From an uncultured Boseongicola sp. (GTDB lineage: Bacteria; Pseudomonadota; Alphaproteobacteria; Rhodobacterales; Rhodobacteraceae): a stretch of DNA of 64,000 nt. Positions 1-64,000 of this stretch are shown here, piece by piece (the first letter of the stretch is position 1; each line of letters starts with the position of its first letter). The DNA is taken from the NCBI GenBank assembly GCA_905479635.1, contig CAJQNG010000086.1, positions 134 to 64,133 of the forward strand, given 5' to 3'. A model generated the notes under the pieces. The model did no database searches. It was not told the DNA's origin and worked only from the letters and a program-made list of their open reading frames with translations. The position numbers and the translations under genes are program-made.

Positions 1-633
1 GATGCGGCAGCGTTCTCAGACGGTTTGGGGGAGCGTTGGGAGGTCAGCCGCAACTACTTCAAAATGCACTCGTGCTGTCGCTACAATCACGCGGCACTAG
101 ATGCGCTGGCAACGTTGCGCGCGGCATCTGCAGGGCTGGATCACTCGGCTGTTGAGAGTGTCTTGGTCGAAACTTATTCGCTCGCAGTCGAACTGGATGA
201 CCCGGCCCCGAAGAACGTCCTGGCGGGAAAATTTTCCGTGCCGTTTGCGATGGCTTCTGCACTGGTCAACGGCTCAACCGGGGTGGATAGCTTCACCATG
301 AAGAATGTCGAGGACCCTAGGATCTTAGATCTGGCTCAACGCGTCAAGGTGGTCGAAGACGTGGCGATGACCGCACGTCTGCCCCATAAGCGCCCTGCTC
401 GTATTACACTGACGATGAAGTCTGGACAGGTATTGCAAGCGGCTACCGAGACCAACCGAGGCGACTGGTCTGACCCATTCCCAGCCGTCGAGATACGCGA
501 GAAATACCTGTCGCTCGCAACGAGACTTTGGCGCGAGGATGCTGCTATCCGCATATGGGACATGGTCATAGAAATTGGCGCAGCCCCTTCCCTTGAGCCC
601 CTATTTACTGAAATGGCGCGCGCGTCCCGCTAA
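1..633 (+). CDS. MmgE/PrpD family protein, 5'-truncated by window edge
   Basis: Frame open from base 1; FKMHSCCRYNH, AGKFSVPF and C-terminal RGDWSDP motifs match the PrpD C-terminal domain and the two paralogs at 13-17 kb. Confidence 0.85.
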   Translation, partial: DAAAFSDGLGERWEVSRNYFKMHSCCRYNHAALDALATLRAASAGLDHSAVESVLVETYSLAVELDDPAPKNVLAGKFSVPFAMASALVNGSTGVDSFTMKNVEDPRILDLAQRVKVVEDVAMTARLPHKRPARITLTMKSGQVLQAATETNRGDWSDPFPAVEIREKYLSLATRLWREDAAIRIWDMVIEIGAAPSLEPLFTEMARASR

Positions 634-657
634 CCTACTTTATAAAGGTAATTTGTC

Positions 658-1596
658 ATGAGAGAGATCGTCATTGGCGCGGCCCAAATGGGTCCCATTC
701 AACGCGCGGACACCCGCGAAGAGGTCGTGGCTCGGATGATCGCGCTGCTCGATCAGGCGCATATGGCAGGCTGCACGCTGGTGGTTTTTCCGGAGCTTTG
801 CCTCACCACCTTCTTTCCGCGCTGGTACTTCGAAGACCAAGCCGAGGTAGACACTTGGTTCGAGTCAGAAATGCCCAATGCCGAGACCCAACCCTTGTTT
901 GAGCGCGCGTGCGAACACGGCATCGCAATCTCGATTGGTTACGGAGAATTGACCCCGGATGGGCACCATTTCAACACCCAAATCCTAACGGATACACAGG
1001 CCAATATTATCGGCAAATACCGCAAAATTCACTTGCCCGGGCATGATGAGTTTGACTCCGAGCGCAGCTTTCAGCATCTCGAAAAGCGCTATTTCGAACC
1101 CGGGGATCTGGGTTTTCCGGTGTTTCGCAACATGGACGCATGGATGGGCATGTTGATCTGCAACGACCGCCGCTGGCCTGAGGCGTACCGCGAGATGGGA
1201 TTGCAGGGCGTCGAGCTGGTCGTACTGGGGTACAACACGCCCTCAGGAAACTCCCAAAATGCGGGTGAAACAGCCGAGATGCGCGGGTTTCATTCTGACC
1301 TATCGGTACAAGCAGGCGCTTACCAAAACTCCGCCTGGGTCGTGGCTGTGGCCAAGGCTGGCAACGAGGATGGTCATCCTCTGAATGGCGGCAGCGTTAT
1401 CGTGTCTCCAGACGGTGTCATCATGCAAAAGGCGCAAACCGACGGCGACGAGCTGCTGGTGCAAGCCTGCGATATGGATGCCACGAAATTTGGCAAAGCT
1501 TCGGTGTTTGATTTCAAACGTCATCGCCGGATTGAGCATTACAAACGGATCGCAAGCCAAACAGGCGTGGTCTACCCCGATGGGACGAAAGGATAA
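658..1596 (+). CDS. N-carbamoyl-D-amino acid amidohydrolase (nitrilase superfamily)
   Basis: Glu-Lys-Cys triad motifs FPEL, YRKIHLPGH, ICNDRRWPE; QHLEKRYF segment typical of D-carbamoylases; adjacent to a hydantoinase. Confidence 0.9.
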   Translation: MREIVIGAAQMGPIQRADTREEVVARMIALLDQAHMAGCTLVVFPELCLTTFFPRWYFEDQAEVDTWFESEMPNAETQPLFERACEHGIAISIGYGELTPDGHHFNTQILTDTQANIIGKYRKIHLPGHDEFDSERSFQHLEKRYFEPGDLGFPVFRNMDAWMGMLICNDRRWPEAYREMGLQGVELVVLGYNTPSGNSQNAGETAEMRGFHSDLSVQAGAYQNSAWVVAVAKAGNEDGHPLNGGSVIVSPDGVIMQKAQTDGDELLVQACDMDATKFGKASVFDFKRHRRIEHYKRIASQTGVVYPDGTKG

Positions 1597-1599
1597 TTC

Positions 1600-3048
1600 A
1601 TGGCGCATGATCTTGCGATCCGGGGTGGGCTACTGGCCACTGCAACCGAGACCTATCGCGCCGATATCGGCATCCGTGACGGGCGCATCGTCACCATATC
1701 CGAGGCGATCACAGACGCCGAGGATGTGATCAACGCCACCGACCGCATTGTAATGCCCGGCGGGATAGAGGCCCACTGCCATATCGCCCAAGAAAGCGGA
1801 ATGGGTGTCATGACCTCGGATGACTACGAGAGCGGATCAATCTCGGCGGCCTTTGGCGGAAACTCCAGTTTTATACCCTTTGCCGCGCAGAAAAAGGGCC
1901 AAAGTCTTACCAACACGATGCAAACCTATGACGCACGTGCGGCGCCAAAATCTGTTCTGGATTGGTCATACCACCTGATTCTGACCGACCCGACGAAGGC
2001 GGTTTTGGCCGAGTTACCGGAGGTTTTTGCCAAGGGTGTTACCTCGTTCAAGGTATTCATGACCTACGCGAGTCGCGTATCGGACGCGCAATTTCTTGAT
2101 ATTTTATCGGTTGCAGGCAAACACGGCGCGCTGACTATGGTGCATGCCGAGAACCACGACATGTTAGACTGGATGGCGCGCAGATTGGTTGATGGCGGCA
2201 ATGTTGCGCCGCGGTATCACGCCCCCTCGCGTCCCGGATTGGCAGAAGAAGAAGCGATCAACCGCGCGATCTCGCTGGCCCGATTGGCCGAAGCGCCACT
2301 GTTTATTGTCCATGTTTCGACGCCTGCAGGCGCGGAGCTTGTGGCAAATGCGCGGGCCAAGGGCGGTCAAGTTTGGGCCGAGACTTGCCCGCAATATTTG
2401 TTTTTGACCCGCGAGGACATCGACAAACCGGGGATGGACGGTGCAAAGTTTATTTGCTCGCCACCTTTGCGCGACGCGCCAACCCAAGCCGCGTTATGGC
2501 AGCATGTGCAGGCTGGATCATTGTCGCTTGTGTCGTCAGATCACGCGCCTTACCGCTATGATGATTCTGGGAAATTTAGTGCAGGGCGTGATGTGAACTT
2601 CCGCGAAATTGCCAATGGTATGCCCGGAATTGAGATGCGTTTGCCATTGTTGTTCTCTGAAGGCGTCGGCAAAGGTCGGATCAGCCTCAATCAGTTTGTC
2701 GCGCTGGCATCAACCAATGCTGCAATGATCTACGGCATGATGCCGCGCAAGGGCACCCTGTCTGTTGGCGCGGATGCCGATATCGCGATTTGGGATCCAA
2801 ATGAAACGCGCGTTGCCGGTGAGATGCATGACGCGATGGATTATAATCCGTTCGCGGGGATTGAGGTGACGGGCTGGCCTGTAACGGTTCTGGGACGCGG
2901 TCGGCGCATCGTGGAAAACGGCAAATTGATTGCAGAGCCTGGCTCAGGCCAGTTTATCAAACGCGCGCCCCTTGATCTGACCGGGCACCCCGGACAGCCC
3001 GTGCCGGAGCTTGATCCTGCCCAGAATTTCGGAGCGAACCTGTCATGA
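1600..3048 (+). CDS. hydA: Dihydropyrimidinase / D-hydantoinase
   Basis: PGGIEAHCH metal motif, SFKVFM (carboxylated Lys), VHAEN, ETCPQYL, SSDHAP, GADADIAIWDP. Confidence 0.88.
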   Translation: MAHDLAIRGGLLATATETYRADIGIRDGRIVTISEAITDAEDVINATDRIVMPGGIEAHCHIAQESGMGVMTSDDYESGSISAAFGGNSSFIPFAAQKKGQSLTNTMQTYDARAAPKSVLDWSYHLILTDPTKAVLAELPEVFAKGVTSFKVFMTYASRVSDAQFLDILSVAGKHGALTMVHAENHDMLDWMARRLVDGGNVAPRYHAPSRPGLAEEEAINRAISLARLAEAPLFIVHVSTPAGAELVANARAKGGQVWAETCPQYLFLTREDIDKPGMDGAKFICSPPLRDAPTQAALWQHVQAGSLSLVSSDHAPYRYDDSGKFSAGRDVNFREIANGMPGIEMRLPLLFSEGVGKGRISLNQFVALASTNAAMIYGMMPRKGTLSVGADADIAIWDPNETRVAGEMHDAMDYNPFAGIEVTGWPVTVLGRGRRIVENGKLIAEPGSGQFIKRAPLDLTGHPGQPVPELDPAQNFGANLS

Positions 3049-3707
3049 GTGGTCCAGTCCTTGTGATCAATCCAAATTCCAATCCGGCCGTAACGGCAGG
3101 TCTTGATGCCGCCATGGCGCCGTTTCGAATTGCAGGTGGCCCACCAATCGAGTGCCTGACGTTGGCTAAAGGCCCGTTCGGGATTGAAAGCCAAGCCGAT
3201 AGCGATGCTGCGGTCTCGCCCCTACTGGAGGTTATACGGGCACGCGCGGATGCTACAGCGGTCGTGATTGCTTGTTACTCCGATCCCGGCCTTGATGCGG
3301 CGCGCGAGGCAACATCGGCCCCGGTGTTCGGCATGCAAGAAAGTGGATTTCTGACCGCAATGGCGCGAGGCGATCGAATTGGAGTGATCGCCATCTCCGA
3401 AGGCTCCATTTTGCGGCATCGAAAATACCTGCGCCGGATGGGTGTATTGGATCGAATGGTAGCCGAGCGGCCCCTCAACATGTCTGTAGCCGAAACCGCG
3501 TCTGGCTCAGGGACGTTTGCGCGGCTTCAGTCTGTATCAGAGGTTTTGGTGCGCGAGGACCATGCGGATGTCATCGTGTTGGGCTGTGCGGGGCTGTCGG
3601 CTCATCGCAGAAGTTTGGAGGCCGCTTTGGGACATCCGGTTGTCGATCCGACCCAAGCCGCCGTTGCGATGGCACTTGGTACCGTTATGGTTCAGTCGAG
3701 CTTGTAG
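3045..3707 (+). CDS. Asp/Glu/hydantoin racemase family protein
   Basis: VINPNS start, IACYSDPG and VLGCAG two-cysteine motifs; ATGA overlap with hydA. Confidence 0.88.
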   Translation: MSGPVLVINPNSNPAVTAGLDAAMAPFRIAGGPPIECLTLAKGPFGIESQADSDAAVSPLLEVIRARADATAVVIACYSDPGLDAAREATSAPVFGMQESGFLTAMARGDRIGVIAISEGSILRHRKYLRRMGVLDRMVAERPLNMSVAETASGSGTFARLQSVSEVLVREDHADVIVLGCAGLSAHRRSLEAALGHPVVDPTQAAVAMALGTVMVQSSL

Positions 3708-4573
3708 TGCGCCTCAAGCGCGTCGTAGCGGTCCTTGCCCACAAGGCGTTGGCGTTCGGAGAAGTCCGCGAGTTTATCGATCACACCACCGACGTCGCCC
3801 TCGGCTTTAAGCGCGCCCAGAACCTCGCTCATCGCGCGCATGGCTGCTTGCAGAGGCGTGTTTGCATAGAGCACTATCGAGAAGCCAAGCTCGGCCAGTT
3901 CGGCCTGCGGCGTCAGAGGGGTTTTGCCTCCAACCACCATATTGGCAACCTGTGGCACACTGAGCCGTCCCGTGATCACCCGCATTTCTTCGATTGATGT
4001 CGGGGCCTCGACGAAGGTCATGTCGGCGCCAGCTTCGATGAACGCTTCAGCGCGGTCGAGTGCGGCCTCAAGCCCCTGCACGGCGCGTGCATCTGTGCGT
4101 GCGATAATTAGCGTATTGGGGTCTTCGCGCGCATCGACTGCTGCTTTAACCTTAGAGACGGCCTCAACCAGCGGGATGACAGCTTTTCCCGCGAAGTGCC
4201 CGCATTTCTTGGGGAAAACCTGATCCTCGATTTGCATCGCAGCGGCCCCGGCGCGTTCGATCATGCGCACGGTGCGCTGGGTGTTGATAGCATTGCCAAA
4301 TCCAGTGTCGATATCAACGATCAATGGAAGATCTGTGATCTCGGAGATGGCCGAAACGGTGCTGGCAAGCTCGGTCAGAGTGATCAATCCGATATCGGGC
4401 ACCCCAAGGTAGGTGTTCGCGATCCCTGCCCCGGTGACATAAACTGCATCGAACCCTTGATCCGCGATCACGCGCGCGGTCAAGGCGTTGCCTGCACCCG
4501 GCAAGATCATGGCATCACGACGCTCCATTCGGGCGCGAAAACCTTTGCGGCGATCGGCTAATGTGTCTGTCAT
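3692..4573 (-). CDS. Isocitrate lyase/PEP mutase superfamily C-C lyase (PrpB/dimethylmalate lyase-like)
   Basis: DIDTGFG, IEDQVFPKKCGH with catalytic Cys, IARTDA, FVEAP. Confidence 0.88.
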   Translation of the reverse strand: MTDTLADRRKGFRARMERRDAMILPGAGNALTARVIADQGFDAVYVTGAGIANTYLGVPDIGLITLTELASTVSAISEITDLPLIVDIDTGFGNAINTQRTVRMIERAGAAAMQIEDQVFPKKCGHFAGKAVIPLVEAVSKVKAAVDAREDPNTLIIARTDARAVQGLEAALDRAEAFIEAGADMTFVEAPTSIEEMRVITGRLSVPQVANMVVGGKTPLTPQAELAELGFSIVLYANTPLQAAMRAMSEVLGALKAEGDVGGVIDKLADFSERQRLVGKDRYDALEAHYKLD

Positions 4574-5262
4574 TGGCGCAACTCCTCATCCGTTACCCAG
4601 TCTTCGACCGCGGACCTGCTACTGCGCAAATGAGCGCGCATCGCGGCTTCGGCCGCATCTGGATCGTGCGCCCGCAAGGCGGCTACGATACATTTGTGTT
4701 CTTCGAGTGCTTCGGCCGGACGGCCCGGACGCATCGAAAGGCGGTGGCGGTATAGGCGAAGCAGCGAGTAAAGCTCACCCGCTAGCATGCCCGACAGCCG
4801 CGCATTGCCGCAGGCGGCAAGTATCACCTGATGGAAATCGCCGTCGCCGGGCTCCTGAAAATAACCGCGCCCTGCCCGCATTGCGTCCGCCTTTTCATGC
4901 GTCGCCAACATGTCTTCAAGCCGCACAAGATCTGTCTCGCCCATATTCTGGCTGGCGAGACGGCAAGCCATTCCTTCAAGGCTTTCGCGGACTTGGAGTA
5001 GGTCCAGCAGATCATCTTTTGACAGCGACACCACCCGCGCGCCCTGATTGGAGATCCGCGTGACCAGCTTACGCCCTTCGAGCTGACCAATGGCCTCACG
5101 CAGCGGCCCGCGCGAAATCCCGAACCGGCGCGCCAGACCGCTTTCGCTGAGCCGCTCACCGGGGCCCAGTTCACCTTCCATAATCGCCTTCTCGAGCCGT
5201 TCGAGCGCGAGGCCGGAAAGATTCTGCGCAACAAGGCGCTCTGATCCGTTTGTACCGCTCAA
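4570..5262 (-). CDS. GntR (FCD) transcriptional regulator
   Basis: wHTH GELGPGERLSESGLARRFGISRGPLREA, FCD motifs DFHQ and EEH; start moved to TTG overlapping the upstream stop (TTGA). Confidence 0.88.
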   Translation of the reverse strand: MSGTNGSERLVAQNLSGLALERLEKAIMEGELGPGERLSESGLARRFGISRGPLREAIGQLEGRKLVTRISNQGARVVSLSKDDLLDLLQVRESLEGMACRLASQNMGETDLVRLEDMLATHEKADAMRAGRGYFQEPGDGDFHQVILAACGNARLSGMLAGELYSLLRLYRHRLSMRPGRPAEALEEHKCIVAALRAHDPDAAEAAMRAHLRSSRSAVEDWVTDEELRQ

Positions 5263-6164
5263 GACTCTTCCTCCGCTGGCCGCTGTGACCTGAAATGCGT
5301 CGCTATCTGGCCCACGCTTGTGGACCATACCCCGTCAATCTGCGCGACTCGCCGCAATCCATCGTCGAGGTAGCGAATACGATGGGGCATTCCGAAAAGC
5401 CATGGATGTAGCCCAATGACCGCTACCCGCCCTTTCTCGCCTGCCAAAACTTGAACCGCTTCTTCCAACATTCCCGACCAGCGCGGCGTGGGAACGCGCC
5501 GGTGCCACAGGCATTCCACATCATCAAGCTCTGACATTTGCGGCACGGAGATCATCGCAGGCGTTGTCGACATCCAGTAGGGCTGATCGTCGTTGGGCCA
5601 ATGGGCGATCCACTCGATCCCCGCGCGCGCCAAAAGGGCAGCAGAGCGCGTGCTTTCGCTAAAATCCTGTGCAATCCAGCCTTTAGGGCGTGTGCCGGTG
5701 GCGCTCTGAAGCGTATCAAGACAGGTCTCGATCAAAGCGGTCTCTTCAGTCTCGGGCATGCGCGAGGTGACCATCGCATCAGCTAAATCGCCATGAGCTA
5801 CGATCTCCCAGCCTCGAAACAGCGCTTCTTCGATCAAGACCGGATACCGCTGGGCGGCGGATGCATTGACTGCAAGAGTGGCCGTCAGTTCGTATTTGTC
5901 GAGGGTTTCGAAGAGCCGGAAAATTCCGATCCGGTTGCCGTATTCACGCCAGGTATGCGTGCGGTAGTCGGGCTGGAATTTACCGTAGGGGTCGCGAAAG
6001 CGAGGATCGGCGTACCCGTCTGCTGTGGCCTCAACAGGCCAATGTTCAAGATAGACCACAGGCGCGAATGCCACGCCGGCAGCGTTCGGCCAATCGAGGG
6101 GCGCGCGTCCCGACACGCTCCGATAGGGATAAAGCGCGTGGTCCATGCCTGCCGAAGTGGTCAT
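5259..6164 (-). CDS. Polysaccharide deacetylase-fold hydrolase (PuuE-like), type B
   Basis: REYGNRIG, EIVAHG, PKGW, WPNDDQPY, LHPWLFGMPHR motifs. Confidence 0.85.
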   Translation of the reverse strand: MTTSAGMDHALYPYRSVSGRAPLDWPNAAGVAFAPVVYLEHWPVEATADGYADPRFRDPYGKFQPDYRTHTWREYGNRIGIFRLFETLDKYELTATLAVNASAAQRYPVLIEEALFRGWEIVAHGDLADAMVTSRMPETEETALIETCLDTLQSATGTRPKGWIAQDFSESTRSAALLARAGIEWIAHWPNDDQPYWMSTTPAMISVPQMSELDDVECLWHRRVPTPRWSGMLEEAVQVLAGEKGRVAVIGLHPWLFGMPHRIRYLDDGLRRVAQIDGVWSTSVGQIATHFRSQRPAEEES

Positions 6165-7039
6165 AGGGCCTCACTCCACTGATCCGACAGATACCAATCG
6201 GCAATCTCAGCACCGGTTGCCATCCAGACCTTGTCATGACTGACCACATGGCGCAGCGCTCGTTCCAGCGCGCGAATGCGGTGCGGCTGACCCATAATGT
6301 AGGGATGCAACGCGATGCAGACCACGCGGCCATGATCCGCGCCCTCGCGCCAAAGCGTATCGAAGTGATCAATCACCATCTGGGCGAAATCATCGGCCTC
6401 AAAATGGTGCCGCCAGACCATCGCGTCGTTGATATCCATTTGGTACGGCAAGGTGATGAGCTGGCCTGAGCGTACATTCATCTGTGTTGGCTGATCGTCG
6501 TGATACCAGTCGCAATAATAGCTGATCCCAGCTTCGGCTACGAGATCCGGTGTGTTCTTGGTCCAAGTGGCAGCAGGAGAGAACCAACCGCGCAACATGC
6601 GTCCCGTCAGTGTCCGGTAAATCTCGACGCATTGGCCAATCGCTTCGCGTTCGGCCTGCTCAGGCATCTCCCAATGATAGCGAGTGTTATAAAGGCCATG
6701 GGCCATGACATCCCAACCGCGCGCTTCTGAGGCTTCAAATATCTCGGGGTAGTGCAGCCAGTTGGCTAAATTGAGCGACAGCGTCAGGGGAATGCCCAGA
6801 TCATCGGTCACCTCTGCTATGCGCCAAAGCCCAACCCGATTGCCAAAATCGCGCAAGCCGTAACCCAACACATCAGGGTGCGGGGTGCGTGGCCATGCGT
6901 CGCGGCCTCCGGTGGCTGGGGGCAGGTATTCGTAGTGCTCTACGTTGGGCACAACCCAGACTGCCACGCGGGCGCCATTCGGCCAAGTTAGTCGTGGCCT
7001 GTCGGTAATGGGTTGATAAGGCACACGCTCTGAGGTCAT
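6161..7039 (-). CDS. Polysaccharide deacetylase-fold hydrolase (PuuE-like), type A
   Basis: WPNGARVAVWVVPNVEH, RDFGNRVG, RGWFSP, DDQP, LHPYIMGQPHR. Confidence 0.87.
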   Translation of the reverse strand: MTSERVPYQPITDRPRLTWPNGARVAVWVVPNVEHYEYLPPATGGRDAWPRTPHPDVLGYGLRDFGNRVGLWRIAEVTDDLGIPLTLSLNLANWLHYPEIFEASEARGWDVMAHGLYNTRYHWEMPEQAEREAIGQCVEIYRTLTGRMLRGWFSPAATWTKNTPDLVAEAGISYYCDWYHDDQPTQMNVRSGQLITLPYQMDINDAMVWRHHFEADDFAQMVIDHFDTLWREGADHGRVVCIALHPYIMGQPHRIRALERALRHVVSHDKVWMATGAEIADWYLSDQWSEAL

Positions 7040-7068
7040 GGTGCGGCCGTATTCGAAGGAGATGAAAC

Positions 7069-8454
7069 ATGGCGCACCAAGCGGATCTTGCCCTCAGAGG
7101 CGGCGTTGCTTTCCTGCCCGGATTGGGTCTTCAGCAGGCCGATATCTTGATCACGGATGGCGCGATTGCTGCCATTGCAGCGCCCGGCGCGGGTGAGGCG
7201 CGCGAGATAGTCGATGTCACTGGTCTGACGGTTCTGCCCGGTGCTGTAGACGCACATATTCATTTGGGTCACGGCATGGACATCGCCCGCCCGCGTGTGC
7301 CCGAGGATGCTAAGAGCGAAACTGGTGCGGCGGCCATTGGCGGTGTGACGAGCTTCATCTCGTTTGTCATGAGCCCCGAGCCCTATAGCCCTGTTTTCGA
7401 TGAGCTTTGCCGGATCACTGAAGCGGGTGCTCGGGTTGATTTCAGCTTTCATTTCGTGATCGCAACCGAGGATCAGTTGGCTGAATTGCCCGACCTGATC
7501 AAGCGCGGCGCACCGAGTGCAAAGCTGTTCATGAACATTCGGGGCAATGAGGGTGCGCGGCTTGGATTGCCGGGCACGGATGATGGGTTTTTGTTCCGCT
7601 TGCTGGAAGTGCTGGCGGCCAACAATGGACTCCTGTGCCCGCATCCGGAGAATATCGAAGTGGCTTGGGTTTTGCGCGACCGCGTAACGGCCGCAGACCC
7701 CGACGGCATTGGCGGACTGGCGACGTGGAACGACACGCGCCCGCCCTTTGTTGAGGCAGATGCCCTTTCGCGCGCCACCTACTTTGGCCGGATCACTGGA
7801 GCACCCGTGCATGCTGTGCACACCTCGTCTGGAGAGGCGCTCGATGCGGCTTTGCGCCAGCGCGCGGCCGGCTCGGACGTGTGTATCGAGACCTGCATCC
7901 ACTACCTGACCCACGACGTCACAAGCGCCATAGGCCCGATCGGCAAGGTCAACCCGCCGCTGCGGACCCCCGAGGATCGCGAAGCACTTTGGGCTGCGAT
8001 TGGGCGCGGAGACATCGACACGATTGCGACCGATCACATCCATCGCCCGATCAGCTGCAAAGAGGGCGGCATTTGGAAGGCGCAACCGGGCTTTCCCGGT
8101 CTCGACGCGTTCCTGCCGGCCATTTTGACCTACGGGCACGACAAGCGCGGCCTGCCTTTGGACAAACTCATTCCATTGGTCAGCGAGAACCCTGCCCGCC
8201 GTATGGGTTTGAACACCAAAGGCGCGCTGCGCCCGGGTGCGGACGCAGATATCGCGGTGGTCGATTTGAACGCTGACTGGGTAGTCGGCAAGGATAACCT
8301 TGGGACCGACGCGGGCTATTCTATCTATGAGGGCGAACGCATGAGTGCGCGGGTCGTCCATACGATGACGCGCGGACGATTTGCCTTGCGCGACGGCGCG
8401 CTCCAAGCCGATGCGGTGGGAACTGGGCGGTTTGTGGTCCGCGAGATCACGTAA
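7069..8454 (+). CDS. Cyclic amidohydrolase (dihydroorotase/allantoinase/hydantoinase family)
   Basis: PGAVDAHIH, KVNPPLR, ATDH, GADADIAVVD; AAGGAG RBS upstream. Confidence 0.87.
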   Translation: MAHQADLALRGGVAFLPGLGLQQADILITDGAIAAIAAPGAGEAREIVDVTGLTVLPGAVDAHIHLGHGMDIARPRVPEDAKSETGAAAIGGVTSFISFVMSPEPYSPVFDELCRITEAGARVDFSFHFVIATEDQLAELPDLIKRGAPSAKLFMNIRGNEGARLGLPGTDDGFLFRLLEVLAANNGLLCPHPENIEVAWVLRDRVTAADPDGIGGLATWNDTRPPFVEADALSRATYFGRITGAPVHAVHTSSGEALDAALRQRAAGSDVCIETCIHYLTHDVTSAIGPIGKVNPPLRTPEDREALWAAIGRGDIDTIATDHIHRPISCKEGGIWKAQPGFPGLDAFLPAILTYGHDKRGLPLDKLIPLVSENPARRMGLNTKGALRPGADADIAVVDLNADWVVGKDNLGTDAGYSIYEGERMSARVVHTMTRGRFALRDGALQADAVGTGRFVVREIT

Positions 8455-8461
8455 GGCGGGC

Positions 8462-9838
8462 TCAGACACGGCGGCCCCGCACGGCATAGAGCCGCCCTTG
8501 GTGGCAAGCGTCGCCCGTCAACAGGGTGGCGTCGCCAGTAGCCTCGGCACCGATGCCGCATTCCTCAACGATCTCGAACCGCGCGGCGATCCAAGCGGCA
8601 ACGTCGCGTGCGGCCAGCGGTGTGAACGGGCCTTGGTTGGGGATTTGGGCCTTTGACTCTGTCTCCAGCCAAAGCGCGCCATAGGCGGAACTTATGTTGC
8701 GCGTGCTTGCGATGATCGTGCCGCCGGGTGCCAGCACACGTGCCGCTTCGTCCAAGAACGCGGCCGGGTCCGGCATGTGTTCGAGCACTTGAGGCAATAC
8801 CACCAAATCAATCGAGCCATCTGCGTAAGCAAGCTTGCCGTTTGGCATCAAATCGAATGTGACGTGGGCGAGGTTGTTCCCCTCACGGCGCAGTCGTTCT
8901 TCGATGAAGCTGAGATTGTTTGGCGAAAGCTCGGCCACTGAGAAGCGCACATCAGGTCCAAGCCGGTCCAAAAGCACGGTTGTCGTTGTCCCGCCCCATG
9001 GCATGATCTCGACGACGCGCGCGCCGGGTTTCACCTCCCCCAGCAATCCATGCTCGGCCTCAAGCGCATCGCCTTGCCTGCGCGACACATAAACCCCCGC
9101 TAATGGAGATTTTGCCCAAACCGAGTAACCGCGAAAATCGCCAATCTGATCCCAGCTCCATTCCGTAGGGTTCCACTGGGCGAATGGATTGGAATCGTTT
9201 CTAATTTCCCAAAACGGATAGGTATCTGCCTGTTTGACCGGGTAGAGGCTTGCGGCTGGGCGTTCGAATCGCTCCCACGAGAAAATCTCGGAAACGGGTC
9301 TGCGCGGTGCCTTCATTTTGGGCGCTGTGCTTTTTGCTCGACCAATAGCGAGCGCTCCGATCACATCGAAGGTCTGGGGCAAACCGATCATTTCGCGCAA
9401 AGCTGCCTGATCGCCGATGCCTGCATTCCAGATGCATTGGAACCCGCGCAAATGCGCCGACAGCATCATGTGATAGCATGCCCCCGCAACCGACTGCACG
9501 ATGGAGAAGTTGCCATGGGTCCAGCCCTTCTGGAAGCACAGATAAATCAGGGCGGAGCATTCGGCAAAGTGGTGGTTCCCACCGGAAATATCACGCGCGC
9601 GCTCTTTGCGGACCGGATCGGCCACAATAATAAAGTGCCAGTTTTGCTGATTGCACGAAGAAGGCGCTTCAACGCCGTCGCGAACGATATCTTCGAGGGT
9701 TTCTGGCGCGATCATGGAGCTGTCAAAGTCGCGGCACGACGCGCGCATTGCCAACTTATCGAGTAGGTTTCGCACCTCGGCGGCAGGGGCTTGCGGCTTG
9801 GCCGCACGGGCATCTTGGCGCAAATTGGTCAAAATCAA
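8462..9838 (-). CDS. Nitroreductase-family domain fused to class I methyltransferase-like domain
   Basis: N-half RASCRDF...APSSCNQQNWHF; C-half DGSIDLVVLPQVLEHMPDP...RVLAPGG; start codon uncertain. Confidence 0.75.
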   Translation of the reverse strand: MILTNLRQDARAAKPQAPAAEVRNLLDKLAMRASCRDFDSSMIAPETLEDIVRDGVEAPSSCNQQNWHFIIVADPVRKERARDISGGNHHFAECSALIYLCFQKGWTHGNFSIVQSVAGACYHMMLSAHLRGFQCIWNAGIGDQAALREMIGLPQTFDVIGALAIGRAKSTAPKMKAPRRPVSEIFSWERFERPAASLYPVKQADTYPFWEIRNDSNPFAQWNPTEWSWDQIGDFRGYSVWAKSPLAGVYVSRRQGDALEAEHGLLGEVKPGARVVEIMPWGGTTTTVLLDRLGPDVRFSVAELSPNNLSFIEERLRREGNNLAHVTFDLMPNGKLAYADGSIDLVVLPQVLEHMPDPAAFLDEAARVLAPGGTIIASTRNISSAYGALWLETESKAQIPNQGPFTPLAARDVAAWIAARFEIVEECGIGAEATGDATLLTGDACHQGRLYAVRGRRV

Positions 9839-9890
9839 ATCCCCCCAAACTAAATGTCATCGTTGACAAGTCTTCGTCAGGTTCGCAAAA

Positions 9891-9905
9891 CTGTCAACAG
9901 TTGAC
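9891..9905. promoter_or_regulatory. Putative GntR operator, copy 1
   Basis: CTGTCAACAGTTGAC (palindrome GTCAAC-A-GTTGAC) between divergent genes; related TGTCA-N4-TGACA at 9855-9868. Confidence 0.7.
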
Positions 9906-10085
9906 CGATTGGGTATGGGAGAGTTCTAATCACTGGAAAACAATATTTTCCGGACGATGTCCTTAACCATCAGAGGAAAGGATTTTTTCTATTGCAGAAA
10001 TATTTGCCACCTCTGTACCGATCAGGTTTTCAATGAAAACAAACCGACCGCCCGGAACGGGCGGCAGATAACTAGGGAGACGTTC

Positions 10086-11096
10086 ATGTTTAACCGTTTT
10101 ACCAGCATCGTCGGCGCAGCGATCCTTGCCGCGGGCGCTGCGAGTGCGCAGGATGTGACCTTACGCTGGGGTCACTATCTGGGAGACTCAGCTTTCCTTC
10201 AGGCCGAGAAGGACTTTGCAGAGGCAGTCACAGCCCGGACAGAAGGTCGCGTGACCATCGAGATCACTTACGCGGGTGGCCTTGGAGCCGGCAACGAAGT
10301 GATGACACTTGCAGGCCGTGGCGCCATTGACATGGCCTCTGTCGTGCCGGGCTACTACGCCGATCAACTGCTCTTCTGGCGCGCCTATCAGATCCCCTTC
10401 GTCTTTGAGAGCCCACGTCAGGCGATGGAAATTTCAGCCGCCGCGTTTCAGGACCTGCCCTACTTTCAAGAAGAATTGTCGAAGTTCGGCGTCAAATTTT
10501 TATTCCACCAACCTCTGGGCGGTTACTACCTGACCGGTTCGGACGAGAACTGTGACAGCGTGGCGAACCTATCGGGCAAAAAGATCCGCTCGTTTGGTGC
10601 CGATATCCCTAAAGCGCACGAAGCAGTTGGTGCCGTGCCAGTTTCGGTTGGTGTGGGCGAGGTCTACGAGGCTCTTCAAAGCGGTTCTCTTGATTATTCG
10701 TTTCTAAACCGCGGCAACATCCTGTCCAATCGCCTCTTCGAACCAGGCCCGTACAGCTGCGGTCCGGTCATGGCCATCACTGGCCACCTGATCGTTGTAA
10801 ACGAAGACGTATGGGACTCTCTCTCAGCTGAAGATCAGGCGATCATGCAGGAAGAGGCCACTAAGGCTGGCCAAGCCTATATTGGCAACATCGAAGCTGC
10901 CGAAGAAGCAGCAGGCGCGGCAATCGTCGAAGCCGGGGGCACGATCAAGCCTTTCCCAACTGAAGAACTGGCAAAGTGGAAAGACGCAGCTCCTGATCTT
11001 CTCCAGAACTGGGTCGATGACATGGCCTCTCGCGGAATGGGCGACGAGGCCACTGAAGTAGCTGCATACTGGCGCGCAATCATCGACGCCGACTAA
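10086..11096 (+). CDS. dctP: TRAP transporter substrate-binding protein
   Basis: Signal peptide ending ASA-QD, GKKIRS, EVYEALQSG; start moved to ATG after GGGAGA RBS. Confidence 0.9.
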   Translation: MFNRFTSIVGAAILAAGAASAQDVTLRWGHYLGDSAFLQAEKDFAEAVTARTEGRVTIEITYAGGLGAGNEVMTLAGRGAIDMASVVPGYYADQLLFWRAYQIPFVFESPRQAMEISAAAFQDLPYFQEELSKFGVKFLFHQPLGGYYLTGSDENCDSVANLSGKKIRSFGADIPKAHEAVGAVPVSVGVGEVYEALQSGSLDYSFLNRGNILSNRLFEPGPYSCGPVMAITGHLIVVNEDVWDSLSAEDQAIMQEEATKAGQAYIGNIEAAEEAAGAAIVEAGGTIKPFPTEELAKWKDAAPDLLQNWVDDMASRGMGDEATEVAAYWRAIIDAD

Positions 11097-11108
11097 GCAC
11101 AAAACTTC

Positions 11109-11134
11109 GGTGGCGGGCGAAAGCGCCCGCCACC
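11109..11134 (+). terminator. Intercistronic stem-loop after dctP
   Basis: Perfect 11-bp stem GGTGGCGGGCG-AAAG-CGCCCGCCACC, no U-tract. Confidence 0.7.
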
Positions 11135-11157
11135 ATCCATCGGCGATAGGCATCTCT

Positions 11158-11694
11158 GTGAAAATCATCTCCCGTATTGTCGAACGACTAGCTCTCATCA
11201 TCTTGATGATTGGTGGTGTTGGGATGTTAATGTCGATGTTCCTCGGTGTGGCCGATATCGTTGGAACTCAAGTGCTTCTGATACCAGTACCCGGCCCGCG
11301 CGAATTGACCGAAAGCACTATGGTACTCATCGTGTTTGGAGCGCTAGCTTACGCGCAAATTCGCCGCGCCCATATTCGGGTAGAGCTCGTATATTTCCAA
11401 ATGCCGCCGCGGGTGCGCGCGATAATGGACGTAATAACCGATTTGGCAGCCATCGCTTTTTTTGGATTGATCCTGTCGCAGGCCATTCCCGAAGCCCAGT
11501 ATTCCGTGCAAATTGGGGAAGCAACAGTCGGTCTAATTAGGTTCCCGCTCTGGCCTGCCCGGTTCATCCTGGCAGCTGGATGCGCCCTTATGATCATCCA
11601 ACTGATTCTGCATCTGATCGAAGATCTGATCCGCATCAAGACCGGCGAGGGGCTCGACAATGATCCGCTCGAAATCCACCAGAAAGTGGAGTGA
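11158..11694 (+). CDS. dctQ: TRAP transporter small permease
   Basis: Four hydrophobic segments, ELTE and AHIRVEL motifs; start placed at GTG downstream of the hairpin. Confidence 0.85.
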   Translation: MKIISRIVERLALIILMIGGVGMLMSMFLGVADIVGTQVLLIPVPGPRELTESTMVLIVFGALAYAQIRRAHIRVELVYFQMPPRVRAIMDVITDLAAIAFFGLILSQAIPEAQYSVQIGEATVGLIRFPLWPARFILAAGCALMIIQLILHLIEDLIRIKTGEGLDNDPLEIHQKVE

Positions 11695-11700
11695 CAGCAA

Positions 11701-13011
11701 ATGTTTGATCCGGCAACCGCAGGTGTCATTGTCGCAGTTATCCTTTTCTTTCTCCTATCGACCGGTACCCACATCGGTGTCGCGCTCGGTCTGAGTGGTT
11801 TCATCGGTATCTTTATAACAATCAATGAGCGCGCCGCCTTAGCACAGGTAGCGACAATCCCGTTTTCGACGACAAATTCCTTCACACTGGCCGTGATCCC
11901 CCTCTTTATCCTGATGGGATCGCTTGCAACTCAGGCTGGATTGACCACCGACTTATACCGAGCGGCATATAACTGGCTTGGCAAGATCTCAGGCGGCCTT
12001 GCGATGGCCACGACATTGGCCTCGGCAGCCTTCGGCGCCGCTTGTGGATCGACCATCGTAAACGCCGCGGTTTTCACGAAAATGGCCATGCCCGAGATGA
12101 CTAAATTCGGCTACGACAAGCGTCTCTCCGCGGGCTGCATCGCAGCCTCCGGCACTCTGGCTTCGCTCATCCCGCCGTCGATCTTGATGATCATCTATGC
12201 CGTAATCACCGAGCAATCTGTGGCCCGCCTATTGGTAGCAGGCCTGATACCGGGGTTGATGTCGGCGGCCATCTATATGGGCGGTATCTATTTTATTGCC
12301 AAAGCGCGCCCAGACCTTGCTCCCATACCGGACGTGACGATCACACGCCGGGAGAAATGGGAGTCTCTAAAAGGAGTCTGGGGCATCTCGTTCTTGTTCG
12401 TTCTGGTCATCGGCGGAATCTACTTGGGCTTCTTTGTGCCGACATACGCCGGTGCCGTCGGCGCATTCGGAGCCTTCCTGATCGTGGCTGCAAAGCGCAA
12501 ACTAAATTTGCAAGTTCTTGTTGATACTTTCAAGGACGCAGGCATCACCACATCCACGATCTTCATCATCGTCATCGGCGGAATAATTTTTGCGCGCTTC
12601 CTAACCTACACGGGCCTTGTGGTCGACATTTCAGACTGGATGCTCGCTCTCGAACTGTCGCCCATCGCATACCTCCTGTGCTTCGCAGCTCTCTATCTGG
12701 TTCTGGGGATGCTAATTGACCCCATTGCCATCATGGTGATGACCTTGCCAGTAATGTTCCCGATTATGACCGGCGTCGGCTATGATCCGATCTGGTTGGG
12801 GGTTATTGCAATTAAATTGGCGGAGATCAGTCTGATCACGCCACCTGTGGGGTTGAATGTTTATGTCGTTCGCTCAGCCTCACCGGTGCCATTGAGGTTG
12901 GAAGAGGTATTTGCAGGAGTGACGCCGTTCCTGATCCTGGACCTGTTCACCTTGGGCCTGCTGATCGCCTTCCCTTCGATTGTGCTCTTCCTGCCAAATT
13001 TGATGGGCTAA
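11701..13011 (+). CDS. dctM: TRAP transporter large permease
   Basis: LAVIPLFILMG, GTLASLIPPS, ITPPVGLNVYV. Confidence 0.93.
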   Translation: MFDPATAGVIVAVILFFLLSTGTHIGVALGLSGFIGIFITINERAALAQVATIPFSTTNSFTLAVIPLFILMGSLATQAGLTTDLYRAAYNWLGKISGGLAMATTLASAAFGAACGSTIVNAAVFTKMAMPEMTKFGYDKRLSAGCIAASGTLASLIPPSILMIIYAVITEQSVARLLVAGLIPGLMSAAIYMGGIYFIAKARPDLAPIPDVTITRREKWESLKGVWGISFLFVLVIGGIYLGFFVPTYAGAVGAFGAFLIVAAKRKLNLQVLVDTFKDAGITTSTIFIIVIGGIIFARFLTYTGLVVDISDWMLALELSPIAYLLCFAALYLVLGMLIDPIAIMVMTLPVMFPIMTGVGYDPIWLGVIAIKLAEISLITPPVGLNVYVVRSASPVPLRLEEVFAGVTPFLILDLFTLGLLIAFPSIVLFLPNLMG

Positions 13012-14348
13012 GCGCAAAGCAGGTTTGACAAACGACCTGTGTCGGCGGCACTCCCGATCTCGAGGATCTCCAACGCCAATTCGGCAACCTCTTCCGGACG
13101 GTATCTGAGGCCGGCATTTGCAGCAAACTTGTCACGGACATCTGCAGTTTCCACTGGGCGATCTGGCGCACCGCGCACTTGAGTTACCTCGACGCTGATC
13201 CGCCCTTGCCCCGTTTCAAGCTCAATCCGAGCTGCAAAACGTTCGGGAAAGCCGTGGTCCCGCATCGGCGTCCAGGTCATTTTACGAGCGACCTCGATCA
13301 CCTCGGCGCGCGGCGTGGTATCGAAACTGGCCACATCGACACGGCCATCGACCAGCATTAGCGCCATGCAATAGGCCAGGCCCCATTTGCCGTCATAGCC
13401 CGAAACTGGGGTTTGTCGGCGCGCCCATGGCTCGCAAACAAGAGGCGCTGCCGGCGGAGGCACGAAGGCATTCAGTGACGTGAAGTTTTGCGCGGTCACG
13501 CCCTTGCACATCAGACTTTCGATGGCTTCCAGAAACGGGTGAATGTAGTGACAGCAGGGGTAAAGCTTGAAGGCCGCCTGAGGTATGAGCCACTCCTGCC
13601 CGAGTGTGGCGAGTTGAGGCCCAAGCATCTTCCCACCCCCTGCAAAAGTATTCATAACCCCAAATGCGCTATCCAATACCGATGCAGGGCCGGTCATTCC
13701 AGCGCGCGCCAGTCGCACGGCGTCAATACCGGTTCGCGCCGCCCAGCCGGGATTCAGCGCCTTCGACATCGCGCCATCAGCCAGAAAGGCGAGCGTTCCT
13801 GACGCCTGCCCACCCGCTATCCCAATTGCAGAGACCGCACGCGCGGCATCCAGCCCCAATACCTGGGCAGCAGCAGCGGCAGCCCCAATCGCACCGCCGA
13901 CGGAAGTCACCTGAAACCCATGCGCTTGAAACGCGCCCGGGGCCGCAAGGCCGATCCGGATTGCCACTTCCCACGCCACTATATAGGCGCGGATCAAATC
14001 ACATCCGCTGGCCCCGGCGAGTTGCGCGACCGCCAGCGCCACTGGGGCCGCGACAGCGCTGCCATGCACAACCGAGCCAATATGGGTATCGTCGTATTCA
14101 AGCGCATGGATCAGTGCGCCGTTGATCATCGCCGCCGCGCCGGCCTCGGCGGTGCCTCCGGAAAGCAGGCTTGCTGACCCCGCAGGGGCCGCCCCCGCCC
14201 AGTCGGCGTTATCCGCCACGGTGGAGGACGCTATTCCGACGCCTAGCGCATCAAGAAGGTGCAAATGCGCAGCATCCAGAACCTCCTCCGGCACACCCTC
14301 GACAAAGGTCTGTGCGGCAAATGCGGCGATCCGCTCTGCGCCAGTCAT
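13008..14348 (-). CDS. MmgE/PrpD family protein
   Basis: HALEYDDTH...VHGS, FKLYPCCHYIH. Confidence 0.88.
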   Translation of the reverse strand: MTGAERIAAFAAQTFVEGVPEEVLDAAHLHLLDALGVGIASSTVADNADWAGAAPAGSASLLSGGTAEAGAAAMINGALIHALEYDDTHIGSVVHGSAVAAPVALAVAQLAGASGCDLIRAYIVAWEVAIRIGLAAPGAFQAHGFQVTSVGGAIGAAAAAAQVLGLDAARAVSAIGIAGGQASGTLAFLADGAMSKALNPGWAARTGIDAVRLARAGMTGPASVLDSAFGVMNTFAGGGKMLGPQLATLGQEWLIPQAAFKLYPCCHYIHPFLEAIESLMCKGVTAQNFTSLNAFVPPPAAPLVCEPWARRQTPVSGYDGKWGLAYCMALMLVDGRVDVASFDTTPRAEVIEVARKMTWTPMRDHGFPERFAARIELETGQGRISVEVTQVRGAPDRPVETADVRDKFAANAGLRYRPEEVAELALEILEIGSAADTGRLSNLLCA

Positions 14349-15700
14349 GCGCTAGCCTTGATCTCGTCCATCGCAACAATCCCCGCCCTGCGTCCTAGAA
14401 CAAGGGCTGATATTAACCCGTTGCCCGAGGCATAGCCTAGTGCGCCGTCCTGCCCACTGATCCCCGCTGCAGCGCCCCCTCCTGCAAAGAGGTTCGCAAC
14501 AACGCCTCCACTCGCTTTGCGAACTCGGGCTTTGACGTCTACCAGCAACCCGCCTTGAGTGTGAAACAGCCCCGGTTTGACCTTCACTGCGGCGAAGGGG
14601 GCTTGCAACGGAGCCATTGCAAAGGCCTTGCGCCCGAATGCGTCGCACGACTGTGCACGCGCGGCTGCGTTATAGTCCAAGATGGTTTGTTCCAGCCCCG
14701 CGAGGTCGAGACCTACTTTTTCGGCCAATGCCCCTGGCGTGTCAGCCCATGTCACTGCCCCCATTGCGGACATCTCTGCGTATTCTTCCTCGGCCAGTGC
14801 CACCTCATGGATGCGTGCGTCGTATATTGCCCAAGCGAACGAACCCTGTTTCATCACATGTGCAGCAAAGCCTGAATATCCCAGATCCTCATTACCGAAG
14901 CGACGCCCCGTCTCGCTGACCAACACGCCACCCTTTTCTAGCGTCGTCCAAGACAGGAGTTGACCTTGCGGGTAGGCCACAGCCGCATAGCCCTGATAAG
15001 CTCCCATATTGCCCAAGCACGCGCCCAGTTCCTTTCCCCAACGCACGGCATCGCCAGTGCTGCCGGGCGCACCGAAGTACTCGGCGGCGGCGATCTCGGA
15101 GCAATGCTCCGCTACGAGCGCCGGATCGGCAGCAAATCCATTTGTTGCCAGCAGCACCTTTTGTGCACGGATCGACTCCCCACCAACGACTGCCCCGACT
15201 ACCTTTCCGTCTTCGACAAGCAACGACTCCGCCAAGTTACCAACGGCAATTGGGATGTCCCGATCCGCTACGCATCGCAGTAGATCATCTACCAAATCCT
15301 GTCCCCTGCGGGAGCGTGGAGCGTGCAATCGCTCCACTGAATGACCTATATGGCGATAGGCGGTGATCAATTCCATCCGTGCGCCTAGATCGTCAATCAG
15401 CCATTCGCAAAGCGGGCCACACTCCGCGGCAATCATCTGGGTCAAATCGTCGGCATCATGGTGGCCCGCCACCCGGATCAAGTCCGTGACCATACGCTCA
15501 GGACTATCTTCGATGCCTGCCGCGCGCTGATATCTGGAGCCTGCTCCGGGGATTGACCCAGTTGAAAGTGCCGAGTTCCCGCCCGGGCGATCGCGCCCTT
15601 CAAGAATGGCAACGGAGCCGCCGGCGTCATGGGCTGATATAGCGCCCGCTAGCCCACAGGCACCGGCCCCAATGACCAGAAGATCCAGCGTATCGCTCAT
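14345..15700 (-). CDS. FAD-dependent oxidoreductase, fumarate reductase/flavocytochrome c flavin-subunit family
   Basis: VIGAGACG, GGNSALSTG, GRRFGNE, FHTQGGL, YASGNGL. Confidence 0.85.
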   Translation of the reverse strand: MSDTLDLLVIGAGACGLAGAISAHDAGGSVAILEGRDRPGGNSALSTGSIPGAGSRYQRAAGIEDSPERMVTDLIRVAGHHDADDLTQMIAAECGPLCEWLIDDLGARMELITAYRHIGHSVERLHAPRSRRGQDLVDDLLRCVADRDIPIAVGNLAESLLVEDGKVVGAVVGGESIRAQKVLLATNGFAADPALVAEHCSEIAAAEYFGAPGSTGDAVRWGKELGACLGNMGAYQGYAAVAYPQGQLLSWTTLEKGGVLVSETGRRFGNEDLGYSGFAAHVMKQGSFAWAIYDARIHEVALAEEEYAEMSAMGAVTWADTPGALAEKVGLDLAGLEQTILDYNAAARAQSCDAFGRKAFAMAPLQAPFAAVKVKPGLFHTQGGLLVDVKARVRKASGGVVANLFAGGGAAAGISGQDGALGYASGNGLISALVLGRRAGIVAMDEIKASA

Positions 15701-17058
15701 GCGTCGGTCATTCCGCCCACGGTTTCATCCCAAGGCTGCGACAAGGCCATTGTGTCGAGATCGAGAAGCGCATCGACAACAGCGAGCATCGCTGGATATG
15801 GCGCACCCACGATGCCGTGAATCTTGGCTCGGATTTCATCGGGTGTGAACGGCAGGTCAGGTCCTCCTCGCGCGCTCATCACCTCTTCAGTCAGGGTAGA
15901 GCCATCATCTAGCGTCCATGTCACGCGCGTTGGGCGGTCATTTGGCCAATCAGGAAGAGGCAGGAAGGGCGAGGTGCTGACCCTATGGCGCAGCGACACG
16001 ACCTCAGGGATATGCAAGGAGTTGGATGAAAACGCCTCTGCTCCACCGCTGGCATGCACTGCTGACGTCGCGGCGATGTGTTGTATCGAGAATTTCCCGG
16101 CTATCGTGGTTTCGGGGTCTGGATTATCCATAATCCGGGCCTTCTCATGGGTTTCTAAGTGGATCGCAGCGACACGCTCTACCGGAGCTTTTTCCAGCAA
16201 TTTCTTAGTCGCCTCGATGGTCGCATGACCATACTGGCAGCAGGCAAATACCTTGTGATAGCCGTCAGATATGGCCCAGGCTTCGCCTAGCCCGCCATTC
16301 AACTGCTTGGGATCTGCTGACGCTCCGAAGGCATCGGCGTATACATCATGCAGCGCAGAAGGCAGCCCCCGAATACCGATCGCTGCCCAATCCACCGCGC
16401 GCAGCCCGGTCTGGGCCGAGATGCCCGGCCAGACGTTGCGGACAAGCGAGCCTTGGATCGGATGGGTGTAGGGGCCCGGTAGCACCATGGTTGCCGCACT
16501 GGAGATTGCCCCGATGGCCACGTTCTCAGGCACCCGCCGCAGCGCCGAAACCGCGGCAGCCGCGCCAACGGCAGCGAGGCTGCCATGCGGGTGCAAAACA
16601 AGGTTCGCGAACGTAAAGGTGCGTGCGACACGTGCCACAGTTTCATAACCCAAGACCAAGGCACGCAGCAGGTCAGACGTGGAGTATCCTTCAGCCTCAG
16701 CTTCGGCCAATAGTGCCGGCAAGCAGTAGACACCGGCATGACAAATCACGCGGCGATAGCCTTCGTCGAGTTCCGCCCAATCGCCCGCACAGCCATTGGC
16801 CATGGCGGCGGAATAGCGATCGAATCGCTGTCCTCGCGCGTTGAAAACGGTCGCCTCGGCCGGACCGGCAGACTTGGCAACGCCATCATGCAGCGCGACA
16901 ACCTCCGGCTCATCCCGCGCCGCCACCATTGCCGCCATATCATCACACAAAACCAGGGCCGCGCGCTTTTGTACGGGCTCGGGGAGGTCAGCCCATTCGA
17001 TCGCGCTTGTGAAGGCGACAAGATTCTTTAGGGCCGTTCCGATATCAGCAGCGCTCAT
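15697..17058 (-). CDS. MmgE/PrpD family protein
   Basis: WAELDEGY...CHAG, LHPHG, HKVFACCQYGH, AGKFSI. Confidence 0.88.
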   Translation of the reverse strand: MSAADIGTALKNLVAFTSAIEWADLPEPVQKRAALVLCDDMAAMVAARDEPEVVALHDGVAKSAGPAEATVFNARGQRFDRYSAAMANGCAGDWAELDEGYRRVICHAGVYCLPALLAEAEAEGYSTSDLLRALVLGYETVARVARTFTFANLVLHPHGSLAAVGAAAAVSALRRVPENVAIGAISSAATMVLPGPYTHPIQGSLVRNVWPGISAQTGLRAVDWAAIGIRGLPSALHDVYADAFGASADPKQLNGGLGEAWAISDGYHKVFACCQYGHATIEATKKLLEKAPVERVAAIHLETHEKARIMDNPDPETTIAGKFSIQHIAATSAVHASGGAEAFSSNSLHIPEVVSLRHRVSTSPFLPLPDWPNDRPTRVTWTLDDGSTLTEEVMSARGGPDLPFTPDEIRAKIHGIVGAPYPAMLAVVDALLDLDTMALSQPWDETVGGMTDA

Positions 17059-17744
17059 GATACGGTTTCCATAGCATCAAGGGTTTCAATCACCTCAGAC
17101 GAGGGCAGCACATCGGCGTATTTGCCATTCATGTCCCACAAGTTCACCGCATGGGAGGTGGGTGCGCGGTCATAGACACAGTCATCCGGCACGATGACCT
17201 TGAAATTCAGTGCAAAGGCATCCGTGACCGACGAACGGACGCAACCCGAAGTCGTGCAACCCGTCACCACCAGAGTATCGACACCCAGATCGATCAGGTG
17301 GCTGGTTAAGGGCGTACCAAAGAACGCGCTAGGGTGTTTCTTGGGCAATAGTACGTCGCCTTTTAAAGGGGCGATCTGCTCAACGAATTCATAACCCTTA
17401 GCGTCGATCCCCATGATTGAAGGAATTTTTTGCGCCAGGCGTCCCCCATCAGTAGCGGCGTTTTTGGGGGCCACATGAGGATAGAGTACGGGAAACCCCT
17501 TGGCACGAAACACCGACAGCAACGGTTCGATTTTATCCACGGCAGCCCAACCAACATCTCCACATGAGGTCGGGTACTCCTTGATCGCATCCCAATAGGG
17601 TTTCCGCTCCGTCCCGACGGTGCGATACTGCACGTCAATAATCAGCAGTGCAGGATGCTTGCCGAAACCGCCCGCTCCGCCGAACCCCGCAGAGGCATAC
17701 CGGCGCTCTTCTTCTTCGGTGATAACACCGGTCCATGACGGCAT
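17055..17744 (-). CDS. Isochorismatase-family cysteine hydrolase (N-carbamoylsarcosine amidase/maleamate amidohydrolase-like)
   Basis: ALLIIDVQ, KKHPSAFFGT, GCTTSGCVR. Confidence 0.88.
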   Translation of the reverse strand: MPSWTGVITEEEERRYASAGFGGAGGFGKHPALLIIDVQYRTVGTERKPYWDAIKEYPTSCGDVGWAAVDKIEPLLSVFRAKGFPVLYPHVAPKNAATDGGRLAQKIPSIMGIDAKGYEFVEQIAPLKGDVLLPKKHPSAFFGTPLTSHLIDLGVDTLVVTGCTTSGCVRSSVTDAFALNFKVIVPDDCVYDRAPTSHAVNLWDMNGKYADVLPSSEVIETLDAMETVS

Positions 17745-17769
17745 TTCGCGTTCCCCACCCTGCTGAAAT

Positions 17770-17784
17770 CTGTCAACAGTTGAC
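17770..17784. promoter_or_regulatory. Putative GntR operator, copy 2
   Basis: Exact repeat of CTGTCAACAGTTGAC in a divergent intergenic region; extra TGACGTTGTCAAC at 17795-17807. Confidence 0.72.
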
Positions 17785-17837
17785 GGAATGGGCGTGACGT
17801 TGTCAACCTAACTCCCGCTGACCAGACGAGGATTGCA

Positions 17838-18725
17838 ATGGAAATTCGCCACCATAAAAGGTACGACTTCAGACCCCTACCCGAACGTCCAGTCTATGAC
17901 TGGCCTGGCGGCAAACGGCTTGCGGTGAGCCTGTGTAACAACATCGAGTGGTTCTCGTTCATGACGGGGCTTGGAAGTGATCACACTCTGCCGGGGGCGG
18001 CGCAGACAACGCGCAACTATGCATGGCGCGACTACGGCAACCGGGTCGGCATATGGTATTTGTTCGATCTGCTCGACGAGCTTGATCTGCCCGCCTCGCA
18101 CAACGTCAACGCCGCCGCGCTCGACCGCTGCCCCGAGATTGTCGCCCGAATTCGCGCGCGGGGGGACGAGGTGATTGGACACGGACTGACCAACTCCGAG
18201 CGGCAGGACTGTATGGACGAGGCGACCGAGCGCGCGATGATTGAGCACACCTCTGACGCTATCGCCCGCCACTTTGGCGCGCGCCCCAAGGGCTGGCTCG
18301 GCCCCTACATCGTGCAATCAGAAGTCACGCTCGACCTACTTGAGGAGGCCGGCTATTCCTATATGCTCGACTGGCCCGCTGACGACCAACCTTTCTGGAT
18401 GAGCACGCGCTCGGGACCGTTGCTTTCGGTCCCTTACTCCATCGAGTTGAACGACAGCCCGGCGCAGGTGTTCCGCCACCATACAGGCCGTGAGTTCGAG
18501 GAGATGATCGTCGACCATTTCGACGAGATGCTCTTCCAATCGGCCAAATACCCACTAGTCTTCAACATCGTGCTACACCCATTTGTCATTGGTCAGCCTT
18601 TCCGATTGCGCGCGCTTCGCCGTGCGCTCGACCACATACTTAAACACCGCGATGATCTATGGCTGACCACCCCGGGCGGTGTGGCAGATTACGTCGCCAA
18701 GCTTCCTGAAGGGACAGTCCCATGA
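17838..18725 (+). CDS. Polysaccharide deacetylase-fold hydrolase (PuuE-like)
   Basis: WPGGKRLAV, WRDYGNRVG, PKGWLGP, DDQPFW, LHPFVIGQPFR. Confidence 0.87.
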   Translation: MEIRHHKRYDFRPLPERPVYDWPGGKRLAVSLCNNIEWFSFMTGLGSDHTLPGAAQTTRNYAWRDYGNRVGIWYLFDLLDELDLPASHNVNAAALDRCPEIVARIRARGDEVIGHGLTNSERQDCMDEATERAMIEHTSDAIARHFGARPKGWLGPYIVQSEVTLDLLEEAGYSYMLDWPADDQPFWMSTRSGPLLSVPYSIELNDSPAQVFRHHTGREFEEMIVDHFDEMLFQSAKYPLVFNIVLHPFVIGQPFRLRALRRALDHILKHRDDLWLTTPGGVADYVAKLPEGTVP

Positions 18726-19108
18726 CGCGCGATGCTCAATTCGCCTTAGTGAAACGCTACTTCGACGCAGTAGATGGAGAGGACCTGCCCGGCTTACTGG
18801 ACACTCTGGCTCCCGATTGCGTTTTCACGGTCGAGACCCACAATGTTAAGCTTGCGGGCCATGCCGAGATTTCCTCCATGTTCACCCGGCTTTGGGCAGA
18901 CCATGCTGCCGTTCTACACCACCAGTTCACACACGTAGCGGACCCGGAGACAGGCCGTATCTCAAGCCGCTTCACAGTTCAGAATACCGAGCATGACGGA
19001 AGCCTGACCCATAAATCCAACTGCAACTTCTTCGAGATCGCCGGCGAGCGTTTTGCAACGGTGCGTGTCTATATGACTGGACAGAACACCTTGAAGGACG
19101 GCGTATGA
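18722..19108 (+). CDS. SnoaL/NTF2-like protein
   Basis: 128 aa, VKRYFDAVDGED N-terminal helix pattern, KSNCNFF, VYMTG. Confidence 0.8.
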   Translation: MTRDAQFALVKRYFDAVDGEDLPGLLDTLAPDCVFTVETHNVKLAGHAEISSMFTRLWADHAAVLHHQFTHVADPETGRISSRFTVQNTEHDGSLTHKSNCNFFEIAGERFATVRVYMTGQNTLKDGV

Positions 19109-19482
19109 CCGACGACGGACTGACCGAACTTGCGATGCGGTACTTCAAAGCGCTCGACGCTCGTGATCCCGATGCATTGGCAGAAACACTGGCCGAGGAT
19201 TGCGTGGTAACGATTGAGACCCACGGCATCCGCTATGATGGGCGCGAAGCGGTCCGCAAGCTCTTCGCGATACGTTGGGAGGGCCCTTTGCGGGCGGTCC
19301 ACCACGATTTCACCCATTCGCCCTCAGCTGCAAAGGGCCGGATCGCCAGCCAGTTTACCGTCACTTACTCTGGGCCCAACGCGCCGGAACCCAAATCCAA
19401 CGTCAATGTCTTCACCATGCACAGCGGCACAATCCAAAAGATCGCCGTCTATATGGCAGGTGCCAACACGATCAAGACGTAA
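19105..19482 (+). CDS. SnoaL/NTF2-like protein (tandem paralog)
   Basis: RYFKALDARD, shares IETH, HHDFTH, KSNVNVF, VYMAGANT with upstream gene. Confidence 0.8.
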   Translation: MTDDGLTELAMRYFKALDARDPDALAETLAEDCVVTIETHGIRYDGREAVRKLFAIRWEGPLRAVHHDFTHSPSAAKGRIASQFTVTYSGPNAPEPKSNVNVFTMHSGTIQKIAVYMAGANTIKT

Positions 19483-20143
19483 GGATGGCGATCACTTCGC
19501 CGGTGGAGCGGACCTTGCCGAAGAAGCGGCCAAAGTTGCGCATTGTTCCCTCGTGCAATTCCTTGTGGGTCGTGGCACAAGCATCTTCCACCAACGTAAC
19601 CGCATAGCCCCGATCCGCAGCCTCCCGCGCTGTGGTTTCGACGCACATGTTCGTCGAAACCCCCGTCATGAAGAGATGCTCGCGGTCCATAGTGCGCAGC
19701 AGGTGGTCAAGACCCGTTGAGGCAAAAGCACCTATGGAAGTCTTGCGTACAATGGGATCGCCAGGCTCGGGCGCAAGTTCTTCAATGATCTGATGCTGGC
19801 GCTGGCCCTCGTAATTACCCACCGATTGAAAGAAGGCGCGCATATGCACCGGGGCATCGGAACAATCCGCCAATGCCGCGCCGATTGTAACGTAGACAAC
19901 CTTCCCGCCGGCCGCGCGCATCGCCTTGATCAGGCGTTGGTTGTTGGGGATCACGAGGCTCTCGATCCGGTGAAAACGCCAGTCGGCTACACTGTTGCCC
20001 TCCGCCTTCATTTTCTCAGCTAAGGCCCCGGTGCGGTGGCCGGTGGCATATTGCATATCGACGATCACAAGGGCCGAGCGCGCGGGATCCGTGACCCGTT
20101 CGGCATTGAACTGGGTGACGTAGTCGGAGCTTGTCTCGTTCAT
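19472..20143 (-). CDS. Isochorismatase-family cysteine hydrolase
   Basis: ALVIVDMQ, KTSIGAF, GVSTNMCVETTAR; start moved to MNETSS after GAGG RBS. Confidence 0.88.
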   Translation of the reverse strand: MNETSSDYVTQFNAERVTDPARSALVIVDMQYATGHRTGALAEKMKAEGNSVADWRFHRIESLVIPNNQRLIKAMRAAGGKVVYVTIGAALADCSDAPVHMRAFFQSVGNYEGQRQHQIIEELAPEPGDPIVRKTSIGAFASTGLDHLLRTMDREHLFMTGVSTNMCVETTAREAADRGYAVTLVEDACATTHKELHEGTMRNFGRFFGKVRSTGEVIAILTS

Positions 20144-20154
20144 GGGTTTTCCTC

Positions 20155-21546
20155 TTAGATCTCGTGAAACGTAACGGGAAAAAGCGCGTCGTGTGCCTCC
20201 CACGTGTCAAGTTGCAGAATGTGGTAGAGCGAAAAAGCGTAAGCGGGCCCGGCGTCAAGTTCGGGCGGAGTGACAGGAAAAGCGAGGTTTCCACCGGTGC
20301 AAAGGCGGCCCGGAAACCCAAAATGCAACAGCTGTTGACGCGCAGCGGCGGCCACGGCTCGAGCTGTCTCGGCGTCGGGGGCAACGCATTCACCAAGGAT
20401 AAAGATCTCTCGTGGCGGCGTGTCCGGCGGTGTCGGCCAATCCATTATGCCGTCGATACCGTATCGGCGGAAAGTCAGACCCCAAGGCGCGTCAGACGTG
20501 GAGGTGATCAGTTCGGCCACGCCGTCCTGCACCCCTTGCAAAATCTTGTCGGAGACCGCGATGAAGCCTGGGTCGGCGACGGCCGCCATCATCACAACGC
20601 GGTGACCGACAAACCGAGCGGCTTCAACTTTCACGCTTGGCTTTATCGAAGAGTGCCAGACTGCTCCCTTTACGAGGACGCGGCGTTCGTCGAGCGCCTC
20701 ATAGGTCGCATCACTCAGCTCCACGTGACCCTCGGGTTCGAAAACACGGTTAGGTTCGGACTGCTCATAAAGCGCATGGGCGGCGACGGACAGGGGCGTT
20801 GCCGCGCGGACAGGGTTCATGCTTTCCAACGTGAAGCCATCCCCCTCCAGCGTCGCCAACATCGCATCCCGTCCGCCCGGCTCGCAACAAAGCGATGTGC
20901 ATTCGAGGATTTTGGCCATGTGGACAGAGGGGCCTTTGGGATAACCCAGCAGCACCGGCACCACTGCAAAGGGCGCCGTATCACAGGCGCGACCCGCAAG
21001 GATCACGTCAGCTCCGGCCTCCAGCGCCTTGGCGAAGGCACGCTGCCCCATCTGGCCAACAATAGCGAGTGAGCCTTCGATATCAGCCTGCATCGGTCCG
21101 ATTGGCGTCAGACGGCCAGCAGAATCCGCAGCTTGCACTATGTCCTTCGGCACATCAGCACCGATGGTTGCCAAACGAAATCGCAGGCCCCAGTCAGCAG
21201 CCACACTACGCAATAAAGCCTCGACCGCCGCCAAATGCGGCGCGCCCCCCGCGGTTCCGGCGCTTCCGATCAGGAGCGGCACATCAAGGCCCCGCGCCGC
21301 CTTCAGCACCATTTCCAAATCGCGCCGCGCCATGGACGGCGACGCCGCCATCTTGCCCGAGCCCAGATAGACAGGCCCCGGATCTATCGATCCCATATCG
21401 GCTGCAATAACATGTGGTTTACGCTCAACACCGGCATCGAAGGCTTTTTCTGGAATGCCCAGTCCCAGCTGCCCTGACGCAGCGAGCACCCTCAACGGGG
21501 CCTCAGGCCCAGACCAATTGGCTGCCAGGCGAGCAAAGGAACTCAA
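20155..21546 (-). CDS. AtuA-like (DUF1446) protein
   Basis: DMGSIDPGPVYLG, IGSAGTAG, VGQMG, AGRACD, AKILEC, AHALYE. Confidence 0.75.
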   Translation of the reverse strand: MSSFARLAANWSGPEAPLRVLAASGQLGLGIPEKAFDAGVERKPHVIAADMGSIDPGPVYLGSGKMAASPSMARRDLEMVLKAARGLDVPLLIGSAGTAGGAPHLAAVEALLRSVAADWGLRFRLATIGADVPKDIVQAADSAGRLTPIGPMQADIEGSLAIVGQMGQRAFAKALEAGADVILAGRACDTAPFAVVPVLLGYPKGPSVHMAKILECTSLCCEPGGRDAMLATLEGDGFTLESMNPVRAATPLSVAAHALYEQSEPNRVFEPEGHVELSDATYEALDERRVLVKGAVWHSSIKPSVKVEAARFVGHRVVMMAAVADPGFIAVSDKILQGVQDGVAELITSTSDAPWGLTFRRYGIDGIMDWPTPPDTPPREIFILGECVAPDAETARAVAAAARQQLLHFGFPGRLCTGGNLAFPVTPPELDAGPAYAFSLYHILQLDTWEAHDALFPVTFHEI

Positions 21547-21839
21547 ACCGACAACCCTAAAAGCGGCACGTGTTGCTGTGCGCCGTAGACGTCCCGATCC
21601 CCCGGCGCGCCTGCAGGCACCTCTCGGGGAAGCACTATCTTCACTGCTTTGGCTGCGGACACCGAAATCACACTGACATCTGCAACTGCGCGTCCATAGC
21701 GTGCGGCCACGGCTTCGACGGTAAGCCCGGCACGTCCGCGCACAAAGGCGTCCTCATCAGCAAAGAGCACGTCAATTGTTAGCAAGGTCGGGCCAGCGTT
21801 CTTCGAGCGCACAACGCGGGCCAATTCTGACAGCGTCAT
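21543..21839 (-). CDS. DUF4387 family protein
   Basis: VRSKNAGP...TIDVLF and GDRDVYGAQQH motifs; usual partner of DUF1446. Confidence 0.8.
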   Translation of the reverse strand: MTLSELARVVRSKNAGPTLLTIDVLFADEDAFVRGRAGLTVEAVAARYGRAVADVSVISVSAAKAVKIVLPREVPAGAPGDRDVYGAQQHVPLLGLSV

Positions 21840-22738
21840 ACCGGCGCACCCCAAGCCTGACGGCAATGAGCCGCTATCTCACTGGCGGTGGCGCTCCAAA
21901 AATTATCGACAGCGCACAGACGGTCCAGGGCATCACGCAGATAGCGGACCCGGTGCGGCTGACCGATTACCCATGGATGCAGCGAGAGCATGAAACTCCG
22001 CCCGCCCTCGCCGGCCAGCGCCTCCGCGGCCTCGCCCACCAGCTCAGGATAGCGCGGGTTCGGCACCTTGCGCAGCCACAGAGCAGTCACATCATCCCAT
22101 TCCATCTGGTTTGGGATCGATACCAACGGCGGCGAGGTCTGAAAGAGATAGGGTTGGTCGTCATTGGGCCAATCAAGCACATGATCATACCCTGCCTCAG
22201 CCAAAAGCTGTGGCGTTTGGGGGCTTTCGCCGCTGTCTGGCCCGAGCCACCCCCGCGGGACATGACCGAGGATTCGCTCGAAGGTTTCCGATGTACGCTT
22301 GATGATGCCGCGCTCTTCGACCTCGCCTAACTCAGAGGTCAACATACGCGACTGATATTCGCCGTGCGCGACAAACTCTGCCCCTAAGTTTAGCAAGGAC
22401 TCAACCGCCCGCGGATACCGTTCAAGTGCGCTTGCATTGGCCGCGACCGTCAGCTTTAGGTCTCGCCCCTCCAATGCTTTCAGCACACGAAAGAGTCCTA
22501 TCCGGTTGCCGTATTCACGCTGAGTGAAGGGACGGTATTCGGGGAAGTAAAAGCCATACTCGCCGCTAAAGCGCGTGTCTTTCCACGCGCCGTCTGGCGG
22601 CTCAAGCTCCCAATGCTCCAGATGGATCAGCACGCAGACCGCCATACGCGCGCCGTCCGGCCACGCCAGCGCAGGCCGCTCGGGCATCGCCGAGAACGGA
22701 TAGAGGTCGTGATCCATTCCTTCGCGCGGCTCTGTCAC
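21836..22738 (-). CDS. Polysaccharide deacetylase-fold hydrolase, type B
   Basis: MDHDLYP start, REYGNRIG, WPNDDQPY, LHPWVIGQPHR; paralog of 5259-6164. Confidence 0.85.
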   Translation of the reverse strand: MTEPREGMDHDLYPFSAMPERPALAWPDGARMAVCVLIHLEHWELEPPDGAWKDTRFSGEYGFYFPEYRPFTQREYGNRIGLFRVLKALEGRDLKLTVAANASALERYPRAVESLLNLGAEFVAHGEYQSRMLTSELGEVEERGIIKRTSETFERILGHVPRGWLGPDSGESPQTPQLLAEAGYDHVLDWPNDDQPYLFQTSPPLVSIPNQMEWDDVTALWLRKVPNPRYPELVGEAAEALAGEGGRSFMLSLHPWVIGQPHRVRYLRDALDRLCAVDNFWSATASEIAAHCRQAWGAPV

Positions 22739-23646
22739 GTCGCAAGCCCCCGATGCCAGTCGATATGATCCTGACAGTTGGCGAGATAGTGGTCCGCAAT
22801 CTCTTCGCCCGTTGCCGCCCAGACGCCATCATGACCCAGCACATACTCCAACGCTTCGGCCAGATGCCTGATCCGGTGTGGCTGGCCGATCATGTAGGGA
22901 TGCAGGGCGATACACATGACCTGCCCGCCCTCGGCATAAAGTTCATCAAACCCGTCGCGGATCATCTGCGCAAAATCCGCCGCCTCGAACTGCTGGCGGT
23001 GCAGAATCGAGTCATTGAGATCCATTGTATAGGGAAGTGTGATCAGGGAGCCGGTCTTGGTGCGTAACGGCACCGGTTGGTCGTCATGATGCCAGTCGGT
23101 ATAGTAGGTGATGCCGGCTTCCGCGATCAGGTCGGGCGTGTTCAAAGTGTATGAGGCCGCGGGGCTGAACCAGCCTCGGATCTGCCGCCCGGTCAATTCT
23201 CCATAAAGATCAATGCATTCCCGGATCGCGGCGCGCTCGTCTGCCTCGGAATAGTTCCAATGGTAGCGGGTGTTGTACATACCGTGGCACAAAACCGACC
23301 ATTTGCGCGCCTCCATCGCCTCGAAAATCTGCGGGTAATGAACCCAGTTGGCTATCGACAGCGAAACCGTACCGCGAATATTCAACCGGTCAAAGAGCTC
23401 GAACATCCGCCACAGGCCCACGCGATTGCCATAGTCGCGCGATCCATAGCCTATAACATCCGGATGCGGCGTGCGTGGCCACGGGTTGCGAACGGCCGAC
23501 GGGCGCGGAACGTATTCGTAGTGCTCAACATTGGGCACAACCCACAGGGCCAGCTTCGCGCCGTTTGGCCAAGAAATTTTAGGCCGGTCCGGCCAAGCCG
23601 AATAGGGCGCGCGATCGGCATGGGCAAATGGCTGATCTGGCCGCAC
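22735..23646 (-). CDS. Polysaccharide deacetylase-fold hydrolase, type A
   Basis: VVPNVEHYEY, WPRTPHPDV, HGMYNTRYHW, RGWFSPAA; paralog of 6161-7039. Confidence 0.87.
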   Translation of the reverse strand: MRPDQPFAHADRAPYSAWPDRPKISWPNGAKLALWVVPNVEHYEYVPRPSAVRNPWPRTPHPDVIGYGSRDYGNRVGLWRMFELFDRLNIRGTVSLSIANWVHYPQIFEAMEARKWSVLCHGMYNTRYHWNYSEADERAAIRECIDLYGELTGRQIRGWFSPAASYTLNTPDLIAEAGITYYTDWHHDDQPVPLRTKTGSLITLPYTMDLNDSILHRQQFEAADFAQMIRDGFDELYAEGGQVMCIALHPYMIGQPHRIRHLAEALEYVLGHDGVWAATGEEIADHYLANCQDHIDWHRGLAT

Positions 23647-23665
23647 GGCGTTTCCTCACTGCAAA

Positions 23666-23680
23666 CTGTTTACAGTTGAC
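23666..23680. promoter_or_regulatory. Putative GntR operator, copy 3
   Basis: CTGTTTACAGTTGAC, 13/15 match to the other copies, in a divergent intergenic region. Confidence 0.62.
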
Positions 23681-23734
23681 ACTAAACGAGACAGGCTGAG
23701 CAGCAACCCCCGGCGCCAGGCAAATGGAAGTCAG

Positions 23735-24598
23735 ATGCGAAAAACCACCCGTCTGAAGACCCTGATCGAAGCGCCCAAATTGCTGGTCATGCCCGGCGCG
23801 TATGATGCGCTGTCGGCCATGCTGATCGAGGATGCCGGTTTCGATGCGGTGCAGTGCTCTGGCTTTGGGATTGCAGCCAGTCATCTGGGCCTGCCCGATA
23901 TCGGAATTCTCGGCTTTCGCGAGATGCTAGACCGAACGCGAGTGATCGCCGGGGCGGTCAATATCCCGAGCATGGCGGACGGAGACACGGGCTTTGGCGA
24001 TGCAGCTACCACGTGGCACATTGTGCGCGAGTTCGAGGCAGCGGGTGCGGCAGGCATCAATCTGGAAGATCAGGTAATGCCCAAGCGCTGCGGCCATTTC
24101 ACCGGCAAGGCCGTGATCCCGATGCGCGAGATGGTCGGAAAACTTCGCGCCGCCGCAGACGCGCGCTTAGACAAGGACTTCGTCATCAACGCGCGGACAG
24201 ACGCGCTGCAACCTTTGGGCGTGGATGAAGCTATCCGACGCGGCAACGCCTATGCCGAAGCCGGCGCGACATTGATCTTCGTGGATGGGATAGAGACCCG
24301 CGATGAGGTCAAGCAAGTGATCGCCGAGATCGCGGCGCCCGTTTCGATCAACATGGTAGAGGGGGGGCGCACACCGATGTTTACCTTCACAGAGCTGGAG
24401 GAACTGGGCGCCGCCCGCGTCTCCTGCCCTGTCACCACTATCCTTGCGGCCATGAAGGGCGTGCAGCAGGCCTTGGCCACGCTAAAAGATACTGGCGCGC
24501 CGGGTTCGCAGCCCGATGCCTTGGCCGGGTTTGGCGAGATCAAAGACCGCCTTCGCGCGCCAAATTTCGAAACACTTGGCAAGAAATTCGCAGGTTAG
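23735..24598 (+). CDS. Isocitrate lyase/PEP mutase superfamily C-C lyase
   Basis: PGAYDALSA, DGDTGFG, LEDQVMPKRCGH, NARTDA. Confidence 0.88.
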   Translation: MRKTTRLKTLIEAPKLLVMPGAYDALSAMLIEDAGFDAVQCSGFGIAASHLGLPDIGILGFREMLDRTRVIAGAVNIPSMADGDTGFGDAATTWHIVREFEAAGAAGINLEDQVMPKRCGHFTGKAVIPMREMVGKLRAAADARLDKDFVINARTDALQPLGVDEAIRRGNAYAEAGATLIFVDGIETRDEVKQVIAEIAAPVSINMVEGGRTPMFTFTELEELGAARVSCPVTTILAAMKGVQQALATLKDTGAPGSQPDALAGFGEIKDRLRAPNFETLGKKFAG

Positions 24599-25155
24599 GA
24601 AGGCCGATGTTCGGAAAGATCGTTCCAAACTTCCTGACGCACGATGCGGCCTGCAATCAATTCGAAACGGTCAATGAAACGGACACCCTCGAACGGGGTG
24701 CCGTCCACCCAAGCACCGTGAAGCGTGCCACGGCAGCAGACAATCGCTTTATTTTCATCAAAGGCCTCGTCAAACCCCTCAAACGTTTTGCCCACCTGAG
24801 AATAGCGCGTCTTGCTCCACTCGAACAATTCCTCGAGCGAGAACATAGTTCGTCCGCTGGGAAAAGTCATTGTGAAGTCTTCGTGCAAATGGCCCTTGGC
24901 ACGGCCCACGTCGCGCTCCTCCATCGCCGCCAGATAATCCCGGACAACCGCAGCGGCCCCTGGGATCGGTGCGCCAGGAGTGCGCGAACGACCGCCACGC
25001 ATGTAATTGGTCGGCGAAACTTCCTCGACGACGACGGTAATACCATCAGGCGGGGCCGCAATCGTCGCGCGCACTGCGTCGGTCATGCGCCTCGAAAGGG
25101 ATGTAATAGTCTCAGCATCATAGCCTTCGATGAGTGTGACTTTGATGACCGGCAT
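24595..25155 (-). CDS. 4-oxalocrotonate tautomerase-like domain fused to SnoaL-like domain
   Basis: M-Pro start MPVIKVTLIEG after GAGG RBS; C-half VRDYLAAME...GTLHG...RFIDRF...VWND. Confidence 0.8.
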   Translation of the reverse strand: MPVIKVTLIEGYDAETITSLSRRMTDAVRATIAAPPDGITVVVEEVSPTNYMRGGRSRTPGAPIPGAAAVVRDYLAAMEERDVGRAKGHLHEDFTMTFPSGRTMFSLEELFEWSKTRYSQVGKTFEGFDEAFDENKAIVCCRGTLHGAWVDGTPFEGVRFIDRFELIAGRIVRQEVWNDLSEHRPS

Positions 25156-25232
25156 GTCTTGCTTCCTCGCTCTGTTCACGCGCACCATATTGCACGGCGC
25201 AACCCGTAATCAACAAAGACCCGGAGGGCCCT

Positions 25233-25619
25233 ATGACATTCACCATCAAAATGATCGACCATGTCGTGCTGTATGTCTCGAACATGGAACAGTCCCGGCA
25301 CTTTTATGAGAAAGTTCTGGGATGCAAACTCGTGCGGCACAATACGAATCTGAACTTGATGCATATGTCCGCAGGCGCCTCAATGATCGATCTGCTGCCA
25401 GCGCCCGACCCGGACGCCGGGGGCGCAAATGTCGATCACGTGGCCTTGCAGATCGAACCTTTTGAAGCAGAAACTCTGCTGGCGCATCTGCGCAGCCATG
25501 GGGTTGAGCCCACGGAGCCCCGTGACCGGTTCGGCGCAGGCGGCACTGGTCCGTCGCTGACCTTTGAAGATCCGGACGGGAATACGATAGAGCTCAAAGG
25601 GCCCGCGCTCATAGAATGA
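25233..25619 (+). CDS. VOC/glyoxalase family protein
   Basis: IDHVVL, FYEKVLG, VDHVAL, DPDGNTIELK. Confidence 0.88.
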   Translation: MTFTIKMIDHVVLYVSNMEQSRHFYEKVLGCKLVRHNTNLNLMHMSAGASMIDLLPAPDPDAGGANVDHVALQIEPFEAETLLAHLRSHGVEPTEPRDRFGAGGTGPSLTFEDPDGNTIELKGPALIE

Positions 25620-26503
25620 TCACGCTCTATGAAAACTTGCGCACAATCGTGTATGCGCCTTTCTATTTGGCGGATCTACGCGGGTTTTGGGCGGATCAGG
25701 GATTGGAAGTGAAAATCCAACTGTCCCGCGATCCTGTCGAGACCGCCGAGGGCCTTCTGGCAGGACGCGCCGATATCTCATGGGGCGGTCCAATGCGAGT
25801 GATGTTGCATCACGAGCGTGACCCCGATTGCCCGCTCGTTGCGTTTGGCCAGATCGTGGCGCGCGATCCGTTCTTGCTAATCGGGCGCGCACCCAACCCC
25901 CGCTTCCGGTTCCAGGACCTGTCAGCCGCACGCTTAGCCGTGGCAACCGAGGTGCCTACTCCGTGGATGACCTTTCAGGACGATCTGACCCGCTCCGGGA
26001 TAGAGCTTTCGACCCTCGACATTGCGCCCAAAGCCCCAATGCAGACCGCCGCGGCCCGACTTGCGGCAGACGAGATAGACGTCGCACAAGTATTGGAACC
26101 ATATGCCTCTGCGGCCGTGGCGGAAGGCAGCGCCTATATCTGGCACCGGTTCGCTAGCCGAGGTGATATCGGCTACACCAGTTTCTACACAACACGCGCC
26201 TATCTGGAGGCGCATCCTAAGACCTGCGCGGCACTTCTGGCCGGGATGGCCCCCGCGCTTGATGCTGTTGCCAGCGAGCCTGCGTCCGTGATCGCAGCCG
26301 ACCTCGCTGACCACTTCCCGGACGTACCCCAACCGGTGTTAATTGACGCTATCGCAGGCTACCAAGACTCGGACCTTTGGGCCAAAGATATCGATCTGCC
26401 CGCCACGGCTTTTGTGCGCCTGAAGGCAGCTCTGCTTTCGGGCGGGTTGATCTCGCGCGATATTCCTTATGACCATGTGATTGCCCGATTGGAGAGACCA
26501 TGA
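25616..26503 (+). CDS. NMT1/SsuA-like periplasmic-binding-fold protein
   Basis: YAPFYLA...GFWADQGLEV, GRADISWGG, EPYAS; no evident signal peptide. Confidence 0.75.
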   Translation: MITLYENLRTIVYAPFYLADLRGFWADQGLEVKIQLSRDPVETAEGLLAGRADISWGGPMRVMLHHERDPDCPLVAFGQIVARDPFLLIGRAPNPRFRFQDLSAARLAVATEVPTPWMTFQDDLTRSGIELSTLDIAPKAPMQTAAARLAADEIDVAQVLEPYASAAVAEGSAYIWHRFASRGDIGYTSFYTTRAYLEAHPKTCAALLAGMAPALDAVASEPASVIAADLADHFPDVPQPVLIDAIAGYQDSDLWAKDIDLPATAFVRLKAALLSGGLISRDIPYDHVIARLERP

Positions 26504-27477
26504 CCGCCGCCATTCCTGCCATCGACATCGCCCCCTTCTTGTCCGGTAATACCGCAGACAAAGCTCACGTCGCGCGCGAGGTGGCAAAGGCCGCTCAGTC
26601 CATCGGCTTCGTGGTTCTTTCGGGCCACGGCATCCCGCAAATCTTGTTCGACACGGTATTTGAAAAAGGCCTCACATTCTTCGATCTGCCGGACGCCGAA
26701 AAGAGCAAGTGGCACCCCACCGGGTCTGCAAGGCAACGCGGCTATCACGGCGTTGCCACACGCGGACTATCCGCGACTTTGGGCAAAACCGCGCCTAAAG
26801 ATTTGCGTGAAAGCTTGTTTCTGGGACCGATCGACAACCATGCTGCTGATTTTTCTCATATCCCTGACGCATCAATGGCTTACGCGCCAAACTTGATTCC
26901 CAAAACTCCATCCGGACTGGACACCGGAATGGTCGCACTTTATCGGGCCTTCGAAAGACTTTCGAGCGATCTGTTGCGTATCTTTGCCGTCGCCGCCCAG
27001 ATGCCAGAGGGGCATTTCGCTCCGCTGACCCAGAAGCATTTCTCAATCATGTCGGCACACCATTACCCAGCCCTAACTGTGCCGCCACTGCCAGGCCAAT
27101 TGCGCACAGGAGCACATACGGACTACGGCGCAATGACAATTCTTGCGATGACTGAGGCAAAGGGCGGCCTAGAGGTCCAGCGCGGTGATGCATGGGTGCC
27201 TGTGCGCCCGCCCAAAGGCGCGCTGGTGGTTAATCTTGGTGACATGATGCAGCGTTGGACCAACAACAAATGGGTTTCAACAATGCACCGGGTGGTGACG
27301 CCCGAGAACCTCAATGACGCCATGTCGCGGCGCATGTCCTTAGGTTATTTCATGCATCCCGACTATGACGCCAATATCGAATGCCTGCCCAGTTGCGTGG
27401 GAGACGGTGCACTCTATCCGCCGATCACAGCCGGCGAGCATATCCGCGCAAAGATAGAGGCCTCTCACAAGGGCTGA
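26500..27477 (+). CDS. 2-oxoglutarate/Fe(II) oxygenase, isopenicillin N synthase family
   Basis: IPAIDI, HTDYG, NLGDMMQRWTN, STMHRV, RMS. Confidence 0.9.
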   Translation: MTAAIPAIDIAPFLSGNTADKAHVAREVAKAAQSIGFVVLSGHGIPQILFDTVFEKGLTFFDLPDAEKSKWHPTGSARQRGYHGVATRGLSATLGKTAPKDLRESLFLGPIDNHAADFSHIPDASMAYAPNLIPKTPSGLDTGMVALYRAFERLSSDLLRIFAVAAQMPEGHFAPLTQKHFSIMSAHHYPALTVPPLPGQLRTGAHTDYGAMTILAMTEAKGGLEVQRGDAWVPVRPPKGALVVNLGDMMQRWTNNKWVSTMHRVVTPENLNDAMSRRMSLGYFMHPDYDANIECLPSCVGDGALYPPITAGEHIRAKIEASHKG

Positions 27478-27486
27478 TCAACCCTC

Positions 27487-28716
27487 TTATTGCTGCAAGA
27501 GAGCCCGCAAGCGGGCCAGAATAGTCAAAAGAACAAGACAAACCACCGTCAGTACGGCGAGCGGCAAGACAAAGTCGCCAGACAAATCTGACAAAATGCC
27601 AAATGTAATAGGCCCCATCACGCCACCGATCTCGGCAAAAGTAAAAAACAGCCCACCTGCAAGACCAAGTCGTTCCTCCGGAATCCGCGGAGTTTCCATC
27701 AGCAGCAAAATCGCAACGGTCATCATCGTGCCGCGCGCCGTCCCTTGAAGGACAAGCCCAGCAACCAAAAGCGGTCCAGACGAGACTTGCAGCAACAGGC
27801 TTGCTGTCATTGAGAACAAGAAAAGCACGGCCATTACCCAAAGACGCCGCTCCGGCACCGCAAGGCGTGGAATTATCAGCGCGCCGATGATCCCGATCGA
27901 CGAGGGGATCGCCGCCCAATACCCGGCTTTTACCGCCGAGAATCCATGGCTGCGCAATATCTCGGGCAGCCAGTTATTCAAACCATGATTGATGAAAAAG
28001 ATGCCGATGCTCATTGCCAAAATAAGCTGAACCTCCGGCAAGCGAACGATTTCGAGGAAAGCAGACATGTTGAATTTCTTGCCACCCTCCTCATCGCCGC
28101 TGTGCGCGCGCGCGACCCGCAAGCTCGCAATAGCAAACCAGACACAGCCGCTTAGCGCGACCAGGATGGCATAGACCAACATTACAGCGCGCCAATCATT
28201 GCCAACCAACGGCATGACCACACTGTTGGTTAGAGAAAGGGAAAGGATCCCGCCAAGATAAGGACCGGTCACGTATATCCCCATCGCCGTAGCACGGGTC
28301 TTGCCCTGAAAGAGGCGTGCGATAATCTTCGGCGCTCCAACCGAGATCATCGGACCGCCGATTCCAAATAGCGCGACCGCGATTAATAACTCAACTGGCG
28401 TTTCTGCGTAGCTGCGCGCCAGCCCGGATGCCGCCATAACAAGAGCCGCCAGCAGCAACATGCGCCGCGCGCCCAAACGGTCAAGCAGGATGCCGCAGGG
28501 AATAGCCGCCAGAATATAGGTCAGCGGCCATGCCCCTAGGATCACCCCCATCAAACCGTTACCAATTCCGAGTTCTGCACTTATCGGACTCAAAAGCGGC
28601 GCCATCGACGCGATGGTCAATCCAAAGCAAAAATAGATCAGCCAGACCCCAAAAAGGATCAGCCATCGAACCTGTCCAAATTTGGAGGAAGCAGAAAGAG
28701 AGAGTTCTTGGTCCAT
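27487..28716 (-). CDS. MFS transporter (CynX-like)
   Basis: About 12 hydrophobic segments, GILLDRLGAR motif A. Confidence 0.85.
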   Translation of the reverse strand: MDQELSLSASSKFGQVRWLILFGVWLIYFCFGLTIASMAPLLSPISAELGIGNGLMGVILGAWPLTYILAAIPCGILLDRLGARRMLLLAALVMAASGLARSYAETPVELLIAVALFGIGGPMISVGAPKIIARLFQGKTRATAMGIYVTGPYLGGILSLSLTNSVVMPLVGNDWRAVMLVYAILVALSGCVWFAIASLRVARAHSGDEEGGKKFNMSAFLEIVRLPEVQLILAMSIGIFFINHGLNNWLPEILRSHGFSAVKAGYWAAIPSSIGIIGALIIPRLAVPERRLWVMAVLFLFSMTASLLLQVSSGPLLVAGLVLQGTARGTMMTVAILLLMETPRIPEERLGLAGGLFFTFAEIGGVMGPITFGILSDLSGDFVLPLAVLTVVCLVLLTILARLRALLQQ

Positions 28717-28818
28717 AATTCCGCCTTAGGTCCTGGAGGCGCATCAGAAATGCGCTGAGCCATAGCCATAAACTTATGAGAGAGTGTTGGGTCTCTACAA
28801 GCAGAAGCGTGTCGATAA

Positions 28819-28992
28819 AATGGTGCGGATCTCAGTGCCCTGCGATCGGCGACGGGATGGCAACTCCATTCGGTTCGAGCTTCGCTGAGCGGGTTGCGCA
28901 AAGCCGGTTACACCCTTGACCGCGCCAACCCTTCTTCCGCGGGTAAAGCACCCGTCTATCGGATCACCGGCGCGCCGGAGGTCCGGCAATGA
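28819..28992 (+). pseudogene. DUF3489 family remnant
   Basis: Hand translation NGADLSALRSATGWQLHSVRASLSGLRKAGY...YRI; preceded by in-frame TAA, no start. Confidence 0.7.
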
Positions 28993-29201
28993 CGCCGTCG
29001 TCGACCAAGATCGAAGCCATGGATCGCGCGGCCCTAACTCGCGAGACCTGGGGATATACTTTCGCGGCCCGAGAGACGGCGAACCAAGCCGGTTGTTTAA
29101 ACCTGGACTGCGGGGCGCATCCAGGCGAGCGGGTAGCCTATGAGTCGGTGTTCAAGGTGGCCCGTGGCAAGATACGAGTGACTTGGGGGGCTGTTACTTG
29201 A
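28989..29201 (+). pseudogene. Degenerate DUF2924 family remnant
   Basis: ATGA-coupled to DUF3489 remnant; IEAMDRAAL..W...VAYE resembles the DUF2924 N-terminus, then decays. Confidence 0.5.
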
Positions 29202-29632
29202 TCGCGTGGGCGGCGGCCTGTTTCGGCCTGGCGTTGTATTACGGCGCAGACGGCGGGGCCTTCCTGGTTGCGGGCCTGGCGCGGGCCCGTGGGCCTGGTC
29301 AACTGTGCATTGTCACGTCCTGGCTGCATCTGGGCCAGGTCTCATTGCCAGGCCATCGGGCGGCCTGGTCAACCATTTATTGAGGCCGCTTTGGGTCCTT
29401 CCTGGTCAAATCAGGCTGTCGCGGGGCGCGCAGTGCACAGGTCACAGGCGGCCCAAACGAGAATTTGACGAAAAGTGCGCTTTGCGACTGTGCAGAACAG
29501 ATTGTGCACATTGATATCAGGCGTGATTTCTTACACTTTTTGAGCAAGGCAAGGTACTTTCTTCACCTATCACTTTGAGTGTCTGTAATGAGCGTCTATG
29601 AAAGGGCTAGACCGATTGCCTAGCGGGGGGGA

Positions 29633-30421
29633 ATGCTGGTGGAGTTTGGGCTATCTGACAAGATTGTTATCGTCACGGGTGGTGCTGCAGGGATCGGCGC
29701 TGCAATTGTTGAGATGCTTGCAGCGCAAAGGGCTATTCCTGTCATTCTGGACAAGACCGGGCCGCATCCGGACACCCTCGAATGTCTGCTGCCACAATCA
29801 CCTGTCGCCGATTGGATTACGGTCGATCTCACAATTGACGATCAGTGCCGCGCTGCAGTGAGCGAAGTGTTGGAGCGCCACGGAAAAATCGATGCGCTGG
29901 TCAACAACGCGGGCATCAATGATGCCGTGGGCCTAGATGCCGGTCCGATGGAATTCCGCAATTCACTCGAACGCAATTTGGTTCACTACTACACAATGGC
30001 GCATCTCTGTGTTCCAGAAATCAAGCGCCAACGTGGATCGATCGTCAACATATCCTCGAAGGTCGCACTTACCGGACAAGGGGGAACTTCGGCTTATGCT
30101 GCCGCCAAAGGCGGTATACTAGGGCTGACGCGGGAATGGGCTGCCGAGCTTGCGCGCGATGGTGTCCGGGTGAATGCGGTGGTTCCGGGAGAAACCATGA
30201 CGCCCATGTATCAGGCATGGCTTTCTGGTTTTGACAGTCCGGACGAAAAATTGGCAGGGATTGTCAGGAACATTCCGCTTTCAAAACGAATGACCAAACC
30301 GGCCGAAATCGCCGCGTCCGTTGTTTTTCTCCTGTCAGACTGGGCTGGTCATATGACAGGGCAGTCACTGGTCGTGGATGGCGGATACAGTGACTTAGAT
30401 CGAGCATTGACCAGCACCTGA
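29633..30421 (+). CDS. Short-chain dehydrogenase (L-fucose dehydrogenase-like)
   Basis: TGGAAGIG, NNAGIND, SLERNLVHYY, YAAAK. Confidence 0.85.
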   Translation: MLVEFGLSDKIVIVTGGAAGIGAAIVEMLAAQRAIPVILDKTGPHPDTLECLLPQSPVADWITVDLTIDDQCRAAVSEVLERHGKIDALVNNAGINDAVGLDAGPMEFRNSLERNLVHYYTMAHLCVPEIKRQRGSIVNISSKVALTGQGGTSAYAAAKGGILGLTREWAAELARDGVRVNAVVPGETMTPMYQAWLSGFDSPDEKLAGIVRNIPLSKRMTKPAEIAASVVFLLSDWAGHMTGQSLVVDGGYSDLDRALTST

Positions 30422-30444
30422 AGTTCTCACTGAAAGGATCTTCC

Positions 30445-31191
30445 ATGCGCTATGAACTGATGCTTCCCCACCAGATCAGGACGGCGATTGATGGCAATTG
30501 GCCGGTCGTTCTGCCCCTAGGTGTTCTCGAATACCACGGTGAACATCTGCCGGTTGGACTGGACACGCTGGTTGTAATCAAGTTGCTGGAGGCGTTGGAA
30601 CCAGAGATGGATATGGTCCTGTTGCCTCCTTTTTATTACGGAGCTGCCAGCTATGCCGTCGCCGGACCGGAAAGAACCGGAACGCTGCATGTCGGCGCAA
30701 ACACTTTGTACCCCCTTGCGCAAGAAATGTTTACCGGCTTGCTGCGTATCGGTTTTCGCAACATTCATTTCTTCGTTCACCATCAGACGGAGAATTTCGC
30801 AGCGGGAATGCCGACCGATCTTGCCTTCAAATTCGGCGGGCGCGAGGCAATCTTTGCCTTTCTGGAAGCCAATCGGGGCGAGGGCTGGTGGGGCAATGGC
30901 GACATGGATCAGTATTACGACCAACAATCCAGCGGCGACGACCCATTTAACTGGATCAAAGGTCATCCCTTGATGACGCCTCAGATCATCGCTGAGTTTC
31001 CCTTCGACCATGCCGGACTAGGCGAGACATCGCTCCTGTTGGCCCTTTGCCCTGACACGGTCGAAATGGAAAACCTGTCACGCGATCACTGGTATACAGC
31101 CAGCGCCTCTGCCGCGACGCGGGAACTCGGCGAAAAAGGACGGAGTCTGATTCTTGCACATATGCGGCACGTACTTCGCCCATCATTATAG
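30445..31191 (+). CDS. Creatininase family amidohydrolase
   Basis: LPLGVLEYHGEHLPVGLD and DHAGLGETS. Confidence 0.85.
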   Translation: MRYELMLPHQIRTAIDGNWPVVLPLGVLEYHGEHLPVGLDTLVVIKLLEALEPEMDMVLLPPFYYGAASYAVAGPERTGTLHVGANTLYPLAQEMFTGLLRIGFRNIHFFVHHQTENFAAGMPTDLAFKFGGREAIFAFLEANRGEGWWGNGDMDQYYDQQSSGDDPFNWIKGHPLMTPQIIAEFPFDHAGLGETSLLLALCPDTVEMENLSRDHWYTASASAATRELGEKGRSLILAHMRHVLRPSL

Positions 31192-31210
31192 GGTCAAAAA
31201 AGGCTGCTGA

Positions 31211-31760
31211 GGCACTGTCACATTAGATCGACGATCGGTCCAACGACGGGTATTTTTTGTTGAATGCGCAAAATATCCTACACACGTCACCGATTTCCGC
31301 CCGCAATCATCCAACGGGCCGTCTGGCTCTATTTTCGCTTTCCACTGAGTTCTCGTGACGAGGAGGAAATGCTTGCGGAACGTAGCATTGATGTAAGTTA
31401 TCAACCGATCCGCCGATGGATTTTGAAGTTCGGCCCGGCGATCGCAACCAGGCTACGATCCCGCCGCGTTGAGCCGTCAGGAACCTGGCATTTTGATAAA
31501 GTCTTTGTCCGCATTGGTGTATCTGTGGCGGGCCGTAGACGATGAAGGCGAGGTTTTTGAGGTGCTGGCGCAGTCGCGTCGCAACAAGTGTACGGCCCCT
31601 AAATTTATGCGGAAACTCCTGAAAAAGCAGGGATGCATTCCAGATAAATTTGTCACCGGCAAGCTGGGGTCTTATTCTGCGGCGCTTTGCGAACTTGGGT
31701 TGGCTCAGCTTCATATCGCAGGTGGTGGGTTGAACACTCGGGCCGAAGTTTCGCATCCAT
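31211..31760 (+). mobile_element. Truncated IS6-family element with frameshifted transposase
   Basis: GGCACTGTCAC left end at 31211; HRFPPAIIQRAVWLYFRF...WHFD then frameshift to YLWRAVDDEGEV...NTRAEVSH; C-terminus and right end missing. Confidence 0.85.
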
Positions 31761-31839
31761 TGCCCGGCAGTGGTTTGTTTGCAAAACCATGCGAGGGGGC
31801 CGAACTTCGGTTGCCCGTCTGAAATCGACGCGCCAAATT

Positions 31840-32499
31840 CTAATTGGAAGTTCTGTCAAAAACCTCGTTCAGTTGAGCGCTAATGATGTCAATATCGCCC
31901 ATCGCATTGATGCGTTTAAGCAGACCTTTGTCAGAATAATAGACGGTTAGCGGAGATGTCTCGGCATGATAAGTTTTCAACCGCTCTGAGACGGTTGCTG
32001 CGTCGTCATCAACTCGCCGCTTGAATTTTGTCTCTCCGCAATTGTCGCAAACGCCCGGTTTAGCCGGTACCTTATGAAGGTCGTGGTACCCCTCTCCGCA
32101 GCCCGCACAGGTATAGCGGCCAGAAATTCGCTCGATTACTGCCGAATCGGGCACCTCCAGTAAGACAACGGAATCAAGCTTCATTTCCTTGTCTTTTAGG
32201 AGGTCATCCAGCGCCTCAGCCTGAATCACGGTGCGGGGAAATCCATCAAAGATCACGCCGGCCGCAACATCAGGTTGATCCAGGCGATCATTGACAATCG
32301 CAATTACAATCTCGTCTGAGACCAGATCACCAGCTGCCATCACCTGCTTTGCAGCCTTGCCTGCCTGTGTTCCCTTGGCGACAGCCTCACGCAGCAAGTC
32401 CCCAGTAGAAAGCTGAATCAGCCCTTTGCTCTCCATCAACATGCGGGCCTGTGTACCCTTACCAGCACCTGGAGGCCCGAGCAGGATCAAATTTGTCAT
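31840..32499 (-). CDS. adk: Adenylate kinase with Zn-type LID
   Basis: LLGPPGAGKGTQ, STGDLLR, FDGFPRT, LID CAGC...CDNC. Confidence 0.93.
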   Translation of the reverse strand: MTNLILLGPPGAGKGTQARMLMESKGLIQLSTGDLLREAVAKGTQAGKAAKQVMAAGDLVSDEIVIAIVNDRLDQPDVAAGVIFDGFPRTVIQAEALDDLLKDKEMKLDSVVLLEVPDSAVIERISGRYTCAGCGEGYHDLHKVPAKPGVCDNCGETKFKRRVDDDAATVSERLKTYHAETSPLTVYYSDKGLLKRINAMGDIDIISAQLNEVFDRTSN

Positions 32500-32604
32500 T
32501 CTTAAAGCTCTTTCTATTTTGGTGTCACATGGTCATTAGGACTTCAGGCTATCGACCAATATATCTGTAATCCCCCAATTTTTTGTTGGGTTTGGTCGAA
32601 GACT

Positions 32605-32770
32605 TTATGCAGATATTTTCTGTTTTTGGGCAGGTATTCTGCTACCGATATTTATGTTGGAGCGCTCGTTGTTGTAAGTCCATAGCCAATCTGCAGCCTG
32701 TTCCAGTGCCTCTTCGATGGTTTCAAAGCTGTATTGCCTGAACCATTCATTGAGACAGATTCGGACGGTT
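32605..32770 (-). pseudogene. IS3-family transposase C-terminal remnant
   Basis: EWFRQYSFETIEEA...WLWTYNNERSN...PAQK integrase-core tail. Confidence 0.7.
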
Positions 32771-32959
32771 TCAGAAACATCACCTGACTGGGAGTCAGGG
32801 CGTTCAACACCTCCAGCTCCATCAGATAAATCTGCCAATTCCATCGAATGATAAGGCCCCACAATTTGGTGCTGTCGGGTGTGAATACGCCGTTTAAGCA
32901 AGGTTTGATTTGAGCGGATAGCCATCACTGCGGAGCGCGGTCGTGTGTCCAGCCTGTTG

Positions 32960-33117
32960 GCGCGGTTTGTGAATTCGCTGGCACTGATTAAGTCCGCGTA
33001 TCGGCGCCCAATCAGACGAACGCGCTTTAACGCCCTGACAGCATCTCGGGGTGTCCCGGCACCCGTGGCACCGCCGCCGTTGCTGATTACATCGTAACTA
33101 CCGCACTTCGTCTTCAA
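32960..33117 (-). pseudogene. Remnant of FAD-dependent glycerol-3-phosphate dehydrogenase-like N-terminus
   Basis: YDVISNGGGATGAGTPRD resembles the GlpA/GlpD dinucleotide motif; TTGA-coupled to the upstream gene; left boundary approximate. Confidence 0.45.
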
Positions 33118-34130
33118 AGCTTCAACCCCAGAAGTTCGACAGCGTTGTCCTGGTAGATTTTGCAGCGCAACGTTTCCGAAATATCCAAGCGATCCAGAAT
33201 ATCGATCGTATCACGAATATACATGGGCCCGCCCTCAGGATCGAACGGCGCATCGGACGCAAACAGCACGCGGTTCTCTCCGAAAAATTCGATCGCATGT
33301 TCAATCGCTTTTTGCGACCCGAAGCTGGCAGTGTCAGCGTAGTATTCTTTGAAGTATTCCAGATGGGGACGCTTCAACGCCTTAAGGACCTTCTTGAGGT
33401 CCTTATCCGTCGTGCGCGCCCCCATCTGGTCCCATCCGGCACCGACACGGCCCTCAAAAAATGGCACCATTCCACCTGCATGATGGGTGATGATCTTCAA
33501 GGCGGGGTGCCTGTCAAACATGCCGGAAAAGACCAGACGTGCCATGGCGGCCGATGTCTCGTATGGCCACCCGAAGGTCCACCAGATTTCGTATTCTGAC
33601 TGGTCTTCCTCCAGATAATCCGTAAAATTTGCGCCACGCGACGGGTGCATCCAGACGGGCTTGCCGGTGCTGGCCATATACTCAAAAAATGGCTCGAACT
33701 CTGGTCGGTCCAATGGCTTGCCCGATACGTTCGTGTAGATTTGCATGCCGACCGCACCGAGATCTTCGATATTTCGGCGCGCATCTGCAACCAACGCATC
33801 CGGATTAGACATGACTGCTGTTCCGATGAAACCGGGAAAACGGTTGGGGTATTTCTGGCACAATTCAGCCATACTGTTAGACGCAATTGTCGCAAGTTCC
33901 AGAGCCTTGGAGGGGTCCGCGTATTTTTCGTAAGGCGGGGACGCGATGGACAGGATTTGGCAGTAGTCCGGCCCGAACATATCCATGACTTCGAAGCGCC
34001 GATCAAGATCGGTCATCATAGGGACGGCTTCCGAGCGACGGGTAATGTCTGTTGTATGGCCCAAATGCGCGATCAAGGCGTCGTGGAAGGGCTTTGGCCA
34101 GATGTGGGTGAACACGTCAATTTTTTTCAT
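33114..34130 (-). CDS. Amidohydrolase_2 family protein (non-oxidative decarboxylase/hydratase-like)
   Basis: IDVFTH, WMHP, FGWPYETS, HHAGGMVPF, FASDAPF; start moved to MKKID. Confidence 0.85.
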   Translation of the reverse strand: MKKIDVFTHIWPKPFHDALIAHLGHTTDITRRSEAVPMMTDLDRRFEVMDMFGPDYCQILSIASPPYEKYADPSKALELATIASNSMAELCQKYPNRFPGFIGTAVMSNPDALVADARRNIEDLGAVGMQIYTNVSGKPLDRPEFEPFFEYMASTGKPVWMHPSRGANFTDYLEEDQSEYEIWWTFGWPYETSAAMARLVFSGMFDRHPALKIITHHAGGMVPFFEGRVGAGWDQMGARTTDKDLKKVLKALKRPHLEYFKEYYADTASFGSQKAIEHAIEFFGENRVLFASDAPFDPEGGPMYIRDTIDILDRLDISETLRCKIYQDNAVELLGLKL

Positions 34131-34190
34131 TTGGTTTCCAATATGGTTATGCGCTTCGTCGGTTTTTTCTTCATCAGTAAGGGTTTCTGA

Positions 34191-34295
34191 AAGGGTTCGC
34201 GCCAATTCGCCCACAAGGTAGCGCCGGACACATTCGACAAGCTGGTACTTGGGCTGCTAATCGTCGTGATGATCAAACTGATCTTTTTCCGAATA
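34191..34295 (+). pseudogene. Possible TauE/SafE-type membrane protein C-terminal remnant
   Basis: Hand translation GSRQFAHKVAPDTFDKLVLGLLIVVMIKLIF with no start. Confidence 0.35.
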
Positions 34296-34305
34296 CCTGA
34301 CCCCG

Positions 34306-35928
34306 TTACCATTGTGGGAAGCGTCCCGTGACACGGGCGGCCAGCTCAACAGGATCATCGGGACCAGAACTGCCGCGCCAAGCGATATGAAGATCGGGAC
34401 GAAGCAGAAACAGGTCACGCCCGTAAAGCCTTCGCAGCCGCACATCGTCGATTAATCGGTATTGCACAGGGGCACCAACCGCACGCAATGCCGTGACCAA
34501 TTCTTGTCCGACCGATGGGTCTGCGTTGAAACTCACCACAGAGTAAGCGCGCTCGAACCCGTCCAATACCGATATGTTAGGTGCCAACCATGCGTGCGGG
34601 AATCGCACACCGGGCCAGGCGGTCGGGTCGTAGGTGCGAAACAAATGTTCAGGGCCGCCGGGTTCTTCGGCGATCACAGGGCTGCCGACATAGCGATACC
34701 CAAGCTCTGCACCGATCATTTCGTTCGTCTTGCGTTGTTCTTCCTCGGCTACGCGGACGAATTTGGCACGTGCCGCACAGTGATGCGCACTGGCGTGATC
34801 CAATTCAGGCGTCCACATCGACCGCCATTTGCGTCGACCGCTCGATGCATAGCGGGATGCGCCTATATTGCGATCCCCGACCTGTCTGCGCTCGACTTCG
34901 TAGGATGCCAAAAGCGCAGGACCGCCCCAACCGTGCAGCGTGGCGGCAAGTTTCCATGAAAGATCAATCGCGTCACCAATCCCGGTGTTCATCCCAAGCC
35001 CACCCGTCGGGATCACAAGATGCGCAGAATCCCCGGCCAGGAACACACGTCCAGTGCCGTACTTGTCGGCGAGTAAAAGGTTTTGCTTCCATTCACCAAC
35101 ATACAGCATCTCGTAGTCAATGGGCTGGCCGACAACCTTTTCGAACTGCGCGGCCATTGCAGCATCATTCTCGACAACCGCGTGAAGGGTCCAATGTCGT
35201 GTCGAATCCTGCATGATCAGGAAAGAGCTCGCATCGTCCGCTACATGATAATGTCGGCCCTGCCCTGGCCCATCACCTATCGGCAACCTGTCAAACAAAT
35301 CATCGCACCGAAAGAGCGCCTGACGCATTCGTGCGATATTGCCTTCGCCCGTAAGTTTGATCCCAAGAGCATGTCGAACAGGGCTTGCGCCACCATCGCA
35401 TCCCGCGAGGTAATCGACACGAATGTCTTCCACTTGCCCCGCCCTGCGAAGTTTAGCCGTCACACCTTTTGCATCCTGCGCAAAGCTGTCGAATTCACAA
35501 CCGTAGGCAATCTCGACGGTCGGAAGGCTTTGGGTTATCTCCAACAAGAGCGGCTCTAGCGTGTATTGAGAGATCAGCTGATACGGCTCAGCTGGCTGGG
35601 AGGTATCCTCGCACACCGCGATGTCCGCGCGGGCTTCATCGACCGAAGGATACTCCAAACGAAGCCACGGCGCCTCGCGCATCGACCGGATAACGAAGAC
35701 ATCCATCGAGACATCAGAACGCAAACCCGCAGCGCGCACACGCTCGACAATGCCCATCCGCCTGAAGATTTCCATCGTCCGGGCATTGCACCGTTCCATT
35801 TTGGGCAGGAACTCTGGACCAGGCTTTTTGTCGATTAAAAGGCAATGGATGCCCTGCTGGCCAAGATCAATGGCAAGCGTCAACCCAACGGGTCCCGCGC
35901 CGACAATCAGCACTTGCGTTTTGCGCAA
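34306..35928 (-). CDS. FAD-dependent aromatic monooxygenase (PheA/TfdB family)
   Basis: VGAGPVG, GCDGGAS, FLAGDSAH..PTGGLGMNTG, YEVERR, LLRPDLHIAWR. Confidence 0.9.
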   Translation of the reverse strand: MRKTQVLIVGAGPVGLTLAIDLGQQGIHCLLIDKKPGPEFLPKMERCNARTMEIFRRMGIVERVRAAGLRSDVSMDVFVIRSMREAPWLRLEYPSVDEARADIAVCEDTSQPAEPYQLISQYTLEPLLLEITQSLPTVEIAYGCEFDSFAQDAKGVTAKLRRAGQVEDIRVDYLAGCDGGASPVRHALGIKLTGEGNIARMRQALFRCDDLFDRLPIGDGPGQGRHYHVADDASSFLIMQDSTRHWTLHAVVENDAAMAAQFEKVVGQPIDYEMLYVGEWKQNLLLADKYGTGRVFLAGDSAHLVIPTGGLGMNTGIGDAIDLSWKLAATLHGWGGPALLASYEVERRQVGDRNIGASRYASSGRRKWRSMWTPELDHASAHHCAARAKFVRVAEEEQRKTNEMIGAELGYRYVGSPVIAEEPGGPEHLFRTYDPTAWPGVRFPHAWLAPNISVLDGFERAYSVVSFNADPSVGQELVTALRAVGAPVQYRLIDDVRLRRLYGRDLFLLRPDLHIAWRGSSGPDDPVELAARVTGRFPQW

Positions 35929-36001
35929 ACCAATCTCCTCCTAGCTAACTATTTTTAAGCATAGACGGTGTCAGATTTGGTTCAAAACGACTTCGCGCCG
36001 C

Positions 36002-36026
36002 GTTCCTTTAGGTGGAACACCGTTCT
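36002..36026. promoter_or_regulatory. Putative IclR operator, site 1
   Basis: GTTCC-TTTAGGT-GGAAC-ACC-GTTCT. Confidence 0.7.
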
Positions 36027-36083
36027 GGAATGGCTTTTACGAAACCGACGCCGCTCCTAAGCTTGCTAAGCGAGGAGAAATGC

Positions 36084-36818
36084 ATGACTGAGCATAAAGC
36101 ACTTTTGAGCGACCTTGTGGTCGCAAGTCGAATTCTGGCAAACGAAGGTATATGCGATGCCTTCGGTCATATCAGCGTACGCCACCCCGAAAACCCAGAG
36201 CGGTTTTTCCTGGCGAGGGCGGTCGCACCGGAGCTGGTGACGATCGAGGATATCGTTGAGTTCAACCTCGACGGGACGGCCGTCTGCGATGACCGCAAAC
36301 CGTTTCTTGAACGTTTTATTCACGGTACCCTGATGGCCGCCCGGCCCGATGTTCAATCGGTGGTTCACAGCCATTCGCGAGGTGTGATCCCGTTTGGGAT
36401 TACGGATACACCCATCCGTCCGCTGCTGCATTCGTGTGGCGTCTTGGGTCATGAAGTTCCTATCTGGGACGCCGGTGATGTTTTTGGGGACACCAATCTG
36501 CTAATCTCGAGCAACGACATGGGTAACGACTTCGCCGTCAAGCTCGGCGACGGGCGTGCGGCATTGATGCGCGGCCATGGATCAACGGTCGTAGGGCGTT
36601 CGATCCGCGAAGCGGTCTATACGGCGATCTATCTGGACGTAAATGCACAATTGCAGGCTACCGCGATGCAGCTTGGAACGGTTAAGTATCTTACCGAAGG
36701 CGAAATAGATCTGATCCAATCGCGCTTGGGCGACGCCAAGCCCGGCGAAGGCTACGATAGGACCTGGCAATATTGGGCGCGGCGTGCCGGCTTTGGGTCC
36801 GACGCACCTGTACCCTAG
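36084..36818 (+). CDS. Class II aldolase/adducin family protein (decarboxylase-like)
   Basis: DAFGHISVR, ERFIH, VVHSHS, LMRGHG; start moved to ATG after GAGGAG. Confidence 0.87.
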   Translation: MTEHKALLSDLVVASRILANEGICDAFGHISVRHPENPERFFLARAVAPELVTIEDIVEFNLDGTAVCDDRKPFLERFIHGTLMAARPDVQSVVHSHSRGVIPFGITDTPIRPLLHSCGVLGHEVPIWDAGDVFGDTNLLISSNDMGNDFAVKLGDGRAALMRGHGSTVVGRSIREAVYTAIYLDVNAQLQATAMQLGTVKYLTEGEIDLIQSRLGDAKPGEGYDRTWQYWARRAGFGSDAPVP

Positions 36819-36823
36819 CAGCG

Positions 36824-38056
36824 ATGGCCGTTGGTTCCCGGACCCGGGCCGGTTTTGCTTCTCTCAAGATTGCAGGCTTTCGTAACTATTTTTTCGCGCT
36901 CATCTTTATTGGCTTCGCTGTTCAAATCCAAACCGTCGCTGTCGGTTGGCAGGTTTACGACCTGACGCGCGATCCGTTCGATCTTGGGCTGATTGGCCTG
37001 TCACAATTCGCGCCCGCATTGCTGTTGGTGTTTGTGACCGGAACAGTCGCAGACCGATTTCCGCGCCGCATCATCATTGGTATCAGCTTGGTGGCAATGG
37101 CTGCAGGCGCCGCTGGCCTGTTGTTCCAAACGGCTAGCGGCGACCCGCAGGTCGGCTACATATTAATGCTGATGGCGGTGTTTGGAACTGCGCGGGCATT
37201 CTACAATCCCGCACGCCAATCCATTGTCCCCAATCTAGTGCCCAAAAAGGACCTCGCCAACGCAATTGCAACCACGTCAAGCGGGGCGCAGATCGCAACA
37301 ATCTGTGGCCCTGTCGCGGGCGGATTGCTTTATGGACTGCACCCGTATGCCGCTTACGGCACGACGGTTGTGCTGTTCCTTATCGCATCTATCTTGATTC
37401 TAAGCCTTCCAAGACTGACTCAGGATTTGTCCAAGCGGGTCAATGATTGGGAAACCTTGAGCGCGGGGTTCCGCTATATCTGGGACCAGAAGGTCATCTT
37501 GGGGGCTATTTCGCTTGATTTGTTTGCGGTAATTCTTGGCGGCGCAACCGCCTTGCTCCCAGTTTTCGCGCGAGACGTCTTGGACATCGGCCCAACAGGA
37601 CTGGGCCTTTTGCGTGCAGCCCCCGCGATTGGCGCGATTTCAGTCGGTCTTTATTTGATGGCCAATCCAATCAGTAACTATGCGGGCCGAGCAATGTTTA
37701 CCGCTGTCGCAATCTTTGGCACTTTCACAACCGTCTTTGCGCTGTCGGAAACTGTTTGGCTGTCTATCGCCGCGTTGGTCGTTCTGGGTGGCGCGGATAT
37801 GGTCAGCGTCTTGGTACGAAGCACGCTGATCCAGATATGGACGCCCGACGAATTGAGAGGGCGGGTCAATGCAGTCAATCAGGTCTTTATTGGCGCATCC
37901 AACGAGGTGGGCGCGTTCCGAGCTGGGTCTTTTGCCGCAGTTATGGGGCCGGTCACGGCAGTTTTGATCGGGGGTATCGGCACTTTGGCCGTGGCCGGAA
38001 TTTGGGCCAGAAGATTCCCCGAGCTTGCGCGCATCAGGAGGTTGGACGGCACATGA
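36824..38056 (+). CDS. MFS transporter (DHA3/EntS-like)
   Basis: GWQVYDLT, GTVADRFPRR, ISLDLFAV, TPDELRGRV. Confidence 0.87.
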   Translation: MAVGSRTRAGFASLKIAGFRNYFFALIFIGFAVQIQTVAVGWQVYDLTRDPFDLGLIGLSQFAPALLLVFVTGTVADRFPRRIIIGISLVAMAAGAAGLLFQTASGDPQVGYILMLMAVFGTARAFYNPARQSIVPNLVPKKDLANAIATTSSGAQIATICGPVAGGLLYGLHPYAAYGTTVVLFLIASILILSLPRLTQDLSKRVNDWETLSAGFRYIWDQKVILGAISLDLFAVILGGATALLPVFARDVLDIGPTGLGLLRAAPAIGAISVGLYLMANPISNYAGRAMFTAVAIFGTFTTVFALSETVWLSIAALVVLGGADMVSVLVRSTLIQIWTPDELRGRVNAVNQVFIGASNEVGAFRAGSFAAVMGPVTAVLIGGIGTLAVAGIWARRFPELARIRRLDGT

Positions 38057-38105
38057 CCCGCACCAACCAAATGGAATCTCGATAGTGCCAGGGTATTTGG
38101 GTGAA

Positions 38106-38990
38106 ATGCTTGCCGCATTATCCGCGCTATGCTTTGCGATGCTAAACATCGTGATTGCAGGAACCGCGGGGTCACGGGGCGACAAGGGCGTGCTTTTTTC
38201 AGTGATCGTCACTATCGGATTTTCCTTTGCGTTATTCTTGGCGCTAGAGGCCGGGCGCATCAACATCTCGGCCACGCGAGACACCGCTAAGGGTATCGGA
38301 TCCTTCGCATTTGCAGGCATCGCGGCCATGGTGTTTGGACGCACGCTGGTTTTTGATTCAATCCGACGCCTTGGGGCTACGCGCGCATCCGCAGTAAAAC
38401 GGCTCAACCCATTTTTCTCAGTCTTGCTTGCAGCGATTTTCCTGTCAGAACCGGTGACGCTCTTTGATCTTGCCGGACTTATCGTGATTGCGTTGGCCTT
38501 CACGCTCCTGATCCAAGACAGTTTTCGCAAAAGCCGGGACGGCAACGACACTGCCGCGCCGATGGCCTATCTGATCGGGACCGGGGCGGCCCTTGCATAC
38601 GCCGTATCCTACATCGGCAGAAAAGCCGGGCTGAATTTCATGGATGCCCCGGCGCTGGGAACATTCATCAGCGCGCTGTCTGGCTTTCTCGGATTTGTTG
38701 TTCTCGCAACCTTTTCAGAGAACTATAGGCCAATGTTCCGAAACCTTTTTCAGAATATTGATCGGCATGTGATGGCGGCAGCGGTCCTGGTCTCACTTGG
38801 TCAGGTCTTGATGTTTGCGGCCTTGGCCCATGAGAAAGTCTCAACCGTGGTGATGATCTCATCACTCGAAATCTTCTTTTCGATCTTCTTGTCCACGCTC
38901 GTCTTCCGGATCGAGAAGCGACCGAGACCGGTAATTCTTGTGGCTGCGGCCCTCGCAATCATTGGCGTCGCTCTTGTTGCGTCGGCATAA
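38106..38990 (+). CDS. DMT/EamA family transporter
   Basis: About 10 hydrophobic segments, LAAIFLSEP; start uncertain. Confidence 0.8.
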   Translation: MLAALSALCFAMLNIVIAGTAGSRGDKGVLFSVIVTIGFSFALFLALEAGRINISATRDTAKGIGSFAFAGIAAMVFGRTLVFDSIRRLGATRASAVKRLNPFFSVLLAAIFLSEPVTLFDLAGLIVIALAFTLLIQDSFRKSRDGNDTAAPMAYLIGTGAALAYAVSYIGRKAGLNFMDAPALGTFISALSGFLGFVVLATFSENYRPMFRNLFQNIDRHVMAAAVLVSLGQVLMFAALAHEKVSTVVMISSLEIFFSIFLSTLVFRIEKRPRPVILVAAALAIIGVALVASA

Positions 38991-39006
38991 TTCACACTCT
39001 AGGCGT

Positions 39007-39031
39007 GTTCCCGCATGCGGAACGCCGTCCC
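39007..39031. promoter_or_regulatory. Putative IclR operator, site 2
   Basis: GTTCC-CGCATGC-GGAAC-GCC-GTCCC upstream of tctC. Confidence 0.68.
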
Positions 39032-39283
39032 ATTGACTGAAAATCTGGACGCGCCTAGCATCTTCACCGGGAGAATAGGACCGTGCGGGAACAAGTCTGC
39101 GTTTTGGCGCGATAAAAAGGCTTGGAAGATCAGAAATGGCGGTTCATTCTTAGAATAATTTCGGCTTCAAACGGTTGGAGCGTGCGATGCATGCGCGATT
39201 TAGGAGCCCAAATAAGAAGCAGCGCTAAAAACTCGGAGGAGTTGTAGCGCTGGTAAGTTGGAAAATAGACTCTGGGAGGAAAC

Positions 39284-40321
39284 ATGAGACGAACATTCCT
39301 TAAGTCCGCCGCGGCGGCTACGATTGCGATAACGACTTTAAGCTTCGGAACCGCAGCTTCGGCGCAAGACGCGGGCGAATTTTACAAAGACAACGTCATA
39401 AAATGGATCGTGCCTTATGATCCCGGTGGCGGATATGACGAATACAGCCGTATCCTCATCCCGTATTTTGAGAAATATACCGGTGCACGCGTTGATATAG
39501 TAAACATGCCCGGCTCAGGCGGCATGAAGGGCGCGGTTGAGATTTTCAATTCGCCTTCTGACGGTCGCACCGTCGGGATCATCAACGGATCGGCAATGGT
39601 GACAAACCAACTCGCCGAAATCGAAGGCGCCAACTACAAAGTGGGCGACTACAATTTTCTTGGTCGCATGGTCGCTGACCGGCGTGTGATGGTTGCTGGC
39701 GCAGCGTCAGGGATCAAGACATTTGATGATCTGATGAATAACGGCAAAACGGACATCGTCGGCGCGACGGGCCTTGGCGGGTCTACTTATGTGGATGCCG
39801 TGATAACAGGCGATGTGCTTGAGGTTGACCAAAGGGTTGTCCATGGCTTTGACCGTTCGGGAGATATCCGCACGGCGATGTTGCGCGGAGATGTTCAGGC
39901 AATGTGGGGCTCGCTTGGTTCCGCCATCAAGGGCATCAAAAGCGGCGACCACACACTGATTCTGCACGGCGTTAAGAACCCAACGGGTATCCTTGCAGAT
40001 GTACCTTCAATCTATGATATTGCTATGAAGATGGAAGGCGGCGACCGTCGGGTCCAGATTCTGGAGAGCTGGGATGCATTGTCGGCCGTTGGTCGCCCTG
40101 TTGCAGCCCCTCCGGGCGTACCAGAAGATCGTCTGGCCTTTTTGCGCGATGCTTTTGCAAAGGCCATGAACGATCCTGAGTTTGTTGCAATGGCGAGTGA
40201 GAATGATCGTGACTTGTCTTACGCGTCGGGCGAAGACATGGCCCGTATCGCCAAGGCTGCAACGGAGCTTGATGCTGATATTGAGGCTCTTTTCGTGGCG
40301 GCTATTCGCGGCGAAATCTGA
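39284..40321 (+). CDS. tctC: Tripartite tricarboxylate transporter substrate-binding protein
   Basis: Signal peptide, IVPYDPGGGYD, NMPGSGG, DGRT, APPGVP. Confidence 0.88.
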   Translation: MRRTFLKSAAAATIAITTLSFGTAASAQDAGEFYKDNVIKWIVPYDPGGGYDEYSRILIPYFEKYTGARVDIVNMPGSGGMKGAVEIFNSPSDGRTVGIINGSAMVTNQLAEIEGANYKVGDYNFLGRMVADRRVMVAGAASGIKTFDDLMNNGKTDIVGATGLGGSTYVDAVITGDVLEVDQRVVHGFDRSGDIRTAMLRGDVQAMWGSLGSAIKGIKSGDHTLILHGVKNPTGILADVPSIYDIAMKMEGGDRRVQILESWDALSAVGRPVAAPPGVPEDRLAFLRDAFAKAMNDPEFVAMASENDRDLSYASGEDMARIAKAATELDADIEALFVAAIRGEI

Positions 40322-40343
40322 AAACTCCGATCGAAATAAGCGC

Positions 40344-40367
40344 TTCCCGCCGGATAACCGGCGGGAA
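40344..40367 (+). terminator. Intercistronic stem-loop after tctC
   Basis: TTCCCGCCGG-ATAA-CCGGCGGGAA. Confidence 0.7.
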
Positions 40368-40393
40368 CAACTTTTGGGGCGGGGCATCCAAAC

Positions 40394-41902
40394 ATGACGA
40401 TCATTGAAGGCATGATGAGCGGTTTCTCGCAATCCGTCAGCCTCGAAGTTTTTCCGTATCTTTTTGTAGGTTCTATTTTCGGTCTGATCATTGGTGTGAT
40501 CCCTGGACTGTCCGGCCATTTCGCAATGGCGATGGCCGTGACATTTCTCTATACGATGGAGCCCGCACCCGGCATTGCCTTCCTCTTGGGAGCCCATGCG
40601 ACGGTGGCCCAGGGCGGCGGCCTGACGGCCATTCTTTTCTCGACGCCTGGCACTGGACAGAACGCAGCGACCTTACTGGACGGCCCACCTATGCGGGACA
40701 AGGGCGAAGCCGGTATAGCGGTCGGTGCCGCGATGGCAGCGTGTTTTCTTGGTGCCACGTTCGGTGCGCTTGTTCTGGGGCTTTTGATCCCGGTACTGCG
40801 TGAGGTTGTGCTTTTCTTCGGTCCGCCTGAGGTATTTATCCTGGCATTCCTTGCTCTGACCTTCGTTGCCGTGCTCGGCAAAGAGGATATGACTCGGAGC
40901 CTGATTGCCGCCCTTCTAGGTCTCCTTTTGGCGATGATCGGCGTCGATAACGTGACCAATACATTCCGCTTTACAATGAATATTGATGCTCTGGGCGATG
41001 GCTTAAACCTTGTTCCTGTTATCCTCGGGCTGTTCGCCGTCGCTGAAATGATCGACCTTTGGGTACGCGGTGGAACGCTTGCGAGAGATGTGCCCAAAGC
41101 CCTTTCAGCGCGCGAAACACAGGCGCAGATTTTCCAGGGTATTGGGCTTGCTTTCAGAAACTGGTGGCTGGTCATGCGCTGTTCGGCCATCGGAACCGGT
41201 ATGGGTCTTATTCCCGGCCTTGGCTCTGCGCCGGCATCGTTTGTGGCCTATGGGCATGCAAAACAATCATCGCCTGACAAAGACACATTCGGGAAAGGCA
41301 ACGTCAAAGGCGTTATCGGCCCGGAAGCAGCGAATGATGCCGTGGAGGGCGGAGCACTGGCGTCGACATTGGCCTTTGGTATTCCCGGATCATCGTCGAT
41401 GGCTATCTTGTTGTCAGGTCTGTTCATCCTTGGTCTTGATACAGGCCCGCAAATGCTGAACCAGAACGTCGATATTGTTTTCGTCATGATTTTCACAATC
41501 ATTATCGGGAATTTTATTGGCACGTTGGTTGGAATGTTTCTTGTGAACCCGCTGTCGCGTGCCACGTCTATTCGCGCTTCGGTCATGGTACCGGTCCTGA
41601 TGGCGGTCATTGCGACAGGCGCGTTTGCAGGTGATCGGGCGATCTTTGACATCAGTATTGCGATTGTCTTTGGCATCTTTGGCTATGCGATGAAGGTGTT
41701 GAACTATTCGCGCTCAGCCCTCCTGATCGGATTTGTGCTTGGCTTTGCGGTCGAAAAGAACCTCTATCTTGCGCTTTTGCTGGATGGGCCGCTCTTTGTG
41801 CTTCAACCGATCCCAATGATGCTCGCAATGATCACGGTTCTATTTCTTGGCTGGAACATCTACACGATTGTACGCGACCGCAAGCCGAGGATTTCAAAAT
41901 GA
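40394..41902 (+). CDS. tctA: Tripartite tricarboxylate transporter large permease
   Basis: GVIPGL, TPGT...TLLDG, GPEAANDA, GIPGS. Confidence 0.9.
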   Translation: MTIIEGMMSGFSQSVSLEVFPYLFVGSIFGLIIGVIPGLSGHFAMAMAVTFLYTMEPAPGIAFLLGAHATVAQGGGLTAILFSTPGTGQNAATLLDGPPMRDKGEAGIAVGAAMAACFLGATFGALVLGLLIPVLREVVLFFGPPEVFILAFLALTFVAVLGKEDMTRSLIAALLGLLLAMIGVDNVTNTFRFTMNIDALGDGLNLVPVILGLFAVAEMIDLWVRGGTLARDVPKALSARETQAQIFQGIGLAFRNWWLVMRCSAIGTGMGLIPGLGSAPASFVAYGHAKQSSPDKDTFGKGNVKGVIGPEAANDAVEGGALASTLAFGIPGSSSMAILLSGLFILGLDTGPQMLNQNVDIVFVMIFTIIIGNFIGTLVGMFLVNPLSRATSIRASVMVPVLMAVIATGAFAGDRAIFDISIAIVFGIFGYAMKVLNYSRSALLIGFVLGFAVEKNLYLALLLDGPLFVLQPIPMMLAMITVLFLGWNIYTIVRDRKPRISK

Positions 41903-42444
41903 GCCTGCACACATCGCAAAACGATCGGGACGATGACGCGACGCATAAAGAGCGTAAAGGCAATTACTTTGCGCTGGAGGTGTGTTTTCTTGCCTTTGTG
42001 GGCATTATTGCTGTCATCGCTTTCTTAGAAGCGTTCAGCTACAAAATCGTGTCTTCACGCACGCCATTTGTGATCATGGTGCCTTTGTTGATTTTGATTG
42101 CCGTGCAGGCATTGCGGCTTTGGGGGGCTCGGTCTGAATTTGATCCAGTCGCACGAATTTCGACCGCGCTTCGCGGTGGTAATGCGAACCTGAACAAGGT
42201 TGTCAGCTTTTCTGGGTGGTTGCTGGCTCTATTAGTGATCATAACAGTGTTGGGCCACTATGTAGGCATGTTCCTGTTTTGCGCAATCCTGATGAAATTT
42301 GCGGGCGGCGAGAGCTGGAAAGTTACCCTCACTGTTGCAGCTGGTACGACGCTTTTCATCTTCGGCGTCTTCGAGCTGATCTTTAACATCGACCTTTATC
42401 GCGGGCTCGTGTTGCGCTGGTTCCAGGGCTACCGTGATTTCTAA
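41899..42444 (+). CDS. tctB: Tripartite tricarboxylate transporter small subunit
   Basis: Small hydrophobic ORF coupled to tctA with TctB-like C-terminus. Confidence 0.72.
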   Translation: MSLHTSQNDRDDDATHKERKGNYFALEVCFLAFVGIIAVIAFLEAFSYKIVSSRTPFVIMVPLLILIAVQALRLWGARSEFDPVARISTALRGGNANLNKVVSFSGWLLALLVIITVLGHYVGMFLFCAILMKFAGGESWKVTLTVAAGTTLFIFGVFELIFNIDLYRGLVLRWFQGYRDF

Positions 42445-44231
42445 CTGCCTTTGGTGGCTCGTTTTGCAGCAGTCTCGCGGCCTTGGCGCGGGTCGATCCA
42501 AACATCGATCAGGTAAGGTCTACCTTCCCGGAGCGCGGCAACTCCAGTGGCCATGGCTTTCTCTAGGGCTTTATGGGTTTTGACCGGCCCGTCAGCTTGG
42601 ACGCCCTGCGCGCGCGCCATCTGCGCGATATCAGGTGCGGGATCATCCAAACGTTGTCCGACCCAGGCATTGGCCGGGTTTCGCCCACGGTGTTGGGCGA
42701 CACTTTCTTGGTGCAGCTCGTCGTTGAAATAGGACCGGTTGTTTCCGATCACGAACAGCACTGGCAAGTTATATTTGGCCGCCGTCCAAAGCGCTGTCAC
42801 TCCCATCAGCGTGTCACCGTCACCCAGTGTTGCAACCACCAAACGGCCCGAATCCTTCAAAGCCAGCGCCGCACCAACTGCAAGACCCGGTCCGCTGCCA
42901 ATGCCTCCGCCGCCATCTTTGCCCAGAAAGTCCATCGAATTCTGTTGCGGCCACAGGTCATGTGGCCAACTGCGCGCCAGCGCCGGGAAGGTCACGGGCG
43001 TATCCCCAGTTTCATGCTTCAAGGCTGTCGCGATATCGCGAAATGTCAGGCTGTCGCTCTCTGCGGCCGTTGGCGCCGATGGTTTCGGCGCTTGAGGCGC
43101 TGCCTTCTTGACGGCCCCGAGGGCATCCAGCAAGTCTTCGGCCAAAGGATCACCGGGGCAATTGAATTCGATATCAACGGCTGGCAATCCAAAGTGTTCT
43201 TGACCAAACCCGCGGTGCAACTGCATCTCATCGCCGGCATGTATAACGGTGGCTGTCGTGCCCGACTGCCCAAAGGCCTGCAACAAAATACCCCCAAGAT
43301 CGACCCAGCCTAAGCTAAGAATCGCATCTGCTTGCCGCAAGGCTTCGCCCACTGCAGAGGATAATTTATTGATTGGAGCACCCACATGGTTTGGATGATC
43401 CGTTGGCACCATCGTACCAACCTTCAGATCAGACACCATCAGAGCGCCAGTACGTTCTGCCAAAGCAACCCGCACTTGCATCGCCGCGTTGGTCCGCTTG
43501 CCGCGCCCCATCAAGATCACAGGGCTTTTGGCGCCCTGCAGGACCTCTGCAGCCTGCGCCAACAAGCCTGCGTCTGGTCGCGGCGCTGATAGGGGCGCAT
43601 GCCTCGCGAGGTCCGGCCAATTTACCGTTTGCTCGACAGGAGCTTCCTGCCATCCGGCGTCCAGATTGATATAGACTGGGGCCATCGGGCTTGTGTTGGT
43701 GATTTTCCAACCACGCGCCATCGCTTCGGGCAAGGCTACGGCAGAGCCGGGTTGGTCGTCCCATTTGGTAAAGGATCGAATTAAAGCACCTTGATCCTGC
43801 GTGCTATGCAACCAGTCGATCCAAGGCCTGCGCTGTGATGCATCCACAGGCCCAGTTGCCCCAAGGATCATCATCGGGGCGCGGTCGGCCCACGCGTTGA
43901 AGATTGCCATAGAGCCATGCATCAACCCAACATTCGAATGTAGCGCAACCGCCATCGCCTTCCCCGTGACTTTGGCATAGCCATGCGCGATTGCGACCGC
44001 ATGCTCTTCGTGTAGGCACAGCAGCATCTCGGGCTGTTCATTGCCAAGGTGGTTGACGAGACTGTCGTGAAAGCCGCGATAGCTGGCGCCGGGGGTCAGT
44101 GCGATCCATGGGATCTCGAGCCGTCGCAACATTTGCGCCGCGACGTCCGACCCCCAACCAACGGTTTCGTCCAATTTTCCTTCGACTGGCTCTGACTTAG
44201 TTGTCGGCCCAAGACCGCCTCCATTCGCCAT
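42441..44231 (-). CDS. Thiamine diphosphate-dependent enzyme (decarboxylase-like)
   Basis: PGASYRG, LHEEHAVAIAHGY, GDGD...NN ThDP motif; start moved to MANGG after GGGAGG. Confidence 0.88.
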   Translation of the reverse strand: MANGGGLGPTTKSEPVEGKLDETVGWGSDVAAQMLRRLEIPWIALTPGASYRGFHDSLVNHLGNEQPEMLLCLHEEHAVAIAHGYAKVTGKAMAVALHSNVGLMHGSMAIFNAWADRAPMMILGATGPVDASQRRPWIDWLHSTQDQGALIRSFTKWDDQPGSAVALPEAMARGWKITNTSPMAPVYINLDAGWQEAPVEQTVNWPDLARHAPLSAPRPDAGLLAQAAEVLQGAKSPVILMGRGKRTNAAMQVRVALAERTGALMVSDLKVGTMVPTDHPNHVGAPINKLSSAVGEALRQADAILSLGWVDLGGILLQAFGQSGTTATVIHAGDEMQLHRGFGQEHFGLPAVDIEFNCPGDPLAEDLLDALGAVKKAAPQAPKPSAPTAAESDSLTFRDIATALKHETGDTPVTFPALARSWPHDLWPQQNSMDFLGKDGGGGIGSGPGLAVGAALALKDSGRLVVATLGDGDTLMGVTALWTAAKYNLPVLFVIGNNRSYFNDELHQESVAQHRGRNPANAWVGQRLDDPAPDIAQMARAQGVQADGPVKTHKALEKAMATGVAALREGRPYLIDVWIDPRQGRETAAKRATKGS

Positions 44232-44331
44232 GTCTGACCTCCCTGACACAAGCAGCACTCCTCTGACGGTACGCACCAGTTTAAGACTCTGTCAAAATCC
44301 GAAATTCAAAATAAGTCCTCGAAAGATAGAT

Positions 44332-44356
44332 GTTCTTTTATATGGAACTCCATTCC
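44332..44356. promoter_or_regulatory. Putative IclR operator, site 3
   Basis: GTTCT-TTTATAT-GGAAC-TCC-ATTCC. Confidence 0.65.
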
Positions 44357-44427
44357 ACATTGATTGACGGCATCGATTGCCTGCGACATGCTTACCCAAA
44401 ACTATAGCGTGGATAGGGAGGCACAAG

Positions 44428-45636
44428 ATGCCGCATGATCTGGACGAAAGTGTTCACTGGCACGAGCCGACGCGCGGACAGCGCGCCGGGTATGGAAAAT
44501 TTGACCAACCACAATCTGACTATGACAAGTTCATGGAATCCGAAGGGATTCCTGTCTTTCGTGGTATCGGCATCAAGTCAGTCTTTGACCTAGAGCTGGC
44601 GGATTGGTCTCGCATGGGCGGGCGCGGGAGCTACATTCAACTCTACGGCACAGAAGGTAAATGGGGACAGTACGTCGTCGAAGTACCGGGTGCCGGCGCG
44701 CTAAATGTTGAAAAACACCTTTACGAGGAAATCTTCCTTGTCGCCTCTGGCCGCGGCACAACAGAGGTTTGGCTTGAAGAAGGCGGAGAAAAACACGTTT
44801 TTGAGTGGCAAAAGGGGTCGCTGTTTTCGATTCCAGTGAATGCCTACCACCGGATTGTGAATGCCACGGGAGAGCCTGCGCTTTTGATTGGCGGGACGAC
44901 AGCGCCTAACTTAATGAACTTACTGGGCGACACTGATCTGATCTTCAATTGCCCATATAAAATGACAAGCCGGTTCTCGGGCACAGATGATTTCTACAAA
45001 TACAAAGAAGACCTTGAGCCTGACCCGATCCGAGGTCTTGCGATGCGACGCACCAACCTCGTGCCCGATGTCATCAATTGTGATCTGCCACTCGACAACC
45101 GCCGATCACCGGGTTGGCGTCGAGTAGAACCCTTCATGACTGGCAACAAATTCTATCTCTGGCTTGGTCAGCATGAGACTGGAAAATACTCCAAGGGCCA
45201 TGCACATACCTCAGCTGCAGTGCTGATCTGCATCAAGGGTAAAGGCTACACCTATACTTGGCCCGAACGTGCAGGCGAGACGCCGTGGGAAGATGGCAAA
45301 GGCGATCTGGTCCAGCGCGTTGACTATGAGCAATTTGGCATGGTCACGGCGGCACCGGGAGGCGAGCGTTGGTATCACCAGCATTTCAACTCTTCGCAAG
45401 AACCCTTCCGTCTAACCGCTTGGTTCGGACCGAACCACCCTACCATTGTCACGGGCCTTCCGCCGGGTGCCAAGCAGATCGACTATACCGCGATGGATGT
45501 GACCGAGGGTGGCACTTCGATTCCATACTGGATGGAAGATAAAAGGCTGCGCAGTGAGTTTGAAAAGCTGATCGGGGCCAACGGCGGCAATAGCCGCATG
45601 GATCCGAGCCTTTACGATAAGCCAGAAGTCCAGTGA
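44428..45636 (+). CDS. Bicupin protein
   Basis: Two cupin motif sets: KHLYEE..G.G...PVNAYH and HAH...GKGY...WYHQHFN; start after GGGAGG. Confidence 0.82.
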   Translation: MPHDLDESVHWHEPTRGQRAGYGKFDQPQSDYDKFMESEGIPVFRGIGIKSVFDLELADWSRMGGRGSYIQLYGTEGKWGQYVVEVPGAGALNVEKHLYEEIFLVASGRGTTEVWLEEGGEKHVFEWQKGSLFSIPVNAYHRIVNATGEPALLIGGTTAPNLMNLLGDTDLIFNCPYKMTSRFSGTDDFYKYKEDLEPDPIRGLAMRRTNLVPDVINCDLPLDNRRSPGWRRVEPFMTGNKFYLWLGQHETGKYSKGHAHTSAAVLICIKGKGYTYTWPERAGETPWEDGKGDLVQRVDYEQFGMVTAAPGGERWYHQHFNSSQEPFRLTAWFGPNHPTIVTGLPPGAKQIDYTAMDVTEGGTSIPYWMEDKRLRSEFEKLIGANGGNSRMDPSLYDKPEVQ

Positions 45637-47117
45637 ACAAGTCGATGCACCCAGACGAAACAGATGATGGTGGGCGCATCCACTTTTCGAGCGCCGGCCG
45701 CTCGCTGATCGAGGAGGACCAGATAGAACTGACAAGCGTCGGCGTTGATATCGGGTCCTCCACCTCGCACCTTTTGGTCTCGACCATCATGCTCGAACGG
45801 ATGGACACCCGATATGTCGTTACCGGCCGCGAGGTTCAATTTGAATCTGAGATTTTGTTAACGCCCTATGCCGATGGAAATACCATTGATGCCGAGGCGT
45901 TGGCAGCCTTTATCGAAGCGCAATACGCCGCTGCAGGGCTTTCATCCGAGGATATCGACACCGGTGCGCTGATCTTAACTGGCGTAGCCGCGCGACGTAC
46001 GAACGCGCGCGCCATCGGCGAGATATTCGCAGCCCAAGCCGGCAAATTCGTAGCTGTAAGTGCGGGCGACGCGCTAGAAACACTTATGGCGGCCCATGGC
46101 TCTGGTGCTGTGGCACTGTCAGAGCGGTTGGGAACAGTTCTCAACATCGACGTTGGCGGAGGCACAACCAAGATTGCATTGTGCCGTGATGGAGACATCA
46201 TCTCACGCACGGCGCTTGATGCCGGTGCGCGTCTAATTGTGACCGATGCCGACGGTCGGATTACACGGTTGGAACCTTTCGGCGCGCGGTATCTCTCCGA
46301 CGTTGACGCAGAAATCGGGTTGGGTGACGTGCTACCCGCCGACATCCGCAACAAAATAGCCAAGCAGATGGCCGCCGCGATCATTTCTGCCGCCCGTGGC
46401 GAAGAAGTTTCTGACTTTATGCGCCTTGCGCCGCTGGCCGAGGCTCCCACTTCCGGACAGATCGTTTTTTCCGGCGGCGTGTCAGAATTCTTGGACGGGA
46501 GCGGCGGAAATACAGACGATCTTGGACCAGAACTAGCGCTTGCCCTGGCTTCTTTAGTAAAAGAGCATGCATTTCAGGTCTCGCCTGCGCGTCAAGGCAT
46601 CCGTGCGACAGTCGTGGGCGCGTCGCAATATACTGTGCAAGTCTCTGGTTCGACAATCTACCTTGATCCAGATGACACATTGCCCCTCCGCAACCTCGCG
46701 GTCATCGCACCGACGGTCGTGCTGGGCGATGAGATCGACGCACAGGAGGTCGCGGCAGCAATCAAGGACGCCCTCGCCCGCCTTGATTTGCAGGACGGCG
46801 AAACGCCGGTTGCGGTCGCCGTGCCATGGACCGGTTCAGCGAGTTACGCCCGCCTTCGCGCTTTGGGCAATGGCCTTGTCACCGGCCTCACCACCATTCT
46901 TGAGAAAGGGCATCCGCTGGTGATTGTCAGTGAAGGTGACATCGGTGGTCTGATCGGCATGCAGTGCCGAAGCGAAGAGAATTGCCCCGGCGCTATCGTT
47001 TCCATTGACGGAATAGCACTATCAGAATTCGATTTCATCGATATTGGCGAGGTGTTGCGCTCCACCGGTGCCACACCAGTCGTTGTTAAATCGCTTTTGT
47101 TCCCGACGGAGCACTAA
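45633..47117 (+). CDS. EutA-like (ASKHA-fold) ATPase / reactivase homolog
   Basis: SVGVDIGSSTSH, TGALILTG, KFVAVSAG, NIDVGGGTT, FSGGVSE, IRATVVGASQYT, PVVVKSLLF. Confidence 0.85.
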   Translation: MNKSMHPDETDDGGRIHFSSAGRSLIEEDQIELTSVGVDIGSSTSHLLVSTIMLERMDTRYVVTGREVQFESEILLTPYADGNTIDAEALAAFIEAQYAAAGLSSEDIDTGALILTGVAARRTNARAIGEIFAAQAGKFVAVSAGDALETLMAAHGSGAVALSERLGTVLNIDVGGGTTKIALCRDGDIISRTALDAGARLIVTDADGRITRLEPFGARYLSDVDAEIGLGDVLPADIRNKIAKQMAAAIISAARGEEVSDFMRLAPLAEAPTSGQIVFSGGVSEFLDGSGGNTDDLGPELALALASLVKEHAFQVSPARQGIRATVVGASQYTVQVSGSTIYLDPDDTLPLRNLAVIAPTVVLGDEIDAQEVAAAIKDALARLDLQDGETPVAVAVPWTGSASYARLRALGNGLVTGLTTILEKGHPLVIVSEGDIGGLIGMQCRSEENCPGAIVSIDGIALSEFDFIDIGEVLRSTGATPVVVKSLLFPTEH

Positions 47118-47629
47118 TGAAAGAGACACCCCAAGCCCCACGCATGGTCACATCGATCTGGCCCGCCGTGCTGCTGTTGGCTTTCGCAGTAGTGATGTTC
47201 TTGATCGCGCGCGGATATTCAGCGACATCTGCGCGGTTTCCGGCAATGGTCGCGGGCGCGATGATCGTTTTAGCGGTGTTCGATGTCTGGAGCCGCTCAA
47301 AGATTCCTGGCGCTCAGGTTGTCGAAACCTTCGGCGGGACCGGCTTTCGCCAACGCGAAATGATGCATAACCCAACTTTTGCCAATCAGGCCGAATGTTT
47401 GGGTTGGATTGCTGGTGCATTCGCAATGATGGCGACAGTTGGCATTCTTGCTGCCTCTCCGATCTTTTGTGCAGCGTACGCGCGTTTACGGGGTAAACTT
47501 ACGCTTGCAGTCTCTGCTGGTGTGGGGATTGGCGTGCTGATCTTTCAGTTCGCGGTGTTTGAATGGGCACTCAATTACGAACTCTACCGAGGCCTATTCT
47601 TTACGAAGGGTGGCGTTAACGCTTGGTGA
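47117..47629 (+). CDS. tctB: Tripartite tricarboxylate transporter small subunit
   Basis: Hydrophobic, ARFP motif, precedes tctC/tctA; shares LYRGL tail with 41899-42444. Confidence 0.72.
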   Translation: MKETPQAPRMVTSIWPAVLLLAFAVVMFLIARGYSATSARFPAMVAGAMIVLAVFDVWSRSKIPGAQVVETFGGTGFRQREMMHNPTFANQAECLGWIAGAFAMMATVGILAASPIFCAAYARLRGKLTLAVSAGVGIGVLIFQFAVFEWALNYELYRGLFFTKGGVNAW

Positions 47630-47661
47630 CGACGCCAAAAAACATAGGGAGGAAGTAAAAA

Positions 47662-48621
47662 ATGAAGAAGATACTAGTAACAGGGGCGACTGCTATTGCG
47701 CTCACGGTTGGTGGGGCCGCACAGGCGGAATTCCCAACGGACGACAACATCACATTCGTAATCCCCTACAGCCCAGGCGGGGGTTTTGACACTATTGTGC
47801 GTCAATTCGCGCCAGCATTGGAAACCGCGATGGGAACAACCGTTGTACCAGAGAATATCTCAGGCGCTGGCGGCGCGCGTGGCGGACAGGCCGTTCACCG
47901 GTCCGATCCTGATGGCTATACAATCGGTATCTACAACATCCCCGGCCTGACTGTGAACGAAGTCACGGGGCGCGATCAAGGCTTCAAACTTGATGAAGTC
48001 ACATGGATCGCAAACCTTGCGGTCGCAACTTATGGGCTTGCAGTGGCAGTCGACAGCGGCATCAATTCAGTCGAAGATCTTTGTGCGATGGGGCAACCCA
48101 CAAAGCTTTCGGACACAGGTGCTACATCAACGGCATCTGTCACGACACGGATCACCTTCGGTATCCTTGAGTGTGATATTGTTGATGTTACCGGCTATGC
48201 GGGTTCCAACGACGCAATGATCGCTGTAATCAGCGGTGAAGTGAATGCGACCATCAAGCCAATCAGCTCGCTTGCAAAATACCTTGATGGCAGCGGAACC
48301 GGCGATCTGAAGTTGATCCTAACCCTAACCGAAGATGAGGCTGTAACCGGCGTCCCCTCGGCTACAGATATTGGACATCCAGAATTAGCCAAGTTCACGC
48401 TGAACCGTGTCATCGGTGGCCCTCCTGGCATGACAACTGAGGTCGTCGCCGCTATTGAAGAAGGTTTGCGCGCAGCGTCAGAAGACCCATCTGTTACCTC
48501 TTGGGCTGATGGCGCTGGCATTAGTTTGGCCTTCATGGGCGCCGCCGCAACTGCCTCTATGATGGATGATCTCAGTTCATTCTACGAGCAGTACAAAGAC
48601 CTCGCAGCAACGGCTGAATAA
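47662..48621 (+). CDS. tctC: Tripartite tricarboxylate transporter substrate-binding protein
   Basis: Signal peptide, IPYSPGGGFD, ENISGAGG, PDGYT. Confidence 0.9.
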   Translation: MKKILVTGATAIALTVGGAAQAEFPTDDNITFVIPYSPGGGFDTIVRQFAPALETAMGTTVVPENISGAGGARGGQAVHRSDPDGYTIGIYNIPGLTVNEVTGRDQGFKLDEVTWIANLAVATYGLAVAVDSGINSVEDLCAMGQPTKLSDTGATSTASVTTRITFGILECDIVDVTGYAGSNDAMIAVISGEVNATIKPISSLAKYLDGSGTGDLKLILTLTEDEAVTGVPSATDIGHPELAKFTLNRVIGGPPGMTTEVVAAIEEGLRAASEDPSVTSWADGAGISLAFMGAAATASMMDDLSSFYEQYKDLAATAE

Positions 48622-48630
48622 TAGATGTTG

Positions 48631-48654
48631 CGCGCCGCCATTTCCGGCGGCGCG
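48631..48654 (+). terminator. Intercistronic stem-loop after tctC
   Basis: CGCGCCGCC-ATTTCC-GGCGGCGCG. Confidence 0.65.
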
Positions 48655-48674
48655 TACCCCAACTGGATTTTGTC

Positions 48675-50195
48675 ATGGGTTTAGACGCGCTTTTTGAAGC
48701 CTTCCTTGCCGTCCTGAACGGGGGGAGCCTGCTTTTTTTGATGGCTGGTGTTTTGCTTGGCCTCACTTTTGGTGTGATCCCGGGGCTGGGTGGCACAACC
48801 GCACTCGCCCTTCTAATACCGGTGACCTATACGTTGGAGCCGCTTGATGCGATGTATCTGGCGGGCGGCGTTATGGGGGCCACGTCCTTTGGCGGATCAA
48901 TATCCGCGATCCTTTTAAACACGCCCGGCACGGCACCTAATGCGGCAACGACATTCGATGGCTACCCACTTGCCCGACAGGGCAAAGCCGGGCTCGCCAT
49001 TGGTGCGTCTGCGACTGCCTCCGCCCTAGGAGGGTTGATCGGTCTTTTTACCCTACTTCTATTCATTCCTGTGGCACGTGAAGTTGTTCTGAGCTTCGGC
49101 TCGTCTGAGTTTTTCCTGCTGACCATCCTTGGCCTCGCAGCTATTGCTGTTTCGGTCAAAGGTAAGCTTTTGCGCGGGTTGATTGCGGCCTGTATCGGTT
49201 TGTTGCTCGCGTTCACTGGAGCGAACCAGTTCACCGGCGAAACCCGCTTTACTGGCGGAATGAATTATCTATGGGACGGTATTCCTTTGGTCCCTGCCCT
49301 GACCGGGTTATTCGCCATAAGTCAAATGATCGAGCTTGCGCTCAAGGGTGGATCGGTGGCGGATGAAGAAACCCGCTCCGCGGCCGAGAATATGAAGATC
49401 ACAGGCGTCGGCGAAGGTATACTCGCGGTTTTCAAACACTGGCCAGTCCTATTGCGCGGGTCCCTAATCGGTACGGTCATTGGCGCCATCCCCGGGCTAG
49501 GCGGTACAGTGGCTTCGTTTCTGAGCTATTCATCAACAGCACAAACTGCCAAAGACCGCGACACCTTTGGCAAAGGCAACATCAAAGGCGTCATCGCACC
49601 AGAAGCGGCCAACAATGCAAAAGATGGCGGCTCGCTCATTCCGACGGTGGCCTTCGGCATTCCCGGAAGCGCAGAGACTGCCGTGTTCCTTGGCATACTT
49701 GTGCTGCACGGGATCGAACCAGGTCCCCAAATCCTGCTGCAAAACGAGCGAGAGATTTATGGCTTGATCGTCGCGCTTACGGTTTCGGCGATTGGTGCGT
49801 CCGTACTCGGCCTCATCTTTGCGCGCTTCCTTGTGCTGATTACTCGGATTGATGTGAACATCGTTGTGCCGGTGGTGGTGACGCTGTCACTGACAGGCGT
49901 TTATGTCCTCGAAGGACGTATGGCCGACGTCGCCGTCGCAACGATTATCGGGATATTCGGCTATCTGATGATCCGCTTTGACTATCCTCGACTGACGTTG
50001 GTCATCGCCTTCGTTCTGGGCGAAATCGCAGAGCGGTCCTATCATCAGGTACGCCTCATTTCCGACGGTAACGTTCTGGAGTATATGCTCGGCCGGCCGA
50101 TTTCTGTCATTTTGATTGTTGCGACTATTGTGACGTTCTTCTTACCCGCCATGCGCAAAATACCATGGCGCCGTCTGACCGGGAGCGCATCGTGA
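48675..50195 (+). CDS. tctA: Tripartite tricarboxylate transporter large permease
   Basis: GVIPGLG, NTPGT...DGYP, APEAANNA, GIPGS. Confidence 0.92.
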   Translation: MGLDALFEAFLAVLNGGSLLFLMAGVLLGLTFGVIPGLGGTTALALLIPVTYTLEPLDAMYLAGGVMGATSFGGSISAILLNTPGTAPNAATTFDGYPLARQGKAGLAIGASATASALGGLIGLFTLLLFIPVAREVVLSFGSSEFFLLTILGLAAIAVSVKGKLLRGLIAACIGLLLAFTGANQFTGETRFTGGMNYLWDGIPLVPALTGLFAISQMIELALKGGSVADEETRSAAENMKITGVGEGILAVFKHWPVLLRGSLIGTVIGAIPGLGGTVASFLSYSSTAQTAKDRDTFGKGNIKGVIAPEAANNAKDGGSLIPTVAFGIPGSAETAVFLGILVLHGIEPGPQILLQNEREIYGLIVALTVSAIGASVLGLIFARFLVLITRIDVNIVVPVVVTLSLTGVYVLEGRMADVAVATIIGIFGYLMIRFDYPRLTLVIAFVLGEIAERSYHQVRLISDGNVLEYMLGRPISVILIVATIVTFFLPAMRKIPWRRLTGSAS

Positions 50196-50797
50196 ACGAA
50201 TTTGAGCGCTGGGAAGGTCGCTTTGCGACCGAAGACTATGTGTTTGGCACTACGCCCAATACCTTTCTTCAACAACAAGCCGGGCAATTTCCGGCAGGCG
50301 CCAAAGCGCTCTCGATCGCGGATGGCGAAGGCCGCAACGGGGTCTGGTTGGCAGAATGTGGCTTGCAGGTTACCGCGCAAGATTTCTCGCCCATCGCACA
50401 AGATAAAGCACGCAAGTTAGCAGAAAAACGTGGCGTAGCGTTGTCTTTTGAACTGTCTGACCTCACAGAGCGGACGTGGGAGAAAGACTGCTACGACGTA
50501 GTCGTCGGTATCTTCTTTCAATTCCTGCCCCCTTCAGAACGCGCTAGCGTTTTTGAAGGCATACGCCGGACGATTAGACCGGGTGGCCTTGTCCTGATCG
50601 AAGGCTACGGACCAAAGCAGCTAGACTATGGCACCGGCGGCCCCAAGAAATTAGAAAACCTCTACACAGAAGAGCTGCTACGCAAAGCCTTCGCCGGCTT
50701 CGCGGAACTCAGCGTCAAAGCCTATGATGCGGATGTATCAGAAGGCGAGGGCCATTGCGGCCGCTCTGCCCTTGTGGATTTGATTGGACGAAAATAG
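50192..50797 (+). CDS. Class I SAM-dependent methyltransferase (TehB-like)
   Basis: WEGRF...PN, ADGEGRNGVWLA, IRPGG, GTGGP; GTGA overlap with tctA. Confidence 0.85.
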   Translation: MNEFERWEGRFATEDYVFGTTPNTFLQQQAGQFPAGAKALSIADGEGRNGVWLAECGLQVTAQDFSPIAQDKARKLAEKRGVALSFELSDLTERTWEKDCYDVVVGIFFQFLPPSERASVFEGIRRTIRPGGLVLIEGYGPKQLDYGTGGPKKLENLYTEELLRKAFAGFAELSVKAYDADVSEGEGHCGRSALVDLIGRK

Positions 50798-50800
50798 CTT

Positions 50801-51121
50801 TTAAGGGGCCTCGATGACAACAGCGGTCTCATGAGGCAAAATCTTGTATGTCTTGATCGCAACGAGACAAGGAGGCGCCACGACCTCTCCGTCGCGGATA
50901 TCAAATTTTCCTTGGTGGAAGTCACACTCGATTACGTGACCTTCAAGATAGCCCTCTGACAATTCACCCGGTCCGTGGGTACAGGCGTTGTCGGTCACGT
51001 AGAATGTGCCTTCGACCTGGTAAACGGCCAGCTCCAAATCGCCATGGTCAACGCGGATAACTTCGCCATCGGGCACATCGTCCTTGGCACAGATTTCGAT
51101 CTGATTATTCGCTTCGGTCAT
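50801..51121 (-). CDS. Rieske [2Fe-2S] ferredoxin (dioxygenase ferredoxin type)
   Basis: CTH...LSEG...IECDFHQGKFD...PPC. Confidence 0.92.
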   Translation of the reverse strand: MTEANNQIEICAKDDVPDGEVIRVDHGDLELAVYQVEGTFYVTDNACTHGPGELSEGYLEGHVIECDFHQGKFDIRDGEVVAPPCLVAIKTYKILPHETAVVIEAP

Positions 51122-51202
51122 TGTCACCCCTGTCTTTCTTCATCGCATAGCCCGCTAAATTTAACGCAGGACCAGTCAAGGGAAACCCGTCGATCCGAAC
51201 GC

Positions 51203-51227
51203 GTCCCGCATAGAAGAATGTTGTTCT
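51203..51227. promoter_or_regulatory. Putative IclR operator, site 4
   Basis: GTCCC-GCATAGA-AGAAT-GTT-GTTCT, same spacing, more degenerate. Confidence 0.55.
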
Positions 51228-51269
51228 GCAAAACTTGTTTTTGGACGGGTCTGCGTGAAATAATGGGGC

Positions 51270-51872
51270 ATGGATGATAAAAAAGACACCCCCGAAGCCG
51301 AGGCTGAAATTGGCCCGGCAGGATATTACCACAGCCAGAAGGACCGCATTTTTGTGCGCGCCATCCAAGGCGAATATAACCTGCAATGGGAGCTGGACCG
51401 CGTGCGGGCCATGCCCCGGGTCCGTAAAGCCAAAGACATCAAATTCGTGGATGGCCCGCAGGCCTATTCACGCCACTATGTGGAACCAAAGGACGGGATC
51501 AGCCAGCTGTTCCACCTGCACTTGGAAGAATATGGGCCTGGTGGCAAAAGCCAAAAGCACGGGCATGTAAATGAGGCCGCCTTCTATATCCTTGATGGTG
51601 AGGGATACGAAATCCACGACGATATTCGCTATGACTGGAAGGCAGGAGATGTGGCCATCGTTCACAACAACTGCGTCCACCAGCATTTCAACGCCTCTGA
51701 CACCAAACCGGCGCGCGCACTTGTACTAAAGACTAAGCCGATGTTCGTCTTTATGAATATGTTGTTCCAGAAAACGGTCGAGCCGCGCGACACCTTCCCC
51801 GCCCCTGGCGGTGAGAATTTCGAAGTGCGTGAGGAAGAAGAAGATCACAACCATCCTAAGGAGGGTTACTGA
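51270..51872 (+). CDS. Cupin protein
   Basis: KHGHVNEA..YILDGEG...WKAGD...VHQHFN. Confidence 0.85.
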   Translation: MDDKKDTPEAEAEIGPAGYYHSQKDRIFVRAIQGEYNLQWELDRVRAMPRVRKAKDIKFVDGPQAYSRHYVEPKDGISQLFHLHLEEYGPGGKSQKHGHVNEAAFYILDGEGYEIHDDIRYDWKAGDVAIVHNNCVHQHFNASDTKPARALVLKTKPMFVFMNMLFQKTVEPRDTFPAPGGENFEVREEEEDHNHPKEGY

Positions 51873-52474
51873 TGGCATGGGATGAAACCACCAGCTGGCT
51901 TGATGGAATCGAAAACCAACCTTTGTACCAAGATCTTCTCGATGACGCCGCCGCCCGCCCCGCGCGGGACGCGGAACGTAAGAAGGTCGTACACCCGCAT
52001 GAAATGCCGTGGGACATGTCGCGTCAGGGGCTGCTCAAACACCTGATCAATGAGAGTATGAACACCCGAATGGAAACGGTTGATGCCTACATGCAGATCG
52101 TCCCACCGGGATCGAAATCTGGCAAGCACCGGCATCTGGCGGAAGAGTGCCTCTATGTTGTTGAAGGCAAGGGCTACGACCTGCATCAAGATTGCGATGT
52201 CGAGATCACCGACACCTATTTCTGGAAACCACAGGATAAGGTTTCACGCTGGGATTATGAGGCGGGCGACGTGATCTATGTGCCGCCAAACACGATCCAC
52301 CAGCACTTTAACGCGGAGCTAGACAAACCGCTGCGGCTTATTTCCTGCATCAACCGGATTTTCAAACAATGCGGTTTGAACGATCTTGAGCAGATCGAAG
52401 ATGCCCCGGAGTATGATCCTGACGTCACACTGACCCCGGACCTGATCCGTGAGTTCCTGCGCGGGAAACCCTGA
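51872..52474 (+). CDS. Cupin protein
   Basis: KHRHLAEE.LYVVEGKG...AGDVIYVPPNTIHQHFN; TGATG coupling. Confidence 0.85.
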   Translation: MAWDETTSWLDGIENQPLYQDLLDDAAARPARDAERKKVVHPHEMPWDMSRQGLLKHLINESMNTRMETVDAYMQIVPPGSKSGKHRHLAEECLYVVEGKGYDLHQDCDVEITDTYFWKPQDKVSRWDYEAGDVIYVPPNTIHQHFNAELDKPLRLISCINRIFKQCGLNDLEQIEDAPEYDPDVTLTPDLIREFLRGKP

Positions 52475-52496
52475 CCCGCCTTAGGAGGGCTCCCTG

Positions 52497-53468
52497 ATGT
52501 TCGGCGCCCTCCTCTCTCTCGCCTCTGCTGCATTTTTTGGATTGAACAACGCCACGCTGCGCCGTGGGGTTATCAAGGGTTCTGTCTTGCAAGCCATGGC
52601 GATCACGGTTCCTTTCGGGGTGCCGATGTTTGTGATCCTTGCCGCTGTCATGGGTGGATTCGAAGCGATAGCGGACTGGGGCGTCGCGCCATGGTTCTGG
52701 ATGATCCTTGCTGGTCTCGTGCATTTCGTATTGGGCCGATACGGCAACTACAAGGCGACCCAACTTTTGGGGTCTACCTTGTCGACGCCTATTCAACAGC
52801 TCTCGATCGTACTGGCTCTTGCACTCGCCGTCGTCTTTCTTGGCGAGACCGTCAATCTGATGAACCTCGTCGGTATCGCTTTGGTTGTTGTGGGCCCAAT
52901 GATCGTTGCGCGCCGAAAAAAATCAGCGACGGCGGCCGGTGTATCTAAGGGGTTCACACCTCACTATGGGCCCGGCCTGTTTTGGGGTGCTGTCTGTGCC
53001 TTTGGATATGGGGCCAGCCCGCTTTTTGTAGCCCTCGGAATTGCGGATGGCGGAATATCCGACAGCGTCGGCGGCCTACTGGTGTCTTATGTCGCAGCTA
53101 CCGTTGTCGTGATTTTGTGGGTGATCGCCGCTGGCGAGACTGGCAATATTGCAGACCTTGACCGCGGCACGCGCGGTTGGTTCCTGCTATCAGCGCTGTT
53201 TGTCGCGCTGTCGCAGTTCTTTCGTTATATCGCGCTGGCCGTGGCCCCTGTCACAGTGGTGGTCCCGATCCAGCGGCTCTCAGTCGTATTCCGGCTGATT
53301 TTCAATGCAATTCTGAACCGAGAGCATGAAGTCTTTGACCGATGGGTCGTGGGCTCAATACTCTTGTCCGTTGTTGGCGCCATAGCGCTTGCTGGCGATA
53401 CCCCAACCTTGCTGAATTGGCTAGGCCTTGAGCAATACCAGAGTTGGCTTGCACGCCCGCTATTCTAA
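52497..53468 (+). CDS. DMT/EamA family transporter
   Basis: About 10 hydrophobic segments, AVVFLGE; AGGAGG RBS. Confidence 0.82.
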   Translation: MFGALLSLASAAFFGLNNATLRRGVIKGSVLQAMAITVPFGVPMFVILAAVMGGFEAIADWGVAPWFWMILAGLVHFVLGRYGNYKATQLLGSTLSTPIQQLSIVLALALAVVFLGETVNLMNLVGIALVVVGPMIVARRKKSATAAGVSKGFTPHYGPGLFWGAVCAFGYGASPLFVALGIADGGISDSVGGLLVSYVAATVVVILWVIAAGETGNIADLDRGTRGWFLLSALFVALSQFFRYIALAVAPVTVVVPIQRLSVVFRLIFNAILNREHEVFDRWVVGSILLSVVGAIALAGDTPTLLNWLGLEQYQSWLARPLF

Positions 53469-53483
53469 CTGGCAGACGCCTGA

Positions 53484-53717
53484 TCAGGCCTTACCAGCTT
53501 CGGTGATCGTCTTCATCGCAACGCTGGGCAACTCAGCGCGCTCCAGACCGCTGGCCTTTAGCTGGTTGTCAGACATACCATCCAACCTAGTATAAACCTG
53601 ATAGGCTTTGTATCCCGACACCATGCCGCGGACGCTTGCACGGAGATGGTCCAAGCCGAGCACACCAGCCAGTGAAGGAAGATCAAAGCTCTTACGTGAA
53701 GCTGTAATATAATTCAT
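53484..53717 (-). CDS. Small DUF1127-like protein
   Basis: 77 aa, RLDGMSDNQLKASGLER resembles LxxLSDxxLxDIGLxR; AGGAGA RBS. Confidence 0.6.
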   Translation of the reverse strand: MNYITASRKSFDLPSLAGVLGLDHLRASVRGMVSGYKAYQVYTRLDGMSDNQLKASGLERAELPSVAMKTITEAGKA

Positions 53718-53814
53718 TGAGATTTCTCCTTTGCTGCAATGCAGAATAAGGTTAAATCATTTATTTTCAACTAAAATTAGCCAATATCATAGCGGGTATG
53801 CTGCAAGCGCATTG

Positions 53815-54834
53815 CTACTTTCCGCGCAGCTTCAAGGCGGCATCAAGGCGTGGATAAACCCGTCTAGCATTGCCCTCATACACTTTCGCACGATCCGCAT
53901 CAGACAAATCTAAGGCATCGACATAGCGTTTGGTATCATCGAAGTTATGGCCAGTTTCGGGATCAACACCCTTCACAGCCCCGAACATCTCTGATGCAAA
54001 CAGGATATTCTCGATGTCGATCACCTTAAACAGACAATCGATGCCGGGCTGATGGTAGACGCAGGTGTCGAAGTAGACATTACGCATCACATGCTCTGTC
54101 AATGGCGGCTTGCCCATCATGTCGGCCAAACCCCGGTACCGCCCCCAGTGATAGGGCACAGCCCCGCCACCATGAGGAATGATCAGGCGCAGATCAGGGA
54201 AATCTGCAAACAGATCACCCTGCAGAAACTGCATAAACGCAGTGGTGTCCGCGTTGATGTAATGCGCCCCGGTCATGTGGAAATTCGGATTGCACGACCC
54301 AGAAACGTGGATCATCGCAGGTACATCAAGTTCGACCATTTTCTCAAAAAACGGATACCACGCGCGGTCGGTCAACGGCACTCCGGTCCACATTCCACCA
54401 CTTGGATCGGGGTTCAGGTTACAGCCCACAAATCCTAATTCCGTGACACAGCGATCCAATTCCTCAATGGCATTGGCGATAGGCACGACGGGATTCTGAG
54501 GCAACTGACAGACGCCAATGAAGTTGTCCGGGAATAGCTGCGTCACCCGATGGATCAAATCGTTGCTGTGCCGCGTCCAGATTTTCGAGACAGCCTCATC
54601 GCCGATATGGTGCCCCATGCCAGAGGCACGAGGGCTAAAGATCGTCATATCCGCCCCGCGATCTTTCAGTGCTTGAAGCTGGTTGGCCTCAACGCTTTCT
54701 CGGATGTCATCATCAGAGATGTCAGGGAAGGCTGGCATCTGGGCGCTGGCATCGAAGGCGGCAACTTGTGCCTTGCGGAAGTCCATGAACGGCTTTGGCT
54801 CAGTTGTGTAGTGCCCGTGGCAATCAATGATCAT
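53815..54834 (-). CDS. ligJ: 4-oxalomesaconate hydratase
   Basis: MIIDCHGHYTT, FSPRASGMGHH, CQLPQ, NPDPSGG, HGGGAVPYHWGRYRG. Confidence 0.92.
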   Translation of the reverse strand: MIIDCHGHYTTEPKPFMDFRKAQVAAFDASAQMPAFPDISDDDIRESVEANQLQALKDRGADMTIFSPRASGMGHHIGDEAVSKIWTRHSNDLIHRVTQLFPDNFIGVCQLPQNPVVPIANAIEELDRCVTELGFVGCNLNPDPSGGMWTGVPLTDRAWYPFFEKMVELDVPAMIHVSGSCNPNFHMTGAHYINADTTAFMQFLQGDLFADFPDLRLIIPHGGGAVPYHWGRYRGLADMMGKPPLTEHVMRNVYFDTCVYHQPGIDCLFKVIDIENILFASEMFGAVKGVDPETGHNFDDTKRYVDALDLSDADRAKVYEGNARRVYPRLDAALKLRGK

Positions 54835-55529
54835 TGGCCGGTCTCCCATTCCGCTTGGCTTAGGTAAGTCAGCCCCTTATCCTTAAGGCGTCCACGCATG
54901 TTGTTTACGTCCAGCCCCAGCTCTCCGGCTTGATATTTTGCTCGCGCCAATTCCTCTTTTTCGACCCGTGCTTGCGATGCTGCAACAACCGCGCCTGCCT
55001 GCAGACGCGGCACAACTACAACTCCGTCGTCGTCCGCCACGATCACGTCTCCAGGCCGGACAATTTCATCACCGCAGGACACGGGAACATTCACATCACC
55101 CAGCACTTCTTTTACTGTGCCGTGGGCCGAGATTGAGCGTGACCAGACCGGAAAGCCCAAAGCCTCAAGATCGCGGATATCCCGACACCCTGCATCCAAG
55201 ATCAGGCCGGTGACGCCGCGCGCTTTCAGGCAGGTACCCAAAAGATCCCCGAAGTATCCAGAATGCGACTCTGAAATCGTCGCTGCAACAAGAACATCGC
55301 CCGGTTGGCATTGCTCCACCGCTACGTGGATCATCCAGTTATCGCCAGGGGCAAGAGTGCACGTCACCGCCGTTCCGCTGATCGCAGCCCCCTTATAGAT
55401 CGGGCGTAATCTATGATGCATCAGTCCCGTCCGCCCCTGCGCCTCGTGCACAGTGGCTACGCCGTATTGCGCTAAAGCCTTCGCGGCTTGCGGGTCAGCA
55501 CGTTTGATATCAGTTACGACGACTGGCAT
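54831..55529 (-). CDS. ligK: 4-carboxy-4-hydroxy-2-oxoadipate (HMG/CHA) aldolase
   Basis: GVATVHEAQGR, PGDNWMIHVAVE, YFGDLL, DAGCRD, ADDDGVV. Confidence 0.92.
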   Translation of the reverse strand: MPVVVTDIKRADPQAAKALAQYGVATVHEAQGRTGLMHHRLRPIYKGAAISGTAVTCTLAPGDNWMIHVAVEQCQPGDVLVAATISESHSGYFGDLLGTCLKARGVTGLILDAGCRDIRDLEALGFPVWSRSISAHGTVKEVLGDVNVPVSCGDEIVRPGDVIVADDDGVVVVPRLQAGAVVAASQARVEKEELARAKYQAGELGLDVNNMRGRLKDKGLTYLSQAEWETGQ

Positions 55530-55542
55530 GGCGGCTCCATTT

Positions 55543-56517
55543 TCAAGCATTTTCACGGGTGCTGCAGCGCGCAAACCCGTCATTCAATTCTTTGCGGTCA
55601 AGGTTGCGCCCAATCACAACCAAGCGCGAGGATCGGGCGTCCTTCAACCACGCAGCGCCAAGATCACCCTCGTACATCATATGGACAGATTGGACGATGA
55701 CGCGACGGTCTTGACCTTTGACATCCAGAACACCTTTGAGGCGCAAGATATCTTCACCACGCAGCATCAACAAGCGTTCGAGCCAGGCTTCAAGCGCGTC
55801 ATCATCAAACGGATCTTGCGTTTCGAGTGTGATGCATTCAATCCCATTGGCCGCGACATGATCATGATGCCCTCCGGTATCGCCCAAGTCCTGTGCGATC
55901 CGGTCTAAAGAAAAGCTCTGTGTTCCCAAGATATAGGCGGGATCGATCTGGCCGCGATCAATACGATGAATATCTGCATGTGGGTTCAGACCACGCAGCA
56001 CTGCTTCAATCGCGTCTGGTTCTGTGGCATCCGACACCTTGTTGAGCACTATTACACTGGCCAAAGCGACCTGATCGGCGGCGTCCGCGCTGTCCTCAAG
56101 ACGTGCCGTGATATGGGCAGCGTCAACGACGGTTACAACCGCATCGAGCCGTGAGAGGCCAGCAATAAGCTGATCGGCGCTAAAGGTCTGGATCACCGGG
56201 CTTGGGTTTGCAACGCCGGTTGTCTCGATCAAAATCCCATCCAGCGCCACGTCCCGCTTGAGCAAGTCGCGCAACGTCCGAATAAGGTCACCCCGAACGA
56301 CACAGCACAGACAGCCAGAAGAGAGTTCGATCAACTCCTCTTCCCCGGTCTCGATCAGATCGCCATCAATCCCAATGTCGCCAAATTCATTGACGATAAC
56401 CGCAAACTTGCGCCCATGATCGCCTTTCAGGATATGGTTCAACAGCGTGGTCTTTCCCGCCCCCAAATAGCCCGTGACAACCGTCACTGGCACGCGATTG
56501 TCGACAGCTACATCCAT
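55543..56517 (-). CDS. CobW/COG0523 metallochaperone GTPase
   Basis: [26 protein letters not shown], short His patch GHHDH. Confidence 0.92.
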
Positions 56518-57611
56518 GGCATCAAAGATACATGGATGGCTTCGCCCGACGCTCCTACCGCTTTGATCGCGTCATGGGTCTGCTCAAGCCCAAAGCGGTG
56601 CGTTGTCATCAGCTCCAGTGAAAACCGATCCGAGTTTAGCTGCTGAAGCGCCTGTTCGCACGATTGGTAGTTGTGTCCGCGAGCACATTTGACGGTGACG
56701 TATTTATTGCACAACTTAGCGAGCGGAAAGTTCGGAAACTCTGCTGTTTCCTGTTGCACCAGCAGCGTCCCACCTTTGCGCTTCAAAGCCTCGAGGCCTA
56801 GCAAAAGTGGCGCCGTCCCTGCACCAGCCGTACAATCTAAGGCAACGTCCACACCTTCGCCGCCAGTAATTTCGCGAATACGCTCGACCGGGTCTTCTTG
56901 TTCCACATTGATCGTATAATCCGCGCCCAATTTCTTGGCGACATCAAGACGTTTGGCATCTTTGTTTGTGCCTGTGACAATAATCAGCTCAGCGCCAGCC
57001 TGCTTGCCTGTCACGACTTGGCTTAAGCCTTGCTGCCCTGGTCCCTGCACCAGCAGTTTGGTCTGATAGCCAACCTTGCAGTCGAATAAGGCCCACTGAA
57101 TGCCGTTCGCCATTGGCGTGACAAGTCCCGCCAATTCTGGTGAGAGCCCATCAGGCACCTTGTGCAGAACGGAGTTCCACGGCAGATACATGTATTGCGC
57201 GAAGCCACCCCAAAGATGCGGCGCGCGGGTCATCGGCGTATATCCGAACCGGATACCTTCTGGATTTTTTCGCCAGTCGGTGGCCATGCACAGCCGATAA
57301 TCGCCCCTATGGCAATGCTCGCAGGTCATACAGCCGACATAGTGTTCGGCAAAAACACGGTCGCCTTCTTTGAGACCCCGCCGCTTAGTGAAAGTCTTGC
57401 CCGCCTTGGCAATGATTCCGATATTTTCATGCCCCATGATTACAGGCTCAGAAATCGGCGGCTTGGAATAGAACTTCACGTCGGTGCCGCAAATACCTGC
57501 AACCTCGACCTTCAGTAGTGCCGCATCATCGGGGATATTGGGCATGTCAAATTCGCGAAATTCAGTCCGCTCTGGACCAGTCCGCACAGCGGCGAGAACT
57601 TTTTCAGGCAC
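56508..57611 (-). CDS. Zn-dependent medium-chain dehydrogenase
   Basis: GICGTD, GHE, CMTCEHC...C, QGPGQQG. Confidence 0.88.
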
Positions 57612-57673
57612 CCTGAGACCCTCCGGTTTTTTTGACGTTGACCCTTGGCTAACAAACCGCCAAACTGCTTACA

Positions 57674-57698
57674 AGAACGTAGTTCCACATGAAGGAAC
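57674..57698. promoter_or_regulatory. Putative IclR operator, site 5 (reverse orientation)
   Basis: Reverse complement reads GTTCC-TTCATGT-GGAAC-TAC-GTTCT. Confidence 0.7.
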
Positions 57699-57723
57699 GC
57701 TACTGAATTGACCAGGCAAGGCA

Positions 57724-58017
57724 ATGTTCGGACATCGAAACATCTCATCCGCGACAATTGTCGACCTTGAACGGATAGAGGCAACCGTCAGGTCACGCTA
57801 CAACGTGCCGGACGACCAGATCGTCCTGGTTACCCAGGAACAAACGCGGATACTGGGCGGTCCGGAGAAAATGACTACGATCCTGTTTTGGATCGACGCA
57901 GAGACGCGCAATAAAGTGCGCGTTTTCAAACCGGCCGCCGATGTCCATTCCAAGGACTTGCCCCCTACATGGCTGCGCAGCGCACTCCTGGATGATGTAT
58001 TGGCGGAGTGCTGTTAG
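57724..58017 (+). CDS. Small hypothetical protein ending in Cys-Cys
   Basis: 97 aa ORF fills the gap between operator and next gene; FW...VFKP...DLPP.W...CC. Confidence 0.6.
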   Translation: MFGHRNISSATIVDLERIEATVRSRYNVPDDQIVLVTQEQTRILGGPEKMTTILFWIDAETRNKVRVFKPAADVHSKDLPPTWLRSALLDDVLAECC

Positions 58018-58024
58018 GAAAATT

Positions 58025-58966
58025 ATGAGCAAACGAACATTGAGAACGGTCACCCGCGCCCAAGGCAACAACCGCGCCCTCAAGGCCGGAGAGATCACAT
58101 TGCCAGACTTCGCTCTGGACTTCGAAGAGGTCAATCCCCTGCCCCGCGCCTTCCGCAACATGGTCCGCGAGCAGGCCTATGACGTTAGCGAAATGGCTCT
58201 GACCACCTATATCACTGCGCGCGCCTACGGTGTCCCAATCACGGCGATCCCGGTGTTCTTGGTGCGTGACTTTCACCATAAGTCGATCGTCAAGTCCCTC
58301 AAAGCGACCATAACACAGCCTAAGGATCTCGAAGGCCGCCGCGTCGGTGTGAGCCGCGGCTATACGGTCACAACTGGTGTCTGGGCGCGGGCCATTCTAG
58401 CGGAGGAATACGGCGTCGATCTATCCCAAATCACTTGGGCGCGTTCCGACGACGAACACGTTTTGAACTGGCGCATACCTGCCCATGTTGAGGATCTGGG
58501 CGGCGAAGGCAGCTTGGACGACCAGCTTGCACGCGCTGACATCGACGCAGCGGTCGGCTTGGTTGAAAGTAACGCGACGCGCTCACTTATCACGGACCCG
58601 TTTGCGGCAGGGCTAGCCGCCCTCAAATCGCGCGCGTTCTACCCGATCAACCATCTGGTTGTGGTGCGCGATGACCTCTTGAAAGAGGTCCCCGATATTG
58701 CCGTGCAAGTGTTCGAGGCTTTTAGTGCCTCGAAGCGTGCCTACCTGACAGACTTAAAAGCCGGACGCATCACTGCACCTACCGCAGCCGACAATACCTA
58801 TCTTGCCGCGTTAGAGGTCATGGACGATCCGCTGCCATACGGCCTCGCACCAAATGCCGACACGCTGAACAAACTTGTGGACCATGTCGTGGCGCAAGGC
58901 ATCATCGATGCGGTCATCCCGCTTGAAGATCTATTTGCGCCTGGGTCGCACGAGCTTGTGGGTTAG
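58025..58966 (+). CDS. 4,5-dihydroxyphthalate decarboxylase-like protein
   Basis: YDVSEMA, AIPVFLVRDFHH, DLEGRRVG..GYTVT..VW.R, YPINHLVVVR, PYG. Confidence 0.8.
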   Translation: MSKRTLRTVTRAQGNNRALKAGEITLPDFALDFEEVNPLPRAFRNMVREQAYDVSEMALTTYITARAYGVPITAIPVFLVRDFHHKSIVKSLKATITQPKDLEGRRVGVSRGYTVTTGVWARAILAEEYGVDLSQITWARSDDEHVLNWRIPAHVEDLGGEGSLDDQLARADIDAAVGLVESNATRSLITDPFAAGLAALKSRAFYPINHLVVVRDDLLKEVPDIAVQVFEAFSASKRAYLTDLKAGRITAPTAADNTYLAALEVMDDPLPYGLAPNADTLNKLVDHVVAQGIIDAVIPLEDLFAPGSHELVG

Positions 58967-59814
58967 GTCACGCTGCTTAGGAATTCCAGCACGCGCGCAG
59001 GGGCTGTGGCTTCGGTTTGCTGTTCTGGCGCGACGTCCCAGTAGTCGGACCCTTTGAGGCACTCGTGCAAGTACCGAGCCGCAGAGGTCGCGTGAAATCC
59101 GTCTGCACCCGGAACGATCAAAGTCGGGATATCCAACCGCATCAAGTCTTCGGGCTCCGCCCCTGGTGCGGTGTCGCGGTCAAACAGCCCCTTCATCATG
59201 CCATGGACGGTCAACAAATAATGCGGCAGGTCCAGCCCAACATAGCTCATAGCAAAATCATCCGAATTCCGGATCGGTTGACCCCAAGGCCCGCCACGCG
59301 GATCACCGCTAAAGTTCTTGTCGTGTGACTTCACTAGATCGACCACCGCCTGCAAACCGTTTTCCTCCGCGAATGCCAAGTGCCGGGCAAACCGTTGATG
59401 CGACCCGATCCGGTAACTCGCACCACCGACAGGCCAATACTGCACCATCGACAAGACGCGGTTTGGTTGCGCCGCGGCAAAGGCCGCGACCGGCGCGCAC
59501 CCCATGCAGCCGCCCATCAGATGCGCTTTTTCAAAGCCCAGATGATCCAAGAGCCCCGCACCCTGCCGCACATAATGATCCCAAGTAATCCGCTCGACAC
59601 GGCCGCCAGACAGACCATTCTCACGGCGGTCGAACAGGATGCAAGTAAACTTCAGCGGTAAATGGTTGAGCAGGCGAATGCGCTTATAGACCCCAAGGTC
59701 AGACCACTTACTAATCTGCGCATCAAAGCCGCCGGGCGCATACATCAACAGCGGCGGGCCCTTCCCGAGCACCTCATAATGCGTATCAATTCCGTCGATG
59801 TGAGCGGTTGGCAT
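58963..59814 (-). CDS. Alpha/beta hydrolase with Cys at the nucleophile elbow
   Basis: YEVLGKGPPLL, FDRRENG, GGCMG, PTLIVPGADGFH; start after GGAGG. Confidence 0.82.
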   Translation of the reverse strand: MPTAHIDGIDTHYEVLGKGPPLLMYAPGGFDAQISKWSDLGVYKRIRLLNHLPLKFTCILFDRRENGLSGGRVERITWDHYVRQGAGLLDHLGFEKAHLMGGCMGCAPVAAFAAAQPNRVLSMVQYWPVGGASYRIGSHQRFARHLAFAEENGLQAVVDLVKSHDKNFSGDPRGGPWGQPIRNSDDFAMSYVGLDLPHYLLTVHGMMKGLFDRDTAPGAEPEDLMRLDIPTLIVPGADGFHATSAARYLHECLKGSDYWDVAPEQQTEATAPARVLEFLSSVT

Positions 59815-59818
59815 GGCA

Positions 59819-60634
59819 CTACCTCCCCGGCTGTCCTTTGATCTGACGCCCAGACCGGACATCCTCAGCACATTCAGACAATGCGTCGTGAATAGTGCGC
59901 GCAATATTGGCATAGCCCGACGGTTCTTTATCAAGCGCGGCCACGTTATAGCCAACCGCCGCCTGCGCCAGCCGGACACGGCCATCCAACCAGGGACCAC
60001 CACCGAAGCCGCCGATCACCGGGATTGAAACGGCCTCGACCACCTTTGGGCCGATCACTGGGCCGGAGTTGGTGAAATCCAAAAGAACCGCGCCTGCAGC
60101 CTCCATCGCCTTGGCCTCAGCAATCAAACGCGCCTCCATGCCGGGCGCAGCCTCTGTAGCATCCGCTTGATTTTCATATGGAATCCCTGTCGCAAGGGCG
60201 GTTTGCGGCGTCAAGCCAAACTGCGCCCAGACCGGAATACCCGCACGGGTCAGCGCCTCAACTGCCTCCGGGTAGTCGGCCGCGCCATCAAGCTTCAGCA
60301 GGTCAATCCCCGCCTCCTTGACCAGACGGATTGCCGCCCGAAGGGCGCTATCCACACCTTCTTGCAAGGGCCCGTATGGGAAATCCGCCGACACCAGCGC
60401 GCGTTTAACACCGCGCCGCACCGCTTTGGTCACTATTATCATTTCGTCCATGGTGATCTCAAACATCGTGTCGTGGCCCCATAGGTTTTTGCCCACGGTA
60501 TCGCCGACCGACACGATATCAGCGCCAACACGGTCCGCAATCGCCGCCATATGGGTGTCCCAGGCGACAACGCCAAAAATCTTCTCACCCTTTTGTTTCT
60601 TCCGATGAAGATCGGGGATTGTGACTTTCGTCAT
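59819..60634 (-). CDS. Divergent PanB-like (ketopantoate hydroxymethyltransferase family) protein
   Basis: SVGDT, ITMDEMI, ADFPYG, KLDGA, FGLTPQ, IPVIG. Confidence 0.78.
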   Translation of the reverse strand: MTKVTIPDLHRKKQKGEKIFGVVAWDTHMAAIADRVGADIVSVGDTVGKNLWGHDTMFEITMDEMIIVTKAVRRGVKRALVSADFPYGPLQEGVDSALRAAIRLVKEAGIDLLKLDGAADYPEAVEALTRAGIPVWAQFGLTPQTALATGIPYENQADATEAAPGMEARLIAEAKAMEAAGAVLLDFTNSGPVIGPKVVEAVSIPVIGGFGGGPWLDGRVRLAQAAVGYNVAALDKEPSGYANIARTIHDALSECAEDVRSGRQIKGQPGR

Positions 60635-61617
60635 ATGACGAATTCCTCATAAGTTTCGGGAGCAAACATCTCATCAACTTCCAACTTGCGCGGTGAGAGG
60701 CCCTGTTCATGGTGATACCGCAGGAAAACATCCAACGTGGCGCGGTTTTTTTCCACGCCGTAAGGCCAAAAATCTTCGCCCATCAGATCGAACGCCTCTT
60801 CCACATGGGCGTTGAACCACGGCAACATTCCCTTAAGCGCCGCCGTTTCCTTAAGCCCGGCGTAGCAAAGGTTCTGTGCTTCACGAAACGCCTTGAACAG
60901 GTTCATCGCAACCCAGCGATTCTGCTCATAAACTTCGCGGCGGATCGCGATCACATGCATGATTGGAAAGATACCCGTGTCACGCCAATAGGCCTTTTCG
61001 ACCTCGACATAATTCGGGAACAAGCGCTTCACGCGCACCCCGTCATAGGTAGATGGCTTGCGCGCCGTATGGAAAGCGTCGATCCGGCCGTCTGCAAGCA
61101 TCTGCGCCAAGGTATCTTCCGGCCCGATCCGCTCTAACCGGAAGTTATCGGGCAACTCAATGCTGATTTTTTCCTCACGGTTTGGCGTTTCTTCGCCCCC
61201 CGTCACATAGGTTGGCCCGTCTACTGGAACACCGTAATGCTCGGACAGAATGCCTCTGATCCACACTGGCGCTGTCATTTGGTATTCAGGACAACCGAAC
61301 CGTTTACCGATCAGATCCTTGGGCTCGTTGACCCCTGCATCCGCATTCACATAGATGCAGGAATGCCGAAAGAATCGCGACGGGAACACCGGGATCGCCA
61401 CAAACGGCCGGTCTTGCTTGAAGTGCGAAACCACAAAGGACGACATCGACATTTCCGAGACGTCAAATTCCCGGAATTTCGCCATCCGAAAGAACGTCTC
61501 TTCGACGATCATATTGAGGAAGCGCAAATCAATGCCATCAGGCCGCACCCGGCCATCCATCAACGGTTGGACACGGTCATAGTCCCAACAGCCAAGAGTC
61601 ATTGATAATCTAGTCAT
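60631..61617 (-). CDS. 4,5-dihydroxyphthalate decarboxylase family protein
   Basis: WDYDRV..L.DGRV, EETFFR, FDVSEMSMSS, PVFPSRFFRH, PEYQMTA, IFPIMH, WPYG. Confidence 0.85.
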   Translation of the reverse strand: MTRLSMTLGCWDYDRVQPLMDGRVRPDGIDLRFLNMIVEETFFRMAKFREFDVSEMSMSSFVVSHFKQDRPFVAIPVFPSRFFRHSCIYVNADAGVNEPKDLIGKRFGCPEYQMTAPVWIRGILSEHYGVPVDGPTYVTGGEETPNREEKISIELPDNFRLERIGPEDTLAQMLADGRIDAFHTARKPSTYDGVRVKRLFPNYVEVEKAYWRDTGIFPIMHVIAIRREVYEQNRWVAMNLFKAFREAQNLCYAGLKETAALKGMLPWFNAHVEEAFDLMGEDFWPYGVEKNRATLDVFLRYHHEQGLSPRKLEVDEMFAPETYEEFVI

Positions 61618-61632
61618 AGTTCGCCCCTGGGC

Positions 61633-62622
61633 TTAGTAAAATTCGTCAAAGTGAAGCTGGTCCTGCGGGACGCCAGCTTCATGGGTCATCTTTTGGACGG
61701 CTGCGGACATGATAGCTGGCCCTGCGAAATAGATTTCGCAGTCTTTCAATGCAGCCCCCATATCCTCAAAAACCACGTCATGCAGATAGCCCTTCGGGCC
61801 GGTCCAAGTGGCATCTGGTTCGGATAGCGCGGCCACGAACCGCGCCGCCCCCGCCGCCTCTGCGCCAAGGACTGTCGCGTCGCAAAGATCACTCACGTCC
61901 CGACCACCATAGAACACATGCAATTTGCGCGTGCCCAGCATCCCTGCCTTGGCTACGCCTTTTGCGATTGATACAATTGGCGAGAGACCCGAGCCGCCAG
62001 CCAACAGCACGATATCACGCGGGCTATCTTCGCGCAGAAATGCAGTCCCGTAAGGTCCATCAATGGTGATCTTCGCACCCAGTTCTGACTCAAACAGCTG
62101 CCCCGTCGCCGCACCGCTTGGCATCTGTTTGATCATGAACTGCCACGTGCCGCCTGCACCAAGGTTGGACATCGAATAAGCCCGCGCGCCAGTAACGCCC
62201 GGAACATGAAGCAAAGCGTATTGTCCCGGGCGAAAGAACGGCACAGCATCGGCTTGGAACATGAATTGAGAAATATCGTGAGTGATCTTTTCGATCCCAG
62301 TCAGCTCTGCTTCAAAGGATTCAGGCCGATTGTAAGGCACATATTGATCCATGGCGCGGAACTTAACACTGCAGTCCCCGTTCGGAACGGCCTGACACCC
62401 CAACCAACGACCACGCTTTAGCTCGCGTTCTGACCATGCCGGCGCATCGTCACGCAAGTGCGTGACCTCACCGTCCAACAGTTGGAACCGGCAATTGCCG
62501 CATGACCCGGTATTGCAGGAATACGGCATGCCAATCCCTGCACGCAAAGCTGCGCGCAGGATTGTATCGCCTTCTTCGCAGTCGAATACATGCCCATCAG
62601 GGGTTTGAGTGATTGTGGGCAT
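61633..62622 (-). CDS. [2Fe-2S]-FAD-NAD(P)H oxygenase reductase
   Basis: PYSCNTGSCGNC...LGCQ, RAYS, GPYG, AGGSGLSP, FAGP, HFDEF. Confidence 0.92.
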   Translation of the reverse strand: MPTITQTPDGHVFDCEEGDTILRAALRAGIGMPYSCNTGSCGNCRFQLLDGEVTHLRDDAPAWSERELKRGRWLGCQAVPNGDCSVKFRAMDQYVPYNRPESFEAELTGIEKITHDISQFMFQADAVPFFRPGQYALLHVPGVTGARAYSMSNLGAGGTWQFMIKQMPSGAATGQLFESELGAKITIDGPYGTAFLREDSPRDIVLLAGGSGLSPIVSIAKGVAKAGMLGTRKLHVFYGGRDVSDLCDATVLGAEAAGAARFVAALSEPDATWTGPKGYLHDVVFEDMGAALKDCEIYFAGPAIMSAAVQKMTHEAGVPQDQLHFDEFY

Positions 62623-62635
62623 ATGTGGTTTCCGA

Positions 62636-63469
62636 TCAAACGTAGATGGGCTGGCGCAAGACATAGCCCATGCGCTGCGAAATTTCGTTCGCGGCTCCAG
62701 TCACCACCGGGGCAAGCTTGGGCACCTGAGCTTTTTTGATCCGAATACGCGGGCCCGCAACACCGACAGCTGCAACAAGTCGCCCTTCTGCATTGTAGAT
62801 CGGCGCCGCGACACAGCGCGTACCCTCATCGCAGTATTCGTCTTCAAAGGCATATCCGCGCCGCTTCACTTGGCGCAGCGATTGCAGAAATTCGTCTTTG
62901 TCGGTGATGGTATTGGGCGCACGCACGTCCCTTGGATACTGCAGGAATGTCTCCAGATCCGGCGCGCGCAATCCGGAAAGCAGGCAAAGCCCCTCTGCGG
63001 TGCAAAAAGCAGGTTTCAACTGCCCTGTGGCGGATCGAATGCGCAACGCCTGCGGGCTTTCTAAATCATGTAAGAACACAACGCTTTGACGGTCCAAAAC
63101 TGCAAGACGCACATTTTCCTGCGTTTTTTCGCGCAAGACATTCAGGATAGTCTTCGACTCATTTGTAACATCCAACCGCGAGCGCACTAAAGCCCCAAGC
63201 GAGAAAAGCCCCACACCAAGGCCGTAGCGACCACTCTCTGGGTCTTGCTGCAAAAGACCTTCATCCAACAGCGCGCCGGCAAGGCGGTGAACAGTACTTT
63301 TTGCAACGTTCAACCGCTTTGCAAGCTCGCTGATGCCAAGTGTTTCATCTTCTTCAGTGAATGTCTTCAAAAGATGAATCGCCGTTGTTACAGAAGACAG
63401 CCGCGATGCATTACGTCGTGGATTGCGGTTGATTTCTTTCCGTAATGGCCGCGGTACGTCATCAGTCAT
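62636..63469 (-). CDS. IclR family transcriptional regulator
   Basis: LGISELAKRLNVAKSTVHRL HTH, CTAEG, RRGYAF, CVAAPI; start moved to MTDDV downstream of operator. Confidence 0.92.
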   Translation of the reverse strand: MTDDVPRPLRKEINRNPRRNASRLSSVTTAIHLLKTFTEEDETLGISELAKRLNVAKSTVHRLAGALLDEGLLQQDPESGRYGLGVGLFSLGALVRSRLDVTNESKTILNVLREKTQENVRLAVLDRQSVVFLHDLESPQALRIRSATGQLKPAFCTAEGLCLLSGLRAPDLETFLQYPRDVRAPNTITDKDEFLQSLRQVKRRGYAFEDEYCDEGTRCVAAPIYNAEGRLVAAVGVAGPRIRIKKAQVPKLAPVVTGAANEISQRMGYVLRQPIYV

Positions 63470-63482
63470 TGCAAAGCGCCCT

Positions 63483-63507
63483 GTTCCATAAGGAAGAACT
63501 GCGTTCC
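63483..63507. promoter_or_regulatory. Putative IclR operator, site 6 (autoregulatory)
   Basis: GTTCC-ATAAGGA-AGAAC-TGC-GTTCC directly upstream of the IclR gene. Confidence 0.7.
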
Positions 63508-63544
63508 ACTCTTGCGGTCGGACGACCAACTGTCAACTGGTTGC

Positions 63545-64000
63545 TCAGATGTCATTATAATCGCTTTTCGGGAGGCTATGATGATGGTGATCTGAGCCAG
63601 TGGGTGGGGAAAACTGTATCCGATCCTGCCGGCGCGCGCCACGCGGATCGTCGGAAAACAGCAGGGATTTGACGGTGACAGGCACCGTGAAGGACGGCAG
63701 GCGTATTTTGCCCAGATCAATATAATCGAAATCACGTAAGCTTATGCCGTCCAATATCAGCAGATCGTTCTCAACACCAAGATCCTCTCGCAGGATACCC
63801 CCGAGCGTTTGCGCTATGTCCCCGTCGATCATCACATAAAGCCCCTGCCCGGCGGCAATACGGCCGGACAGAGCAGCTTGGATACCATCGGCCAATGCGC
63901 GAATGCGGGCGTATTCCGGCACCGTCTGGAATTCGAACGCCAGAACGACTTCGTGTTGAACTGGGTCCAGGTCAAAAGCTTCAAAATGCGCTTGGATCGC
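63545..64000 (-). CDS. Second EutA-like protein, 5'-truncated by window edge, His-rich tail
   Basis: Frame open to 64000; YARIRALA, GDIA..LG, DGISL..FDYIDLG, PVTVKSLLF align with 45633-47117; ends SDHHHH. Confidence 0.82.
   Translation of the reverse strand, partial: AIQAHFEAFDLDPVQHEVVLAFEFQTVPEYARIRALADGIQAALSGRIAAGQGLYVMIDGDIAQTLGGILREDLGVENDLLILDGISLRDFDYIDLGKIRLPSFTVPVTVKSLLFSDDPRGARRQDRIQFSPPTGSDHHHHSLPKSDYNDI

Follow-up and report, generated by a model that had tools for sequence, protein, structure and literature searches.

The gene cluster

The window, by which we mean the whole stretch of 64,000 nucleotides that was analysed, comes from an uncultured Boseongicola sp. and carries one complete gene for a EutA-like ASKHA protein and the end of a second one (Table 1). 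The two paralogs belong to different clades, I and II, and each adjoins its own bicupin within a cluster for aromatic catabolism. The clade I reading frame starts with GTG, its start overlaps the stop of the bicupin gene by 4 nt, and its end overlaps the start of the TctB gene by 1 nt. The LigK aldolase scores above its NCBIfam cut-off, and the amidohydrolase is presumably LigJ-like. A second pair of single cupins is found at L001:8922-10097, and it is possible that such pairs are further clients of the ATPase.

A paralog with an HHHH tail had been reported from the sequence alone, and it is real: the tail belongs to the C-terminal end of a 559-aa protein encoded at 63678-65357 of contig C86 (L001:1679-3358), which continues past the window. 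The full protein is 37.8% identical to the clade I ATPase over 479 aa and has His-rich arms at both ends, the N-terminal His/Asp arm lying outside the window. Further on (L001:3454-7374) follow a divergent second bicupin, a LigXa-type Rieske oxygenase and a NicO-like transporter; the NicO-like protein of this genome reaches 27.6, just under the cut-off of 27.7. A recent duplication was ruled out by the trees, in which both copies belong to old clades spanning phyla. The best metatranscriptome run covered 20 kb evenly, including the intergenic parts, which is the pattern that carry-over of DNA would give, and the other runs gave scattered short pieces; neither pattern speaks for or against expression or co-transcription.

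Table 1. Features of the window, with positions counted from its first nucleotide.
Feature	Position	Strand	Basis or remark
Bicupin 1, 402 aa	44428..45636	+	ATG at 44428 (ORF finder start 44377)
Three-His site, C-terminal barrel of bicupin 1	45199..45384	+	HAH 45199-45207, HQH 45376-45384
EutA-like ASKHA protein, clade I, 494 aa	45633..47117	+	ORF, Pfam, predicted model
His-free N-terminal arm of clade I, GGRIHFSSAGRSLIEEDQI	45669..45725	+	F[SAT]..R..E pattern
Phosphate-1 loop DIGSST	45747..45764	+	Asp39 in 149/152 non-eut homologs
Glu149, connect-1 segment	46077..46079	+	151/152 non-eut homologs, 5/5 canonical
Phosphate-2 loop DVGGGT	46149..46166	+	Asp173 in 152/152 non-eut homologs
GGV motif of clade I ATPase	46473..46481	+	Present
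TctB, TctC, TctA tripartite tricarboxylate transporter	47117..50195	+	Directly after clade I ATPase
Rieske ferredoxin	50801..51127	-	Same cluster
Pair of 200-aa single cupins	51270..52474	+	Bicupin-related
Amidohydrolase_2 protein and LigK aldolase	53815..55583	-	Lower aromatic ring-cleavage pathway
CobW/COG0523-family GTPase	55543..56517	-	Candidate metallochaperone
IclR regulator, 2Fe-2S/FAD reductase, unassigned 328-aa protein	60631..63529	-	After clade II ATPase
C-terminal 151 aa of clade II paralog	63545..64000	-	Rest beyond window
HHHH tail of clade II paralog	63578..63589	-	Sequence

A EutA homolog apart from ethanolamine utilisation

EutA is the ATP-dependent reactivating factor of the AdoCbl-dependent ethanolamine ammonia-lyase in E. 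coli and Salmonella (PF06277, PRK10719), and the clade I ATPase is of the same two-domain family along its whole length, with an ASKHA core (residues 30-342, approximately) and an extra C-terminal domain to about residue 490. Pfam EutA matches its residues 32-490 with 351 bits and the clade II paralog with 371 bits, as compared to a cut-off of 27, and the identity of the window ATPases to E. coli EutA is 33-34%. None of the four cut-offs of the NCBIfam EutA models is reached by either paralog; their best scores against the EutA equivalog are 291.5 and 310.8 bits, the cut-off being 598. The two ASKHA phosphate loops, DIGSST and DVGGGT, are intact as first read, the ATP-site residues are the same as in EutA, and Glu149 is a residue which we take to be catalytic from what is known of Hsp70 and actin. 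The clade I protein probably hydrolyses ATP. Its predicted model, made from an 8-sequence alignment, has a mean pLDDT of 72, and over residues 30-342 it resembles ASKHA proteins in structure. Sequence searches of the PDB gave no solved close relative of the ATPase or of the bicupin.

The sequence-only reading held that these homologs are decoupled from ethanolamine utilisation, and both gene neighbourhoods and trees agree. No eut or microcompartment genes had been seen in the window, and in the 70.8% complete genome neither EutB nor a BMC shell protein was found, nor any tblastn match to nine other E. coli Eut proteins. The further claim that cobalamin genes are missing has to be qualified in two respects: the window carries the CobW/COG0523-family GTPase, although its 205 bits stay below the CobW cut-off of 332, and two matches to B12-binding domains lie on other contigs. 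The eutB/C genes were found near none of 80 related loci, and near none of 79 in the reverse search from the bicupins, and other eut genes near none of the 80. While eutB is nearby in all five canonical cases, this is so for none of the 152 non-eut EutA-like copies, and only one of 50 genomes carrying EutA-like genes has EutB. As to a grouping with eutBC-linked EutA, the trees place the proteins on a branch separate from the five eutB-linked EutAs: a quick tree separates five canonical from 28 cupin-linked rows with an SH-aLRT of 99, and FastTree gives the split a support of 0.83 with 157 rows, the canonical sample being small and from Pseudomonadota only, with one long branch.

A full-length Pfam match, 34% identity to E. 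coli EutA, an incomplete genome and two B12-binding domains would also fit a genuine but orphan reactivase whose target, ethanolamine ammonia-lyase or another B12 enzyme, is encoded elsewhere. With EutB in a single genome of 50, scores below all four NCBIfam cut-offs, a branch of its own and a strict pairing with bicupins, this is very improbable.

Client enzymes are also the targets of two other kinds of ASKHA ATPase, the diol dehydratase reactivating factor (2d0o) and the HgdC/BadG-type activators (1hux, 4eht, 9gai). They are the top Foldseek rows for the window ATPase model and match it in a structural comparison with Z 16.4-17.6 and rmsd 4.0-4.6 over 233-249 residues, but these scores are tied with those of exopolyphosphatases and kinases and so show the fold only. 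In contrast to these proteins, the window ATPase is without a B12 client. The HgdC/BadG activators have conserved cysteine ligands for a 4Fe-4S cluster. Of the three cysteines in the clade I ATPase, Cys184 is found in 82 of 152 homologs, another in 26 and the third more rarely, and an activator of this type was ruled out by the lack of conserved cysteines.

The pairing with bicupins

The pairing of a EutA-like ATPase with an uncharacterised bicupin is kept across many bacterial phyla, which together with a copy number of 1-9 per genome and the lack of eutBC and microcompartment genes sets the window ATPases apart from EutA. A bicupin is present in 73 of 80 related ATPase loci, and a cupin gene is directly adjacent to 114 of the 152 non-eut genes and to 55 of 62 in clade I; 11 of 24 clade II genes are without one. 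In the reverse search, the next gene was EutA-like in 47 of the 66 bicupin loci with downstream room, and not in the other 19. In 151 evenly sampled genomes of the family, both genes occur in the same three, and among 401 genomes of the phylum the bicupin was found only in the window genome, being absent from the four with a eutB-linked EutA. The bicupin tree mirrors the clades of the ATPases: in 98 of 104 pairs the closest bicupin of a different genome belongs to the same ATPase clade, and the distance correlation is 0.85. For the neighbour clustering only clean clusters were used, since shadow ORFs had merged part of it into one large component. Of 8,000 scored candidates, 7,961 pass E 1e-10, and the names among the best 120 are all EutA-type. 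A new client had been suggested from the sequence, and the conserved adjacency and the cognate clades point to the neighbouring bicupin; bicupin 1 is likely to be the client of the clade I ATPase. Our literature search found no description of this pairing, and an earlier remark on orphan eutA homologs is possible.

The model of the bicupin (pLDDT 92) shows a bicupin fold with an HxH...HxH three-His site, and each of H258, H260, H317 and H319 is retained by 90% or more of 104 aligned homologs. Neither bicupin matches an NCBIfam family at E 1e-8, and the best profile match is to gentisate/salicylate dioxygenases (E 1.4e-8). The best structural matches are gentisate/salicylate 1,2-dioxygenases with the same site pattern, 3bu7, 2phd and 2d40 (Z 20.1, 19.8 and 19.6; rmsd 5.9, 5.0 and 3.4), the identity to the solved enzymes being 9-13%, and close behind come oxalate decarboxylase (Z 18.4) and quercetinases (Z 17.1-17.2). 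The bicupin differs from the gentisate dioxygenases in having its His site in the C-terminal barrel, and the N-barrel of its profile fits best on the C-barrel of 3bu7. Atlas look-alikes were generic cupin clusters only. Gentisate/salicylate dioxygenases use Fe(II), and we know of no ATPase partner and no maturase that they need.

The 50 genomes hold 398 bicupin matches and 130 ATPase genes (Spearman 0.87), and in Chloroflexota and Binatia a genome can have 40 or more bicupins. Bicupins are at least three times as many as ATPases in 11 of the 50, up to 21 versus 2, as expected of a factor serving several clients. It could also be that the two proteins work together in an ATP-dependent catabolic step, either as subunits or as enzymes acting in succession, for which the hydantoinase/oxoprolinase-type enzymes are a model: the ASKHA protein would phosphorylate or activate a small molecule, and the metal bicupin would cleave, hydrolyse or carboxylate it. 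The 4-nt gene overlap and the cognate clades fit with this, as do equal copy numbers in 18 of the 50 genomes, the catabolic nature of the cluster, and the ASKHA kinases and phosphatases among the best structural matches. However, such a step does not account for the bicupin excess, it gives no role to the His arms or to the NicO/NikR/CobW neighbours described below, and the ATP-site motifs remain similar to the ones in EutA, which acts on a protein. The search for fusions among longer proteins gave four of 7,992 scored, all ATPase-MFS and none with a cupin, which is a weak negative. We regard the catabolic step as rather unlikely.

The N-terminal arms and the two copies

Most clades have a His-rich N-terminal arm that is lacking in the four scored canonical EutAs: HxH occurs in the arm of 80 of 86 clade II-IV proteins, as compared to none of 60 in clade I and none of the four, and the position-specific motif HxH..DHDH is present in 18 of 22 clade II proteins. 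The arm of clade I, of low pLDDT in the monomer model, has instead the pattern F[SAT]..R..E (57 of 60; none of 86 in the other cupin-linked clades, none of four canonical EutAs).

From the two divergent copies a heterodimeric ATPase had been proposed. In such a dimer, the His-armed clade II protein would bring the metal and the clade I protein dock on the clients. The arms are indeed consistently different, two or more copies are present in 40 of 50 genomes, 40 of 44 clade I genomes also have a His-armed copy, and 21 of the 22 clade II genomes that were searched whole also have clade I. But the genomes were chosen by their likeness to clade I, and 8 of 52 clade-labelled genomes, including the 95% complete G050, have His-armed copies only. 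The second copy varies between clades II, III and IV, each clade has its own bicupin clade, and in the window the two genes are 16 kb apart in separate operons. With a cognate bicupin for each copy and from one to nine copies, a dimer of the two copies finds no support as a general rule or as an obligate state, and a dimer divided in this way between metal and client is unlikely.

Indications of a metal

In 13 of the 34 genomes that possess a gene for a NicO-family nickel/cobalt transporter, this gene and a EutA-like gene are no more than 5 kb apart, where 0.38 would be expected at random; these 13 form about three related groups and are not 13 independent cases. The nearby gene is the sole NicO copy in 10 genomes. 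In the other 21 of the 34, NicO is farther away or on another contig, and 16 of the 50 genomes have none; it is also absent from the syntenic cluster of G024. Three related genomes (G159, G164, G171) have a single NikR, located some 0.9 kb away from the clade II gene; a CobW-type GTPase comes next, and urease is on other contigs. In 11 genomes or loci a COG0523 GTPase is present as a neighbour in its own right. A NikR-box pattern, as written, matched none of seven loci. The window genome has urease and hydrogenase-type matches, which are possible alternative users of nickel. Nickel could also serve another enzyme of the cluster.

A part in metal handling, first suggested from the sequence, is supported by the His arms and by the NicO, NikR and CobW neighbours. 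The ATPase may bind Ni(II) and pass it to a client, for which the His arms and the NicO and NikR neighbours are indirect indications. The clade I ATPase itself has no His arm, so that a role in carrying metal is deduced from the paralogs. The nickel chaperones UreG/UreE, HypB, CooC and the COG0523 GTPases likewise combine NTP use and His-rich metal-binding tracts with links to Ni transporters and NikR, but theirs is the P-loop fold, whereas the window ATPase has the ASKHA fold.

The neighbours could also point to a role in sensing, regulation or scaffolding: the ATPase would link the pathway to the status of metals or ligands, for instance through the IclR regulator or the Tct/MFS transporters, and the bicupin would be a binding protein and not an enzyme. 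Of 24 clade II genomes, 15 have IclR no farther than 6 kb away, there are the four ATPase-MFS fusions, and TctB follows the clade I gene with an overlap. Against this, the ATPases have no DNA-binding or membrane domain, the transporter neighbours vary while the bicupin is constant, and the bicupin has kept its dioxygenase-type His site, so that we find a sensor quite improbable.

Proposed function

The reading that we prefer, with a probability of about one half, is that the clade I ATPase is an ATP-driven metal-loading or reactivating factor for bicupins, the metal possibly being nickel or cobalt. It would hydrolyse ATP, bind its client briefly and open the active site, like EutA with ethanolamine ammonia-lyase. 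The His arm of the clade II paralog would carry the incoming or outgoing metal ion, and the His-free arm of the clade I copy would dock on its own bicupin. The matured bicupins may then cleave or decarboxylate aromatic acids imported by Tct, leading into the LigK pathway. EutA removes a damaged cofactor with ATP (PMC5821096), and a Ni-cupin dioxygenase exists, QueD gaining activity in a cell-free system that contains Ni2+ (PMC4416304). This cell-free activity counts against metal loading, together with the patchy nickel link and the Fe(II) dioxygenase relatives, and so do the equal ATPase and bicupin numbers in 18 of 50 genomes, which fit a fixed subunit pair equally. A bolder version is possible but doubtful, namely that this widespread EutA-derived family is the first ASKHA-fold nickel insertase, whose His arms would load or exchange Ni(II) in a large and unstudied group of nickel bicupin ring-cleaving enzymes that degrade aromatic organic matter.

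The only known clients of EutA-type reactivases are B12 enzymes, and a client that is a non-B12 metal enzyme would, if true, widen their scope and correct thousands of annotations as 'ethanolamine utilisation protein EutA'. If the metal is nickel, this would be a new fold for nickel insertion and would add a new group to the few nickel enzymes known. Should the bicupin-linked forms be older, EutA's repair of B12 enzymes would have been derived from the remodelling of metal sites. The bicupins are greatly multiplied in uncultured organisms that degrade aromatic matter and may be inactive if expressed without the ATPase. Cultured carriers among the loci are Brevirhabdus pacifica DSM 27767 (L025) and Ensifer sp. 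IC3342 (L089).

The ATPase gene and its place in the EutA family

The product of 45633-47117 (ATPase I) matches Pfam EutA over residues 32-490 with 351 bits, but it misses all four NCBIfam EutA equivalog cut-offs, the best score being 291.5 as compared to 598. DIGSST, Glu149, DVGGGT and GGV are each found in it, and both ASKHA phosphate loops (DIGSST and DVGGGT) are intact, as the sequence-only reading had held. These ATP-site residues are almost invariant in cupin-linked proteins and in canonical, eutB-linked EutAs alike. A quick tree of 33 rows placed the cupin-linked proteins and five eutB-linked EutAs on separate branches (SH-aLRT 99). The same split had a support of 0.83 in a FastTree of 157 rows (163 distinct ORFs from the loci and the flanks of further copies, minus 6 truncated). 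The canonical sample is small and includes one long branch. The neighbourhood-annotated tree proposed as a check thus sets the cupin-linked copies apart from the five canonical rows. By structure ATPase I belongs to the EutA family, but by score, branching and neighbourhood it does not qualify as the reactivase of ethanolamine ammonia-lyase.

The structure model of ATPase I was built on an 8-sequence alignment and has a mean pLDDT of 72, with values below 50 at residues 1-27, 336-353 and 464-494. Residues 30-342 match ASKHA proteins. HgdC-type activators head the Foldseek list, and in a wide structure search exopolyphosphatases, activators, kinases and diol dehydratase reactivating factor clustered at Z 16.4-19.8. 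On this predicted model the matches establish the fold, not the function.

Positions of the features in the window, on L001 (the same contig beyond the window) and in loci of other genomes
Feature	Position	Strand	Description
Bicupin 1	44428-45636	+	402 aa
EutA-like ATPase I	45633-47117	+	ORF, 494 aa
Clade II paralog, end	63545-64000	-	tail of complete 559-aa gene
Single-cupin pairs	51270-52474; L001:8922-10097		each resembles a split bicupin
Paralogous proteins	57941-58966; 60631-61617; L001:11135-12256		330-370 aa
Conserved proteins	57724-58017; L001:5990-6571; L001:7387-7809		no Pfam or NCBIfam match
Separate catabolic region	1-28716		repeated families
Nitroreductase-methyltransferase fusion	8462-9838		
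Two-piece EutA-like genes	G178:C18:8213-9420; G188:C53:114094-115614		
Palindrome	L157, about 5765-5792		just upstream of NicO-type gene
Divergent EutA (L185)	G460:C6, about 3526185-3527573		29% to E. coli
Extended EutA-like ORF	L084:8843-12094		~190 residues beyond usual end

Decoupling from ethanolamine utilisation and pairing with bicupins

The window genome, 70.8% complete, holds exactly two EutA-like copies above the Pfam cut-off, and neither EutB nor a BMC shell gene was found in it. A genome scan (601 stretches) gave 477 confirmed relatives, and no other Eut protein had a match in any of the loci of the best 80. EutB occurs in one of the 50 genomes from this set that were searched whole, their completeness not being given. 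In the neighbourhoods, eutB lies near 0/152 of the EutA-like genes outside the canonical group as compared to 5/5 canonical EutAs, which supports the proposed decoupling.

The hosts of the best 80 relatives include Alpha-, Beta- and Gammaproteobacteria, Chloroflexota, Acidobacteriota, Binatia, Rokubacteria, Armatimonadota and others. Of these 80 loci, 73 contain a bicupin homolog, a candidate for the new client once proposed. In the window the stop of bicupin 1 and the start of ATPase I overlap by 4 nt. A cupin gene directly adjoins 114 of the 152 genes not linked to eutB, and lies within 4 kb of 122. In a reverse search by bicupin, which gave 79 metagenome loci, a EutA-like gene came next in 47 of the 66 with downstream room. 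The unbiased samples were 151 genomes of the family and 401 of the phylum. Both genes occur in the same three family genomes, one further having a partial single-barrel bicupin match only; in the phylum, the bicupin was found in the window genome alone and is absent from the four genomes with canonical EutA.

For 104 adjacent pairs (one bicupin entered twice) the ATPase and bicupin distance matrices correlate at 0.85, and in 98 the ATPase clade is shared with the nearest bicupin from another genome. In other multi-copy genomes the nearest ATPase and nearest bicupin share a module in 1,932 of 2,741 comparisons, 1,199 being expected by chance; these comparisons are mutually dependent, and linked genes have a common history in any case. 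As sequence comparisons, these results show old cognate modules, physical contact being a separate matter.

The bicupin and a possible mechanism

The bicupin 1 model is confident (pLDDT 92). Gentisate and salicylate 1,2-dioxygenases come closest in structure (Z 19.6-20.1, identity 9-13%), ahead of oxalate decarboxylase (Z 18.4) and quercetinases, and Foldseek ranks MncA and oxalate decarboxylase at the top. In the C-terminal barrel H258, H260, H317 and H319, each conserved in 90% or more of 104 sequences, fall on the motifs HRH and HEH of gentisate dioxygenase 3bu7. The bicupin is likely a metal enzyme. The N-terminal barrel of the bicupin profile best matches the C-terminal barrel of 3bu7, and the His-bearing C-barrel weakly matches the N-terminal one; the barrel order may possibly be swapped.

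According to PMC5821096 and PMC9426561, EutA uses ATP to open the active site of its B12 enzyme for cofactor exchange. The most probable reading, to which we give a probability of about one half, is that ATPase I does the same for a bicupin. Energy from ATP hydrolysis would be spent on opening the bicupin active site, and the cofactor, here a metal ion, could then enter or be exchanged; we infer the hydrolysis, the contact, the metal and the substrate alike.

The main rival, that ATPase and bicupin together make up an ATP-dependent catabolic enzyme, seems rather unlikely. The 50 whole-searched genomes hold 130 EutA-like genes (1-9 per genome, every genome positive) and at least 398 bicupin matches, at least 40 of them in each of two genomes. 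Because bicupins outnumber ATPases, a factor with several clients fits better than a fixed subunit, but not in every lineage: the excess is at least threefold in 11/50 genomes and the numbers are equal in 18/50. The bicupin family reaches 15 to at least 40 matches per genome in G172, G181, G182, G185, G187, G188, G190, G191, G199 and G200, mostly Chloroflexota, Binatia and some Alphaproteobacteria, which have just 2-9 EutA-like genes each.

Searches of the open-access literature turned up no description of a EutA-cupin pair or of an ASKHA metal chaperone. The EutA-cupin ATPase is a real, widespread and undescribed variant of a known family, and its client is probably new.

The paralog, the His arms and nickel

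The paralog with an HHHH tail is real: the window holds the C-terminal end of a full gene. Its product is 37.8% identical to ATPase I, carries HHHH close to its C-terminal end and has, beyond the window edge, an N-terminal arm rich in His and Asp. A heterodimer of the two copies had been suggested. Among 52 labelled genomes 40 have both types, while in eight all copies are His-armed and in four all are of clade I; the obligate form is therefore unsupported as a rule. It is possible that clade I depends on a His-armed partner.

An N-terminal arm is present in every cupin-linked clade, whereas canonical EutA has none. HxH occurs in the 45 residues preceding the phosphate-1 loop in 80/86 proteins of clades II-IV, 0/60 of clade I and 0/4 canonical (7 of 157 rows unscored). 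In clade II the arm is a position-specific motif in 18/22, and 19/22 have a C-tail with at least four His. The clade I arm, including that of ATPase I, is different, conserved and His-free (57/60).

A NicO-family gene occurs in 34/50 genomes (25 above the cut-off). In 13 genomes it lies no more than 5 kb from a EutA-like gene, as compared to 0.38 under random placement. The linkage takes about three forms. In Rhodobacterales-type clusters the distance is 3.4 kb. In three Burkholderiales genomes the NicO gene immediately follows the clade II gene, together with NikR and a CobW-type GTPase; there this NikR is the genome's sole copy, and urease is encoded on a different contig. In Rhodospirillaceae it immediately follows a clade III gene. 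Against a nickel link, it is absent in most genomes, the NicO gene is missing from the syntenic cluster of G024, and the window genome has other candidate nickel users. The suggested role in metal handling is supported by the His arms of clades II-IV and the NicO, NikR and CobW neighbours; for the His-free ATPase I it is argued from the paralogs, and the nickel link is patchy. The L157 palindrome, seen by eye, resembles a NikR operator; a scripted pattern gave no match to it. The two-piece gene of G178 lies 47 nt from the sole NicO gene of that genome.

Neighbouring genes and unusual EutA-like proteins

As read from the sequence, the cluster around ATPase I appears to serve aromatic-acid catabolism, and a syntenic cluster is present in G024. 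The start of TctB overlaps the ATPase I stop. Bicupin 2, 31% identical to bicupin 1, is transcribed divergently from the clade II paralog; behind it come a LigXa-type Rieske oxygenase, a 193-aa protein, a NicO-like transporter, a His-rich 140-aa protein and two permeases. Between and around both ATPases lie two single-cupin pairs, Tct transporters, a TPP enzyme, class II aldolases, LigK and an amidohydrolase; the cluster also has a Rieske ferredoxin and reductase, a CobW-family GTPase, shikimate dehydrogenase and a QuiC-like dehydratase.

The single-cupin pairs are bicupin relatives, kept in G024 and further loci. The three paralogous proteins have at most weak NMT1/THI5 matches, and presumably resemble 4,5-dihydroxyphthalate decarboxylase; a homolog recurs in 19/80 loci. 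Among the three conserved proteins that match no Pfam or NCBIfam family, the 193-aa one recurs in 11 genomes, and the His-rich part of the 140-aa one is a terminal tail. Families seen repeatedly no more than 6 kb from EutA-like genes include UbiD-family decarboxylases (10 genomes), ornithine-cyclodeaminase-like proteins (9) and a two-domain ABC permease (11). The separate catabolic region has five polysaccharide-deacetylase-like, three MmgE/PrpD and two PEP-mutase-like genes, two isochorismatases, one racemase and one nitrilase-family gene, besides the nitroreductase-methyltransferase fusion.

The L185 EutA adjoins a EutB-like gene of 38% identity, with no EutC match within the 14-kb locus. 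The database proteins P0262, P0271, P0272 and P0273, from four separate clusters, carry an MFS transporter as a C-terminal fusion to a EutA-like domain; one of them is named from a Pseudonocardiaceae genome. P0268, a EutA homolog, has an N-terminal extension of ~200 aa with no Pfam match and no His arm, and the extra residues of the L084 ORF look to us like a CoxG/SRPBCC domain.
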